Origin: Candidatus Shapirobacteria bacterium
Lineage (GTDB): Bacteria > Patescibacteriota > Microgenomatia > UBA12405
NCBI GenBank assembly: GCA_028700345.1
Contig: JAQVSW010000001.1
Location: 1 to 33,160, forward strand
Reading direction: 5' to 3'
DNA: 33,160 bases
Every line of letters begins with the position of its first letter. Positions within the stretch are counted from its first letter, which is position 1. This document shows, piece by piece, positions 1-33,160 of the stretch. A model generated the notes under the pieces. The model was given only the letters and a program-made list of their open reading frames with translations. It made no database searches and had not been told where the DNA came from. Made by a program: the position numbers and the translations under genes.

Positions 1-1202
1 ATATATTTCTCAAAAATTAAATTTATTGCCTCATTAAATCTCAATTCATCAACAAGTTTTACGAAGTCTCCCTTGTCAAAGGGAGATTTAGAGGGATTGA
101 GGTTACTGATTTTTAAGCCTTCTCCTAGTTTACAAATTCTAGAAACCAAATTTCCTAAATTATTAGCTAAATCTGCATTATATTTTTCTTTAAATCTTTC
201 AATTCCCACATCAGAATCATTATCACTCGGAAAAGATCTGGCAATTAAATATCTAGTTCCGTCTACTCCAAATAAATCAACTAGCTGCCCAGGTGAAATG
301 ACATTACCAAGTGATTTTGACATTTTTTGACCATCAATCATATAAAAACTATGAGTATAAGTTTTTTTGGGTATTTCGATCTCGGCCGATAAAAGCATCG
401 CTTGCCAAATTACATTGTGAAACCACATTATCTCTTTCCCCAAAATATGCAAATTTGCTGGCCAGAAATCTTTTTTGTTTTCCAAAAACTGAGTAGCGCT
501 GTAGTAATTTATCAGAGCGTCAAACCACACATAAATAGTTTGAGTTTTATCCCAAGGCAAGGGGATTCCCCAGCTCACACTTTCTCTAGATAGCGAAATA
601 TCATTAACTCCTGCTTTTAGTTTAGCCAATACTTCCGTCTTTTTACTTCCAGGAAACACATAATTACATTTATCATCTTCAATCAAATTGATTATTTGGG
701 GAATATATTTTGACAATTTAAAAAACCAATTTTCTTCAGATTTTTTTACTGTTTTTTCCGTAGGATGCAGTGGACAATGTCCATCAACCAAATCTGTCTC
801 GGTTAAAAACTTTTCACAGCCTATGCAGTACCAGCCTTCATATTTGGCCTTATAAACATCTCCTCTATCATAAATTTTTTGCATTAACTTTTTAACTATT
901 TTTTCGTGTCTTGGATCTGTGGTTCTAATAAAAAAATCATGACTGATATTTAAAGATTTCCAAGCTTCAGAAAATCGAGGCGCGATTTTATCGCAGTATT
1001 CTTTTGGACTTATACCTTCTTCCTGTGCGCACTCGGCAACTTTTTGTCCATGTTCATCGGTTCCTGTCAAGAAAAAAACCTCTTCTCCATTTTGTCGATG
1101 AAGTCTAGCGATAATATCTGCTGCGATTGTAGTACAGGTATGACCGATATGAGGAATATCATTTATATAGTAAATGGGAGTAGTAACATAAAACTTCTTC
1201 AT
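1..1202 (-). CDS. metG: methionyl-tRNA synthetase, N-terminal ~400 aa (3' end runs off the window)
   Basis: Absent from the ORF track because it has no in-window stop. My translation of the minus strand from ATG at 1202..1200 reads MKKFYVTTPIYYINDIPHIGHTCTT..GTDEHGQK..CIGCEKF..HCPLH..WFDALINY..YMIDGQKMSKSLGN. This shows the class I HIGH and KMSKS motifs and a MetRS-type knuckle. Confidence 0.9.
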   Translation of the reverse strand, partial: MKKFYVTTPIYYINDIPHIGHTCTTIAADIIARLHRQNGEEVFFLTGTDEHGQKVAECAQEEGISPKEYCDKIAPRFSEAWKSLNISHDFFIRTTDPRHEKIVKKLMQKIYDRGDVYKAKYEGWYCIGCEKFLTETDLVDGHCPLHPTEKTVKKSEENWFFKLSKYIPQIINLIEDDKCNYVFPGSKKTEVLAKLKAGVNDISLSRESVSWGIPLPWDKTQTIYVWFDALINYYSATQFLENKKDFWPANLHILGKEIMWFHNVIWQAMLLSAEIEIPKKTYTHSFYMIDGQKMSKSLGNVISPGQLVDLFGVDGTRYLIARSFPSDNDSDVGIERFKEKYNADLANNLGNLVSRICKLGEGLKISNLNPSKSPFDKGDFVKLVDELRFNEAINLIFEKY

Positions 1203-1216
1203 TACCCTATTCTACC

Positions 1217-1537
1217 TTATTTCTTGACAATTTTTGTACCTTTAGCTGGTTTTTTGACGATTTTCTTTTTAACTTTCTTTTTAATTATCTTTTTTTCGGC
1301 CTCTTTGCCTACTTTTTTAGAATATCTCATTTTCAATCTCGCTACTTTATTTTTTGAAAATAAATGTTTTTTTTCAGCCTTATCGAGAATTGATTGCACC
1401 TCTGAAAAATTTTTCTTTTCTGGCTTCGCCAAAAAAACTTTAACAATTTCTTTTAACTTTTTTTTGAAAGCCGAGTTAATTTTTTTATTTTTAATCGATT
1501 TTCTAAGTGATTTTTTTGCTGATCTTCCAATTGGCAT
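1217..1537 (-). CDS. rpsT: 30S ribosomal protein S20 with a Lys-rich C-terminal extension
   Basis: 106 aa. The N-terminus MPIGRSAKKSLRKSIKNKKINSAFKKKLK and the LFSKNKVARLK segment are typical of S20. The basic tail KKIIKKKVKKKIVKKPAKGTKIVKK is extra. The gene lies 14 nt upstream of metG on the same strand. Confidence 0.85.
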   Translation of the reverse strand: MPIGRSAKKSLRKSIKNKKINSAFKKKLKEIVKVFLAKPEKKNFSEVQSILDKAEKKHLFSKNKVARLKMRYSKKVGKEAEKKIIKKKVKKKIVKKPAKGTKIVKK

Positions 1538-1544
1538 AAGTCGT

Positions 1545-1573
1545 ATTTTATCCTATCGCCAATCTATTTACAA
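1545..1573 (-). promoter_or_regulatory. sigma70-like promoter of rpsT (TTGTAA-N17-TAAAAT), -10 ends 7 nt before the ATG
   Basis: On the minus strand, TTGTAA is at c(1568..1573), followed by a 17-nt spacer and TAAAAT at c(1545..1550). Seven nt then precede the ATG at 1537. It interdigitates with the murJ -10-like boxes on the other strand. Confidence 0.5.
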
Positions 1574-1578
1574 TAATT

Positions 1579-1584
1579 TACAAT
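1579..1584 (+). promoter_or_regulatory. -10-like TACAAT 6 nt upstream of the murJ ATG (a second copy lies at 1569..1574)
   Basis: The sequence is TACAATAATTTACAATAAGGCTATG. It is ambiguous because the 6-nt gap also holds an SD-like AAGG. Confidence 0.35.
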
Positions 1585-1590
1585 AAGGCT

Positions 1591-3198
1591 ATGTTGCTAA
1601 GTCTTCGATTTCATTCTTTTACTCAAAAGCGCCAAAAAAGTATTTTCTCAGCTACTGTCGTTTTGGCGATTACTTTTGCCCTTTCCGCTATTTTGGGTTT
1701 CCTCAGAACTCGCCTACTTTATTCATTCTTTTTTAAATGTTGCATTCTTGAGCTTGATGCTTACAACGCTGCTTTTCGAATTCCTGATTTAATTTTTAAA
1801 CTTTTGGTAACCGGTGCTCTTTCTGCCTCTTTTATCCCTGTCTTTAGCAGTTATTTACACAAAGATAAAAAAGAAGCCTATAAAATGGCCTCTTCGGTCA
1901 TTAATTTGCTTTTATTATTTTTTATCGGCGTCTCAATTGTTGCGTTTATCTTTGCCCACCCTCTTTCCGAGCTCATTGCCAAAGGTTTTTCTCCTTATCA
2001 AATTGATTTAATGTCTAATTTAAGTCGAATTCTTCTTATTGCTCAAATATTTTTTCTCATTAGTAATTTTTTAACTGCCATTCTTCAGGTTAATCAAACA
2101 TTTATTATTTCTGCCCTGTCTCCCATCGTTTACAATCTCTTCATTATTCTCAGTATTTATACTCTAGCTCCAACATTTGCTATTTATGGAGTTGCTTGGG
2201 GGGTCGTAATTGGCGCCTTTTTCCACATGGCTATTCAAATTCCTTCGATTAGGAGACTTGGCTTTGTTTATTCCAAAATTGCCAGCTTTAAACTTAGTGG
2301 AGTAAAAGAAATTGTTCATTTGATGATTCCCAGGACCTTGTCTTTAGGATTGGCCGAAATAGAAAATACAGTTACCTTATTTTTTGCCTCGAGTTTAAGT
2401 GCTGGTTCAATCTCGCTTTTAAATTTGGCTCTCCAATTAATGTATCTTCCTAGTCGTATTTTTGGAACTACCGTTGGCCAGGCCTCTTTACCTGTACTTT
2501 CAAAAAATATTGCCAAAAATCAACTCAATTTGTTTCGAGAAACCGTTAGAAATACAATTTTACAGAGCCTTTTTATTGCCTTCCCGGTTGGAGTTTTAAT
2601 TTTAATCAATCGCCTGCCTATTGTTCGCTTGGCTTTCGGCAGTCGGCAGTTTCCCTGGTCCGCCACTCTATTAACTGCTCGGACTTTGGCTTTTTTAACT
2701 CCCGCCATTATCTGTCAAGCCGTTATTCAAATTTTAATTCGTTCTTTTTATGCTCTACATGACACCAAAACTCCTTTAAAAATATCTAGTATTTCTCTGT
2801 TTTTTAATGTTATTTCCAGTTATTTTTTTGTTAAATTCACTACTCTAGGTATTGTTGGCTTAGCCATTAGTGCCTCCATCACAAACATTATTCAATGTTT
2901 CGGCCTCTTTGCTTTATTTGTCTGGCGAGTTGATGGTCAAGGCTGGGAAAAAATGTTTTTTTCTTTTAGTCGTATTGTTTTAAGTTCAATTTTTTGTGGC
3001 TTAACCTCCTGGCTAACTCTTCGTTTCTTTGATCTTTTTATCTTAGATACCAGTAAAACTTTAAATGTTATATTAATTTTTGGAATTTCAGTTGTTTCTG
3101 GTCTCTTTTCCTTCTTAATTTCCGCTTGGCTTTTTCATTCTCCTGAGTATCTTCGATTCAAGTCTTATTTCCTTCGATTCTTTCATTTTCTTTCTTAG
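1591..3198 (+). CDS. murJ: lipid II flippase MurJ/MviN
   Basis: 535 aa and polytopic. It carries the MurJ-typical N-terminal region RTRLLYSFF..AYNAAFRIPDLIFKLLVTGALSASFIPVFS. Confidence 0.9.
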   Translation: MLLSLRFHSFTQKRQKSIFSATVVLAITFALSAILGFLRTRLLYSFFFKCCILELDAYNAAFRIPDLIFKLLVTGALSASFIPVFSSYLHKDKKEAYKMASSVINLLLLFFIGVSIVAFIFAHPLSELIAKGFSPYQIDLMSNLSRILLIAQIFFLISNFLTAILQVNQTFIISALSPIVYNLFIILSIYTLAPTFAIYGVAWGVVIGAFFHMAIQIPSIRRLGFVYSKIASFKLSGVKEIVHLMIPRTLSLGLAEIENTVTLFFASSLSAGSISLLNLALQLMYLPSRIFGTTVGQASLPVLSKNIAKNQLNLFRETVRNTILQSLFIAFPVGVLILINRLPIVRLAFGSRQFPWSATLLTARTLAFLTPAIICQAVIQILIRSFYALHDTKTPLKISSISLFFNVISSYFFVKFTTLGIVGLAISASITNIIQCFGLFALFVWRVDGQGWEKMFFSFSRIVLSSIFCGLTSWLTLRFFDLFILDTSKTLNVILIFGISVVSGLFSFLISAWLFHSPEYLRFKSYFLRFFHFLS

Positions 3199-3224
3199 GC
3201 ATTTTTGTTTATACTGTTTATAGT

Positions 3225-3803
3225 ATGCCTGCTAAAAAGGAGATTTCCTTATTACCAAACGAAGAAAACCTAAACACCTTTTCGGCCCGTTTTCTTAGAT
3301 GGGTTACCAGCGTGGGTCGAGTTGTGATTGTTTTTGTTGAGCTGATAGTAATTGGTGCTTTTTTATCTAGATTCTGGTTAGATAGAAAAAATTCAGATTT
3401 ATCCGAAACTCTTCGTCAACAAAAGGCTATTTTAGGCAGTACTCAGGAATTTGAAAAGGATTATCTTTCTCTTCAAGGACGGTTAAAATTTATTAAAAAT
3501 TTTTATAAAACAGAGCCCAAATACGTCCAATCTTTATCCTCTTTAATTCAAAGTATTCCCGAAGGGATTTATTTTCAAAACATTAGTTTTAATAGTAGTG
3601 AAAAAACAAATATTATAACCGGTAGTGTTGAATCATTTTCTTATCAGGAAGACGCCATCATAGACTTTATTGTTAATCTCAAGCTAAATCCCGATATTAG
3701 TTCGGTTAACGTTCAAAAAATTGAGAAAAAAACTAAGGATAGTAAATTTTATTTGAGTCTATCCTTATCTTTTAAAAAAAATGACCTCTCAAGCTCCAAA
3801 TAA
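3225..3803 (+). CDS. PilN-like bitopic membrane protein (fimbrial-assembly-type)
   Basis: 192 aa. The N-terminal KKEISLLPNEEN resembles the PilN INLLP motif. It is followed by one TM segment, a coiled-coil-like stretch and an alpha/beta C-terminal domain. Confidence 0.45.
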   Translation: MPAKKEISLLPNEENLNTFSARFLRWVTSVGRVVIVFVELIVIGAFLSRFWLDRKNSDLSETLRQQKAILGSTQEFEKDYLSLQGRLKFIKNFYKTEPKYVQSLSSLIQSIPEGIYFQNISFNSSEKTNIITGSVESFSYQEDAIIDFIVNLKLNPDISSVNVQKIEKKTKDSKFYLSLSLSFKKNDLSSSK

Positions 3804-4392
3804 TTTAAATATCTATTCCAGAGTTAGCCCTCTTCTCTCGTATTTATCAAAACAAAGTGAGAATAATAAATTTATTAAATCTGTTGAAATTAGCGCTACT
3901 TTTGTATTAATTTCTTTTTTTACTTTTTTTGCGATAAAACCAACCTTTTTAACAATTTCCAAGCTTGTTGGTGATATTAAAGCTAAAGAAATATTAGTCA
4001 AAGAATTAAAGGCAAAAATTAATAATGTGATTGTTTCTCAAGATCTTTTTTCGGAGGTTCAGGAAAAATACGCCTTAATTGAATCAAGCTTGCCTAGTAG
4101 CCCTCGTTTTTATCAAGCCGCCTCTCAAGTTGTTGGCTTGACTGAAAAAAACCAAATATATTTAGATAAGATAAATTACTCAATCACCGATTCCAATTAT
4201 TATTCCACCAGTATTAGCACCTCTTCTTCATTTTTATCTGCAACCTCTCTTTTATCTGAACTTCTTCAAAATCGACGACTTTTCCAAATTGATCAAATTT
4301 CTTTTTCACTTGAAAAAGACACTGGAAGCAAAATGATAAATATAAACTTGCCTTTAAAGATTTATTACTGGCCCAATAATGTCCAAAATTAA
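3781..4392 (+). CDS. PilO-like bitopic membrane protein
   Basis: 203 aa with one TM segment (FVLISFFTFFAI) followed by IKPTFLTISKLVGDIKAKEILVKELKAKINN, which looks like a coiled coil. It overlaps the previous gene by 23 nt. The assignment rests on architecture only. Confidence 0.35.
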   Translation: MTSQAPNNLNIYSRVSPLLSYLSKQSENNKFIKSVEISATFVLISFFTFFAIKPTFLTISKLVGDIKAKEILVKELKAKINNVIVSQDLFSEVQEKYALIESSLPSSPRFYQAASQVVGLTEKNQIYLDKINYSITDSNYYSTSISTSSSFLSATSLLSELLQNRRLFQIDQISFSLEKDTGSKMININLPLKIYYWPNNVQN

Positions 4393-4639
4393 ACTTTCAA
4401 AATATCTGGTTTTGATAAGTATTTTTACTTTTATTGCCATTTTTTTCTCTGTTGTCTCCCAAAGTTACAACAATTTAATTAAATCAACCGAGGAAAATCA
4501 AAACAACCCCCTTATTCGTTCTGTCTCTCCCGATCTTGACATTGATGTTCTTGATGAGATTGAAAAAAGGCAAGAAGTGATATTGTTAGAAACAGAAAAC
4601 TCCATCGAGGCAGAGAGTCAAGTTGAACCAGCCTTATGA
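4379..4639 (+). CDS. small membrane protein with acidic C-terminus, unknown function
   Basis: 86 aa with an N-terminal TM segment (YLVLISIFTFIAIFFSVV). It overlaps the upstream gene by 14 nt and the downstream gene through ATGA. Confidence 0.5.
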   Translation: MSKIKLSKYLVLISIFTFIAIFFSVVSQSYNNLIKSTEENQNNPLIRSVSPDLDIDVLDEIEKRQEVILLETENSIEAESQVEPAL

Positions 4640-5877
4640 AGGATAAAAAATTCCCAACTATTTTTGGAATCATTCTTCTTTTAATTATCTTATTTTTAGG
4701 TGTTTTTCTCTCCACTCAAAAAACAAGTTTAAATTCAAAAGCCAGTGTTTCTTGTGAGCCTATAAATACTCAAATAACCAATCTTACTGATAAATCTTTT
4801 GATTTTTCTTTTACCACTTCTTCTCCCTGTAGTGCTACCCTAACAATCAATAATATTCTTTATCAGGATGTTTCACTTTCTTTAACTACTCATTATTACA
4901 AGATTTTTAATCTTTCTCCCAAAACTGATTATAAATTCAGTCTTATTTCCGGTTCAACCACCTATTCCAGACCTGAATATTCTCTTACCACTGCCACAAA
5001 ACCAAATTCACCACCTCCCTCATCAAATTTAGCTTGGGGAAAAATAATTGATAAAAGCAACAAAGCTGTTTCTGGTGCCATAATTTATCTTACTCTTCCC
5101 GGCAGTCAAGCTCTTTCTGCCTTTTCCAATAAAGATGGTAACTGGAATATTTCTCTCGCTTCTAGTTTTAATGAGCAAAAAACCGATTGGTTTTCTCCCT
5201 CTTCGATTGTTGATGAAGAAATAATTGTCTATTCACCTGATGGTCAGTTAACTCAGGTTACTAATCAATCAGATCGAAACGATCCAGTTCCAGATATTAT
5301 TATCGGTCAAGATTATCTTTCTGTTATTCCCACCCCTCCCTCTTCATTTCAAAGCAGTTTAAATTCCTCTCAAATAGAGACCAGTTTAGCAAAATTAAGT
5401 ATTACCAGTCCTAAAGAAAATGAAACAATTTATACTTTAAAACCTGATATTTTTGGTCAAGGTCCAGCCAGTAATACCTTTCAATTAGATATAGATGGCA
5501 ATAAAGAAAATATCACCGTTTCCCCAAGTAATATTTGGAATTACTCTCCTTCTCAAAACTTATCACCTGGTTCTCATTTGTTAACATTAAATTTTCAAGG
5601 TGAAATTATAAGTCGTAATTTTGTAGTAGCTCAAACTAATGATTATCTTTCTTTTACCGCTACGCCTTCAGCCACTTTAATTCCCACTCAAGTTGTTATT
5701 CCCACGATTTTCGCTTCGCCAACTCCTATTATCCAGCCTACTTTAGTTCCTACTATCAGAACCGCCAAGCCTTCAACTACTTCCACTCTCTATGAAAGTG
5801 GTAATTCCCTGCCAACTTATTTAATATCGATTTTATCTATTTTATTTTTTGGTGTATCATTTTATTACTCTCATTAA
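4636..5877 (+). CDS. multidomain surface protein (Fn3-like, carboxypeptidase-regulatory-like and Ig-like beta domains, PT-rich linker, C-terminal TM tail)
   Basis: 413 aa with an N-terminal signal/anchor. WGKIIDKSNKAVSGAIIYLTLPGS..NKDGNWNISL resembles a CarboxypepD_reg-type domain. The C-terminus is LYESGNSLPTYLISILSILFFGVSFYYSH. Confidence 0.6.
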   Translation: MKDKKFPTIFGIILLLIILFLGVFLSTQKTSLNSKASVSCEPINTQITNLTDKSFDFSFTTSSPCSATLTINNILYQDVSLSLTTHYYKIFNLSPKTDYKFSLISGSTTYSRPEYSLTTATKPNSPPPSSNLAWGKIIDKSNKAVSGAIIYLTLPGSQALSAFSNKDGNWNISLASSFNEQKTDWFSPSSIVDEEIIVYSPDGQLTQVTNQSDRNDPVPDIIIGQDYLSVIPTPPSSFQSSLNSSQIETSLAKLSITSPKENETIYTLKPDIFGQGPASNTFQLDIDGNKENITVSPSNIWNYSPSQNLSPGSHLLTLNFQGEIISRNFVVAQTNDYLSFTATPSATLIPTQVVIPTIFASPTPIIQPTLVPTIRTAKPSTTSTLYESGNSLPTYLISILSILFFGVSFYYSH

Positions 5878-6866
5878 TGAAAAAATACGGTATTTTTAGT
5901 ATTCTATTTTTATTCCTTTCTTTGTTGGGGTCTCTTTATTTAGTCAAGATGAATCAAGATAATCGTAAGTATGCTCTAGATACTTATCGAGTCGACCCCC
6001 CAAACATTACTTTTACCTCCAATAAATCTGTCAAACTTTTTTTTACTACCAAAATTACTAATAATTCCTTTATTATTAAACTTCAGAATATAAATAATTC
6101 CAATGATATTATTACCCTTAGTACTGGCAATTCTCCAATGCCGATCAACACTACCCATATTTTTTCAAACATCTTAACTACCGGCTCTTCCCCAGCTACT
6201 TATCGTTTATCGGTTAAAGCCAGTCGTGATCTGTCTAACGCTTACGGCTGGGTGAATCCTAATTCTGGAGAAACTTGTGGAAAAAATAATAGCACCATAG
6301 TTCCTATTGGAGACGATATTAATCGGGCTCAACAAGAAGCAGATGGTCCTTTTCAAATTCAATGTTGGGCGGATGCCATCATTCCCGATGATACCCAAGA
6401 TTATGATTTTAATGATTGGTTAATGATTTTTGGATATGAAAAACCAATTGAAATTTCTCCAACTCCCACTAACACACCAGTTCCCACCGCCACCGGTACT
6501 CCTAAACCAACCAATACCCCCGTCCCCACTGCAACCAATATTCCTAAGCCCACCGCCACCAATACCCCCGTCCCCACTGCAACCAATACTCCTGCCCCTA
6601 CCGCCACCGGTACTCCTAAACCAACCAATACCCCCGTCCCCACTGCAACCAGTACTCCTAAGCCCACCGCCACTGGCACTCCTCAGCCTACTGCTACCAA
6701 TACGCCAATTCCGCCCACAAATACTCCTCTTCCAACCCAAGTCATTGCCCAGGGTCCTAGTCCAACTCGGATAATTTTACTTGAGTCCGGCATTGAATTT
6801 CCTTCCCAAATCTTAACTATCTTTGGTGGCATCATCACTCTTCTTGGATTTTTGATATTATTGTAG
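5877..6866 (+). CDS. surface protein with DUF4114-like motif, long TPxPTAT repeat linker and C-terminal TM tail
   Basis: 329 aa with an N-terminal signal-like segment. CWADAIIPDDTQDYDFNDWLMIFGY resembles the WED..D.DFND signature of DUF4114. About 95 aa consist of Pro/Thr repeats. The C-terminus is LLESGIEFPSQILTIFGGIITLLGFLILL. Confidence 0.6.
   Translation: MKKYGIFSILFLFLSLLGSLYLVKMNQDNRKYALDTYRVDPPNITFTSNKSVKLFFTTKITNNSFIIKLQNINNSNDIITLSTGNSPMPINTTHIFSNILTTGSSPATYRLSVKASRDLSNAYGWVNPNSGETCGKNNSTIVPIGDDINRAQQEADGPFQIQCWADAIIPDDTQDYDFNDWLMIFGYEKPIEISPTPTNTPVPTATGTPKPTNTPVPTATNIPKPTATNTPVPTATNTPAPTATGTPKPTNTPVPTATSTPKPTATGTPQPTATNTPIPPTNTPLPTQVIAQGPSPTRIILLESGIEFPSQILTIFGGIITLLGFLILL
6456..6740 (+). 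repeat. in-frame imperfect tandem repeat encoding (T/N)TP(V/K/A/Q)PTAT units
   Basis: A 47-nt perfect direct repeat (caccggtactcctaaaccaaccaatacccccgtccccactgcaacca) occurs at 6491..6537 and 6605..6651. A third copy of aatacccccgtccccactgcaaccaata lies at 6561..6588. Confidence 0.9.
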
Positions 6867-6867
6867 T

Positions 6868-7773
6868 GTGTTAGCCATTATTGAAGCTCTTCGTCCAAAT
6901 CAGTGGATAAAAAATCTTAGTCTTTTCGCAGCGGCCATTCTCACTGGTCAACTTTTTAATCACAGAATATTTAATGCCAGCTTACTCGCATTTATTTCTT
7001 TTTGTGTTCTTTCCTCATCCTCTTATTTAGTCAATGATCTTCTTGATATTGATAAAGATCGTCTTCATCCTGTTAAAAAATATCGCCCACTTGCTCGTGG
7101 AGCTATTAGTAAAAATACTTCTCTTTTTGTTGCTCTTTTTTTAACAATTCTGGGTCTTTTTATTGCTTTTTCTATAAATTCAGCTTTTTTTATTATCGCT
7201 CTTGTTTTTATTTTTATGCAGTATTCATATTCTCTTTTTATTAAAAAAAAGGCCCTTATAGACATTGTCAGTATTGCATTTTTCTTTATTCTCAGAACTT
7301 ATGCTGGTGAAATTGCCACTGGCTTCCATTTGCCTATTTGGATTACCCTGACAGTTATTTTTCTAGCTTTATTTATTGCTAGTGGTAAACGACGGAGCGA
7401 ACTCTACCTCAGTGGAAAATCAACTCGCAAAGCTCTTGAGGGATACAGTAAAAGTTTACTAAATTTTTACACTACTATTTTTGCCGTCTGTACCTTAATT
7501 AGCTATGCCATGTTTACTTTTTTAGCCGAAAAAGTTAGTTTTGATGGCATTATTCATGAGTTTTTATTGACAAATTTTCCCGCCGCTCTTGATCGAAAAT
7601 GGTGGATGGTTACTCTTATGCCCGTAATTCTTGGCATTATGCGTTATGGTCAAATTATTTTTGAAATGCAGGAAGGTGAAAGGCCTGAAAGAGTTGTTGC
7701 CACCGATATTCCCTTACTTGGTTCAGTTCTTCTTTGGGGAATGATGATAATTACTATTATCTATGTTCTCTAA
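6868..7773 (+). CDS. UbiA-family prenyltransferase, decaprenyl-phosphate phosphoribosyltransferase (DPPR synthase)-like
   Basis: 301 aa with a GTG start. The N-terminal ALRPNQWIKNL and the NDLLDIDKDRLHPVKKYRPLARGAIS motif (NDxxDxxxD) match what I recall for Rv3806c-type enzymes. The protein is polytopic. Confidence 0.75.
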   Translation: MLAIIEALRPNQWIKNLSLFAAAILTGQLFNHRIFNASLLAFISFCVLSSSSYLVNDLLDIDKDRLHPVKKYRPLARGAISKNTSLFVALFLTILGLFIAFSINSAFFIIALVFIFMQYSYSLFIKKKALIDIVSIAFFFILRTYAGEIATGFHLPIWITLTVIFLALFIASGKRRSELYLSGKSTRKALEGYSKSLLNFYTTIFAVCTLISYAMFTFLAEKVSFDGIIHEFLLTNFPAALDRKWWMVTLMPVILGIMRYGQIIFEMQEGERPERVVATDIPLLGSVLLWGMMIITIIYVL

Positions 7774-9319
7774 AAAAAATTCTCTCTCTCTTTTTTTGAT
7801 TATTTTTATAGTTTCATTGTCTATTTTTACCCGTTTTTACAATTTAAACTGGGGTAGTAATTACCATTTTCATCCTGATGAAAACAATATGGCCTCGGCT
7901 CTTTCTCGTTTACAGATTTACAATTTAGATCCCAAATTTTATCCTTACGGCCAGTTTCCTCTTTATTTAGGGTTTTTTACTTTAAAAATATTTAATCTTC
8001 CCCCTTCTTTTTCTAATTCAATTTTAATTCTTCGCTTTTATTCTGCCTTTTTTTCTATCTTATCAGTCGGTTTAATTTATTTAGTTTCTCAAAAAATTTT
8101 TTCCCAAAAATTTTCTATCTTAGTCTCAATTTTAACTATTTTTAGTCCTGGACTAATTCAGCTAGCTCATTTTGGGACTACCGAAAGCCTATTAATTTTT
8201 ATATTTTTACTCGAAATATATTTATCAATTTTGATTTACCAAAAAAAAGATAATTATTGGCAGTACATCCTTGCTGGCATCTTTGGCGGTATTGGCATAG
8301 CCACTAAAATATCCTCTCTTATTTTTTTAGGTCCAATTTTTTTAGTTTCTCTAATGAAATTTATTTCAAAAGAAAAAATACTATCTCTTTTTTTAAAAAT
8401 TTATATATTAATATTTTTTGTTATTAACTTTTATTTGATTTCTTCTCCATACAATTTTGCTAAGAGTCAAGATTTCTTCTCCTCGATGAAATATGAAACT
8501 AGTGTTGCCACTGGGGAGTTGTCAGTTTTTTACACCACTCAGTTTAAAAATACCCTACCTTATTTATTTCAAATCCAAAAAATATTTCCTTATTCTTCAG
8601 GTATCTTTCAATTCATCTTTACCATCATTGGTCTAGTTTTTTTATTGAAAAATTGGAAACTCAAAGAAGATAAATATCTTTACTGGTTTATTATTTTGAT
8701 TCCTTCTTTAGTTTACTTTTTTTATTTCGGTCAAATTTTTGCTAAATGGACCCGTTTCGTCTCCCCTTTATTTTTTTTATTTCCCCTACTCTCAGTTTAT
8801 TTTATTTCTCTCCTGAAATCTAAAATCTATTGTCTAATCTCTATCATCTTAGCTCTCCTTCCCGGTCTATATTTTATGAAACTATATTTTGTCTCTGATA
8901 TTCGTCTTACTGCTTCCCGGTGGATAGAAAATAATATTCCGCAGGGTTCAAGCATTCTTTCTGAGGGGGGTAATGTCGTTAATATTCCAATTACTGATCA
9001 AAACTACCAGGTTATTAATTATGATTTCTATGGTGATAATTATCCAAACGAATTGTCTAATCATCTCTTTACTTCTAACTATATTATTATTCCTTCTCGT
9101 CGGGTCTTTAAAAATTATGATTTAAAATATCACCAGTATCTTTTTGATGGTAGCCTGGGATATAAAGAAATCAATAAAATATCTCCCAATTACGACCTGT
9201 TTTTAGATTCAGAAAATGCTGAAGAAACTTGGTCCGTTTTTGATCATCCCACTATTCGAGTTTTTGAAAAAGTTAATGAGTTGACTCAAGAGGAATATGA
9301 AAAGCTTCTACAAAAATAA
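7763..9319 (+). CDS. GT-C fold membrane glycosyltransferase (GT39/ArnT-like), paralog 1
   Basis: 518 aa with many TM segments. The first loop reads FYNLNWGSNYHFHPDENNM, an acidic DE motif after TM1. The soluble C-terminal domain carries WSVFDHPTIRVFEK. Confidence 0.65.
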   Translation: MFSKKNSLSLFLIIFIVSLSIFTRFYNLNWGSNYHFHPDENNMASALSRLQIYNLDPKFYPYGQFPLYLGFFTLKIFNLPPSFSNSILILRFYSAFFSILSVGLIYLVSQKIFSQKFSILVSILTIFSPGLIQLAHFGTTESLLIFIFLLEIYLSILIYQKKDNYWQYILAGIFGGIGIATKISSLIFLGPIFLVSLMKFISKEKILSLFLKIYILIFFVINFYLISSPYNFAKSQDFFSSMKYETSVATGELSVFYTTQFKNTLPYLFQIQKIFPYSSGIFQFIFTIIGLVFLLKNWKLKEDKYLYWFIILIPSLVYFFYFGQIFAKWTRFVSPLFFLFPLLSVYFISLLKSKIYCLISIILALLPGLYFMKLYFVSDIRLTASRWIENNIPQGSSILSEGGNVVNIPITDQNYQVINYDFYGDNYPNELSNHLFTSNYIIIPSRRVFKNYDLKYHQYLFDGSLGYKEINKISPNYDLFLDSENAEETWSVFDHPTIRVFEKVNELTQEEYEKLLQK

Positions 9320-10949
9320 ATTAATAATATTTTTAATTTTTATAATTGCCTTTCTTTTTCGTATTTACGGTTTAAATTGGGATGATAACAATCATCTTCA
9401 TCCTGACGAGAGATTTTTGACTATGGTCGTAAACGATATCAAATTACCCTCTTCTTTTTCAGAGTATCTAAACACCGACATTTCACCTCTTAATCCTTAC
9501 AATTACCCTCAGTATCAGTTTTTTGTTTACGGTACTTTTCCTCTATTTTTAACAAAAATATTCGCCGTATTATTTCATCTAGATGATTATAATCACATCA
9601 CCCTCCTTGGCCGAGTACTCTCGGCATTTTTTGATTCAGGCAACGTTATTCTTCTTTATTTTATTGCCAAAAAATTTCTTAAATCTTACTATATTTTTCT
9701 TCCTTCGCTTTTTTATACTTTTTTAGTTATCCCTCTCCAGCTTTCTCATTTTTTCGCCGTTGATACTTTTTTAACTTTTTTTATTCTCTTAACATTTACC
9801 TTATTTTCTTATAATCTTTTTCCTCTTGCCTTTTTTGCTTTTGGTATTGCTCTTTCCTGTAAAATTTCCGCTCTTTACTTTATTCCGATTATCCTTTTAT
9901 TTTTAATCAAAAATAAAAATCTAAAATCTATTTTCTATTGTCAAATTTCTATTTTGGCTTTTCGAATATTTCAACCTTATGCTTTTACTAATATTTTTAA
10001 AATTAATCCTCTCTTTATTGATAATCTAAAAACCCTTGCCAATTTTTCCGGATCTGATATTTATTATCCACCGGGAGTTCAGTGGATCAATCGACTTTTG
10101 TTTTTAGATTCTTCAGTTAATCTAGTTGTTTGGGGATTGGGTCTGGTATTTTCTTTACCTTTATTATTTTTAATTTTTCGTTTTTTTATTAAACCAAAAA
10201 TTAAATTTAATTTAATCTTCATTATTTCTTTTTGGATTATCCTACTGTTTATTTATCAATCTCTCCAATTTGCTCACACTATGCGTTATTATCTGCCTGT
10301 TTATCCGTTTATTTGTCTAATTTTTGTAACTCTTTTGTCTCAATTTAAATTAAAAAAATTCATAATTATTTTAATCTTAATCCTTAATATTTTTTATGCC
10401 CTTGCTTTTCTCTCAATTTATTCTCGTCCCAATTCTCGGATACAGGCATCAAATTGGATAAATCAATATATTCCTCAGGGCAGTGTTCTAAGTAGTGAAT
10501 ATTGGGACGATGCCCTGCCTCTAGGTTATTCTGATTATGAAAATATCTCTCTCCCTCTTTTTGATCCAGACACTCCAGAAAAATGGGAAAAAATCAACCA
10601 TTCGCTTGAGGAGATTGATTATATAATAATGTCCAGCAATCGTCTATGGGCCTCAATTCCTAGAGTTTCAGAGAAGTATCCCTTAGCTTCAGAATTTTAT
10701 AGAAACCTTTTTGCTGAAAAATTAAATTTTAAAAAATTCAAAGAATTTAATTCTTACCCCGGTTTTTCTCTCTCGTTTCTAAAATCTTGTCTATACCTAG
10801 GCCCTACCAATTACCCTGGCATTAAAAACACCTGGTTTTCTGTTGACAATAACTGTTCTTATCCAGGTATTTATTTTCGTGATGACACCTCCGAGGAAGC
10901 ATTTACTGTCTACGACCATCCGAAGGTTTTAATCTTTGAGAGAAAATGA
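9297..10949 (+). CDS. GT-C fold membrane glycosyltransferase (GT39/ArnT-like), paralog 2
   Basis: 550 aa with the same architecture as paralog 1. The first loop reads IYGLNWDDNNHLHPDERFL and the C-terminus reads FTVYDHPKVLIFERK. It overlaps the previous gene by 23 nt. Confidence 0.65.
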   Translation: MKSFYKNKLIIFLIFIIAFLFRIYGLNWDDNNHLHPDERFLTMVVNDIKLPSSFSEYLNTDISPLNPYNYPQYQFFVYGTFPLFLTKIFAVLFHLDDYNHITLLGRVLSAFFDSGNVILLYFIAKKFLKSYYIFLPSLFYTFLVIPLQLSHFFAVDTFLTFFILLTFTLFSYNLFPLAFFAFGIALSCKISALYFIPIILLFLIKNKNLKSIFYCQISILAFRIFQPYAFTNIFKINPLFIDNLKTLANFSGSDIYYPPGVQWINRLLFLDSSVNLVVWGLGLVFSLPLLFLIFRFFIKPKIKFNLIFIISFWIILLFIYQSLQFAHTMRYYLPVYPFICLIFVTLLSQFKLKKFIIILILILNIFYALAFLSIYSRPNSRIQASNWINQYIPQGSVLSSEYWDDALPLGYSDYENISLPLFDPDTPEKWEKINHSLEEIDYIIMSSNRLWASIPRVSEKYPLASEFYRNLFAEKLNFKKFKEFNSYPGFSLSFLKSCLYLGPTNYPGIKNTWFSVDNNCSYPGIYFRDDTSEEAFTVYDHPKVLIFERK

Positions 10950-11707
10950 AATTAATAAAAATTTTAAAATACTATTTCCACATTCTATTACTGATGTTTT
11001 TAAATATAAAAACAATTTCTTATCATCATAAATATTTTTTTATTAAGCTAAAAAACAATACTGTTTTTAAAATTAGAAATTTTATGGATTTATGGACTTT
11101 AACTGAAACATACTTGAATAGTGACTATGAAAAACATGGTGATAAATTAGGTGTGAATTGGACTATTATTGATATCGGTGCTGCTTTCGGCGACTTTTCA
11201 GTTTTTGCAGCTCAAAAATCATCGCTAAATCAAATTATCGCCATTGAACCTCTGCCGAGCTCTCAAAGACTGTTTCGTCAAAATATTAGAATGAATAAAT
11301 TAAAAAATATAATAATTTTTTCTGGGGGAATTTCTTCAACTCAAAATAAAATAAATATCGCAGAAAATAATAAAAATTATGGTCATAGTCAAACGTCTTC
11401 GACTTCTTCCTTTTGTGTCGACGCCATTTCTTTGCCAAAATTATTTTCAAAATATAATCTGAAACATTGTCATTTAATTAAGTGTGATTGTGAAGGAACA
11501 GAATATGATATTTTTTCAAATGTTCCCTCATCAATCTACGCCAAAATTGACCGTATCGTTATGGAATATCATTTGTTTGATTTTGACTCCCAGCAAAAAT
11601 TTCAACGCCTTAAATCAATTTTTAAAAAAAATAATTATCGACTTAAAATTTCTCCTAATCCGGTTCATTCAAATCTCGGTTTTCTTTACGCCTTTCGCAA
11701 AAATTGA
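10946..11707 (+). CDS. FkbM-family SAM-dependent methyltransferase
   Basis: 253 aa. IIDIGAAFGDFSVFAA is a SAM-binding Gly-rich loop, and IKCDCEGTEYDIF is a typical FkbM motif. It overlaps the upstream gene through ATGA. Confidence 0.7.
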   Translation: MKLIKILKYYFHILLLMFLNIKTISYHHKYFFIKLKNNTVFKIRNFMDLWTLTETYLNSDYEKHGDKLGVNWTIIDIGAAFGDFSVFAAQKSSLNQIIAIEPLPSSQRLFRQNIRMNKLKNIIIFSGGISSTQNKINIAENNKNYGHSQTSSTSSFCVDAISLPKLFSKYNLKHCHLIKCDCEGTEYDIFSNVPSSIYAKIDRIVMEYHLFDFDSQQKFQRLKSIFKKNNYRLKISPNPVHSNLGFLYAFRKN

Positions 11708-12388
11708 GTTTGACTTTGTTTTCTGTTGAAAAATATACCCAATATTTTTCAACAAGGATTTTATTCTTGTATTTCCATCTTCAACACATATTACTTTTGG
11801 GCTATATTTATTCCATGGCCAATTTTTTAATATCATTTCATCAAATCCCTCAGTATCAATTGACAAAAAATCAATATTTTCATCAATAATCTCATCTACT
11901 TTTATAGTTTTAATTTTTATTATTTTTTCTAATTTATGTCCATTGTTAATATTTTTTTCAGCATCTCCTTTTGAAAAAGTATTTAGAGCTGGTATTAAAA
12001 ATTGATAATAATTCATACTGCCATTTATATTTGAAATACCAGCGTTTATAAAATTATCTTCCGGACGGATTTTATTAAAAATATTTTTGACTTCCGGATT
12101 TGGCTCAACAACAGTACCCCTCCAACCTATTTTATAAAAATGATAAGTATTACTAAGTCTAGTCGGGTGATATGCTCCAATTTCAAGATATTTACCTCGG
12201 TATTTTCTATCAAAATATTTTTCAACAATTAAGTCCTCATAATTTTGTGAATAAGATCCCACCAGCATCTCCCTCCATATTCTTCTCTTTATTTCTTTCA
12301 ACCCAGCTTTAATTAAAAATCCTAATTTATAATTCTTAATCAATTCAAAATATTTTTTCATATTTTTTAACAGTTTTTTTGTAGTCAA
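11669..12388 (-). CDS. FkbM-family SAM-dependent methyltransferase
   Basis: 239 aa with YLEIGAYHPTRLSNTY and FLSIDTEGFDEMIL. The true start may be the internal ATG at 12361 (MKKYFELIKN). Confidence 0.65.
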   Translation of the reverse strand: MTTKKLLKNMKKYFELIKNYKLGFLIKAGLKEIKRRIWREMLVGSYSQNYEDLIVEKYFDRKYRGKYLEIGAYHPTRLSNTYHFYKIGWRGTVVEPNPEVKNIFNKIRPEDNFINAGISNINGSMNYYQFLIPALNTFSKGDAEKNINNGHKLEKIIKIKTIKVDEIIDENIDFLSIDTEGFDEMILKNWPWNKYSPKVICVEDGNTRIKSLLKNIGYIFQQKTKSNSIFAKGVKKTEI

Positions 12389-13415
12389 ACAATTCTAAAT
12401 TTTTAGCTCTCTTTTTATAGAATTCTTTGCCATTTTTGCAAACTAAAATAATTTTATTTTTTAATTCTTCACTCTTATTGCTTTCAAAAAGCTCTCCCAT
12501 TTTGCTTAATTTTACTGGCAGTCTTACTCCAGGAATATCTGAAGTAATTACTGGACAGCCACTTTTTATAGCCTCTGCGGCTACCATCCCAAAAGATTCC
12601 AGGGGGTTATTGCTCGGCAATACAAGACAATTTATACTGTTAAAGAATTTTACTGGGTTGTCAATTTCACCTATTTTAAAAATATTTTCATTCTTTTTTA
12701 TAAGATTCAAAATATTTTTTTGATATTTTTTTTCACCAACTATTTTTTCTGGTCCAGCCAATACTAAAACATAGTTTTTTGGTAATTTTAAAAATGCTTT
12801 GATCAAGCATTCAATATTTTTTTCTTTAGAAATTCTCCCTAAATATCCAATTTTATATTTACCATTTATTTTAATTCTTCCGCCACTTTTTTTAATTTTA
12901 ATGGGTGGAAAAATTTCAACTATTTTATCTTGGTAATTATTTAGTAAATTGTTTCCCTTAACATAATCAAGAGAATTAACCACTATTTTTTCTGCCCAAA
13001 TTAAGGCGGGTAAGTGAATTAATTCAATAATTAAATTTAGAAATTTGTTTTCACTATCAAAACGGCAATGAAAGGTGACAATCAGTTTTTTCTTTAAAAT
13101 CTTTGCCCAAAGTGCTAGCCAAAAAGATTCAATTGACGGCAGATGACAGTTAACAATATCGTTATTTTTTACTTTTTTAAAACTAATAATTGGGTATTGC
13201 CACATTAAAAATCCTTTACCGATTTGCCATCCCTGAACTCTGTTGATTATTACATTATTTATTATTTCTTCATTCTTTAATTCTTTCTGAAACTTTGCAC
13301 CAATTACTTCTACCCTATTTTTCTTTGCTAATTCTTCGGCTAATATTTTAGCGTAAACACTCACTCCAGAAATATAAGGGCAGTAGTAGGTAACTCCAAT
13401 TAAAATTCTTTTCAT
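12345..13415 (-). CDS. GT4 (group 1) glycosyltransferase
   Basis: 356 aa with GT-B architecture. The E-x7-E motif is present in ESFGMVAAEAIKSGCPVITSD. Confidence 0.8.
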   Translation of the reverse strand: MKRILIGVTYYCPYISGVSVYAKILAEELAKKNRVEVIGAKFQKELKNEEIINNVIINRVQGWQIGKGFLMWQYPIISFKKVKNNDIVNCHLPSIESFWLALWAKILKKKLIVTFHCRFDSENKFLNLIIELIHLPALIWAEKIVVNSLDYVKGNNLLNNYQDKIVEIFPPIKIKKSGGRIKINGKYKIGYLGRISKEKNIECLIKAFLKLPKNYVLVLAGPEKIVGEKKYQKNILNLIKKNENIFKIGEIDNPVKFFNSINCLVLPSNNPLESFGMVAAEAIKSGCPVITSDIPGVRLPVKLSKMGELFESNKSEELKNKIILVCKNGKEFYKKRAKNLELFDYKKTVKKYEKIF

Positions 13416-13420
13416 TTAGT

Positions 13421-13429
13421 TGGTACAAT
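13421..13429 (+). promoter_or_regulatory. extended -10 element TGgTACAAT, 9 nt upstream of the PAP2 ATG
   Basis: It lies in the 23-nt spacer between the divergent GT4 and PAP2 genes, and that spacer contains no SD. Confidence 0.45.
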
Positions 13430-13438
13430 TATCTCATT

Positions 13439-14014
13439 ATGTCTACTGGTCATCCAGCTTTTCTTTTTTGGCAACCCAAAGTTGATTATCTTCGCCTTTT
13501 ATCTTCTTTTAAATTTGGTCGTAATATTTTAATTTTTTTAAACTATGCGATTTGGTTATTTTTTTTCTATCTTTCATATCTTTTAATAAAACACGATTTT
13601 TCTTTTTTTTGGTTACTACTATTAACCACATTATTGGCAGAAATAGTTGAACGTTTAATTAAGAAAAAAAATTTTTGGTGTCGACCTATGTTCTTGCGTC
13701 ATGACTGTACTCCCTCGGGTTTAGTTGACAAGTGGTACCGATCAGGAGCTTTTCCTTCAGGCCATACCATAAAGGCCACCATATTTCTTTTGTTTTTAAT
13801 TTTTACCCCTCTTTTTCCTTTGTGGCTATTTTTCATAATTGTCCTTCCCTTATTATGGTTTAGAGTCCTTGTCGGTTTTCATTATCCTGTCGATATTTTG
13901 GGTGGTATTGCAATCGGTTTTTTTATCTGGCTTATTATTTCTTTTCTAAATATAACTACCCCCCTTGATCCTTATTTACAGTCTATATTTAATACTATTT
14001 TTCTAATCAACTAA
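13439..14014 (+). CDS. PAP2-family membrane phosphatase (polyprenyl/lipid phosphate phosphatase type)
   Basis: 191 aa. All three PAP2 motifs are visible: KKKNFWCRP (KX6RP), FPSGH (PSGH) and RVLVGFHYPVD (RX5HX3D). Confidence 0.8.
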   Translation: MSTGHPAFLFWQPKVDYLRLLSSFKFGRNILIFLNYAIWLFFFYLSYLLIKHDFSFFWLLLLTTLLAEIVERLIKKKNFWCRPMFLRHDCTPSGLVDKWYRSGAFPSGHTIKATIFLLFLIFTPLFPLWLFFIIVLPLLWFRVLVGFHYPVDILGGIAIGFFIWLIISFLNITTPLDPYLQSIFNTIFLIN

Positions 14015-14024
14015 TTATCTAATC

Positions 14025-16037
14025 ATGCTTTCTGATTTTAAATATATTTTTACTTGGTGGCTTAGTCTATTTTTTCTTTCCTTTCTTTCTTTACCTTTAA
14101 TCTTTTTACTCTTCAAAAAATTTTGGGATAAAGGTTATATTTTTGCCAAAACTTGTTCAATTTTTATTTTAAGTTACTTCCTGTTAGTTTTAGGGATATT
14201 TAAAATTACTACTTTTACCCTACCTTGCATTTATTTTATTATCACCATCTACGCCGCTATTAATTTTTATTTATTTATTAAAAATAAATTATATTTTAAG
14301 AGTTTATTTAAAAAACATTGGCGAATTTTTCTTTTTGAGGAAATTTTATTTTTTCTTATCTTAATGCTTTGGTCTTATGTTCGTGGCTTTGCTCCCGATA
14401 TTGAAGGTCTTGAAAAATTTATGGACTGGGGTTTTGTTAATTCGGCCCTTCGCAGTCAGTATTTTCCTCCAGCTGACATGTGGTATGCTGGCCAGTCGAT
14501 TAATTATTATTATTTTGGCCATTTAGTTTTTGCATTTTTAACCAAATTTTCAGGTATTGCTTCAGCTATTACTTATAATCTATCTATTGCCACTGTCTGC
14601 GGCCTAACCTTTGTTTCGGGATTCTCATTGACTTCAAACTTAATTTATAGCACCCTCAAAAAACCCATTTTTCGACTGTATTTTGTTGGTGGTCTTTTAT
14701 CAGCCTTTTTATTAACCTTCGGCGGCAATCTTCACCTCATCTATAAGATTAGTAAAACCATGATCGAAGAAAAACAAAATCTTCAATCGGCAAGTGCTAG
14801 TTATTGGTATCCTGACGCTACTCGTTTTATTGGTTTTGATCCTGATACTACAGATAAAACTATTCACGAATTTCCCATGTATAGCTTCGTTGTTGCCGAC
14901 CTTCATGGCCATATGAATGACATCCCTCTGGTAATTTTCTTCATGGCCTTCCTCTTTGTTTCTCTCACCTCAATCTCAAATTTAAAATCTTATTTCTTTC
15001 TCCCGGCTGGTTTTCTTCTATCTCTGGCTTATATGACCAATGCCTGGGATTTTGCTGTTTATGGTTTACTTTTTGCCATTGCTTCTTTTTTGGTTACTAA
15101 AAAATTTTGGCCAACCATTTTTTCTGGTCTTTTAACTATTGCCTTTTGGTTTTTATTTACCCTTCCTTTTTCTCTCAATTTCACTCCCATGGCTGAAGGT
15201 CTGGAGCTTTCTGATGCCCGTTCACCCTTATATCAACTCTTCGTTTTATACGGTGGTTTTTGGTTAATTTCCCTGCCTTTTATATCTTATTTTTTTAAGA
15301 ATTTTCGCTCCAAAAAAATCTTATCAACAGATTATTTTGTTTTAGCTATATTAATTACCGCCACTATTTTAATCATAATTCCTGAAATTTTTTATATCAA
15401 AGATATTTATGTTTTTGACTATCGCCGAGCCAATACCATGTTCAAATTAGTTTACCAAGCTTTCATTATGTATTCCCTTATTGCTGGTTATATTTTTATT
15501 CGTCTTCGTCATTCTTTTGCTTATCGTTTTCTTTTTTCTTTAGTTTTTATTTTTCATCTTAGCTATTCTTATTTCGCCACCAAATCATATTACGGTTTAA
15601 AAGAATATAAGAGCCTTTGGGGTTTAAAATTTTTAGAAATTTCTTATCCAGATAATCTGGCTGCCATAAACTGGTTAAACAATAATATTTCTGGTCAACC
15701 TCATATCGTCGAAGCCGTGGGGGATAGCTACACCACCTTTAATCAGATTTCAATGGCGACTGGCTTACCTACCATTGAGGGGTGGATAGTTCATGAATGG
15801 CTCTGGAGGGGAGGTTATGATGCCCCCGCTGCCCGCCAAAATGAAGTTGAAATTATTTATACCTCTGTCGATTCCCGGGAAGTGAAGTCTATTTTAGACA
15901 AATATCAAATTAAATATATTATCGTTGGCGCCAAAGAATATGAAAAATACCCCGACCTCGATCCAGATAAATTTGATTTAGTTGATGCCAAAGTCGTTTT
16001 CGAATCGGGTCAAACCAGAATTTATCAACTACCTTAA
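14025..16037 (+). CDS. DUF2298-type large polytopic membrane protein (predicted GT-C-like)
   Basis: 670 aa. EKFMDWGFVNSALRSQYFPPADMWYAGQSINYYYFGH and DLHGHM resemble the DUF2298 signature as I recall it. A soluble C-terminal domain is present. Confidence 0.6.
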   Translation: MLSDFKYIFTWWLSLFFLSFLSLPLIFLLFKKFWDKGYIFAKTCSIFILSYFLLVLGIFKITTFTLPCIYFIITIYAAINFYLFIKNKLYFKSLFKKHWRIFLFEEILFFLILMLWSYVRGFAPDIEGLEKFMDWGFVNSALRSQYFPPADMWYAGQSINYYYFGHLVFAFLTKFSGIASAITYNLSIATVCGLTFVSGFSLTSNLIYSTLKKPIFRLYFVGGLLSAFLLTFGGNLHLIYKISKTMIEEKQNLQSASASYWYPDATRFIGFDPDTTDKTIHEFPMYSFVVADLHGHMNDIPLVIFFMAFLFVSLTSISNLKSYFFLPAGFLLSLAYMTNAWDFAVYGLLFAIASFLVTKKFWPTIFSGLLTIAFWFLFTLPFSLNFTPMAEGLELSDARSPLYQLFVLYGGFWLISLPFISYFFKNFRSKKILSTDYFVLAILITATILIIIPEIFYIKDIYVFDYRRANTMFKLVYQAFIMYSLIAGYIFIRLRHSFAYRFLFSLVFIFHLSYSYFATKSYYGLKEYKSLWGLKFLEISYPDNLAAINWLNNNISGQPHIVEAVGDSYTTFNQISMATGLPTIEGWIVHEWLWRGGYDAPAARQNEVEIIYTSVDSREVKSILDKYQIKYIIVGAKEYEKYPDLDPDKFDLVDAKVVFESGQTRIYQLP

Positions 16038-16150
16038 ATTATTATAATTTTTTACCGGTTGTTAATTAATAACTCGTAATTGATAATTGATAAGCATTTA
16101 TTCTTTATTTAATTTTTTAGACTTTAGGCTTTAGAATTTTTTTGTATTTT

Positions 16151-18064
16151 ATGTCTGACATTCTTTCTGGTTTAAATAAATTTCAAAAAGAGGCGGTAAT
16201 CTATCAAGGAACTCCTCTTTTGATTTTGGCTGGAGCTGGCTCAGGTAAAACTCGAGTTTTAACCCACCGCGCTGCTTATTTTGTTGAGCAAAAATTAGCC
16301 TCTCCTTCAGAAGTTTTATTACTCACTTTTACCAACAAAGCTGCTGGAGAAATGAAAGAACGCATGTCAAAATTATTGCCAAAGCTAAATGCGGGTTCAC
16401 CCGCCAACACTGCGGAGCTGTGGGCGGGAACCTTTCATTCTTTTGGCTGTCGAGTTCTCCGAATTCATGGCAAAAATATTGGTCTTTCTTCTGACTTTGT
16501 TATATATGACAGCGACGATCAGGAGAACTTACTTCGCTCCGTTCTTTCCGGTATGGGTCTAACCGTAAAAGAATTTAAACCCACCTCTCTTCTTTATTTT
16601 ATTGAAAGCGCCAAAAATTCTTTCCAATCTCCCAATCAAGTTCAATTAGAAGCCAAAGGTTTTTGGGAGGTTACTGCGGCTAAAATTTATGCCAAATATC
16701 AATCTCAACTTCTTAAAAATATGGCTCTTGATTTTAATGATTTACTTTTTAAGACTGTCGAGCTCTTTCAACAGTATCCGCAGGTTATAGAAAAATATTG
16801 GCAAAAATACCATTATATTTTAGTTGATGAATATCAGGATACTAATGAGCTTCAGTATTTATTAACTAAGCTTTTAGCCGCTAAATATCAACAAATTACT
16901 GCTGTTGGCGATGCTTCTCAGTCAATTTATGGTTGGCGTGGTGCCAATTACAAAAATCTCTCTTCTTTTTCTCTTGATTTCCCCAACACCAAGATTATCA
17001 ACTTAGAGGAAAACTACCGCTCGACTAAAAATATTTTAAGTGCTGCCAACTCAGTTATTTCTAAAAACACTAGCCATCCAGTTTTAAATCTATTTACTAA
17101 AAAGAATTCCCCAGCCAAGATAAAAATATTTGAAGCTGATTCTGAAATAGCGGAGGCCGATTATATTTCAGAAAAAATAAAAGAGCTTCACACTTCCCTC
17201 CATTTTGCCTACAAAGATATCGCCGTTTTATACCGCATGAACGCCCAGTCCCGGGCTATTGAAGAATCATTTTTAAGAAACACTATTCCTTATGTTCTAA
17301 TTGGCGGTCTACGTTTTTATGACAGGGCTGAAATTAAGGATATAATTGCCATGCTTCGGATTGCCTTAAATTCCAAAGATGCTCTTTCCGCAGCTCGGGT
17401 AGAAAAAACATTAGGTAAACGACGCAAAATTATTTTTGATCAGCATTTAGATAATTTAAATCTAAAAAAATTATCATCTCTCCAGATTTTAGAATCACTG
17501 GTTGTCAATTCTGGCTATTTAAGTAAATATAATCCCCAAGAAGAGGATGATTTAAAAAAAATCGAAAACATCAAAGAATTAAAATCAGTTGCCGCCACCT
17601 ATCCTAAATTAAGTGATTTTTTGGAAAATATCGCTCTAGTTCAGCAGGAATATTCCCTTCAAGAAAAAAATAAGAAAAAAGAAAATCGTGAAGGCGTTCG
17701 CCTCATGACCCTTCACAGCAGTAAAGGGCTCGAGTTTGAGGCCGTTTTTTTAGTTGGTTTCGAAGAGGGGATACTGCCTCATTCTCGTTCCATGCTTACT
17801 GAGACTGAAATTGAAGAAGAGCGTCGTCTTTGTTATGTGGGGATTACTAGAGCCAAAGAATTACTTTTTATTACCTACGCCTCTCGTCGTCTCTTTTTTG
17901 GGAAATCATCTCTCAATGAAGCCTCTCGTTTTCTTTATGACATTCCTCGGGAATTGGTGGAGTACGATTCTTTTTCTGAAATAACTCGCGATTTTCGTTC
18001 TCCTCGTCGTTTTTCTAAATCTGATTCCAGCACAAATTTAATCTACGATCCTGATATATACTAA
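16151..18064 (+). CDS. pcrA: UvrD/PcrA-type SF1 DNA helicase
   Basis: Motifs seen: AGAGSGKT, DEYQDT, VGDASQSIYGWRGA, NYRS, LHSSKGLEFEAVFLVG and RRLCYVGITRAKE. The track ORF starts at TTG 16142; ATG 16151 (MSDILSGLN) is more plausible. Confidence 0.9.
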   Translation: MSDILSGLNKFQKEAVIYQGTPLLILAGAGSGKTRVLTHRAAYFVEQKLASPSEVLLLTFTNKAAGEMKERMSKLLPKLNAGSPANTAELWAGTFHSFGCRVLRIHGKNIGLSSDFVIYDSDDQENLLRSVLSGMGLTVKEFKPTSLLYFIESAKNSFQSPNQVQLEAKGFWEVTAAKIYAKYQSQLLKNMALDFNDLLFKTVELFQQYPQVIEKYWQKYHYILVDEYQDTNELQYLLTKLLAAKYQQITAVGDASQSIYGWRGANYKNLSSFSLDFPNTKIINLEENYRSTKNILSAANSVISKNTSHPVLNLFTKKNSPAKIKIFEADSEIAEADYISEKIKELHTSLHFAYKDIAVLYRMNAQSRAIEESFLRNTIPYVLIGGLRFYDRAEIKDIIAMLRIALNSKDALSAARVEKTLGKRRKIIFDQHLDNLNLKKLSSLQILESLVVNSGYLSKYNPQEEDDLKKIENIKELKSVAATYPKLSDFLENIALVQQEYSLQEKNKKKENREGVRLMTLHSSKGLEFEAVFLVGFEEGILPHSRSMLTETEIEEERRLCYVGITRAKELLFITYASRRLFFGKSSLNEASRFLYDIPRELVEYDSFSEITRDFRSPRRFSKSDSSTNLIYDPDIY

Positions 18065-18073
18065 TATAAGGCT

Positions 18074-19123
18074 ATGATTACTCGAATTCTATACAATGAA
18101 GAAAAAGAAGCATATTCAAAAGCGGTAATTCATCCGGTTCAAACTTGGGAGTGGGGGGAGTTTCAGCAGTCCCAGGGTCACAAAGTCTATCGCTTGGGAA
18201 TTTTTGACCAAGATAAACTAATTTCTGGTTATATGCTTTCTTTTCATCAAATTCCTCACACTAAATTTACTATCGGCACTCTTCTTCGAGGTCCCAAGAT
18301 TGACAAGGATATGATTGAAAATATCGGGAAAATCGCTCAAAATGAAAATGCTATATTTGTCAAAATAGAGCCTGATGATATTGAAAAAATTTATGACAAT
18401 AAAAATCAACTTTTAAAAAATAAAAGTATTGTTTTAAATTTTCCTGGCCTTGTTGTTTCTCCCAAAGTTGCTTTTTACCCTCATTCTTATATTGTCGATT
18501 TAAAAAAATCCGAGGAAGATTTACTTTCAGATATGTCCCCCAAAACTCGTTACAACATCAAGCTGGCCAACAGACATGGCGTAAAAATATCTCATTCCAC
18601 CAAAGACGAAGATTTCGAAATTTATCTAAAGATGCTTTTTGATACGACTCGTCGTCAAGGATTTTATTTACATTCTGAAAATTATCATCGCCGTCAATGG
18701 TCTCTTCTTAAAAATACTGGTATCCCTGAAATTTTTTTAGCCTCTTACCAAGATAAAATTCTGGCTGCCTTTATGATTTTTAAACTAAGAGATCGACTTT
18801 TTTATCCCTATGGGGCTTCACTTGACACTCACCGTGAGGTTATGGCTCCAACATTACTCATGTGGGAAGTAATTAAATATGGACAGTCCCTGGGACTTAA
18901 AAGTTTTGACATGTGGGGTTGCCTTGGACCTGATGCTAGTGTTAAAGATCAAGGTTATGGTTTTCATCGTTTTAAACAAGGCTTTGGTGGTAATCTAGTT
19001 CAATTTGTTGGTACCTATGATTTAGTCATTAACCCTCAGTATTACAAAATATACAATTTAGTTGATAAATATCGCTGGAAATTACTCCGTCTCAAAGCCA
19101 GTTTACCCAAACTATTTAAGTAG
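18074..19123 (+). CDS. FemAB/FemX-family aminoacyl-tRNA-dependent peptidoglycan peptide-bridge transferase
   Basis: 349 aa. WEWGEFQ, PKTRYNIKLANRHGV, FYPYGAS and MWGC are typical FemX-like segments. No coiled-coil insert is present. Confidence 0.7.
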   Translation: MITRILYNEEKEAYSKAVIHPVQTWEWGEFQQSQGHKVYRLGIFDQDKLISGYMLSFHQIPHTKFTIGTLLRGPKIDKDMIENIGKIAQNENAIFVKIEPDDIEKIYDNKNQLLKNKSIVLNFPGLVVSPKVAFYPHSYIVDLKKSEEDLLSDMSPKTRYNIKLANRHGVKISHSTKDEDFEIYLKMLFDTTRRQGFYLHSENYHRRQWSLLKNTGIPEIFLASYQDKILAAFMIFKLRDRLFYPYGASLDTHREVMAPTLLMWEVIKYGQSLGLKSFDMWGCLGPDASVKDQGYGFHRFKQGFGGNLVQFVGTYDLVINPQYYKIYNLVDKYRWKLLRLKASLPKLFK

Positions 19124-19133
19124 AAACAACTGT

Positions 19134-19616
19134 TTATTTGGAATGGACAATATATTCAGGGTGATCAAGTCTAACGACATTAATAAGATTTCCACCAATA
19201 ACTTTCATCCAAGGAAAATCTGCCCCCGCCCTTCTGTGCTGATCGAAATATCTTCTAAGTGATTCCTTCGATCTCTCAGACTGTCCCGCTACCGGTCTGG
19301 TATCATCATGCTTCCAAGTATCTCCCCAACGTGGGAAATCACTAGCAAGTTGCTCCTGAAGATCCGGCAGAATATCTTCATTTACTTTTTGGGGAAATGC
19401 TTTTCGATAACCAACCATAGATAAAGCCATATGATTAATCCATCCATCCCTGTCAGTATCACCGGGTAGTAAATCGAAATCGCAAGCAATACCAATTATA
19501 TCCTCCTCTCCTGTAACATCTGAAATATTAAATCTATTACAAACTGTCCCAACTTTTTCCAAAGACTCAGCTACCAACTCGGGAGAATGTTTTACAAGCT
19601 CATTATTATTTGTCAT
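19134..19616 (-). CDS. hypothetical protein (160 aa), no family recognised
   Basis: Clean ORF with its own near-consensus promoter. The sequence includes WINHMALS, RWGDTWKHDD and RRAGADFPWMKVIGGN, but I cannot assign a fold. Confidence 0.6.
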   Translation of the reverse strand: MTNNNELVKHSPELVAESLEKVGTVCNRFNISDVTGEEDIIGIACDFDLLPGDTDRDGWINHMALSMVGYRKAFPQKVNEDILPDLQEQLASDFPRWGDTWKHDDTRPVAGQSERSKESLRRYFDQHRRAGADFPWMKVIGGNLINVVRLDHPEYIVHSK

Positions 19617-19622
19617 AACTTA

Positions 19623-19651
19623 ATCATATAAGGTGCAAGAGATGTTGTCAA
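19623..19651 (-). promoter_or_regulatory. near-consensus sigma70 promoter TTGACA-N17-TATGAT, -10 ends 6 nt before the ATG of the 160-aa orphan
   Basis: On the minus strand, TTGACA is at c(19646..19651), followed by a 17-nt spacer and TATGAT at c(19623..19628). The gap taagtt then precedes the ATG at 19616. Confidence 0.55.
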
Positions 19652-19729
19652 TAATTTTTGTTATAAAGATATTAATTCAAAAGAAATATCTAAGCTACCT
19701 ATTTTGAGTAAATTTTATTAAAATACACT

Positions 19730-20032
19730 ATGTCCGACAACTCAATCACTGATGCTGTTTTTCAGCATACCGCCAGACTTTCCCGCTTAGAAATCAAGCC
19801 GGAAGAAGCAAGTATTAAAGATCAGTTAATTGAGGCGGCAAAATATGTGAAAGTTTTAGACGAATTAGACACCAAAGATATCTCGCCGACTTTTCAAGTA
19901 AATCATAAAAATAATGTCCTGCGTCAAGATAAAATTGAGCCTTCTTTGTCTCAAGATCTAGCCCTTTCTCAGGCTAAAAAAGTAAGTAATGGTTATTTTG
20001 AAACAGCCCCCACTATCAACAAAAACAAATGA
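19730..20032 (+). CDS. gatC: Asp/Glu-tRNA amidotransferase subunit C
   Basis: 100 aa. HTARLSRLEI and ISPTFQV are typical of GatC. It overlaps gatA through ATGA. Confidence 0.85.
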   Translation: MSDNSITDAVFQHTARLSRLEIKPEEASIKDQLIEAAKYVKVLDELDTKDISPTFQVNHKNNVLRQDKIEPSLSQDLALSQAKKVSNGYFETAPTINKNK

Positions 20033-21426
20033 CTGATTTAAATAAATTAACTTTATTTCAGGCCCGGCAAGGTCTAAAATCTAAAAAATTTACTGCTCCC
20101 GAGCTAGTTCAATCTTGTTTAAATAGAATTAAATCACTCGATAAAAAATTAAATTCTTTTGTCACTATTGTTGAAGAAAATGCCTTAAAGCAAGCAAAAA
20201 CAGTTGATATAAATTTACCTCTCGGAGGTATCCCTTTAGCCGTTAAAGATAATTACTTAACCAAGGATATTCGTACTACTGCCTCTTCTAAACTTCTCGA
20301 CAACTACATTGCTCAGTACGATGCCACCACCATTGATAAACTAAAAAAAGCTGGAGCCATTATTATTGGCAAAACAAATCTTGATGCTTGGGCACATGGT
20401 TCAAGTACGGAAAGCTCAGATTACGGCCCCACTCTCAATCCCTGGAATACACAGCATCTTCCTGGCGGTTCTAGCGGAGGCTCTGCCGCTGCTATCGCTG
20501 CTGACGAAACTATTATTTCAGTTGGTTCCGAAACTGCCGGTTCCATTCGTCAACCAGCCGCCTGGTGTGGGGTAGTTGGTTTTAAACCCACTTATGGTCG
20601 GGTTTCTCGCTACGGTATTATTGCTATGAAATCGAGTACTGATTCTCCTGGTCCGATTTGTAAAAGCGTTGATGACGCTGCCACTCTTTTGGGAATAATG
20701 TCAGGACACGATCCCCTCGATGCCACTTCTATTGACGAAGATCCCTGGAAAAAACCTGAAAGCAGACAAAATTTAAATGGTCTCAAAATTGGCCTACCTC
20801 TTTCCTATTTTCCATCCCAAATTCAGCCAGAAGTTAAAGAGGCAATTTTAAAAGCCGCCGAGATTTTCAAAAAATTCGGGGCGCAGATTATAGAACTTCC
20901 CGATGTTTTAGACCCTAAATATTCGATTGCCGTTTACACTATTCTCCAGCGTTCTGAAGTTTCTAGTAATCTGGCTCGCTTTGACGGTATCCGCTATGGT
21001 CATGATCGTAGTTTTTTTGGCACCGAAGCCAAGCGCCGTATCATGCTTGGTACTTATTCTTTATCTGCCGGTTATTACGATGCCTATTACCTAAAAGCTC
21101 AGAAAGTTCGCACCCTTATTTGTCAGGATTTTGATAAGCAGTTTCAAAAAGTAGATGCCATTATCGGTCCCGTCTCTCCCACTACCGCTCTAAAAGTAGG
21201 CGCCTCTAAGGGTCAGGCCATGTTTGGTGAGCTTCAAGATATGCTTGTTGAGCCATCGAGTATTGCCGGTTTACCGGGCATCTCTATTCCTTGTGGATTT
21301 GACAAAATTGCTTTACCTGTTAGCCTTCAAATAATTGCTCCTCAGCGTCGCGAAGATCTTGTTTATCAGATTGCCAAATTATTTGAAGATAATACCGATT
21401 ATCATTTGCAGCGTCCAACTTTATGA
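20029..21426 (+). CDS. gatA: Asp/Glu-tRNA amidotransferase subunit A
   Basis: 465 aa with the amidase signature GGSSGGSAAAIA and the GSETAGSIRQPA segment. Confidence 0.95.
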   Translation: MTDLNKLTLFQARQGLKSKKFTAPELVQSCLNRIKSLDKKLNSFVTIVEENALKQAKTVDINLPLGGIPLAVKDNYLTKDIRTTASSKLLDNYIAQYDATTIDKLKKAGAIIIGKTNLDAWAHGSSTESSDYGPTLNPWNTQHLPGGSSGGSAAAIAADETIISVGSETAGSIRQPAAWCGVVGFKPTYGRVSRYGIIAMKSSTDSPGPICKSVDDAATLLGIMSGHDPLDATSIDEDPWKKPESRQNLNGLKIGLPLSYFPSQIQPEVKEAILKAAEIFKKFGAQIIELPDVLDPKYSIAVYTILQRSEVSSNLARFDGIRYGHDRSFFGTEAKRRIMLGTYSLSAGYYDAYYLKAQKVRTLICQDFDKQFQKVDAIIGPVSPTTALKVGASKGQAMFGELQDMLVEPSSIAGLPGISIPCGFDKIALPVSLQIIAPQRREDLVYQIAKLFEDNTDYHLQRPTL

Positions 21427-22823
21427 AAATTACTCCCATTATTGGACTAGAAGTCCACGTTGAACTAAAAACTCAGTCAAAAATGTTTTGTGGCTGTAGT
21501 GCCGACCATTTTCATGTCGAAGCCAATACTCATACCTGTCCTGTCTGTCTCGGTCTTCCTGGAGCCCTCCCTGTTCCCAACAAAACAGCCTGCGAATGGT
21601 GTGTAAAACTCGGGCTGGCTTTGGGTTGTTCTATCAATGAACAGTCTTTTTTTGAACGCAAAAATTATTTTTATCCAGATCTTGCCAAGGGTTATCAAAT
21701 TACTCAGCTTCAAAAACCCTTTGCCATCAACGGCAAATTAACAATTGACGATCACGAAATTAGAATCAATCGAGCTCACATGGAAGAAGATACAGGCAAA
21801 TCAGTTCATGTCGATGGCTCAACTCTACTTGATTTCAACCGCTCCGGTGTTCCTCTTGTTGAAATTGTCTCTGAGCCCGATATCCAGTCAGCCAAGGAAG
21901 CCAAAAAATATTTAAATAAACTTCAACAAATTATCCGCTATATTGGTATTTCTGACGCTGACATTGAAAAAGGTTCCATGCGCTGCGAACCCACTGTCAA
22001 TGTTTGCATCGATGACCAGTTTTATACCCCACTGGTAGAAATTAAAAATGTCGCCTCACTTACCGGTGTTATGAATGCTATAGACTTTGAAATTAATCGT
22101 CAGGTCAAACAATTTGAAGAAGATCGCCAACAAAAAAATTCTTCAAATAAAACTACTCGCGGTTGGGACGCTGACAAAAATCAGACTTTTTTACAGCGAG
22201 AAAAAGAGGGAAGTGCTGACTATCGTTATTTTCCTGAGCCCGATATTCCCCCAATAATTTTTTCTAAAGAAAAAATCGAGGAAATTCAAAAAAACCTCCC
22301 CAAACTTCCCGGCGTTAAAATCTCTGAATATAAAATGCTTGGTCTTTCTGATTACGACGCTAATCTTTTGGCTGAGGACAAAGACTTTTCTGAAATTTTT
22401 GACAAAATAATTTCTCTTGACAATTCAAATGAATTTGCCAAATTCTCTGCCAATTTACTTCTTGGCCCTCTTAAAATTATCGAAATTGAAATTGAAAAAA
22501 TTAATCCTGAATATTTCAAAAAATTATTTGATAAAAAATCAGAGCTTTCTTCTACTGTTATTAAACAATTAATATTAGATTCCTACCAAAGCGGTCTTGA
22601 TCCCTTAGAAATTGCTCAAAAGCAAAATCTTTTTCAGATCTCCGATACTGGTGCTCTCGAAAAACTAGCGAAAGAAGTGATTGAAACTAATCCTAAGGCG
22701 GTTGAGGATTATCATAAAAATCCTCTTGCTATCGGCTTTCTCGTTGGCCGACTGATGAAAGTTTCAAGAGGTAGTGCCAATCCTCAAAGCGGAAAAGAAA
22801 TTTTGGAAAAATTACTAAAATAA
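21423..22823 (+). CDS. gatB: Asp/Glu-tRNA amidotransferase subunit B
   Basis: 466 aa with IGLEVHVELKTQSKMFCGC, CPVCLGLPGALP, RCEPTVNV and YRYFPEPDIPP. Confidence 0.95.
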   Translation: MKITPIIGLEVHVELKTQSKMFCGCSADHFHVEANTHTCPVCLGLPGALPVPNKTACEWCVKLGLALGCSINEQSFFERKNYFYPDLAKGYQITQLQKPFAINGKLTIDDHEIRINRAHMEEDTGKSVHVDGSTLLDFNRSGVPLVEIVSEPDIQSAKEAKKYLNKLQQIIRYIGISDADIEKGSMRCEPTVNVCIDDQFYTPLVEIKNVASLTGVMNAIDFEINRQVKQFEEDRQQKNSSNKTTRGWDADKNQTFLQREKEGSADYRYFPEPDIPPIIFSKEKIEEIQKNLPKLPGVKISEYKMLGLSDYDANLLAEDKDFSEIFDKIISLDNSNEFAKFSANLLLGPLKIIEIEIEKINPEYFKKLFDKKSELSSTVIKQLILDSYQSGLDPLEIAQKQNLFQISDTGALEKLAKEVIETNPKAVEDYHKNPLAIGFLVGRLMKVSRGSANPQSGKEILEKLLK

Positions 22824-22850
22824 ACTTAGTCTATTAAATATTTTTTACTA

Positions 22851-25800
22851 TTGGTGAGTAATTATAAAAGCGAATATCAAAAATTAAATAATGAGCAAAA
22901 ACTAGCCGTCGACACCATCGAGGGTCCAGTGATGGTTATTGCTGGCGCAGGTACCGGGAAAACTCAAACTATTGCTCTAAGAATAGGCAAAATATTGCAG
23001 GAAACCCATGTTAACCCCAGTAATATTTTATGTCTAACCTTTACCGAAAATGCGGCTCTAAACATGCGCGAGCGTTTGATAAATATTATCGGTTCTCCGG
23101 CCTACAACGTTCGTATTTCCACCTTTCATGGTTTTTGTAACTCGATTATCAAAGATCATCCCGAATATTTTTTAAAATCTACCGTCGAATCAGAAGCCAT
23201 CGACGATATCACTCAAATTGAAATTATTCGTGCGCTCATTGATAAATTACCAAGTGAAAGTCCCCTGAAAAATCTCAACTATACCTACTTTTATCAAAAA
23301 GATATTATTTCCACCCTCTCCACTCTCAAAAAAGAAAATATTTCCCCCGCCCGCTTTAACGAATTACTAAAATATGCTGCCGAATTTGTGGCCTTAGCCT
23401 CACCGCTCGTTGATAAATTAGTAGCTATCCGCGCCACCTCCAAAGCTGCCCTCGAAATTACGGGTCTAGTTTCAGATTTAATAACTAATTCCAAAATTAA
23501 TCCTCTTTATCAGGTCCGTTTAAAATATTTTTTGACTCTCTACACTTCGCAGGCCTGTACTCTCTCCGAACTCAAAAAAAATGTCAAAGATTTTATTGAA
23601 AATCTAAACAGTAGTTTACCCAAGCTTAGGGATTTATCAAATATTTACCAATCCTATCAACGGACTCTATTGGACCGCGGTCTCTACGATTACGAGGATA
23701 TGATTCTCTGGGTAATCTTAGCTCTTCAAACCCACTCTGAGTTACTTTCACAGTATCAGGAAATTTATCAGTATCTTCTCGTTGATGAATTCCAGGATAC
23801 TAATTCTTCGCAAATGGAAATATTGAATTTACTTACCAAGGGTCAGGATAATCCCAATCTTTTTGTCGTAGGCGATGATGATCAGTCTATCTTTCGTTTC
23901 CAAGGTGCCAGTGTGGAAAATGTTTACACTTTTTATCAAAAATATCAAAAGAATTTAAAACTAATCGTTCTAAAAAACAATTACCGGAGCCATCAATTAA
24001 TTCTCGATTCATCGAAGGACGTTATCAATCACAATCAAAGTCGGATTACCAGGTACATTAGTAATTTAGATAAATCTCTAAAATCAGTCAGCACCCATGA
24101 CCCCGACCCTATCAATCTTTTTGCCGCCAATTCCGTGGTTGAAGAAAACTATTGGGTGGCAAATAAAATTAAAAAATTAGTTGACGGGGGAGTTGCCCCC
24201 CGCGAAATTGCTGTGCTTTATAGAAATAATGCTGATATCAACGATTTACTACCTTATCTATCACAAAACAATCTACATTATCTCCGTTCCGATGCCGTCA
24301 ATATTTTAGATACTCCGAAGATTCAGCAGCTTTTAACTCTTTTAAAGTATTTGGCCTCTCCAAGCGATGACACTCTGCTTTTTCATCTTCTTTCCTTTAA
24401 TTTTATTAATTTTAATTCCTTAAATCTTTATAAACTTTTTCATTCTGTCAAAAAAGACAATTTATCTCTTTCTGAAATTATCTTTGATAAAAATTTCTTA
24501 AAAAAGCAAAAATTTTCTCCAAATTTTATTAAAAAAATTAATAACTTTTCTCTCCGTGTCGCTAAAATTGAAAAATTGTCAAAGAATTTACCTGCCGACG
24601 AGCTTTTTAATCTAATTATTCGAAAATTTAATTACCTACCCTATGTCTTAAAAACTGGTAACTTATCGCTTTTAAAACAATTAAACACTCTCTATTCCCA
24701 CCTTAAACAAAGTCTCTTAACTGAAAAAATGGATTTATTTACCTGGGTTAAAAAACTTGATTTACTTTTTGAAAATAATATCCCTCTAAATTCTTTCGCT
24801 CTAATTTCTGAAATAGACGAGAGTCTTCGACTGATGACTGTTCACAAAGCCAAAGGTTTGGAATTTGAACATGTTTTTTTGATCAAAGTATTATCAGGAA
24901 AATGGGACAATTCGTTTAGTCGCTCTCTAATAAAATTGCCCCTCGGGATTCTTCGCTATGACGTTGCCGCTGGTGACAATTTAGAAGAGGACCGCCGCCT
25001 TTTTTATGTGGCCCTGACCCGGGCCAAAAAACAAATTTATCTTTCTTATTCTCGTTTCAATGATTCTCGCCGCGAACAAATGGCCTCGCAATTTATTAGT
25101 GAAATTAACTCTAAACTTATTGAAAAGATTTCTTCCGATTCTGCTATTGAAAAAGAATCACTGCTTGCCTTATTCCACCCCTCTGTCCCAAAAATTCAAT
25201 CAATGAGTCTATTTTCTTATCTTCAAAACTACTTATCTACCAGCTATCGTTTCAATATTACCCACCTCAACTCTTATCTTAAATGTCCTCTCTGTTTTTT
25301 CTTTAAAACCATCCTCCGTCTTCCTTACCCCAAAACAAAATCTCTCTCTTTTGGTACCAGTGTCCACGGGGCTTTGGCCTATTTGACGCAGATTTATAAA
25401 AAAGAAAATTATTTAATTTCTCTTAGCCAATTTCTTTCTATTTTCGATCTTAATCTAAAAAGGGAAAATCTCTCCAAAAATGATTATCAGGATTTATTAA
25501 GTCATGGCCATCAGGTTTTAACCGACTATTATGAGCATTACAAAAATGATTTTAACGGTCGTTGTCTAACCGAGCATGATTTTAAGTTTTTTAATGTCCG
25601 CATGGACGATATTCCTTTGACTGGAAAAATCGATAAAATTGAATTTTTATCGGGGCAAAAGGTTAATGTGGTTGATTATAAAACTGGCAAACCCGATTCA
25701 AAATCCCAGCAGCTTGGTTCTGAGGGGGATTATTTTCGACAGCTTGTCTTTTATAAATTACTTTGCACTGAGGCCAAGGGCTTTCCTTACGATGTCGTTT

Positions 25801-26006
25801 CTGGCACTATCGATTTTATTGAAAAAAACAATAAAAACCTTTTTGTTCGCAAAAATTATTCTTTGACTGCCGATGACGTTTCAAAATTAAAATCTCAAAT
25901 TACGCAGGTTTTTTCAAAAATTAAATCCCTTGATTTTACCCCAAATTCCAAATGTGAAGACAAAGACCACCTTCATTATTTATTTGATAAATATTTTAAA
26001 TCTTGA
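22851..26006 (+). CDS. single-chain UvrD-like helicase fused to a C-terminal PD-(D/E)XK (RecB/AddAB-type) nuclease domain
   Basis: 1051 aa. Helicase motifs: AGAGTGKT, DEFQDT, VGDDDQSIFRFQGA, NYRS, VHKAKGLEFEHVFL and RRLFYVALTRAKK. C-terminal nuclease motifs: GKIDKIE..VVDYKTGK..YFRQLVFYKLL. The start is non-ATG (TTG 22851 or GTG 22854). Confidence 0.85.
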   Translation: MVSNYKSEYQKLNNEQKLAVDTIEGPVMVIAGAGTGKTQTIALRIGKILQETHVNPSNILCLTFTENAALNMRERLINIIGSPAYNVRISTFHGFCNSIIKDHPEYFLKSTVESEAIDDITQIEIIRALIDKLPSESPLKNLNYTYFYQKDIISTLSTLKKENISPARFNELLKYAAEFVALASPLVDKLVAIRATSKAALEITGLVSDLITNSKINPLYQVRLKYFLTLYTSQACTLSELKKNVKDFIENLNSSLPKLRDLSNIYQSYQRTLLDRGLYDYEDMILWVILALQTHSELLSQYQEIYQYLLVDEFQDTNSSQMEILNLLTKGQDNPNLFVVGDDDQSIFRFQGASVENVYTFYQKYQKNLKLIVLKNNYRSHQLILDSSKDVINHNQSRITRYISNLDKSLKSVSTHDPDPINLFAANSVVEENYWVANKIKKLVDGGVAPREIAVLYRNNADINDLLPYLSQNNLHYLRSDAVNILDTPKIQQLLTLLKYLASPSDDTLLFHLLSFNFINFNSLNLYKLFHSVKKDNLSLSEIIFDKNFLKKQKFSPNFIKKINNFSLRVAKIEKLSKNLPADELFNLIIRKFNYLPYVLKTGNLSLLKQLNTLYSHLKQSLLTEKMDLFTWVKKLDLLFENNIPLNSFALISEIDESLRLMTVHKAKGLEFEHVFLIKVLSGKWDNSFSRSLIKLPLGILRYDVAAGDNLEEDRRLFYVALTRAKKQIYLSYSRFNDSRREQMASQFISEINSKLIEKISSDSAIEKESLLALFHPSVPKIQSMSLFSYLQNYLSTSYRFNITHLNSYLKCPLCFFFKTILRLPYPKTKSLSFGTSVHGALAYLTQIYKKENYLISLSQFLSIFDLNLKRENLSKNDYQDLLSHGHQVLTDYYEHYKNDFNGRCLTEHDFKFFNVRMDDIPLTGKIDKIEFLSGQKVNVVDYKTGKPDSKSQQLGSEGDYFRQLVFYKLLCTEAKGFPYDVVSGTIDFIEKNNKNLFVRKNYSLTADDVSKLKSQITQVFSKIKSLDFTPNSKCEDKDHLHYLFDKYFKS

Positions 26007-26031
26007 TAACTGTAATACATTGTATTACAAT
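26003..26031 (+). promoter_or_regulatory. TA-module promoter TTGATA-N17-TACAAT containing a perfect 9-1-9 palindrome (putative antitoxin operator)
   Basis: TTGATA is at 26003..26008 and contains the helicase TGA stop. TACAAT is at 26026..26031, 6 nt before ATG 26038. The palindrome TGTAATACA-T-TGTATTACA spans 26011..26029. Confidence 0.6.
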
Positions 26032-26037
26032 TAGTCC

Positions 26038-26253
26038 ATGAGACAAATAATCAATATTTCTCTTCCTGAGTCGATGGCCAAGTATGTTAACAATGCTGTT
26101 AAAAAAGGCCGATTTGCTAGTAAAAGTGAATTCTTTCGTCATCTTCTTCGTGAACAATCAGAAAATGATTTATATAAAGAATTAAAGAAAGACCAAAAAG
26201 AGTTTAAAAAAGGAAATGGTATTTTACTTCACACTTTGAAAGATCTAAGATAA
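26038..26253 (+). CDS. ribbon-helix-helix (CopG-like) antitoxin
   Basis: 71 aa. IINISLPESMAKYVNNAVKKGRFASKSEFFRHLLRE fits a beta-strand plus two-helix RHH pattern. It lies 4 nt upstream of the toxin. Confidence 0.75.
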   Translation: MRQIINISLPESMAKYVNNAVKKGRFASKSEFFRHLLREQSENDLYKELKKDQKEFKKGNGILLHTLKDLR

Positions 26254-26257
26254 TTCT

Positions 26258-26515
26258 GTGGAAGTACAATATTTACCAAAGTTTTTAAGACAATATCAAA
26301 AGATTCCAAAGAAAGTAAAAATAAAAGCCGAAAAACAAGAAGCTATTTTTCGAAAAAATCCTTTTGACCCCAGGCTAAAAACCCACCATTTAATCGGAAA
26401 ACTAAAAGAATTTTGGTCCTTTTCTGTTGACTACCAATATCGAATTATTTTTCAGTTTGCCGACGAAAATATTGTTTGGTTTTATTTAATCGGCACCCAT
26501 TCTATTTACAAGTAA
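26258..26515 (+). CDS. RelE/ParE-superfamily toxin (YafQ/RelE-like mRNA interferase)
   Basis: 85 aa with a GTG start. HHLIGKLKEFWSFSVDYQYRIIFQFADENIVWFYLIGTHSIY matches the RelE-fold core pattern. Confidence 0.75.
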   Translation: MEVQYLPKFLRQYQKIPKKVKIKAEKQEAIFRKNPFDPRLKTHHLIGKLKEFWSFSVDYQYRIIFQFADENIVWFYLIGTHSIYK

Positions 26516-26521
26516 AGAAAT

Positions 26522-27061
26522 CTAGACCTGGGTTTCTTTTTTCTCGGTTACCACTCGTCCGCCCTGCCATTGACCCCGATACAAATTAGTCTTTCCTCTA
26601 ACTTCATAAAACATCATATGAACAATCCTTGCCCCCATTTCAATTTTTACCGTGCATTCACCACTGTTAAATAAGGTAAAGCTAATTTCTCCGCTATATC
26701 CCGGAGCTCCATTTCCCCCAGACAATATCACTCCGCCTCGGTACAAAGTACTTCTCAGCCAAAAATTAACCGTCAAATAATCAGGTAAATTTATTTTTTC
26801 TATAATAGTTACCAGCACTTGTTGTCCTGGCTTTAGCTCAAAAACTCGACTCTCTGTTTCATCATATTCCATCACCAATTTTGCTTCTACCGATTTTCTG
26901 TCTGTTATTCCCAAAAACGTTTCTCCACTTATTTCCCAAACTTTCCCTAGTCGTAGGTCAAAACCACAGCCCTCTGGATTAGTTAATTCTCTTTCTGACA
27001 ATCCCTCAACTAGTTTTTTCTCTGAAACCAATTTTAACAACTCGTCAACTCCTAAAATCAT
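26522..27061 (-). CDS. dCTP deaminase/dUTPase-fold protein (Dcd-like, atypical active-site residues)
   Basis: 179 aa. FDLRLG, LKPGQQVLV, LRSTLYRGG, APGYSG and the C-terminal YRGQWQGGR are collinear with E. coli Dcd. By my hand alignment, the IDPGW Asp is Ala119 and the catalytic Glu is Thr129. Confidence 0.7.
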   Translation of the reverse strand: MILGVDELLKLVSEKKLVEGLSERELTNPEGCGFDLRLGKVWEISGETFLGITDRKSVEAKLVMEYDETESRVFELKPGQQVLVTIIEKINLPDYLTVNFWLRSTLYRGGVILSGGNGAPGYSGEISFTLFNSGECTVKIEMGARIVHMMFYEVRGKTNLYRGQWQGGRVVTEKKETQV

Positions 27062-27124
27062 AAGAAAATAATATCATATGGCTGTTGTTGGTTTTAATTC
27101 AACTGGAGTAAAATAATTTGCTTT

Positions 27125-28156
27125 TTAAAAACAAAATCTTTTTTGTTTCAATACCGAGTCAATTCCAACTTTTCTTTGCATAAATAATCCAAGAGAACTT
27201 AAGTAGGGATAGACATTGTTATTATAATTTTCAATTAATCTCGCGTCTCCGCAAGTATTAAGATAGTTTATAAAATCTAGTCCTAGTTTAACTTTTAACT
27301 CCAAAGCTCTGGCAATGTTTGCCGCCCATTCTTCCATTATGTAGTCAAACATATTTTCTTTATTTTCTAATTTAACTTTGTTTAGCGGTAATAAAATTAT
27401 TTTTTTATCCAAACTTGGTTTACATCGTTGATTTTGACTTATATAGCAAACATCATCCCAAATTTCGATTAACTTATTACTTTTAATAGTTAAAGGAGTT
27501 TCTCTTTGGTTTGTTTCTTCAATCAAAAAGTCATACAGTTGTAAAATTAAATAATCTATTCCTTTTTCACTAAATTCCTCTAATAATTTTAAATACAAAT
27601 TTTGGGGATTTTTAAAGATATCCTCAATCTGAATATTTTTATCAATCGGGCAATCAGACTCGAGTGATGTATATTCTGTAATTATTTTGTCAAAGCCCTT
27701 TGGTAAGTATTTGTGAAATTCTTTTCCGGCAATTTCAGAAACATAAACAATATTTGTGGGAATTATTAAATCAGTAATTGATAAATCATTATCTAAGAAA
27801 AAATCAATAATGTCGTTTAGACAATATAGATAGCTTTTTTTACCTTGATAAATTAGTTTGCTTATTAAATTTAATTCTTGGCGATATTGGTAAAATGGGT
27901 GATTTGTATCATTGTTGCAAATAAAATTAACGGTTGGTTTGTGGTAACTTTTCGATAAATGGCTTAAAAAGTTTCTGGTGGTTTCAAATTCAGTCGTTGG
28001 AACAATAATTGGATTTTCTTTTCTACCCAGCAAAAAATCAATTACTGACAAAGAAGATACTTCAATTGCCACTCGATAATCATGGAGATTTCTGACGTAT
28101 CCATCCAAAACCTTCAAAGAAGTTGTTCCGTCAAAACTATTGTTTATTCTAACCAT
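27125..28156 (-). CDS. hypothetical protein (343 aa), no family recognised
   Basis: Long clean ORF that looks soluble. A TTTACA-N18-TATAAT promoter-like element lies upstream on the minus strand (the -10 is at c(28197..28202)). The only motif noted is RNFLSH at residues 61-66. Confidence 0.6.
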   Translation of the reverse strand: MVRINNSFDGTTSLKVLDGYVRNLHDYRVAIEVSSLSVIDFLLGRKENPIIVPTTEFETTRNFLSHLSKSYHKPTVNFICNNDTNHPFYQYRQELNLISKLIYQGKKSYLYCLNDIIDFFLDNDLSITDLIIPTNIVYVSEIAGKEFHKYLPKGFDKIITEYTSLESDCPIDKNIQIEDIFKNPQNLYLKLLEEFSEKGIDYLILQLYDFLIEETNQRETPLTIKSNKLIEIWDDVCYISQNQRCKPSLDKKIILLPLNKVKLENKENMFDYIMEEWAANIARALELKVKLGLDFINYLNTCGDARLIENYNNNVYPYLSSLGLFMQRKVGIDSVLKQKRFCF

Positions 28157-28233
28157 TTTACTGCTGTTAATTATTCAAAAACTAGTAAGTATCGGCATTA
28201 TATACTATTCTGTGTTCTAGTGTAAAATAATCT

Positions 28234-29277
28234 ATGACCTTTATTTATATCCTCTTGGTTTTAATTCTCCTCGCCATTTTTTATTTCATTTACCTCCAAA
28301 AGAACTCTAAACCTAATGAAATAGATTTATCCAAAGCCATTGATACTTTGGTCAAGCAATCAAACGACAAGTTAAACGACAAAAACCTTCAAATTCAAAC
28401 TGACCTATCCAATAAAAAAGATGCTATTGAAAAAATGATTAAACAAATTAGTGATCAATTAACCACCGTTGAAAAAGATCGTATTGGCACTTTTACCAAT
28501 CTCCGCGATGCTATTGAGAATAATGTTAAATTGACCAAAGAATTATCTGTCACTACCGAAGGTCTAAAGCGGGTTTTAAGTAATAATCAGCAACGTGGAG
28601 CTTTTGGCGAAAAAGTGGCTGAAGATCTATTAAAAATGTCTGGATTTGTCATTGGCACTGATTACACTCGTCAAGAAACTACCGGTGAAGCCAGGCCTGA
28701 TTTTACTCTCTATCTTCCCGATAAAACAAAAATTAATATCGATTCTAAATTTCCCTACGCCAATATTGTTAATATGAGTGAAACCCCTGATAATGACGAG
28801 AAAAAACGATACAAAAAACTTTTTGAGCAGGATATCAAAAAGAAAATTAATGATGTTACCTCCAGAAATTATATTAATCCCGAGGATAATACTGTTGATT
28901 TTGTAATTCTTTTTATTCCCAATGAAATGATATTTTCTTTTATTTACGAATCTTTTCCTGATGTTTGGCAAGATGCTTTAAACCGCAAAGTTGTCATGAC
29001 CGGCCCCTTTTCTTTTACTGCTATTTTACGAATGGTTCGTCAAGCCTATGAGAACTTCCGTTTTCAAAAAAATGTTCAGGGGATAATTACCCAAATTAAA
29101 ATATTTGGCTCCGAATTTGAAAAATATAATGAAGAATTTAGTAAAATTGGCGATCGTATCGATTCTCTTAACAAGCAATACGATGAAGTAAACAATACAC
29201 GTACAAAAAAGCTTCAAAAAGTTATTGATAAAATCAACATCGAAGATAAATCAACACCGCCATCACTTACCTCTTGA
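28234..29277 (+). CDS. rmuC: DNA recombination protein RmuC
   Basis: 347 aa with an N-terminal TM segment and a long coiled coil. The RmuC nuclease-like core follows: QRGAFGEKVAEDLL..RPDFTLYLPDKTKINIDSKFP..VDFVILFIPNE. Confidence 0.85.
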   Translation: MTFIYILLVLILLAIFYFIYLQKNSKPNEIDLSKAIDTLVKQSNDKLNDKNLQIQTDLSNKKDAIEKMIKQISDQLTTVEKDRIGTFTNLRDAIENNVKLTKELSVTTEGLKRVLSNNQQRGAFGEKVAEDLLKMSGFVIGTDYTRQETTGEARPDFTLYLPDKTKINIDSKFPYANIVNMSETPDNDEKKRYKKLFEQDIKKKINDVTSRNYINPEDNTVDFVILFIPNEMIFSFIYESFPDVWQDALNRKVVMTGPFSFTAILRMVRQAYENFRFQKNVQGIITQIKIFGSEFEKYNEEFSKIGDRIDSLNKQYDEVNNTRTKKLQKVIDKINIEDKSTPPSLTS

Positions 29278-29302
29278 CACTGCTTAGCAGTCCATATACA
29301 AT
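29274..29302 (+). promoter_or_regulatory. hrcA operon promoter TTGACA-N17-TACAAT
   Basis: TTGACA is at 29274..29279 and contains the rmuC TGA stop. TACAAT is at 29297..29302, 9 nt before ATG 29312. No SD is present. Confidence 0.6.
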
Positions 29303-29310
29303 AGTGCTAA
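29284..29310 (+). promoter_or_regulatory. CIRCE operator (HrcA binding site)
   Basis: The site reads TTAGCAGTC-N9-TAGTGCTAA against the consensus TTAGCACTC-N9-GAGTGCTAA, which is 8/9 matches in each arm. It overlaps the spacer and -10 of the promoter and ends 1 nt before the hrcA ATG. Confidence 0.85.
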
Positions 29311-29311
29311 T

Positions 29312-30052
29312 ATGGCTGAACTAACTCAACGACAAATTAAAATTCTAAAATGCATTACCGAGGAGTTTATTGAGTCTGCCTCTCCAGTAGGCTCAGAAAC
29401 CCTTGAAAGAAAATATAATCTTGGTATATCTTCGGCTACCATTAGAAATGAAATGGCTGCCCTAACTCAGCTTGGCTTTTTAAAAAAAGGGCACCTTTCG
29501 GCTGGTCGTTGTCCGACTTCGATGGGTCTAAAATATTATGTTCGCAATTTAATGACTCCCAAAAACATGTCAGTTGGTGATGAAATTGGAGTTAAAGAAA
29601 AAGTTTGGAATTATCGAAACGAATTTGAAAAACTTCTTAAAGAGACTACCCGTGAGCTGGCTCAAAAAACCCGTTCCCTCGCCATTGCCACCACTGATCA
29701 AGGTTCTATTTATAGTTACGGTGCCTCTAATTTACTTGAAGAACCGGAATTTTATAATATCGATGTTACCAAAACTGTTCTTTCTCTGCTTGACAATCCC
29801 AATTTTTGGTTTGACATAATTAGTAAAGCTGGGGTCAATACTGAAGAGCCTTCGTCTCAATTAATTCACCTTTTAGTCGGTGAAGATCTTGGCATGGAAC
29901 ACTTAGAGCCCTGTGGTTTTATTTATCAGACCTATCAAGCCGGACCTCATCGTGGTATCGTCGGTGTTATCGGTCCCGCCCGGGTTCGCTATCAAGTCGT
30001 TATCCCCGTTGTTGATTATTTTGCCGAGCTAATTTCCACCATTACCGGTTAA
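29312..30052 (+). CDS. hrcA: heat-inducible transcription repressor HrcA (short form, 246 aa)
   Basis: The N-terminal wHTH is LTQRQIKILKCITEEFIESASPVGSETL, and the C-terminus is GIVGVIGPARVRYQVVIPVVDY. A CIRCE site lies upstream and grpE-dnaK-dnaJ lie downstream. Confidence 0.85.
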   Translation: MAELTQRQIKILKCITEEFIESASPVGSETLERKYNLGISSATIRNEMAALTQLGFLKKGHLSAGRCPTSMGLKYYVRNLMTPKNMSVGDEIGVKEKVWNYRNEFEKLLKETTRELAQKTRSLAIATTDQGSIYSYGASNLLEEPEFYNIDVTKTVLSLLDNPNFWFDIISKAGVNTEEPSSQLIHLLVGEDLGMEHLEPCGFIYQTYQAGPHRGIVGVIGPARVRYQVVIPVVDYFAELISTITG

Positions 30053-30060
30053 ATTTTTTT

Positions 30061-30519
30061 ATGATAAACAAAAAAACTAAAAATAAAACTAATCTAGTGC
30101 CTGAAATTCTAAAATTAGAAAGTCAGATAAAAGAACTTGAAGATAAATTAACGAGATCCCTTGCTGATTATTCCAATCTTCAAAAACGTCAAGAAGAACA
30201 GCATCAATTTTTCGCTACTCTGGCCATTAGTGCTTTTATCTCGCAGATGCTTTCAGTTTTAGATGATTTCTATCTAGCCCAGGAAAACTTAAAAAATCCT
30301 GGTTTACAAATGGCCATCAACAACTTTGAAACTGTTTTAAAAAATCAAGGTCTTGAAACAATTGATGCTCTAAATAAAGAATTCAATCCGGACAAAATGG
30401 AATGTTTACAAACTATAAAGGGAGAAACAAATAAAGTTCTTGAAGTTAAAAAACGGGGTTACCTGTTAAACGGACATTGTCTCCGTCCGGCTCAAGTTGT
30501 AGTCGGAAAAAAATTATAA
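30061..30519 (+). CDS. grpE: nucleotide exchange factor GrpE (short, 152 aa)
   Basis: It sits between hrcA and dnaK. It has a coiled-coil N-terminus (LEDKLTRSLADYSNLQKR) and a C-terminal GYLLNGHCLRPAQVVVGK. Confidence 0.8.
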   Translation: MINKKTKNKTNLVPEILKLESQIKELEDKLTRSLADYSNLQKRQEEQHQFFATLAISAFISQMLSVLDDFYLAQENLKNPGLQMAINNFETVLKNQGLETIDALNKEFNPDKMECLQTIKGETNKVLEVKKRGYLLNGHCLRPAQVVVGKKL

Positions 30520-30546
30520 ATTATTTATTTTATTTAAATAAAAAAT

Positions 30547-32448
30547 ATGTCAAACAAAATAATCGGAATAGATTTAGGTACCACCAATTCCTGCGTCGCG
30601 GTTATGGAAGCTGGTACCCCAAAAGTAATATTAACCGCTGAGGGTCGAAACACCATTCCCTCTATCGTCGAACCAGTCAAAAAATTAGTCGGCGATCTTG
30701 CCAAAAGACAAATGGTTCTTAATCCCTCTGATACCGTTTTTAGTATCAAAAGACTTATGGGTCGTCGTTATGACGATCCTGAAGTCGAAAAAACTAAAAA
30801 AATTGTTTCTTACAAAATAGTCGCCGGCAAAGACAAAATGGCGGCCGTTGAAATTGAGGGAAAAATTTATACTCCCCAGGAAATTTCGGCCATGATTTTA
30901 CAAAAGGCCAAGGCCGACGCCGAAAGATATCTTGGTGAAAAAATTTCTGATGCCGTTATCACTGTTCCCGCTTATTTTGACGATTCTCAGCGTCAAGCGA
31001 CCAAGCAGGCTGGAGAAATTGCCGGTCTTAACGTCAAAAGAATTGTCAACGAGCCCACTGCTTCTGCTCTTGCCTATGGTCTTGATAAAAAGAAAAAGGG
31101 GACTGTGGCCGTTTACGATTTGGGTGGTGGTACATTTGATATTTCCATTTTGGAAATCGGTGATGGTGTCTTTGAAGTTAAGGCAACCAATGGCGATACT
31201 TTTCTCGGTGGAGATGATTTTGATCATCGTATTGTAAATTGGCTTATTGAAAATTTTCAAAAAGAACACGGAGTTGATCTTAGCAAGGATCCTCAAGCTC
31301 TGCAGCGTATTCGCGAAGCCGCCGAAAAAGCCAAAATTGAATTATCAAGTACTGGTGAAACCGAAATTAATTTACCCTTTATTACTCAAAAAGATAAGGA
31401 ATCTTTGCATCTGACGGTTAAATTAACCCGATCTGAGCTTGAAAAAATGGTTGATGATCTCATTCAAAATACCATTGGTCCAGTCGAAAAATGTCTCAAA
31501 GACGCTGGCATTACTAAGAGCGATATCACTGATGTCGTCATGGTTGGGGGGATGACCCGGATGCCGAAAGTAGTTGAAGTCGTTAAAAATTTCTTTGGTA
31601 AAGATCCTAATACTACCGTAAATCCTGATGAGGTTGTGGCTATTGGTGCGGCAGTTCAAGGAGCCGTTTTAACCGGTGAAGTCAAAGACATTGTTCTTTT
31701 AGACGTTACTCCTCTTACTTTGGGAATTGAGACCGCTGGCGGGGTTCGTACTCCTCTTATAGATAGAAATACCACCGTGCCTACCAAGAAATCTCAAATC
31801 TTTACTACCTATGCTGATTCTCAGCCTCAGGTTGAGATTAATGTTTTGCAGGGTGAGCGGCCCATGGCAGCTGACAATAAAACCCTGGGTCGTTTCATTC
31901 TTGATGGTATTGCTCCAGCCCCTCGGGGTGTCCCTCAAATTGAGGTTACCTTTGATATTGACAGCAATGGTATTTTGAGTGTTTCTGCCAAAGATAAAGG
32001 CACCAATAAAGAACAAAAAATCACCATTCAAAATGCCACCAATCTTTCCGACGATGAAGTTGAGAAGATGAAAAATGATGCTGAAATGCATGCCCGTGAA
32101 GATGAAGAAAAGCACGGTTTTGTTGAAAGTAAAAACAAACTCGACGCCACCATCTTTACTGGAGAAAAAACTCTTAAAGATTTTGCCGATAAAGTTAAGC
32201 CTGATGATAAGACAAAAATCGAGGATAAGCTTAAAGCCGGCAAAGAGCTTTTAGCCAAATCTGATGTTAAAAAAGATGAATTTGATAAATTCACTGAAGA
32301 ATTAAATCAAATGCTTCAAGCTGTTGGTCAAGCTGTTTATGCTCAGCCAGAAGCTAATCAGGCCGAGCCAGAAGCTGGCGCTCCAAAAGCCCAGGAGTCA
32401 AAGTCTGACGATAAAAAAGAAGCTGAAGAAGGCGAAGTCGTCAAATAA
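30547..32448 (+). CDS. dnaK: molecular chaperone DnaK (Hsp70)
   Basis: 633 aa with [24 protein letters not shown] and [10 protein letters not shown]. Confidence 0.97.
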
Positions 32449-32451
32449 AAA

Positions 32452-33160
32452 ATGAAACAAGATTTTTACGAAACACTGGGTGTCAGCAAGTCTGCCACCA
32501 AAGATGAGATAAAATCGGCCTACCGCAAGCAGGCAATGCAGTGGCACCCAGATCGTAATAAATCTCCCGACGCTGAGGAAAAATTTAAAGAGATCAACGA
32601 AGCCTACGAAGTCTTAAGTAATGATCAGAAAAAATCAGCCTATGACCAGTTTGGTCAGGCCGCCTTTGATCCAAATTCGGGTAATTTTGGTGGTCACACC
32701 TATACTCAGCAAAACGGCCCCTTTAATTTCACCTGGCAAAGCCAAGGTGGTGGTCAAGGGGCCGATTTTGATTTTGGGGGATTTTCCAATCCTTTTGATA
32801 TCTTTGAGCAATTTTTCGGAGGCGCTGGTGTAAATTTTGGAGGGCAGCAACGGCGTCAAGTTCCCACTTATAAAATTCAATTATCTTTTTTAGATGCGGC
32901 TCTCGGCTGTGAAAAAGAGGTTAGTCTAGATGGCAGCAAAAAAAAGATCAAAATTCCTGCTGGAGTTGACGATGGTCAGAGAATAAAATTTAGAGATTTT
33001 AATTTATATATTGATGTTTTACCCGACAAGATTTTTAAACGCGATGGTAATGATGTTTACGTTAGTCAAAGTATTTCTATATCACAAGCAATATTAGGAG
33101 ATATTATCGAAGTTCCTACTCTTAAAGAAAAATTAAAGCTTCGAGTCAAATCAGGGACTC
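32452..33160 (+). CDS. dnaJ: J-domain co-chaperone DnaJ/CbpA-like, partial (3' end off window), no zinc-finger domain
   Basis: Absent from the track because it has no stop in-window. My translation reads [36 protein letters not shown] (HPD motif), then a G/F-rich region, then [41 protein letters not shown]. No CxxCxGxG repeats are present. Confidence 0.85.

Follow-up and report, generated by a model that had tools for sequence, protein, structure and literature searches.

The locus described here lies on contig JAQVSW010000001.1 of assembly GCA_028700345.1, from a tiny, uncultured Candidatus Shapirobacteria bacterium. The window, the whole stretch of DNA that was analysed, is 33,160 nt long. 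ORFs are longest-frame calls, the genomes used for comparison are MAGs, and related genomes are non-independent samples. The features of interest are the following.

1591..3198, plus strand: murJ, lipid II flippase (Pfam MurJ E 1.3e-73; TIGR01695 264.7 bits, above cut-off)
3225..3803, plus strand: PilN-like bitopic protein (Pfam PilN 29.8 bits, cut-off 22.8)
3781..4392, plus strand: PilO-like bitopic protein (family profile A3 matches PilO structures)
4379..4639, plus strand: small membrane protein (86 aa; TM helix at the N terminus, acidic tail)
4636..5877, plus strand: surface protein of 413 aa (AlphaFold model; ortholog tails LPXTG-like)
5877..6866, plus strand: surface protein of 329 aa (translation; ortholog tails LPx[AS]G-x-[DE]FP, then a TM helix)
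6486..6703, plus strand: tandem DNA repeat coding for the TPxPTAT stalk (24-nt unit, higher-order period 114 nt)
6868..7773, plus strand: UbiA-family polyprenyl-phosphate 5-phosphoribosyltransferase of DPPR synthase type, GTG start (NF008978, PDB 8j8j)
7763..9319, plus strand: GTC1, GT-C fold glycosyltransferase (Pfam PMT and PMT_2 E 1.5e-9; model)
9297..10949, plus strand: GTC2, paralogue of GTC1 (phmmer against GTC1 E 2.7e-20; motifs HPDE and YDHP)
10946..11707, plus strand: FkbM-family SAM methyltransferase (TIGR01444 90.3 bits, above cut-off)
11669..12388, minus strand: second FkbM methyltransferase (Pfam Methyltransf_21 E 1.1e-17)
12345..13415, minus strand: GT4-family (GT-B fold) cytoplasmic glycosyltransferase (Pfam Glycos_transf_1 E 2.6e-27)
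13439..14014, plus strand: PAP2 lipid-phosphate phosphatase (Pfam PAP2 E 4.4e-13)
14025..16037, plus strand: DUF2298 / Chlor_Arch_YYY large polytopic protein (PF10060 E 6.5e-89; TIGR03662 428 bits, above cut-off)

The genes between 3225 and 11707 form one co-directional chain. ORF ends confirm all eight junctions listed in an earlier note on this DNA: a 23-nt overlap, a 14-nt overlap, ATGA, TAATG, a 1-nt gap, and overlaps of 11 nt, 23 nt and ATGA. Eight junctions join nine genes, and the "ten-gene chain" of that note is reached only if murJ is counted. murJ, 26 nt upstream and co-directional, probably opens the transcription unit. At 3781 and 9297 the overlap is unavoidable, the nearest alternative in-frame start being at least 40 codons away, and the same tight junctions are found again in orthologous loci. 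It is correct that no internal start has an SD, but the translational coupling read from this is unspecific; SD sites are absent from all 29 window genes (dnaK, grpE and gatAB included), so their absence says nothing particular about the chain. With longest-ORF starts, the gap is 1 nt or less in 38% of same-strand neighbour pairs of this genome, and the nine-gene chain is the longest tight run in the assembly, the second longest having seven genes. The packing is therefore enriched without being exceptional. The number of terminator-like sites (9, against 8.4 expected) is that of the background.

The first part of the chain, module A (3225-6866), comprises a PilN/PilO-like pair without PilM, the small membrane protein and the two surface proteins. 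Behind an N-terminal EISLLP, the PilN-like protein has a single TM helix, then a coiled coil and the PilN domain. EISLLP is the counterpart of the INLLP motif that binds PilM, and INLLP/ISLLP is kept in this family across the class. As a single sequence the PilO-like protein has zero Pfam matches; the A3 family profile matches Myxococcus PilO (PDB 3jc8, E 1.2e-9) and Pseudomonas PilO (PDB 2rjz, E 0.002). A separate, canonical pilM-pilN-pilO operon is located on contig C41. Almost all relatives keep murJ next to the PilN-like gene. The 86-aa membrane protein is without a match in Pfam and NCBIfam searches, and its gene is kept class-wide between the PilO-like and 413-aa genes.

Both of the proteins that had been proposed to be surface-anchored do have the expected parts, an N-terminal helix, a disordered PT stalk and a C-terminal helix. 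In the AlphaFold model of the 413-aa protein (mean pLDDT 76.9; domains 85-95), an N-terminal TM helix precedes three beta-sandwich (fn3/Ig-like) domains, for which fold search gave only generic tandem Ig/fn3 adhesin-like matches. A disordered P/T/S stalk (336-388), LYESG-x3-PT and a C-terminal TM helix follow. Orthologs end with [IV]Px[TS]G, a hydrophobic stretch and K/R residues, an LPXTG-like signal. The 329-aa protein, encoded in only about half of related loci, starts with a signal or anchor at the N terminus, followed by a globular domain, the TPxPTAT repeat stalk (Tandem Repeats Finder: period 114, 1.9 copies, 87% matches, score 345) and the motif LLESG-xx-FPS ahead of a TM helix. Like sortase-anchored Gram-positive proteins, the orthologs combine an N-terminal signal, Ig-like domains, a P/T stalk, an LPXTG-like motif, a hydrophobic helix and a basic tail. 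Unlike them, the copies in this genome, which has two sortase genes, have lost the motif proline (LYESG, LLESG) and the basic tail; the sorting signal has diverged and sortase processing is uncertain here. A wall-spanning segment ahead of a sortase-type signal would be a simpler explanation of the PT stretch than a glycosylation substrate.

Module B (6868-11707, continuing to 16037) is probably a lipid-linked pentofuranose glycosylation system. The lipid-carrier sugar-donor synthase that had been recognized from the sequence is indeed present as the ubiA gene. Its product matches NCBIfam NF008978 at E 1.8e-60 (204.6 bits, below the cut-off of 207) and decaprenyl-phosphate phosphoribosyltransferase (PDB 8j8j) at E 1.9e-37, where the next UbiA family reaches only 1.9e-9. 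The motif YLVNDxxDxxxDRxHPxKxxRPxAxG is conserved. The closest enzyme is the mycobacterial decaprenyl-phosphate phosphoribosyltransferase, and an enzyme of this DPPR-synthase type would make a lipid-linked, PRPP-derived pentofuranose, not mannose. Neither a DprE1 homologue nor a dedicated flippase was found in the window or elsewhere in the assembly, which makes the identity of the sugar tentative. The only FAD_binding_4 match in the assembly is a 293-aa MurB-sized protein, and there is no DprE2 candidate near the locus. The PAP2 protein, with only weak matches to undecaprenyl-diphosphatases, could be a phosphoribose phosphatase (Rv3807c-like) or a carrier-lipid pyrophosphatase, and its role may be limited to recycling carrier lipid. 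In related loci its gene is almost always paired with the DUF2298 gene.

The two proteins of about 500 aa have the predicted GT-C fold. In the model of GTC1 (pLDDT 90.2, pTM 0.91), the first outer loop carries an invariant HPDE motif (D39-E40), and a C-terminal alpha/beta domain contains EETWSVFDHP. Foldseek matches for GTC1 are ALG12, STT3/AglB/PglB, ArnT, Pmt4, AftA/B/D and Emb. TM-scores of 0.4-0.53 are alike for ALG, OST, ArnT, Pmt4 and Aft; the highest is that of Pmt4, a protein O-mannosyltransferase (TMq 0.53), and likeness to Emb and Aft is at the fold level only (E 5e-4 to 0.1). GTC2 reaches only E 6e-3 with Pfam PMT_2, below cut-off. The DUF2298 protein is probably a third GT-C-like enzyme, with a weak profile-profile link to GTC1 (probability 43%, E 2.6e-4).

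Protein O-mannosyltransferases prefer Thr/Pro-rich segments of exported proteins, and the earlier note had called both GT-Cs GT39/ArnT-like and drawn an analogy with the actinobacterial enzymes. With GT39 enzymes (actinobacterial Pmt, yeast Pmt1/2/4) they share the GT-C fold, a D-E pair in outer loop 1 and, for GTC1, a Pfam PMT match. In other respects the analogy, like membership of GT39, is not supported: the MIR domain is absent, fold search leaves PMT, ALG, OST, ArnT and Aft unseparated, GTC2 stays under the Pfam cut-off, and the donor synthase is a DPPR-type UbiA, not a GT2 polyprenyl-phosphate-mannose synthase.

Gene order is conserved throughout Shapirobacteria. In about 60 loci the 413-aa gene, the 329-aa gene (where present), ubiA, GTC1 and GTC2 are kept on the same strand and overlapping. 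The housekeeping flanks rpsT, murJ, uvrD and femX are equally syntenic, and collinearity from metG/rpsT to uvrD/femX extends over the order and much of the class, so the adjacency of the modules is partly backbone conservation. Among 60 genomes sampled from the class, UbiA was found in 57, the 413-aa family in 49 and GTC1 in 29; 23 have the 413-aa family without GTC1 and three the reverse. When both are present (26 genomes), they lie within 6 kb in 11, at 7-13 kb in three, and on other contigs or 214 kb apart in the remaining 12. The PilN-PilO-small-413 module occurs without a nearby GT-C in at least six of 16 such loci. A "self-contained cassette" is thus not supported: in roughly half of the class-level genomes with both families, GTC1 has no PT protein near it, the 413-aa family often occurs without GTC1, and ubiA is usually part of a WecA/GT2/GT-C chain. 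GT-C genes lacking adjacent PT-rich proteins, which the earlier note had itself counted against its proposal, occur in many relatives.

Elsewhere in the class, ubiA closes a GT2/GT-C/small-TM/WecA chain in 15 of the 16 loci taken from other orders; among 20 loci of other classes, it is three genes or fewer from WecA in 10. In this genome such a chain, without ubiA, is found on contig C10. In several orders ubiA adjoins GTC1 (or an FAD oxidoreductase and GTC1), which suggests selection for the pairing; the FAD oxidoreductase of relatives is directly upstream of ubiA or GTC1.

Three characterised pathways can be compared with module B. The mycobacterial decaprenyl-phospho-arabinose pathway begins from a WecA-primed carrier and uses Rv3806c, Rv3807c, DprE1/DprE2 and the Emb/Aft GT-Cs. 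The UbiA protein matches the Rv3806c-type enzyme, with an Asp-rich motif common to both, a PAP2 phosphatase and several GT-Cs share one locus, and a WecA-like gene precedes ubiA in relatives. In contrast to that pathway, searches found no DprE1 homologue in the assembly and no DprE2 candidate in the vicinity of the locus, and GTC1 resembles Emb and Aft in fold alone. The three-component pentofuranose systems of Citrobacter youngae O1/O2 (Kelly et al. 2024, PNAS), as outlined in a commentary (PMC11194591), use a UbiA-like polyprenyl-phosphoribose synthase acting on PRPP, dephosphorylation and extracytoplasmic GT-C transfer. Bacillus versions have several GT-Cs and FAD-dependent oxidoreductases (PMC11194591). 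The present locus likewise has a UbiA-type synthase and GT-C enzymes, and its relatives carry an FAD oxidoreductase as in Bacillus. It differs from the Citrobacter system in that the synthase is a stand-alone protein of 301 aa without a fused HAD phosphatase domain, PAP2 is the sole phosphatase candidate, a small flippase is not seen, the single GT-C is replaced by two or three, and the host is a CPR bacterium without O antigen. The third pathway is pilin arabinosylation in Pseudomonas aeruginosa Pa5196 / PA7, by TfpW with PsPA7_6245-6249 (bioRxiv 10.1101/2020.04.19.049825). Here too a GT-C would have an Rv3806c-like (and possibly Rv3807c-like) supply and linked pilus-type genes, and in TfpW's case it is a surface protein that is modified. 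TfpW, however, is encoded directly 3' of the pilin gene and depends on both DprE1 and DprE2; in the present locus the neighbours are sortase-type surface proteins, not an adjacent pilin, and DprE1/2 were not found in the searches above.

The explanation we favour, with about an even chance of being right, is that the chain represents two neighbouring envelope modules on a conserved backbone, module B being a lipid-pentofuranose system whose acceptor is most likely a wall-associated or lipid-linked glycan. Module A contributes, besides the PilN/PilO-like pair and the small membrane protein, Ig-like, stalked surface proteins of sortase type, one or two per locus. In module B, UbiA, judged by its family, would move ribose-5-phosphate from PRPP onto polyprenyl phosphate; the 5-phosphate would be removed by a phosphatase, possibly the PAP2 protein; and the lipid-linked sugar would arrive at the membrane's outer face. 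There GTC1 and GTC2, whose fold fits such a role, and probably the DUF2298 protein would pass the sugar to the acceptor. A glycan primed by a WecA-like enzyme is favoured as acceptor because a WecA-like gene is the immediate neighbour of ubiA in most of the class, because characterised targets of the donor pathway, mycobacterial arabinan and the Citrobacter youngae O antigen, are polysaccharides (PMC11194591), and because gene content between GTC2 and PAP2 differs among close relatives, as in polysaccharide loci. Several points count against this. The lack of a DprE1 homologue and a flippase among the search results and the chance that PAP2 only recycles carrier lipid weaken the pentose pathway. 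The contiguity of the modules in 11 of 26 distant genomes and about 60 Shapirobacteria loci exceeds random-neighbour expectation, and TfpW, a GT-C on the same donor pathway, glycosylates a protein (bioRxiv 10.1101/2020.04.19.049825). The stalk proteins beside module B may be a second acceptor, and protein glycosylation by the locus is possible.

That substrate and machinery share one locus, with GTC1 and/or GTC2 O-glycosylating stalk Thr/Ser outside the membrane from the UbiA-made donor, is unlikely, although it is the strongest of the alternatives. The tight, overlapping chain conserved across Shapirobacteria, its contiguity in those 11 genomes, the TfpW precedent and the top score of Pmt4 agree with it, and extracellular PT-rich stalks are classical O-glycosylation sites. 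However, stalk composition is the same in the 23 genomes where the 413-aa family occurs without GTC1 (P 0.15 with GTC1 in the locus and 0.18 without, T 0.21 in both), about half of the loci with both GT-Cs lack the 329-aa protein, and about six other PT-linker proteins are encoded elsewhere in the genome. The separation of GTC1 from PT proteins in about half of distant genomes, the equally syntenic flanks and the lack of a PMT-specific MIR domain or a mannose donor synthase weigh against it as well.

It is rather improbable that the genes have no functional link, their order reflecting the inherited backbone of very small genomes, with GTC1 and GTC2 drawing on another donor, e.g., polyprenyl-phosphate hexose from a GT2-GtrA fusion on contig C43. 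The collinear backbone, the 38% of pairs that are tight regardless, and the presence of the GT2-GtrA_DPMS enzyme and many other GT-C-like genes would accommodate this. Against it stand the relocation of ubiA beside GTC1 in several orders and the pairing of DPPR-type synthases with GT-C enzymes in characterised systems (PMC11194591). A TfpW-like machine in which the GT-Cs glycosylate type IV pilins is least probable of all: the chain opens with PilN/PilO-like genes, pilB/T, pilM and pilin-like genes occur in the genome, and the TfpW system employs Rv3806c- and Rv3807c-like enzymes, but a pilin gene is absent from the chain and the GT-C neighbourhood, canonical pilus genes are on contigs C40 and C41, and the PilN/PilO-like module and GTC1 each occur without the other nearby.

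In the lipid-pentofuranose system favoured here, the GT4 and FkbM enzymes would be variable accessories. The methyltransferase that the earlier note had placed at the end of the chain is present (10946..11707) and occurs in a minority of related loci only. The second FkbM gene is convergent with it, with an overlap of 39 nt. The GT4 gene is common yet variable across related loci.

The chain may be made up of two envelope modules, often found side by side on a conserved genomic backbone, the second of which would act on a glycan; the chance that this reading is right is about even. The first module (3225-6866) is best read as a PilN/PilO-like scaffold together with sortase-type, Ig-like surface proteins, and the second (6868-11707, continuing to 16037) as a putative lipid-linked pentofuranose system whose steps are predicted from the family membership of its genes. 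The window, with a G+C content of about 33%, makes up the entire contig C45. The assembly has 87 contigs, totals 705 kb and is an estimated 88.9% complete. Genes, called as longest ORFs, are arranged as follows.

1591..3198, + strand: murJ, 26 nt upstream of the chain
3225..3803, + strand: PilN-like protein
3781..4392, + strand: PilO-like protein
4379..4639, + strand: small membrane protein, no family match
4636..5877, + strand: 413-aa PT-rich surface protein
5877..6866, + strand: 329-aa PT-rich surface protein
6868..7773, + strand: UbiA-type donor synthase
7763..9319, + strand: GTC1, the first GT-C enzyme
9297..10949, + strand: GTC2, the second GT-C enzyme
10946..11707, + strand: FkbM methyltransferase, last gene of the chain
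Downstream of the chain, minus strand: a second FkbM gene and a GT4 gene
13439-14014, + strand: PAP2 phosphatase, with undecaprenyl-diphosphatases as best named relatives at weak scores
Downstream of PAP2, + strand: DUF2298/Chlor_Arch_YYY protein

The eight junctions listed in the earlier note are reproduced exactly by these ORF coordinates; eight junctions join nine genes, and its count of ten is reached only if murJ is included. At 3781 and 9297 no later start codon would do away with the 23-nt overlap, and orthologous loci repeat the tight junctions. Gaps of 1 nt or less occur in 38% of same-strand neighbour pairs genome-wide when longest-ORF starts are used. This nine-gene chain is the longest tight run in the assembly, followed by one of seven genes. 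Translational coupling had been argued from missing Shine-Dalgarno sequences at the internal starts. However, all 29 window genes, dnaK, grpE, gatA/B and uvrD-like genes included, lack a recognisable one, so their lack is an organism-wide property and is not evidence for coupling in this chain. Initiation of translation in this organism appears to be Shine-Dalgarno-independent. Terminator-like sites in the window are at background (9 versus 8.4 expected), and promoter-like sites (88 versus 61 expected) are uninformative in AT-rich DNA. The best terminator-like site of the region, at 9610-9625 on the + strand within the GTC2 coding sequence, is a G+C-rich 6-bp hairpin followed by ATTTTTT. An Rfam scan of the window gave zero matches.

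The first two genes of the chain encode a pair with a PilN domain and a PilO fold. The PilN domain of 3225..3803 exceeds the Pfam cut-off, and its N-terminal EISLLP corresponds to INLLP in relatives throughout the class. INLLP is the motif by which PilN binds PilM. The family profile of 3781..4392 matches PilO from two bacteria, Myxococcus (pilus machine, PDB 3jc8, E 1.2e-9) and Pseudomonas. No PilM, ATPase, platform protein or pilin is encoded in the window. The only PilM of the genome has its own PilN and PilO, and these genes, like pilB/pilT, are on other contigs:

C41:686-3029, minus strand: canonical pilM-pilN-pilO operon, with large pilin-like/secreted proteins
C40:6789-9184, at the contig end: pilB/pilT

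The pair in the window is a second set that is PilM-less.

The first of the two surface proteins, of 413 aa, is modelled as a row of three beta-sandwich domains with a helix at each end of the chain; a disordered stalk, residues 336-388, lies between the last domain and the C-terminal helix. A fold search provided no functional lead, returning only generic tandem Ig/fn3 adhesin-like matches with whole-chain TM below 0.2. In the 329-aa protein the stalk is of TPxPTAT type, the product of a tandem repeat in the DNA at 6486-6703. ORFs of 92, 106 and 114 aa in other frames or on the other strand at 6401-6774 were rejected as genes; they are low-complexity by-products of the PT repeat. Contigs of several relatives (loci L114, L117, L126 and L152) break off immediately before ubiA, at the expected place of the PT-repeat gene, and the repeat may break assemblies at this point.

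Within this genome the tail ESGxx[LF]P[TS] plus helix is restricted to the two surface proteins. It was considered as a new anchor signal, an idea that was abandoned when alignment of orthologs (loci L115-L187) identified it as a diverged LPXTG-type signal. After the stalk, 31 aligned orthologs of the 413-aa protein have [IV]Px[TS]G (for example GIPKTG, GVPTTG or GVPVTG), then xx[LF]PT, a hydrophobic helix and lastly a K/R tail; where the 329-aa protein is concerned, the C-terminus of the orthologs reads LPx[AS]G-x-[DE]FP and then a helix. By these motifs the ortholog tails are predicted LPXTG-like cell-wall sorting signals, a sortase-type reading that is new here. Sortase processing of the two copies in the window (tails at 5788-5874 and 6777-6863) is uncertain because their motifs have diverged to LYESG (413-aa) and LLESG (329-aa), without the proline or a basic tail. 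Two sortases are encoded elsewhere in the genome (contigs C63 and C14), and further proteins have IPVTG or LPAAG near the C-terminus, with a helix and a basic tail after it.

The second module begins with the gene for the donor synthase. The protein matches Pfam UbiA (E 7e-22) and is nearer to characterised decaprenyl-phosphate phosphoribosyltransferases (DPPR synthases; PDB 8j8j, E 1.9e-37) than to other UbiA prenyltransferases, the next family scoring 1.9e-9. Its score against NCBIfam NF008978, 204.6 bits, is 2.4 bits below the equivalog cut-off of 207. The segment YLVNDLLDIDKDRLHPVKKYRPLARG aligns with YLVNDVRDVEADREHPTKRFRPIAAG of 8j8j, and the first Asp-rich motif, NDxxDxxxD, is present. 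The enzyme is classed by this similarity as DPPR-synthase-type, with predicted use of PRPP and polyprenyl phosphate, so that the expected donor would be polyprenyl-phosphate ribofuranose or a derivative. This does not agree with the mannose donor implied by the earlier analogy to actinobacterial GT39 systems, for which a GT2 mannose-phosphate-lipid synthase would be needed; the synthase in the chain is a UbiA protein, and a GT2-GtrA fusion occurs only on another contig.

GTC1 and GTC2 belong to the GT-C superfamily, having both the polytopic fold and an acidic motif in the first extracytoplasmic loop. The GTC1 model (pLDDT 90.2) consists only of helices up to residue 391, followed by a small alpha/beta C-terminal domain. 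Foldseek matches it with probability 1.00 to ALG12, STT3, AglB, PglB, ArnT, Pmt4, AftA/B/D and Emb, and TM values of 0.4-0.53 are about equal across ALG12/ALG9, STT3/AglB/PglB, ArnT, Pmt4, DPY19, AftA/B/D and Emb. Its first outer loop contains an HPDE motif, of which P38, D39 and E40 do not vary among 37 sequences. GTC2 is a paralogue of GTC1 (E 2.7e-20) with HPDE at the same position. A profile of GTC1 finds weak GT-C matches among PDB sequences (PIG-M, 1e-4; Pmt2, 4e-3), matches above E 0.09 being taken as noise. Against Pfam PMT, GTC1 scores 38.2 bits (cut-off 22.7), with the match limited to residues 86-227. The GT-C fold expected by the earlier note is thus present, but the narrower assignment to GT39 is not upheld, because GTC1 lacks a MIR domain (no Pfam match, none in the model) and GTC2, at 17.2 bits, falls short of the PMT_2 cut-off. 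The synthase of non-mannose type also speaks against it. For the DUF2298 protein the comparison with GTC1 is weak (hhalign probability 43%), and it is only tentatively a third GT-C.

From these families a pathway can be proposed. UbiA would convert PRPP and polyprenyl phosphate to polyprenyl-phosphate ribose-5-phosphate, from which the 5-phosphate would be taken off, with PAP2 as the candidate enzyme. The lipid-linked sugar would then be flipped to the outer face of the membrane, a step for which no candidate was found: the locus has no small flippase, and a search of the assembly found no GtrA-type flippase linked to it. Outside the membrane GTC1, GTC2 and perhaps the DUF2298 protein would transfer the sugar.

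Epimerisation enzymes of the mycobacterial kind have no obvious counterpart. No DprE1 homologue was detected in the 88.9%-complete assembly, the sole FAD_binding_4 match being a 293-aa ORF of MurB size. No DprE2-like reductase is linked to the locus, and the two SDRs of the genome are generic and unlinked to it. In other orders an amine-oxidase-type FAD oxidoreductase (NCBIfam PRK07233, 450 bits) is encoded directly upstream of ubiA or GTC1. Its tight association with GTC1 is an addition of this analysis, and as a candidate it could take the place of the non-homologous DprE1. Examples of these orthologs, annotated as 'hypothetical protein', are:

L094:10770-12041: FAD oxidoreductase ortholog, other order
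L093:10862-12148: FAD oxidoreductase ortholog, other order

In this genome the ortholog of that FAD oxidoreductase is at C4:12758-13957 (minus strand), convergent with the last gene of rmlB, rmlC, rmlD.

Gene order was compared in 20 loci from the taxonomic order and in the best 80 GTC1 loci. In both sets it is nearly invariant: metG, rpsT, murJ, the PilN-like, PilO-like and small proteins and the 413-aa protein are followed by the 329-aa protein (in about half of the loci), ubiA, GTC1 and GTC2, then by a variable set of GT4, FkbM and other genes, and then by PAP2, DUF2298, uvrD and femX. Since the housekeeping genes on either side are conserved to the same degree as the chain, being neighbours within the order is a poor guide to function. 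Across the class the modules come apart. Of 60 sampled genomes, 57 have UbiA, 49 a member of the 413-aa family and 29 GTC1 (at E 1e-25 or better); 23 have the surface protein without GTC1 and three the reverse. All compared genomes are metagenome-assembled. The relatives are not independent samples, so these counts are descriptive.

The earlier note had proposed a self-contained cassette for glycosylation of surface proteins, with PT-rich genes kept beside the GT-C genes. The GT-C fold and the conserved order within the taxonomic order agree with this, but the predicted pentose-type donor and the separability of the modules do not, and the proposal is only partly supported. Among the 26 class genomes with both GTC1 and the 413-aa family, the two are within 6 kb in 11 and at 7-13 kb in three, whereas in the other 12 they are far apart, by 214 kb in one closed genome and otherwise on separate contigs. 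The unit of PilN-like, PilO-like, small and 413-aa proteins is intact beside rpsT and murJ without a nearby GT-C in at least six of 16 such loci, and the GTC1-GTC2-DUF2298 block also occurs without that unit. These counts, new here, show the two modules to be separable.

The ubiA gene has associations of its own. Other orders of the class have it, in 15 of 16 loci, at the end of a chain that also encodes a membrane GT2, one or two GT-Cs of PMT_2 type, a small TM protein and a WecA-like enzyme. Among 20 loci from other classes, 10 have it no more than three genes away from the WecA-like gene. This genome keeps such a chain, without ubiA, at C10:2895-7244 (minus strand; compare loci L057-L083). 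The position after the WecA-like gene, an addition of this analysis, is on this distribution the probable ancestral place of ubiA, which appears to have been relocated to beside GTC1 in this genome.

Three observations suggest that the main acceptor is a glycan, either of the wall or lipid-linked: ubiA is deeply linked to the WecA-like initiating enzyme, close relatives differ in the glycosyltransferases and methyltransferases encoded in the region, and characterised precedents of the donor pathway mostly decorate polysaccharides. That the adjacent stalk proteins are the acceptor, as the earlier note held, is only about half as probable. Their recurrent same-strand adjacency favours this, as does the precedent of TfpW. 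Classical Gram-positive surface proteins cross the wall with a Pro/Thr-rich segment that precedes the sorting signal, and a wall-spanning stalk before a sortase-type signal would be a simpler explanation of the PT-rich stretches. P/T/S content of the stalk, tried as a proxy for dependence on glycosylation, is equal with and without GTC1 in the locus, a weak test since relatives are not independent. About six other PT-linker proteins are encoded elsewhere in the genome. A more elaborate form of the protein reading is improbable. It would have an unrecognised surface-layer biogenesis unit of Microgenomates, in which the PilM-less PilN/PilO pair positions sortase-anchored Ig-like proteins beside MurJ and the GTC1/GTC2 family O-pentosylates their Thr/Pro stalks outside the membrane; the donor would be polyprenyl-phosphate pentofuranose, with 2'-epimerisation, if any, by the PRK07233 amine-oxidase-type FAD enzyme and not by DprE1. 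Smaller shares than for either a glycan or the stalks are left for a pilin as acceptor and for an adjacency that is purely historical.

The system itself is a variation on known lipid-linked pentose systems. The three-component system (Kelly et al. 2024) combines a HAD-fused synthase, a flippase and a GT-C; here there are a synthase and GT-C enzymes, but UbiA is a single-domain protein of 301 aa with no HAD domain, and the small flippase is missing from the locus. A commentary (PMC11194591) describes such pentofuranose systems in Citrobacter youngae and Bacillus versions with several GT-Cs and FAD oxidoreductases. Also among the closest described are TfpW-dependent arabinosylation of pilin in Pseudomonas (bioRxiv 10.1101/2020.04.19.049825) and the mycobacterial decaprenyl-phospho-arabinose pathway, whose DprE1/DprE2 pair was not found here. 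The mycobacterial phosphoribose phosphatase (Rv3807c) is of the PAP2 family; the named proteins that the PAP2 protein of the locus matches best, at weak scores, are undecaprenyl-diphosphatases. GT39 protein mannosyltransferases have a MIR domain and a mannose donor made by a GT2 enzyme, neither of which is found in the locus. A literature search on DUF2298 and on DPPR synthase in Patescibacteria found nothing relevant.

The presence of UbiA in 57 of the 60 sampled genomes suggests that the locus marks a core envelope pathway using PRPP-derived lipid-linked pentose. To our knowledge, this chemistry is otherwise known only from the mycobacterial cell wall, some O antigens and one pilin system. 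CPR bacteria live attached to other cells, and we know of no experimental work on envelope glycans or surface glycoproteins of Microgenomates or other CPR. If the target of the GT-C enzymes, wall glycan or stalk proteins, were shown, it would offer a first entry point to the surface of CPR cells and would also tell whether the pathway can run without DprE1/DprE2.

Two further observations concern the genome and its relatives. A 29-kb contig (C56:300-28980) encodes at least a dozen large polytopic proteins, GT-C-like by appearance, with GT2 genes between them, a very large share of a 705-kb genome for extracytoplasmic glycosylation. Among the loci L114-L183, many that share their gene order with loci of named Shapirobacteria and Woesebacteria come from MAG records under the titles 'uncultured Gammaproteobacteria bacterium', 'Candidatus Methanoperedens sp.' or 'Clostridia bacterium'; as taxonomy, such titles are probably wrong or only placeholders.

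Follow-up and report, generated by a model that had tools for sequence, protein, structure and literature searches.

The C-terminal tails of two adjacent surface proteins, A and B, encoded in the window (the whole 33,160-nucleotide stretch of Candidatus Shapirobacteria DNA analysed here), are, judged from their sequence relationships, no new class of signal; they are a locally mutated form of the LPXTG-type anchor tag in which the proline and the charged end have been lost, and the sortase of this genome probably still reads them. For the whole statement, namely that the tails are lineage-specific derivatives of an LPXTG-type signal and are putatively still cleaved by sortase, we put the probability at roughly 0.6; the derivation from an LPXTG-type signal, taken by itself, appears very likely. 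A preliminary description of this DNA had taken the motif to match no known signal and to be a candidate for a new sorting system. That claim is not supported, because L-x-E-S-G corresponds to L-P-x-T-G column for column and Pro-bearing orthologues exist.

Two adjacent surface proteins and their tails

Gene A (4636–5877; this and all other features lie on the forward strand) is an open reading frame for a 413-residue surface protein. Its N-terminus, MKDKKFPTIFGIILLLIILFLGVFL, carries a transmembrane or signal segment at residues 7–27, modelled by AlphaFold2 as a helix over the same residues, and is followed by three tandem Ig/Fn3-like β-sandwiches (residues 43–118, 132–211 and 255–331) and a disordered PT-rich linker. 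The model has a mean pLDDT of 76.8, with values below 50 at residues 336–389, where the linker lies (residues 341–384, 5656–5787; 55% P+T+S, including the conserved pre-motif PTIRTAKPSTTS). Pfam matches were weak (fn3, CarboxypepD_reg and Big_13) and the Foldseek matches were generic tandem Ig/BIg/Fn3 proteins, with no pilin-specific fold among them. Past the linker stand the pentapeptide LYESG (5788–5802), which by translation and by orthologue columns reading VPVTG, IPVTG and IPKTG is the positional equivalent of LPXTG, the primed-side element L-P-T at +3 to +5 after the Gly (5809–5817, placed by the family alignment), and the C-terminal hydrophobic helix YLISILSILFFGVSFYYSH (5818–5874; AlphaFold2 helix 391–412), which has no K/R tail. 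The hydrophobic membrane-spanning segment past the motif reads YLISILSILFFGVSFYY.

Gene B (5877–6866), defined by its open reading frame and orthologue alignments, encodes a 329-residue surface protein with the N-terminus MKKYGIFSILFLFLSLLGSLYL. A conserved N-terminal signal or anchor (MKKYGIFSILFLFLSLLGSLYLVKMNQDNRKYA) is followed by an ectodomain that is hypervariable and by a long TPxPTAT linker; the tail is ultra-conserved. The PT-rich repeats of the linker occupy residues 193–300 (6453–6776; 61% P+T+S) and end, in the family alignment, in a conserved GPSPTRII pre-motif. The tail consists of the pentapeptide LLESG (6777–6791, from translation and family alignment), the primed-side element F-P-S at +3 to +5 (6798–6806) and the C-terminal segment QILTIFGGIITLLGFLILL (6807–6863, from the family alignment); the hydrophobic membrane-spanning segment past the motif is ILTIFGGIITLLGFLILL.

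Translation of 5788–5877 gives LYESGNSLPTYLISILSILFFGVSFYYSH, the 29 terminal residues of A, and translation of 6777–6866 gives LLESGIEFPSQILTIFGGIITLLGFLILL, the 29 terminal residues of B. The stretches that span the motif are TSTLYESGNSLPT and PSTTSTLYESGNSLPTY in A, and RIILLESGIEFPS and PTRIILLESGIEFPSQ in B. In short form, A ends in LYESGNSLPT and B in LLESGIEFPS, each followed by the transmembrane helix; both pentapeptides stand 24 residues from the C-terminus, and the chains finish as …FYYSH and …FLILL with no Lys or Arg after the hydrophobic stretch in either. The preliminary description was therefore accurate as to the letters of both 29-residue tails, the missing basic ends and the PT-rich linkers that precede them.

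With only 7 identities in 29 positions, the pair of tails is by itself weak evidence of a shared signal. The case for a resemblance beyond chance, to which the sequence data lead us, rests instead on three observations. First, the pattern L.E[ST]G at 15–35 residues from the C-terminus is found in 3 of the 2232 six-frame open reading frames of at least 60 residues in the whole genome, and among these 3 it is followed by a hydrophobic segment only in the adjacent genes A and B. Second, when tail profiles of the two families (119 sequences for A, 50 for B) are aligned, they match with P = 3.4e-4, pentapeptide on pentapeptide and FP[TS] on FP[TS], which is the gapless, collinear register in which the tails had originally been aligned. 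Third, the two genes are not recent duplicates: the ectodomains of A and B bear no relation to one another, and separate sets of orthologues are found for either gene throughout the order.

Orthologues and the loss of the P3 proline

Relative to LPXTG, protein A shows two replacements, Pro to Tyr at P3 and Thr to Ser at P1. Distant A orthologues end in [VIM]P[VKT][TS]G-N-x-Φ-PT, a transmembrane helix and K/R, and the Pro-less tails, L[YIL]x[ST]G-x-x-[FL]PT, align with the Pro-bearing forms in gapless register (for example, PSTKSG-VPVTG-SSFPG against PSTTST-LYESG-NSLPT). The P3 proline is present in 53 of 113 A-family representatives and in 43 of 50 representatives of the B family (as LPx[SAT]G, with one LPVVG), and it follows from this distribution in the alignments that the Tyr and Leu of the window tails are derived states of a Pro-bearing signal. 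As to the basic end in A, Lys or Arg occurs within the last 8 residues in 81/113 representatives, A of the sister species ends in YYYRR or YYYRK, and the tree confines the K/R loss to one subclade.

This tree was built from A ectodomains with the tail removed. All 60 Pro-less representatives, which share 46–92% identity with the window protein, group in a single clade that is nested within Pro-bearing sequences; inside it are two members that do have the proline, with LPKSG and MPTTG, indicating that Pro and Tyr/Leu/Ile are interchangeable at P3. Within the clade, Leu at P4 is kept in 59/60 members and S/T at P1, Gly, Pro at +4 and Thr at +5 in 60/60 each, with the x position and the linker variable; by this pattern of conservation the Pro-less A motif is under constraint and not in decay. 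The losses are nested in order: the proline of A went first, then that of B, in the subclade where A has also lost its K/R end. LLESG is seen in B only in the closest relatives of the window, which are nested inside the LY clade of A. The transition from Pro to Tyr, Ile or Leu is a within-genus event.

In family B the tail is almost invariant. The members range from 106 to 468 residues in length with both termini conserved throughout, and nearly all of the orthologues carry LPx[SA]G-x-[ED]-FP[SA]Q and an invariant 24-residue end. The chain stops exactly 24 residues past the Gly; G+12, I+14, G+19 and L+23 are invariant, as are P-11, P-9 and T-8 of the linker (50/50), and Lys or Arg at the C-terminus is found in 0/50. 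The tail, including its conserved transmembrane helix GGIITLLGFLILL, is single-copy. When 43 residues of it were searched against 1.84 billion cluster representatives, 45 clusters were matched, 43 of them up to the last residue, with P0260 stopping one residue short and P0255 giving an internal repeat match. With only 45 clusters, the B-type tail appears to be narrow in lineage, and no widespread module. A QDxRxxA motif at the N-terminus, searched as a genome-wide feature, was absent outside B. The B tail and its helix are conserved far beyond what a discarded propeptide would need, which speaks against continued cleavage and hints at a lasting membrane role.

The element past the Gly is also shared more broadly. 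About 108 of the 120 representatives of family A have Φ-P-T at +3 to +5, a number that the anchoring rule used helps to determine; in family B, F+3 and P+4 occur in 50/50 members, in columns that were not used for selection. A third family, C (G000:C63:351-839 in this genome), unrelated to A and B, ends in LP[AT][AV]G-xx-W-P-[GTS], a transmembrane helix and K/R in 10/10 members, and is syntenic with a sortase gene (sortase-1), 3–5 kb apart, in at least 9 genomes; the primed-side ΦP[TSG] of A and B is thus also borne by a canonical, sortase-linked substrate. Since it recurs in families A, B and C, ΦP[TS] past the Gly is, on the alignments, a real lineage-wide extension of the signal. Elsewhere in the order, in other families, the ending (E)LP[EQR][STA]G plus a transmembrane helix, with no basic tail, is found on several unrelated proteins.

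These families bear out the two broader proposals of the preliminary description, that a conserved tripartite C-terminal signal is common to unrelated proteins and that [LF]P[TS] belongs to it three residues past the Gly. They also remove the concern it had raised, that A and B might be recent duplicates with no other carriers. The scan it had proposed for more proteins with this ending gave tail-bearing orthologues in the related genomes; in this one, regex and tail HMM scans left only A and B as matches to the tail HMMs. Two further candidates in this genome are canonical: IPVTG…RKVARGY on contig C29 and LPAAG…RMIRASKK on C63.

Sortases of the genome and known sorting signals

Two sortases are encoded in the genome (PF04203, 82.1 and 59.6 bits against a cut-off of 26.6), both intact in their His, Cys and Arg motifs (GHS…TLITC…LRRL and AHS…LQTC…NRLL). 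They are the only known C-terminal sorting enzymes found in it: exosortase (PF09721) and rhomboid (PF01694) gave no match at E up to 1 in this 89%-complete genome, and no CPBP protease was detected there. Phylogenetic profiling of 41 related genomes placed a sortase in 41/41, A in 40/41 and the B tail in 33/41, sortase and A being near-universal in the order. In three genomes (G007, G019 and G021) sortase-1, which is highly conserved and lies on G000:C63, is the only sortase seen, yet A, B and C are retained. The best NCBIfam scores for class C, D and E sortases are about 50–60 bits against cut-offs of at least 160, and by these models the sortases of this genome belong to no defined class. 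For class E (NF033747, cut-off 160 bits) sortase-1 scored 49.4 and sortase-2, which lies on G000:C14, scored 17.1; the best PDB sequence matches of sortase-1 include the class D/E-type structures 4d70 and 5go5/5go6. Comparison of sortase-1 between Pro-bearing and Pro-less-A species gave no discriminating column in the conserved catalytic core, which offers no sign of a co-evolving specificity shift; the few discriminating columns are clade markers, confounded with phylogeny.

Set against the LPXTG paradigm of Staphylococcus aureus SrtA, the system agrees in several parts. A and B have an N-terminal signal peptide or anchor; the motif has a hydrophobic P4, Ser or Thr at P1 and Gly at P1', lies about 24–28 residues from the C-terminus and is followed by a transmembrane helix; sortases with His, Cys and Arg are in the genome; and orthologues carry true [VIL]PxTG together with K/R. 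Several discrepancies are found, however. First, at P3 the window tails have Tyr (A) or Leu (B) where LPXTG has Pro, and P1 is Ser. Second, the window tails are without the positively charged C-terminal cluster, which is part of the classical LPXTG definition. Third, conservation extends to a Φ-P-[TSG] at +3 to +5 and to residues 8–12 positions upstream. Fourth, curated cut-offs (15.9 bits for TIGR01167 LPXTG_anchor, 20 bits for PF00746 Gram_pos_anchor) are not reached: the window tails gave no match to either model at E up to 10, and the B-family consensus tail scored 15.0 and 12.0 bits, respectively. The sortases, too, fall outside the defined classes.

We know of no documented sortase signal in which P3 is Tyr, Leu or Ile. 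A non-Pro P3 has precedent in the class E sortases (Streptomyces coelicolor SrtE1/E2, Corynebacterium), which accept LAXTG; characterised sortases otherwise read a PXT core, with Ala the sole exception (PMC5148588). The class E system resembles the present one in having a natural signal without the P3 proline, and sortase-1 resembles class D/E-type structures by sequence. It differs in that the replacement there is Ala rather than the bulky Tyr, Leu or Ile seen here, in that the class E HMM scores far under its cut-off, and in that Chaplin-type substrates retain a basic tail, which the window tails do not have. The signals of exosortase (PEP-CTERM), archaeosortase (PGF-CTERM) and rhombosortase (GlyGly-CTERM) share with the window tails the arrangement of a short motif, a transmembrane helix and the protein end. 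Their motifs are different, no NCBIfam CTERM model matched at E up to 10, and a cognate exosortase or rhomboid gene was not detected in this genome; PEP-CTERM, PGF-CTERM and GlyGly-CTERM signals normally also bear an Arg/Lys cluster. In the literature searched on CPR, Patescibacteria and Saccharibacteria with sortase or LPXTG, we found no description of such signals.

Cleavage or retention of the tails

Genes A and B sit in a conserved neighbourhood. Upstream (1591–4639) are murJ, a PilN-like gene, a PilO-like gene and a gene for a small transmembrane protein (Pfam MurJ and PilN matches), co-directional, overlapping with A and in the same order on distant Microgenomates contigs; downstream (6868–10949) are a UbiA-family, DPPR-synthase-like prenyltransferase and two GT-C/PMT-like glycosyltransferases, conserved by homology searches and gene order in relatives. 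No sortase gene was found within 10 kb of the operon, distant relatives included.

We propose that A and B are products of a conserved envelope operon (murJ, pilN/O-like, A, B, the prenyltransferase and the two GT-C genes), that they would be exported through their N-terminal signals and that the C-terminal helix would hold them in the membrane. A housekeeping sortase, most plausibly sortase-1, would then cut between Ser and Gly (LYES/G, LLES/G) and transfer the proteins to lipid II or peptidoglycan, leaving Ig-domain stalks (A) and PT-rich, probably glycosylated peptides (B) on the wall. The working signal in this Microgenomates order would comprise a hydrophobic P4, Pro or a bulky hydrophobic residue at P3, any residue, Ser, Thr or Ala at P1 and Gly at P1', continued by x-x, Phe/Leu/Trp, Pro, Thr/Ser/Gly and a transmembrane helix, with the basic end optional. 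Continued processing by sortase is favoured over a retained anchor since the genome has two sortases, no other enzyme was detected, and the L, the S/T, the G and ΦPT are near-invariant.

Much of bacterial diversity belongs to the CPR/Patescibacteria, and hardly any annotation exists for the surfaces of their cells. Tails of this kind escape the standard LPXTG models, and wall-anchored proteins therefore go uncalled; the rule Φ-[P/Y/L/I]-x-[STA]-G-x-x-[FLW]-P-[TSG] plus a transmembrane helix, with an optional basic end, may serve to predict which surface proteins are anchored in Microgenomates. Should the Pro-less forms prove to be cleaved, the known P3 range of sortase substrates would be widened, which is relevant to enzymology and to sortase-based ligation tools, and the charged tail would be dispensable in this envelope. 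Two anchored proteins tied to a conserved murJ, pilN/O-like and glycosylation operon would also give a handle on a wall-associated layer of ultra-small cells.

A possible but clearly less likely alternative is that this species has ceased to cleave the tails, although they descend from a sortase signal. The missing P3 proline and basic end would then mark a switch to a permanent C-terminal transmembrane anchor, and the juxtamembrane motif and GxxxxxxG helix would serve another interaction, for example with the PilN/O-like or GT-C proteins of the operon. Consistent with this, the window tails lack both features, the losses came one after another in nested clades, no compensating change is seen in sortase-1, neither the operon nor its surroundings contain a sortase gene, and the near-invariant B helix with its fixed glycines suits helix–helix packing better than a throw-away signal. 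However, an anchor-only role gives no obvious reason for the near-invariance of L(P4), S/T(P1) and G(P1') in the 60 Pro-less representatives, and Pro recurs inside the Pro-less clade. The basic tail, moreover, is absent from B even where B has a perfect LPxSG or LPxTG, and from other LPE[ST]G proteins of the order, so that the absent charge appears to be the local norm rather than decay.

More speculative, and in our view doubtful when all of its parts are taken jointly, is an extension of the sortase reading. In this extension an unclassified CPR sortase would read mainly the primed side, [ST]-G-x-x-Φ-P-[TSG] and the helix, tolerating any bulky P3 and needing no charged stop-transfer tail, and LYxSG and LLESG would count as fully active signals that form a new class of specificity. 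The wall-anchored PT-peptide B might then be the acceptor for the lipid-linked pentofuranose GT-C transferases of the operon, giving a peptidoglycan-bound proteoglycan in place of wall teichoic acid or arabinogalactan-type polymers. The smallest B forms (106–150 residues) consist only of signal, PT linker and tail.

It is improbable that the ESG…ΦP[TS]…TM tail is instead read by an undescribed non-sortase enzyme. The failure of the window tails in curated LPXTG models, the uncharged end and the conservation beyond the pentapeptide (GPSPTRII and PTIRTAKPSTTS upstream, ΦP[TS] downstream) would fit such a system, but the tails are continuous through their orthologues with [VIL]PxTG plus K/R signals, and the primed-side element is found on the sortase-linked LPAAG protein C as well. 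The operon conserves no candidate enzyme, its other genes having envelope-synthesis assignments; exosortase, rhombosortase and CPBP were not detected in the genome; and, with only A and B matching the tail HMMs, it would be unparsimonious for a genome of 0.7 Mb to keep a further dedicated machine for two proteins. Finally, chance or a recent tandem duplication, which the low identity of the tails and the adjacency of the genes could suggest, is refuted by the orthologue searches, in which unrelated ectodomains keep separate orthologues with conserved tails across the order, by the expected register of the tail profile comparison and by the A ectodomain tree.

Descent of the A and B tails

The 413-aa surface protein A (ORF 4636-5877, plus strand) and the 329-aa surface protein B (ORF 5877-6866, plus strand) end in LYESGNSLPTYLISILSILFFGVSFYYSH and LLESGIEFPSQILTIFGGIITLLGFLILL, respectively. 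In agreement with the preliminary description, a PT-rich linker precedes the tail in both, and no Lys or Arg follows the hydrophobic stretch. Although pairwise identity of the 29-mers is just 7/29, their common pattern is, at the sequence level, not a product of chance, because, of the genome's 2232 six-frame ORFs, adjacent A and B alone have both a suitably spaced C-terminal L.E[ST]G and a hydrophobic segment, and because profile-profile alignment of 119 A-family with 50 B-family tails (P = 3.4e-4) returned exactly the register previously proposed. A and B were also the only matches to the tail HMMs in this genome.

Family A was represented by 120 clusters with 37-92 % identity to the window protein. 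Its distant members end in …PST[KS]SG-[VIM]P[VKT][TS]G-N-x-Φ-PT (Φ, hydrophobic residue), a TM helix and K/R, which by its sequence is an ordinary signal of the sortase type; the nearer ones terminate in …PSTTS[TSA]-L[YIL]x[ST]G-x-x-[FL]PT and a TM helix. Since the two sets align without gaps, LYESG occupies the position of VPVTG/LPXTG. In a maximum-likelihood tree of the ectodomains, the tail having been taken out beforehand, all 60 representatives lacking Pro at P3 (positions P4-P3-x-P1-P1', as in L-P-X-T-G) form one clade, itself embedded among representatives with Pro. This clade also includes two members that have Pro (LPKSG, MPTTG). The K/R end was lost later, and only in the window's subclade. 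In family B, P3 is Pro in 43/50 representatives (LPx[SAT]G, one LPVVG), while LL[EK][ST]G occurs in seven, the window's closest relatives.

The motif had been thought to match none of the known signals. The orthologues overturn this, making it an LPXTG in which another residue takes the place of the P3 Pro and Ser that of the P1 Thr, and by descent and layout the A and B tails are, judged from sequence, sortase/LPXTG-type signals. Measured against the formal LPXTG signal, however, the window tails lack P3 Pro and the charged tail and fall short of the HMM cut-offs: the B consensus scores 15.0 bits on TIGR01167 (LPXTG_anchor; cut-off 15.9), and the window's own A and B tails give no score on TIGR01167 or PF00746. 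Pfam and NCBIfam both miss the variant, and we found no description of such signals in the literature searched on CPR, Patescibacteria or Saccharibacteria with sortase or LPXTG. Three additions follow from the present analysis: first, a dated Pro to Tyr/Ile/Leu transition within the genus, under continued constraint; second, a primed-side ΦP[TSG] element common to three families, one with sortase gene linkage; third, an ultra-conserved, charge-less B tail within a conserved envelope operon.

The extended signal and the sortases

The [LF]P[TS] noted three residues after the Gly is real: F+3 and P+4 occur in 50/50 B representatives, and these columns played no part in choosing the B sequences. 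Φ-P-T is present in about 108 of 120 A representatives, a count partly fixed by the anchoring rule, with seven lacking the motif excluded. A third, unrelated family, C, ends in LP[AT][AV]G-x-x-W-P-[GTS], TM and K/R in 10/10 orthologues; this genome's member (G000:C63:351-839, 163 aa, Ig-like) carries a canonical LPAAG-IIWPS, TM and RMIRASKK. By coordinate comparison, in at least nine genomes the C gene and the better conserved of the two sortase genes (sortase-1) are 3-5 kb apart. Elsewhere in the order, in its other families, several unrelated proteins have a terminal (E)LP[EQR][STA]G and TM but no basic tail. From the tails of A, B, C and these sister families, we thus infer that the order's extended signal is Φ-[P/Y/L/I]-x-[STA]-G-x-x-[FLW]-P-[TSG]-TM, with an optional charged end.

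On contig C63 (351-839; 3652-4032), genes for a 386-aa protein, a RuvX-like and an MltG/YceG-like protein lie between C and sortase-1, about 3 kb apart. A fourth candidate substrate (G000:C29:9494-10102, minus strand, ~196 aa) combines an ordinary signal peptide with IPVTG-NTDLV, TM and RKVARGY, without the Φ-P-[TS] extension.

Two sortases encoded in the genome exceed the Pfam cut-off, each with an N-terminal anchor, GHS/AHS, TLITC/LQTC and downstream Arg motifs. They fall outside every defined class (best NCBIfam class C/D/E scores of 50-60 bits against cut-offs of at least 160), and enzymes of class D/E type are among their best sequence matches in the PDB. A sortase is present in 41/41 relatives. 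In three genomes of the genus, G007, G019 and G021 (100, 94 and 83 % complete), only the sortase-1 orthologue was seen, yet A, B and C are kept; hence a single enzyme may serve all three proteins.

Probable processing of the Pro-less signal

We estimate a probability of about 0.6 that the Pro-less signal is still processed by sortase. The Pro-less clade keeps L at P4 (59/60), S/T at P1, G, and P+4/T+5 (60/60 each), while variation is found at x and in the linker; Pro is seen again within this clade; LPxSG/LPxTG proteins of this order normally lack a basic tail; and LAXTG with class E sortases provides natural non-Pro P3 signals (PMC5148588). Against continued use, Tyr, Leu and Ile are undocumented at P3, the charged tail is part of the classical signal definition (PMC5148588), and the conserved core of the sortase-1 catalytic domain is alike in species with and without Pro. 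The B helix is moreover near-invariant with fixed glycines, which is unusual for a discarded peptide; that the tails are instead retained as a membrane anchor nevertheless seems to us less likely. Reading of the tails by a new enzyme system is very improbable, and searches of the 89 %-complete genome turned up neither an exosortase nor a rhomboid or CPBP protease.

Family B and the surrounding operon

The B tail is single-copy per genome within the genus, and a search of 1.84 billion representatives returned only 45 clusters. The match reaches the last residue in 43 of these; in P0260 it stops one residue short, and in P0255 it is an internal repeat. Family members span 106-468 aa; the two termini are conserved, and the region between them is hypervariable and rich in Cys. 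Between close relatives the ectodomain (window 5970-6450; P0122-P0216) is almost wholly different, with identity at the termini only, a pattern suggestive of fast diversification in a domain exposed at the surface. Many members are 'mini' proteins that have no globular domain and consist solely of the conserved tail, a short PT linker before it and the conserved signal/anchor at the N-terminus (L006:11262-11582, 106 aa; P0245, P0246, P0248, P0254, P0257, P0258 and P0267, 109-138 aa). Given these forms, it may be the anchored PT peptide itself that carries B's conserved function, for instance as the acceptor that the downstream GT-C enzymes glycosylate.

The AlphaFold2 model of protein A opens with a helix, continues through three beta-sandwich domains and a disordered linker, and closes with a further helix at the C-terminus; Foldseek matched only generic tandem Ig/BIg proteins. 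Its third domain (window 5440-5634) is weakly similar to the ectodomain of sortase-linked protein C (E = 5e-4 within one genome), both being Big_13-like Ig domains.

The window is contig C45 of a genome of 705 kb in 87 contigs, and close homologues derive from Candidatus Shapirobacteria and Woesebacteria (CPR/Microgenomates). A and B belong to a chain of closely spaced genes that all run in one direction: murJ, PilN-like (over the Pfam PilN cut-off), PilO-like, a small TM protein, A, B, a DPPR-synthase-like UbiA prenyltransferase and two GT-C/PMT-like transferases. This order recurs in distant Microgenomates contigs, where B is missing in one and shortened to 106 aa in another, and where no sortase lies within 10 kb of the operon. 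The preserved order from murJ to A suggests an envelope role for this set distinct from the pilus cluster.

The PilN-like protein (window 3225-4392) begins …KKEISLLPNEEN, resembling a PilM-binding N-terminus; the sole good PilM match (PF11104, 173 bits) is on a different contig (G000:C41:2010-3014). A type IV prepilin-like ORF (…KRAFTLFELLVSISIIG…) lies on the minus strand of G000:C78, within the initial 603 nt of its reverse complement; pilins are therefore present in the genome, and the window's PilN/O-like pair is not adjacent to them.

Follow-up and report, generated by a model that had tools for sequence, protein, structure and literature searches.

We analyzed a window of 33,160 nucleotides, meaning the whole stretch of DNA under study, from a 739-kb contig of Candidatus Shapirobacteria, a bacterium with a tiny genome (approximately 740 kb). 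Together with the 10-kb flanks of the window on this contig, the inspected sequence amounts to approximately 53 kb, or about 7% of the genome. ORF and profile searches recovered every open reading frame of a preliminary description of this DNA at the same position and with the same domain content, including its two FkbM methyltransferases and its GT4 protein. The locus comprises the following features:

1591..3198, + strand, MurJ, a lipid flippase of the MOP superfamily (TIGR01695, 264.7 bits with the cut-off at 235.6; MatE, 42 bits)
3225..3803, + strand, PilN-like protein (PilN, 29.8 bits)
3781..4392 and 4379..4639, + strand, two small single-TM proteins upstream of surf1 in the same overlapping gene string
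4636..5877, + strand, surface protein surf1 (N-terminal TM, Ig-like/fn3 domains, Pro/Thr-rich stalk, C-terminal sortase-like signal LYESG plus TM)
5877..6866, + strand, surface protein surf2 (signal/TM, globular domain, long PT-rich repeat stalk, C-terminal LLESG plus TM)
6868..7773, + strand, polyprenyl-phosphate 5-phosphoribosyltransferase (PPPRS) of the Rv3806c/DPPR-synthase family, UbiA superfamily (PDB 8j8j, NCBIfam, active-site residues)
7763..9319, + strand, PMT/ArnT-like GT-C glycosyltransferase 1 (Pfam PMT/PMT_2, AF2 model, D-E motif)
9297..10949, + strand, GT-C glycosyltransferase 2, a paralogue of GT-C 1 (BLASTP, shared motif, C-terminal domain)
10946..11707, + strand, accessory FkbM-family SAM methyltransferase 1 (Methyltransf_21, 55.5 bits; TIGR01444, 90 bits)
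11669..12388, - strand, accessory FkbM-family methyltransferase 2 (Methyltransf_21, 65 bits)
12345..13415, - strand, accessory cytoplasmic GT4 (GT-B) glycosyltransferase (Glycos_transf_1, 95.9 bits; Glyco_transf_4, 38 bits)
13439..14014, + strand, PAP2 membrane phosphatase (PAP2, 49.6 bits; three motifs)
14025..16037, + strand, DUF2298/Chlor_Arch_YYY membrane protein, third GT-C-fold enzyme, with a C-terminal globular domain (PF10060, TIGR03662, AF2 model)

MurJ heads this gene string. From the PilN-like gene through FkbM 1, each junction is an overlap or a gap of at most 1 nt: the spacings from the PilN-like gene to surf1 are -23, -14, and -4 nt, with conserved synteny; the surf1 stop overlaps the surf2 start; 1 nt separates surf2 from the PPPRS gene; GT-C 1 begins 11 nt inside the PPPRS gene; and GT-C 2 overlaps GT-C 1 by 23 nt. 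Because the order UbiA, GT-C 1, GT-C 2 is kept in approximately 20 of the 22 CPR genomes that have downstream sequence, this arrangement is not due to chance. In nearly all CPR loci GT-C 2 directly follows GT-C 1 (two genes intervene in L023), and Shapirobacteria, Woesebacteria, and other Microgenomates share a collinear block that runs from UbiA via PAP2-DUF2298 to UvrD.

The PPPRS protein matches the Pfam UbiA family with 78 bits, and both EALRPNQWIKNL and VNDLLDIDKDRLHP are present in its translation. Its best solved relative is Mycobacterium tuberculosis Rv3806c (PDB 8j8j, E = 1.9e-37). The NCBIfam DPPRS models score 159 to 205 bits, with NF008978, at 204.6 bits, falling 2.4 bits short of its cut-off of 207, while other UbiA families score at most 58 bits and the CyoE, UbiA, MenA-type, and ChlG models at most 42 bits. 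Twelve residues of Rv3806c touch PRPP and Mg (PMC10994848); 11 are identical in the window protein (R22, K28, Y70, N73, D77, K87, R90, Q135, Y138, K143, and K208), and the twelfth, Y157, is changed from Tyr to Phe. Among 20 aligned CPR homologues, 11 of the 12 positions are invariant and the K208 position is variable. Ordinary UbiA enzymes do not conserve the four phosphoribose contacts K28, Y70, N73, and Q135 (PMC10994848), all of which are identical here. These scores and retained PRPP-binding residues place the protein, as the preliminary description had supposed, with the Rv3806c-type phosphoribosyltransferases and not with quinone or heme prenyltransferases. Profile searches of the window ORFs indicate that it is the sole lipid-linked-sugar synthase encoded there.

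Overall, we favor, with moderate confidence, the interpretation that this region is the CPR version of a PRPP-fed extracytoplasmic pentofuranose glycosylation system, with polyprenyl-P-ribofuranose as the donor and the surface-protein stalks as likely acceptors. The operon of this uncultured lineage most likely uses PRPP to make a lipid-linked pentose and adds it to targets on the cell exterior, which are probably anchored surface proteins. The predicted first committed step, for which strong homology and active-site conservation argue, is the transfer of ribose-5-phosphate from PRPP to polyprenyl phosphate by PPPRS at the inner membrane face, giving polyprenyl-P-ribofuranose-5-P. The 5-phosphate would then be removed, most plausibly by PAP2; with no epimerase acting, the donor would remain polyprenyl-P-ribofuranose; some flippase would carry it across the membrane; and the translationally coupled GT-C paralogues (7763 to 10949) would transfer the pentose to acceptors on the far side of the membrane. 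The cluster agrees with the "three-component pentofuranose" systems described by Kelly et al. (PNAS 2024, PMC11127046). In these, undecaprenyl-P-ribofuranose is itself the donor, as in Citrobacter youngae O1, and the sugar changes when an SDR epimerase is gained or lost. Direct use of this donor without an epimerase is thus an established concept, and the pathway, which the preliminary description had called unusual, is no oddity, being kept in Shapirobacteria, Woesebacteria, and Gottesmanbacteria. What is new is the conservation of the block across Microgenomates, the CPR-specific GT-C families, a candidate phosphatase of the PAP2 rather than the HAD type, and the tight packing of the cluster with two sortase-type surface proteins whose Pro/Thr-rich stalks are likely acceptors.

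All three PAP2 motifs are legible in the translation (KKKNFWCRP, PSGH, and RVLVGFHYPVD). By analogy with Rv3807c and by synteny, this protein is a candidate 5'-phosphatase for polyprenyl-P-ribose-5-P; alternatively, it may be a polyprenyl-diphosphate phosphatase. The neighboring DUF2298 protein scores 299 bits with PF10060 and 428 bits with TIGR03662 (cut-off 300) and carries a YYYxG motif at residues 161 to 165. Sequence alone does not mark it as a recognized GT-C; however, the ten significant PDB matches that Foldseek found for its AlphaFold (AF2) model (pLDDT 80, pTM 0.87) are exclusively GT-C enzymes, namely STT3 (E = 3e-6), DPY19, AftA (TM 0.46 to 0.48), and AglB. On this predicted fold it is a third GT-C-fold enzyme, and it may participate in pentose transfer. 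With the profile matches and predicted fold of the other two, this agrees with the earlier assignment of all three large membrane proteins to GT-C.

The PAP2 and DUF2298 genes are 10 nt apart, they are direct neighbors in 10 of the 12 informative loci, and PAP2 always precedes DUF2298 in the Shapirobacteria and Woesebacteria loci that have PAP2. A strain-variable insert nevertheless splits the pair from UbiA-GT-C-GT-C, and in the Gottesmanbacteria loci UbiA-GT-C-GT-C is kept while the PAP2-DUF2298 module was not found. The pair may therefore be an independent, separable module, and the phosphatase role of PAP2 accordingly rests on analogy. It is possible, although we think it unlikely, that the region joins two modules with no relation to each other: UbiA-GT-C 1-GT-C 2 for the pentose, and PAP2 with DUF2298 as a polyprenyl-PP-recycling phosphatase and an oligosaccharyltransferase- or ligase-like GT-C for a polyprenyl-diphosphate-linked glycan, the ribose 5-phosphate being removed by another enzyme or retained. 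Such a split would suit the top structural matches of DUF2298, which are the oligosaccharyltransferases STT3 and AglB and extend to an AglB-like C-terminal domain in the predicted model, and the best NCBIfam matches of PAP2, which are undecaprenyl-diphosphate phosphatases with low scores. A small ORF with HAD motifs in some loci could also be the true 5'-phosphatase, but in L019, where DUF2298 is present without PAP2, the HAD-like ORF occupies the usual place of PAP2, which fits one functional step for both. Collinearity of the whole block argues for a single system, as does the similarity of PAP2 to the Rhodococcus and Gordonia PAP2 ORFs that immediately precede ubiA, in the Rv3807c position (phmmer E = 4e-7 to 1e-6); in addition, the window ORF searches showed neither an initiating phosphoglycosyltransferase nor Wzx/Wzy-type machinery for a PP-linked glycan.

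The identity of the sugar depends on whether an epimerase acts. The preliminary description had noted that the window lacks a DprE1/E2-like gene, and this was borne out: there is no FAD_binding_4 or SDR protein among window ORFs of at least 80 aa, and tblastn with DprE1-like and DprE2-like queries from a Chondrinema plasmid cluster had no window match with E <= 0.01. As a positive control, the same queries detect such genes next to PPPRS in six non-CPR loci; they find none beside the PPPRS gene in approximately 25 related CPR genomes. The 10-kb flanks likewise contain neither a DprE1/E2-type nor an SDR gene. Given this absence within the approximately 53 kb inspected and the identity of the UbiA protein, a ribose donor, as proposed earlier, is a reasonable reading, and we infer that the sugar is ribose.

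Redox enzymes do associate with the cluster in relatives. In L087, PAP2 and DUF2298 flank an extended SDR that is 62% identical to a PPPRS-adjacent gene in a Krumholzibacteriia locus; L006 has a GalE/RmlB-like SDR; and in six Gottesmanbacteria loci, as well as in Shapirobacteria L019, the gene immediately before that for PPPRS encodes a PRK07233-type FAD oxidoreductase. The same pathway could thus deliver arabinofuranose or xylofuranose if a DprE1/DprE2-type enzyme, an ORF13-like SDR, or another oxidoreductase were encoded elsewhere in the genome; to our knowledge, dprE1/E2 are likewise not adjacent to ubiA in M. tuberculosis. We regard this as rather improbable. Genes of the L087/L006 SDR, PRK07233, or DprE1/E2 types are missing from the window, the flanks, and most Shapirobacteria loci; the in-cluster SDRs of relatives suggest that an epimerase, when used, stays in the cluster; and FkbM and GT4 genes occupy the SDR slot here. 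In-cluster SDRs in L087 and L006 but not in the window are consistent with sugar switching by SDR gain and loss (PMC11127046).

GT-C 1 exceeds the Pfam cut-offs for both PMT (38.2 bits) and PMT_2 (38.4 bits), and its family profile matches yeast Pmt1 (E = 1.7e-6), Pmt2 (4.8e-4), and ArnT (4.7e-3). The best 40 PDB matches of its AF2 model (pLDDT 86.9) are all GT-C enzymes. GT-C 2 reaches just 17 bits with PMT_2, under the cut-off, but is a clear paralogue of GT-C 1 (26% identical along its entire length, E = 6e-25). The HPDE motif (D39, E40) after TM1 of GT-C 1 is invariant; in alignment, the paralogues have in common an invariant P-D-E motif, with its D-E after TM1, and the C-terminal domain. 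Pmt1 and Pmt2 work as a heterodimer; the GT-C pair may do the same or may act as priming and extending enzymes. The preliminary description had opposed its pentose reading to ArnT/PMT enzymes using other donors: the pair does fall in the PMT/ArnT sequence neighborhood, but no polyprenyl-P-hexose synthase is encoded here, and the genes overlap with the UbiA gene.

It is very unlikely, in our view, that the pair are ordinary protein O-mannosyltransferases or ArnT-type enzymes with a hexose or aminopentose donor made elsewhere and that the PPPRS product serves another purpose. NCBI does name homologues of GT-C 1 "GT39 family," and some Gottesmanbacteria loci add a GT2, a possible polyprenyl-P-hexose synthase, adjoining extra PMT_2 genes. 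The similarity to PMT and ArnT in the Pfam and PDB profile searches is distant, however (E values no better than 1e-6), and uninformative on the donor; searches of the window ORFs gave no GT2, DPM1, GtrB, or ArnC-type synthase; the gene overlaps and near-universal adjacency argue for a shared pathway; and GT39-annotated GT-Cs also occur in a PPPRS plus DprE1/E2 cluster outside this phylum. Because the GT-C 1/2 family has no match to the GT-C genes adjoining PPPRS genes in other phyla, donor specificity is not transferable by homology. A conventional aromatic or heme prenyltransferase for quinone, heme O, or lipid synthesis, which would overturn the glycosylation reading and which the generic Pfam UbiA domain and the JGI auto-annotation of many homologues as "4-hydroxybenzoate polyprenyltransferase" might suggest, is extremely improbable given the model scores, the phosphoribose-specific residues, and a genomic context of glycosylation rather than quinone or heme synthesis.

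In the ribofuranose system, the pentose would most likely be attached to Ser/Thr residues of the Pro/Thr-rich stalks that surf1 and surf2 carry (4636 to 6866), given the synteny of these two genes, the PMT-like enzymes, and the precedent of pilin arabinosylation in Pseudomonas aeruginosa. Both proteins are syntenic in Shapirobacteria and Woesebacteria. The surf1 protein has weak fn3 and Big_13 matches, and its orthologues in 17 loci have the same architecture with a C-terminal xPxTG/SG/AG plus TM. A tandem repeat at 6483 to 6703 codes for the surf2 stalk; orthologues reach a P+T+S content of up to 0.88 over 40 aa and carry a C-terminal sortase-type motif (LPxAG/LPxSG). No PT-rich neighbors were found in the Gottesmanbacteria clusters, so the idea of protein acceptors is valid for part of the clade at best.

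Pfam profiles and tblastn revealed no dedicated GtrA- or MATE-type flippase gene in the window. MurJ, syntenic in all Shapirobacteria and Woesebacteria loci but not in those of Gottesmanbacteria, most likely serves as the housekeeping flippase for lipid II; a role in flipping the lipid-linked pentose is speculative. The two small single-TM proteins matched no Pfam family. FkbM 1 occurs in only some related loci, the presence of FkbM 2 differs among loci, and the GT4 gene is not in L015 and L035; together these genes would form an accessory cassette that differs between strains and adds variety to the glycan.

Every open reading frame named in the preliminary description was present at its coordinates with the domains assigned to it, including the two FkbM methyltransferases and the GT4. 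The genes of the glycosylation block are as follows.

6868-7773, + strand, UbiA family protein with a UbiA domain and homology to Rv3806c (PPPRS, polyprenyl-phosphate 5-phosphoribosyltransferase, also DPPRS)
7763-9319, + strand, GT-C1, 38 bits on each of the Pfam families PMT and PMT_2
9297-10949, + strand, GT-C2, a paralogue of GT-C1 with a sub-threshold PMT_2 match (17 bits)
10946-11707, + strand, FkbM methyltransferase 1
11669-12388, - strand, FkbM methyltransferase 2
12345-13415, - strand, GT4
13439-14014, + strand, PAP2 protein, 49.6 bits on Pfam PAP2, three motifs intact
14025-16037, + strand, DUF2298/Chlor_Arch_YYY membrane protein, 428 bits on TIGR03662 (cut-off 300)

Placement of PPPRS relative to Rv3806c and other UbiA clades agrees with the earlier view that it resembles DPPR synthase, and the UbiA signatures quoted in support of that view are legible in the translation of 6868-7773. 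In a PDB search, its best solved relative was Mycobacterium tuberculosis Rv3806c (8j8j, E=1.9e-37), with the next prenyltransferase structure at E=1.9e-9. The NCBIfam DPPRS models scored 204.6, 182.4, and 158.8 bits, compared to ≤57.8 bits for all other UbiA-superfamily models; the low-scoring models (≤58 bits) include haem O synthase, 4-hydroxybenzoate prenyltransferase, and chlorophyll synthase. The score of 204.6 bits, for NF008978, lies 2.4 bits under the curated equivalog cut-off of 207. A homologue with 70% identity (P0101) is named "decaprenyl-phosphate phosphoribosyltransferase" by NCBI.

The residues that hold the Mg2+, pyrophosphate, ribose, and 5-phosphate of PRPP have been listed for the Rv3806c structure, with the remark that ordinary UbiA enzymes do not retain those touching the phosphoribose (PMC10994848). 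When we aligned PPPRS with the Rv3806c fragment, 11 of the 12 PRPP/Mg2+-contact residues were identical (R22, K28, Y70, N73, D77, K87, R90, Q135, Y138, K143, and K208), and the remaining one, Y157, was replaced by Phe, a substitution also present in some mycobacteria (PMC10994848). Among 20 aligned CPR homologues, 11 of the 12 contact positions are invariant, the variable one being the position of K208. Given the similarity to Rv3806c, the NCBIfam scores, and the retention of the phosphoribose-contact residues, we exclude a quinone or haem prenyltransferase, and we firmly predict from the sequence that PPPRS is a phosphoribosyltransferase of the Rv3806c type.

The count of three GT-C proteins also held, and sequence profiles and AlphaFold models divide them into a PMT/ArnT-like pair and the DUF2298 protein. 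GT-C1 and GT-C2 are paralogues along their full length (26% identity, E=6e-25). A single-sequence PDB search with GT-C1 returned nothing useful, and we instead used a family profile together with AF2/Foldseek. The profile, built from 37 orthologues of GT-C1 and GT-C2, matches yeast Pmt1 (E=1.7e-6), followed by Pmt2 and ArnT, among solved structures. A Pro-Asp-Glu motif just past the first transmembrane helix (D39, E40) is invariant in the 37 sequences, at a position that we take to be the site of the catalytic Asp-Glu of PMTs. The AlphaFold model of GT-C1 (pLDDT 86.9) matched 40 GT-C structures and no other fold at high probability. No protein in the window matched Pfam Arabinose_trans or Emb, and AftA, AftB, AftD, and Emb were seen in structure searches only as general GT-C fold matches; fold similarity of GT-C proteins does not reveal the donor.

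The DUF2298 protein carries an invariant YYYxG motif as N160-Y-Y-Y-F-G165. As with GT-C1, a single-sequence PDB search gave nothing useful. Its structural model (pLDDT 80, pTM 0.87, several conserved loops at low pLDDT) had ten PDB matches at E≤2.2e-4 with moderate TM-scores of 0.32 to 0.48, all of them GT-C proteins (STT3, DPY19, AftA, AglB), and its C-terminal domain is similar to the AglB globular domain. On the strength of the model, we assign a GT-C fold to DUF2298. We rejected it as a third paralogue of GT-C1 and GT-C2 because profile-profile comparison with that family detected no relationship (probability 10%). In six Shapirobacteria homologues (P0134, P0136, P0143, P0152, P0162, and P0163), the protein has an extra C-terminal LysM (peptidoglycan-binding) domain, a hint of the cell wall as the family's site of action or target.

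For the PAP2 protein, all three motifs mentioned in the preliminary description can be read in the translation. The superfamily criterion is KxxxxxxRP, PSGH, and SRxxxxxHxxxD, and the motifs found are K76-x6-R82-P83, P105-S-G-H108, and R142-x5-H148-x3-D152. The protein is weakly similar (E about 1e-6) to the PAP2 open reading frames that directly precede ubiA in Rhodococcus and Gordonia, the position of Rv3807c. Its best NCBIfam matches are undecaprenyl-diphosphatases, at low scores, and a single-sequence PDB search returned nothing useful. In three related loci, the cluster includes a small open reading frame (178 to 193 aa) that carries the HAD-phosphatase motifs DxDGV, S, K, and EDD:

L012, 16013-16594, - strand, HAD-motif open reading frame
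L019, 9968-10504, - strand, HAD-motif open reading frame in the usual PAP2 slot
L020, 17994-18572, - strand, HAD-motif open reading frame

The motifs of these three fit, their Pfam HAD matches are sub-threshold (E 0.002 to 0.03), and an hhalign comparison with the HAD-IB protein of Lactococcus was not significant (probability 3.7%; 11 columns, motif I only). As a lead only, the candidate in L019 would make a neat non-orthologous replacement of PAP2.

A scan of GTDB species genomes yielded 79 loci. Shapirobacteria, Woesebacteria, and another Microgenomates genome share the order MurJ, PilN-like, two small membrane proteins, surf1, (surf2), PPPRS, GT-C1, GT-C2, a variable insert, PAP2, DUF2298, UvrD, FemAB, and GatCAB, where surf1 and surf2 are sortase-type surface proteins. 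The variable insert contains FkbM or other methyltransferases, GT4, and extra PMT_2 GT-Cs in differing mixtures, or is empty. In Gottesmanbacteria, only PPPRS-GT-C1-GT-C2 is kept, with a small Ig-like protein and an FAD oxidoreductase upstream, and PAP2-DUF2298 does not occur within 10 kb. Adjacency of PPPRS and GT-C is retained in about 20 of 22 CPR genomes. In two loci from more distant CPR (L026, 8898-10037; L027, Daviesbacteria, 8982-10031), the PPPRS gene has no adjacent GT-C and lies after a Glycos_transf_4 (WecA/MraY-type) gene and before a PEGA+SH3 protein. The PAP2 and DUF2298 genes are 10 nt apart in the window, and 10 of 12 informative loci have them side by side. From the distribution over Shapiro-, Woese-, and Gottesmanbacteria, the conserved core is PPPRS, GT-C1, and GT-C2, and PAP2-DUF2298 is a second, tightly linked pair that accompanies the core in part of the clade.

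From the PilN-like gene (3225) to the end of the first FkbM gene (11707), all junctions overlap or are separated by ≤1 nt, with overlaps of 11 nt between PPPRS and GT-C1 and 23 nt between GT-C1 and GT-C2. A promoter and terminator scan gave no useful signal against the AT-rich background (88 promoter-like sites versus 60 expected), and we instead infer an operon from the gene overlaps. The downstream order of a UvrD-like helicase, a FemAB-family peptidyltransferase, and GatCAB (16142-19123, 19730-22823) is kept across Shapiro- and Woesebacteria, so the glycosylation block sits in a stable part of the core genome and not on a mobile island. For the strain-variable FkbM and GT4 genes, we favour a decorating or diversifying role. 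No gene for a dedicated flippase of GtrA or MATE type was found in the cluster, and a search for GtrA homologues was negative. The only MOP-family gene is MurJ (1591-3198), at the head of the gene string, which passes the MurJ equivalog cut-off; it is probably the lipid II flippase and could be a housekeeping gene.

We then considered which pentose the system is likely to use. The preliminary description had noted that no DprE1/DprE2-like oxidoreductase is present in the window, and both domain searches and tblastn (E≤0.01) confirm this. The 33-kb window encodes no FAD_binding_4 or SDR protein, and DprE1 and DprE2 were absent from the window and from about 53 kb of the contig, roughly 7% of the genome. 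The 10-kb flanks on each side of the window (739-kb contig) contain housekeeping genes only. As tblastn queries, we used the DprE1-like and DprE2-like proteins of the Chondrinema plasmid cluster, which match genes adjoining the PPPRS gene in six non-CPR loci (positive controls) and have no match at E≤0.01 in the window or any CPR locus.

Some relatives do encode potential modifying enzymes. In L087, a Microgenomates locus, PAP2 and DUF2298 flank an extended SDR of 348 aa with TGxxGxxG and YxxxK (8964-10010). This SDR shares 62% identity with the product of a gene adjoining the PPPRS gene in a Krumholzibacteriia genome (L040, 11276-12307), and we consider this type of SDR a candidate lipid-linked pentose epimerase. 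A different, GalE/RmlB-like SDR is found within the same cluster in L006 (17336-18355). In Gottesmanbacteria, and in one divergent genome of Shapirobacteria (L019), the PPPRS gene is immediately preceded by the gene for an FAD oxidoreductase of about 420 aa that matches Amino_oxidase/NAD_binding_8 and NCBIfam NF005560 "PRK07233" (327 to 370 bits):

L018, 800-2056, PRK07233-type FAD oxidoreductase
L019, 3442-4668, PRK07233-type FAD oxidoreductase
L020, 8694-9971, PRK07233-type FAD oxidoreductase
L021, 61-1365, PRK07233-type FAD oxidoreductase
L022, 5431-6681, PRK07233-type FAD oxidoreductase
L023, 1904-3145, PRK07233-type FAD oxidoreductase
L024, 5681-6949, PRK07233-type FAD oxidoreductase

This enzyme, which is absent from the window, could act on lipid-linked ribose as an oxidase, or its target could be the polyprenyl chain.

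Kelly et al. (PNAS 2024, PMC11127046) described ORF15-ORF14-ORF12 of Citrobacter youngae O1 and O2 as three-component pentofuranose systems. Undecaprenyl-P-ribofuranose is their common entry point; C. youngae O1 uses it as such, and in C. youngae O2 the in-cluster SDR epimerase ORF13 turns the ribose donor into a xylose donor (PMC11127046). The presence of an SDR in the clusters of some relatives and its absence from others corresponds to this pattern. Because no epimerase was found near the cluster in the roughly 7% of the genome inspected, and given the Citrobacter precedent and the in-cluster SDRs of relatives, unepimerised ribofuranose is the most economical reading of the window organism's donor. 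The earlier suggestion of ribose rather than arabinose thus stands as a reading of this cluster; it is not a new idea, a ribose donor having been established since 2024 (PMC11127046).

Overall, the predicted mode of action is that of the three-component pentofuranose systems, and the mycobacterial decaprenyl-phospho-arabinose (DPA) pathway has the same first two types of enzyme. As in Citrobacter, a UbiA-family, PRPP-dependent polyprenyl-phosphoribose synthase is predicted to feed a GT-C outside the membrane, ribofuranose would be used directly without an epimerase, and an optional SDR diversifies the sugar. In contrast to Citrobacter, the phosphatase candidate is a separate PAP2 membrane protein rather than a fused HAD domain, there is no dedicated MATE or GtrA flippase gene in the cluster, the likely acceptor is a protein rather than an O-antigen, and the host is a monoderm-like CPR bacterium. 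CAZy family GT136 is the one expected for the GT-C of such a system; the three GT-Cs here appear to belong to other sequence families, namely a PMT/ArnT-like pair and DUF2298. With the mycobacterial DPA pathway (Rv3806c, Rv3807c, DprE1/DprE2, Emb/Aft), which the preliminary description had taken as its model, the window shares an Rv3806c-like synthase with a conserved PRPP site, a PAP2 protein, and multiple GT-Cs. It differs in having no DprE1/DprE2 genes, GT-Cs that are not Emb/Aft by sequence, no arabinogalactan or LAM context, and probably a C55 rather than a C50 lipid.

Two plasmids illustrate further layouts. Lactococcus plasmid pLLF27D (L089) is epimerase-free, with a large hypothetical membrane protein, DPPRS, a HAD-IB phosphatase, and GtrA, and the Chondrinema litorale plasmid (L090) is epimerase-containing, with DPPRS, an FAD-binding oxidoreductase and an SDR (the DprE1/E2-like pair), and several PMT-like GT39/DUF2723 GT-Cs. 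Unlike the window, L089 has the HAD-IB phosphatase and GtrA flippase and L090 the DprE1/E2-like pair. DUF2298 and detectable homologues of GT-C1/2 are missing from both plasmid clusters. Neither the GT-C1/2 profile nor the DUF2298 profile found a homologue among open reading frames adjoining PPPRS genes in other phyla, so no cross-phylum "pentofuranosyltransferase" family can be claimed.

The closest sequence and profile relatives of GT-C1 and GT-C2 are protein O-mannosyltransferases (GT39; yeast Pmt1-Pmt2, actinobacterial Pmt), which have the loop-1 Asp-Glu in common with them. PMTs are dimers acting on Ser/Thr-rich regions, and the window has two conserved adjacent paralogues beside Pro/Thr-rich proteins. 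The similarity is nevertheless remote (E=1.7e-6 with the family profile), domain searches of the window's open reading frames found no polyprenyl-P-mannose synthase gene, and the predicted donor is a pentofuranose.

The Pro/Thr-rich proteins are surf1 (4636-5877, + strand) and surf2 (5877-6866, + strand), encoded directly upstream of PPPRS. Both have an N-terminal membrane or signal segment, Ig-like globular domains, a stalk, and a C-terminal sortase-type signal with a hydrophobic helix:

5790-5877, + strand, C-terminus of surf1 with sortase-type signal
6780-6866, + strand, C-terminus of surf2 with sortase-type signal

The stalks reach a combined Pro, Thr, and Ser content of 53 to 88% across 40 residues. 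The sorting signal is LPxAG, LPxSG, or xPxTG in relatives, and in the window organism it is LYESG (surf1) and LLESG (surf2); loss of the proline in both proteins suggests a co-ordinated change of the sorting motif. The window contains no sortase gene. A tandem DNA repeat at 6483-6703, with periods of 24, 48, and 114 nt, encodes the surf2 stalk, which includes the peptide TPVPTATNTPKPTAT. In a near-identical strain (L002, 5517-6392), surf2 has 291 aa compared to 329 aa here, exactly one 114-nt unit fewer, so stalk length is polymorphic between strains. We rejected a reading of surf1 and surf2 as pilins because neither has a class III (G/FTLIE-type) signal peptide.

Pro/Thr-rich linkers are classical substrates of PMT-type enzymes, and Pseudomonas aeruginosa TfpW is a GT-C that places PPPRS-derived arabinofuranose on pilin Ser/Thr. 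Based on this substrate preference, the TfpW precedent, and synteny, we propose the surf1 and surf2 stalks as candidate acceptors. The likeness to P. aeruginosa group IV pilin O-arabinofuranosylation (TfpW with PsPA7_6245-6249) would lie in a GT-C that moves a PPPRS-derived lipid-linked pentofuranose onto Ser/Thr residues of surface proteins, and in the window the genes adjoin PilN-like and surface-protein genes. P. aeruginosa differs in having DprE1/E2 homologues and making D-Araf, and the putative acceptors here are sortase-type proteins with Pro/Thr-rich stalks, not pilins. In Shapiro- and Woesebacteria, polyprenyl-phospho-ribose would thus supply ribofuranose for O-glycosylation of these stalks; Gottesmanbacteria clusters have no surf1/surf2-like neighbours. 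A cell-wall acceptor would also fit, given the LysM domains on some DUF2298 homologues. Taken as a whole, O-ribofuranosylation of the stalks by a heterodimeric, CPR-specific PMT-like pair, with DUF2298, as a hitherto unassigned GT-C family, and its PAP2 partner in the same pathway, is a tentative proposal that we consider rather unlikely to hold in every part. If true, a protein O-ribofuranosylation system would be described here for the first time, and so would a defined pathway of envelope glycosylation for the Candidate Phyla Radiation.

CPR/Patescibacteria are ultrasmall, mostly uncultured bacteria that live on other cells or depend on them, and almost nothing has been described of their surface chemistry. 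Our literature search found no paper tying them to DPPR synthase or pentofuranose glycosylation, and no more than passing mentions of DUF2298, in two papers. Four features appear to be new: the occurrence in CPR with conservation across the clade, a PMT-like GT-C pair specific to CPR, the link with DUF2298 and PAP2, and the probable protein acceptors. The predicted expenditure of PRPP on a lipid-linked pentose by a conserved operon and the retention of three GT-Cs in a 0.74-Mb genome imply that the surface glycan is important to the host. Three leads emerge: a branch of PMT-like GT-Cs specific to CPR, individual proteins proposed as acceptors, and, for the widespread DUF2298/Chlor_Arch_YYY family, an initial functional setting. 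The 2024 concept of three-component pentofuranose systems would reach from Proteobacteria O-antigens to a deep-branching lineage, possibly with protein acceptors.

Elsewhere in the window, we observed a type II toxin-antitoxin pair, in which a 71-aa ribbon-helix-helix protein (26038-26253) is followed after 4 nt by an 85-aa HigB/RelE-like toxin (26258-26515). A 180-aa open reading frame (1044-1586, + strand) with no family match is antisense to the gene for ribosomal protein S20 (1217-1537, - strand) and is very probably spurious. Over positions 1-31000, GC skew is negative in each 1-kb bin to about 31 kb, although the + strand carries nearly every gene; C and T are thus enriched on the coding strand, the reverse of the usual leading-strand gene bias.
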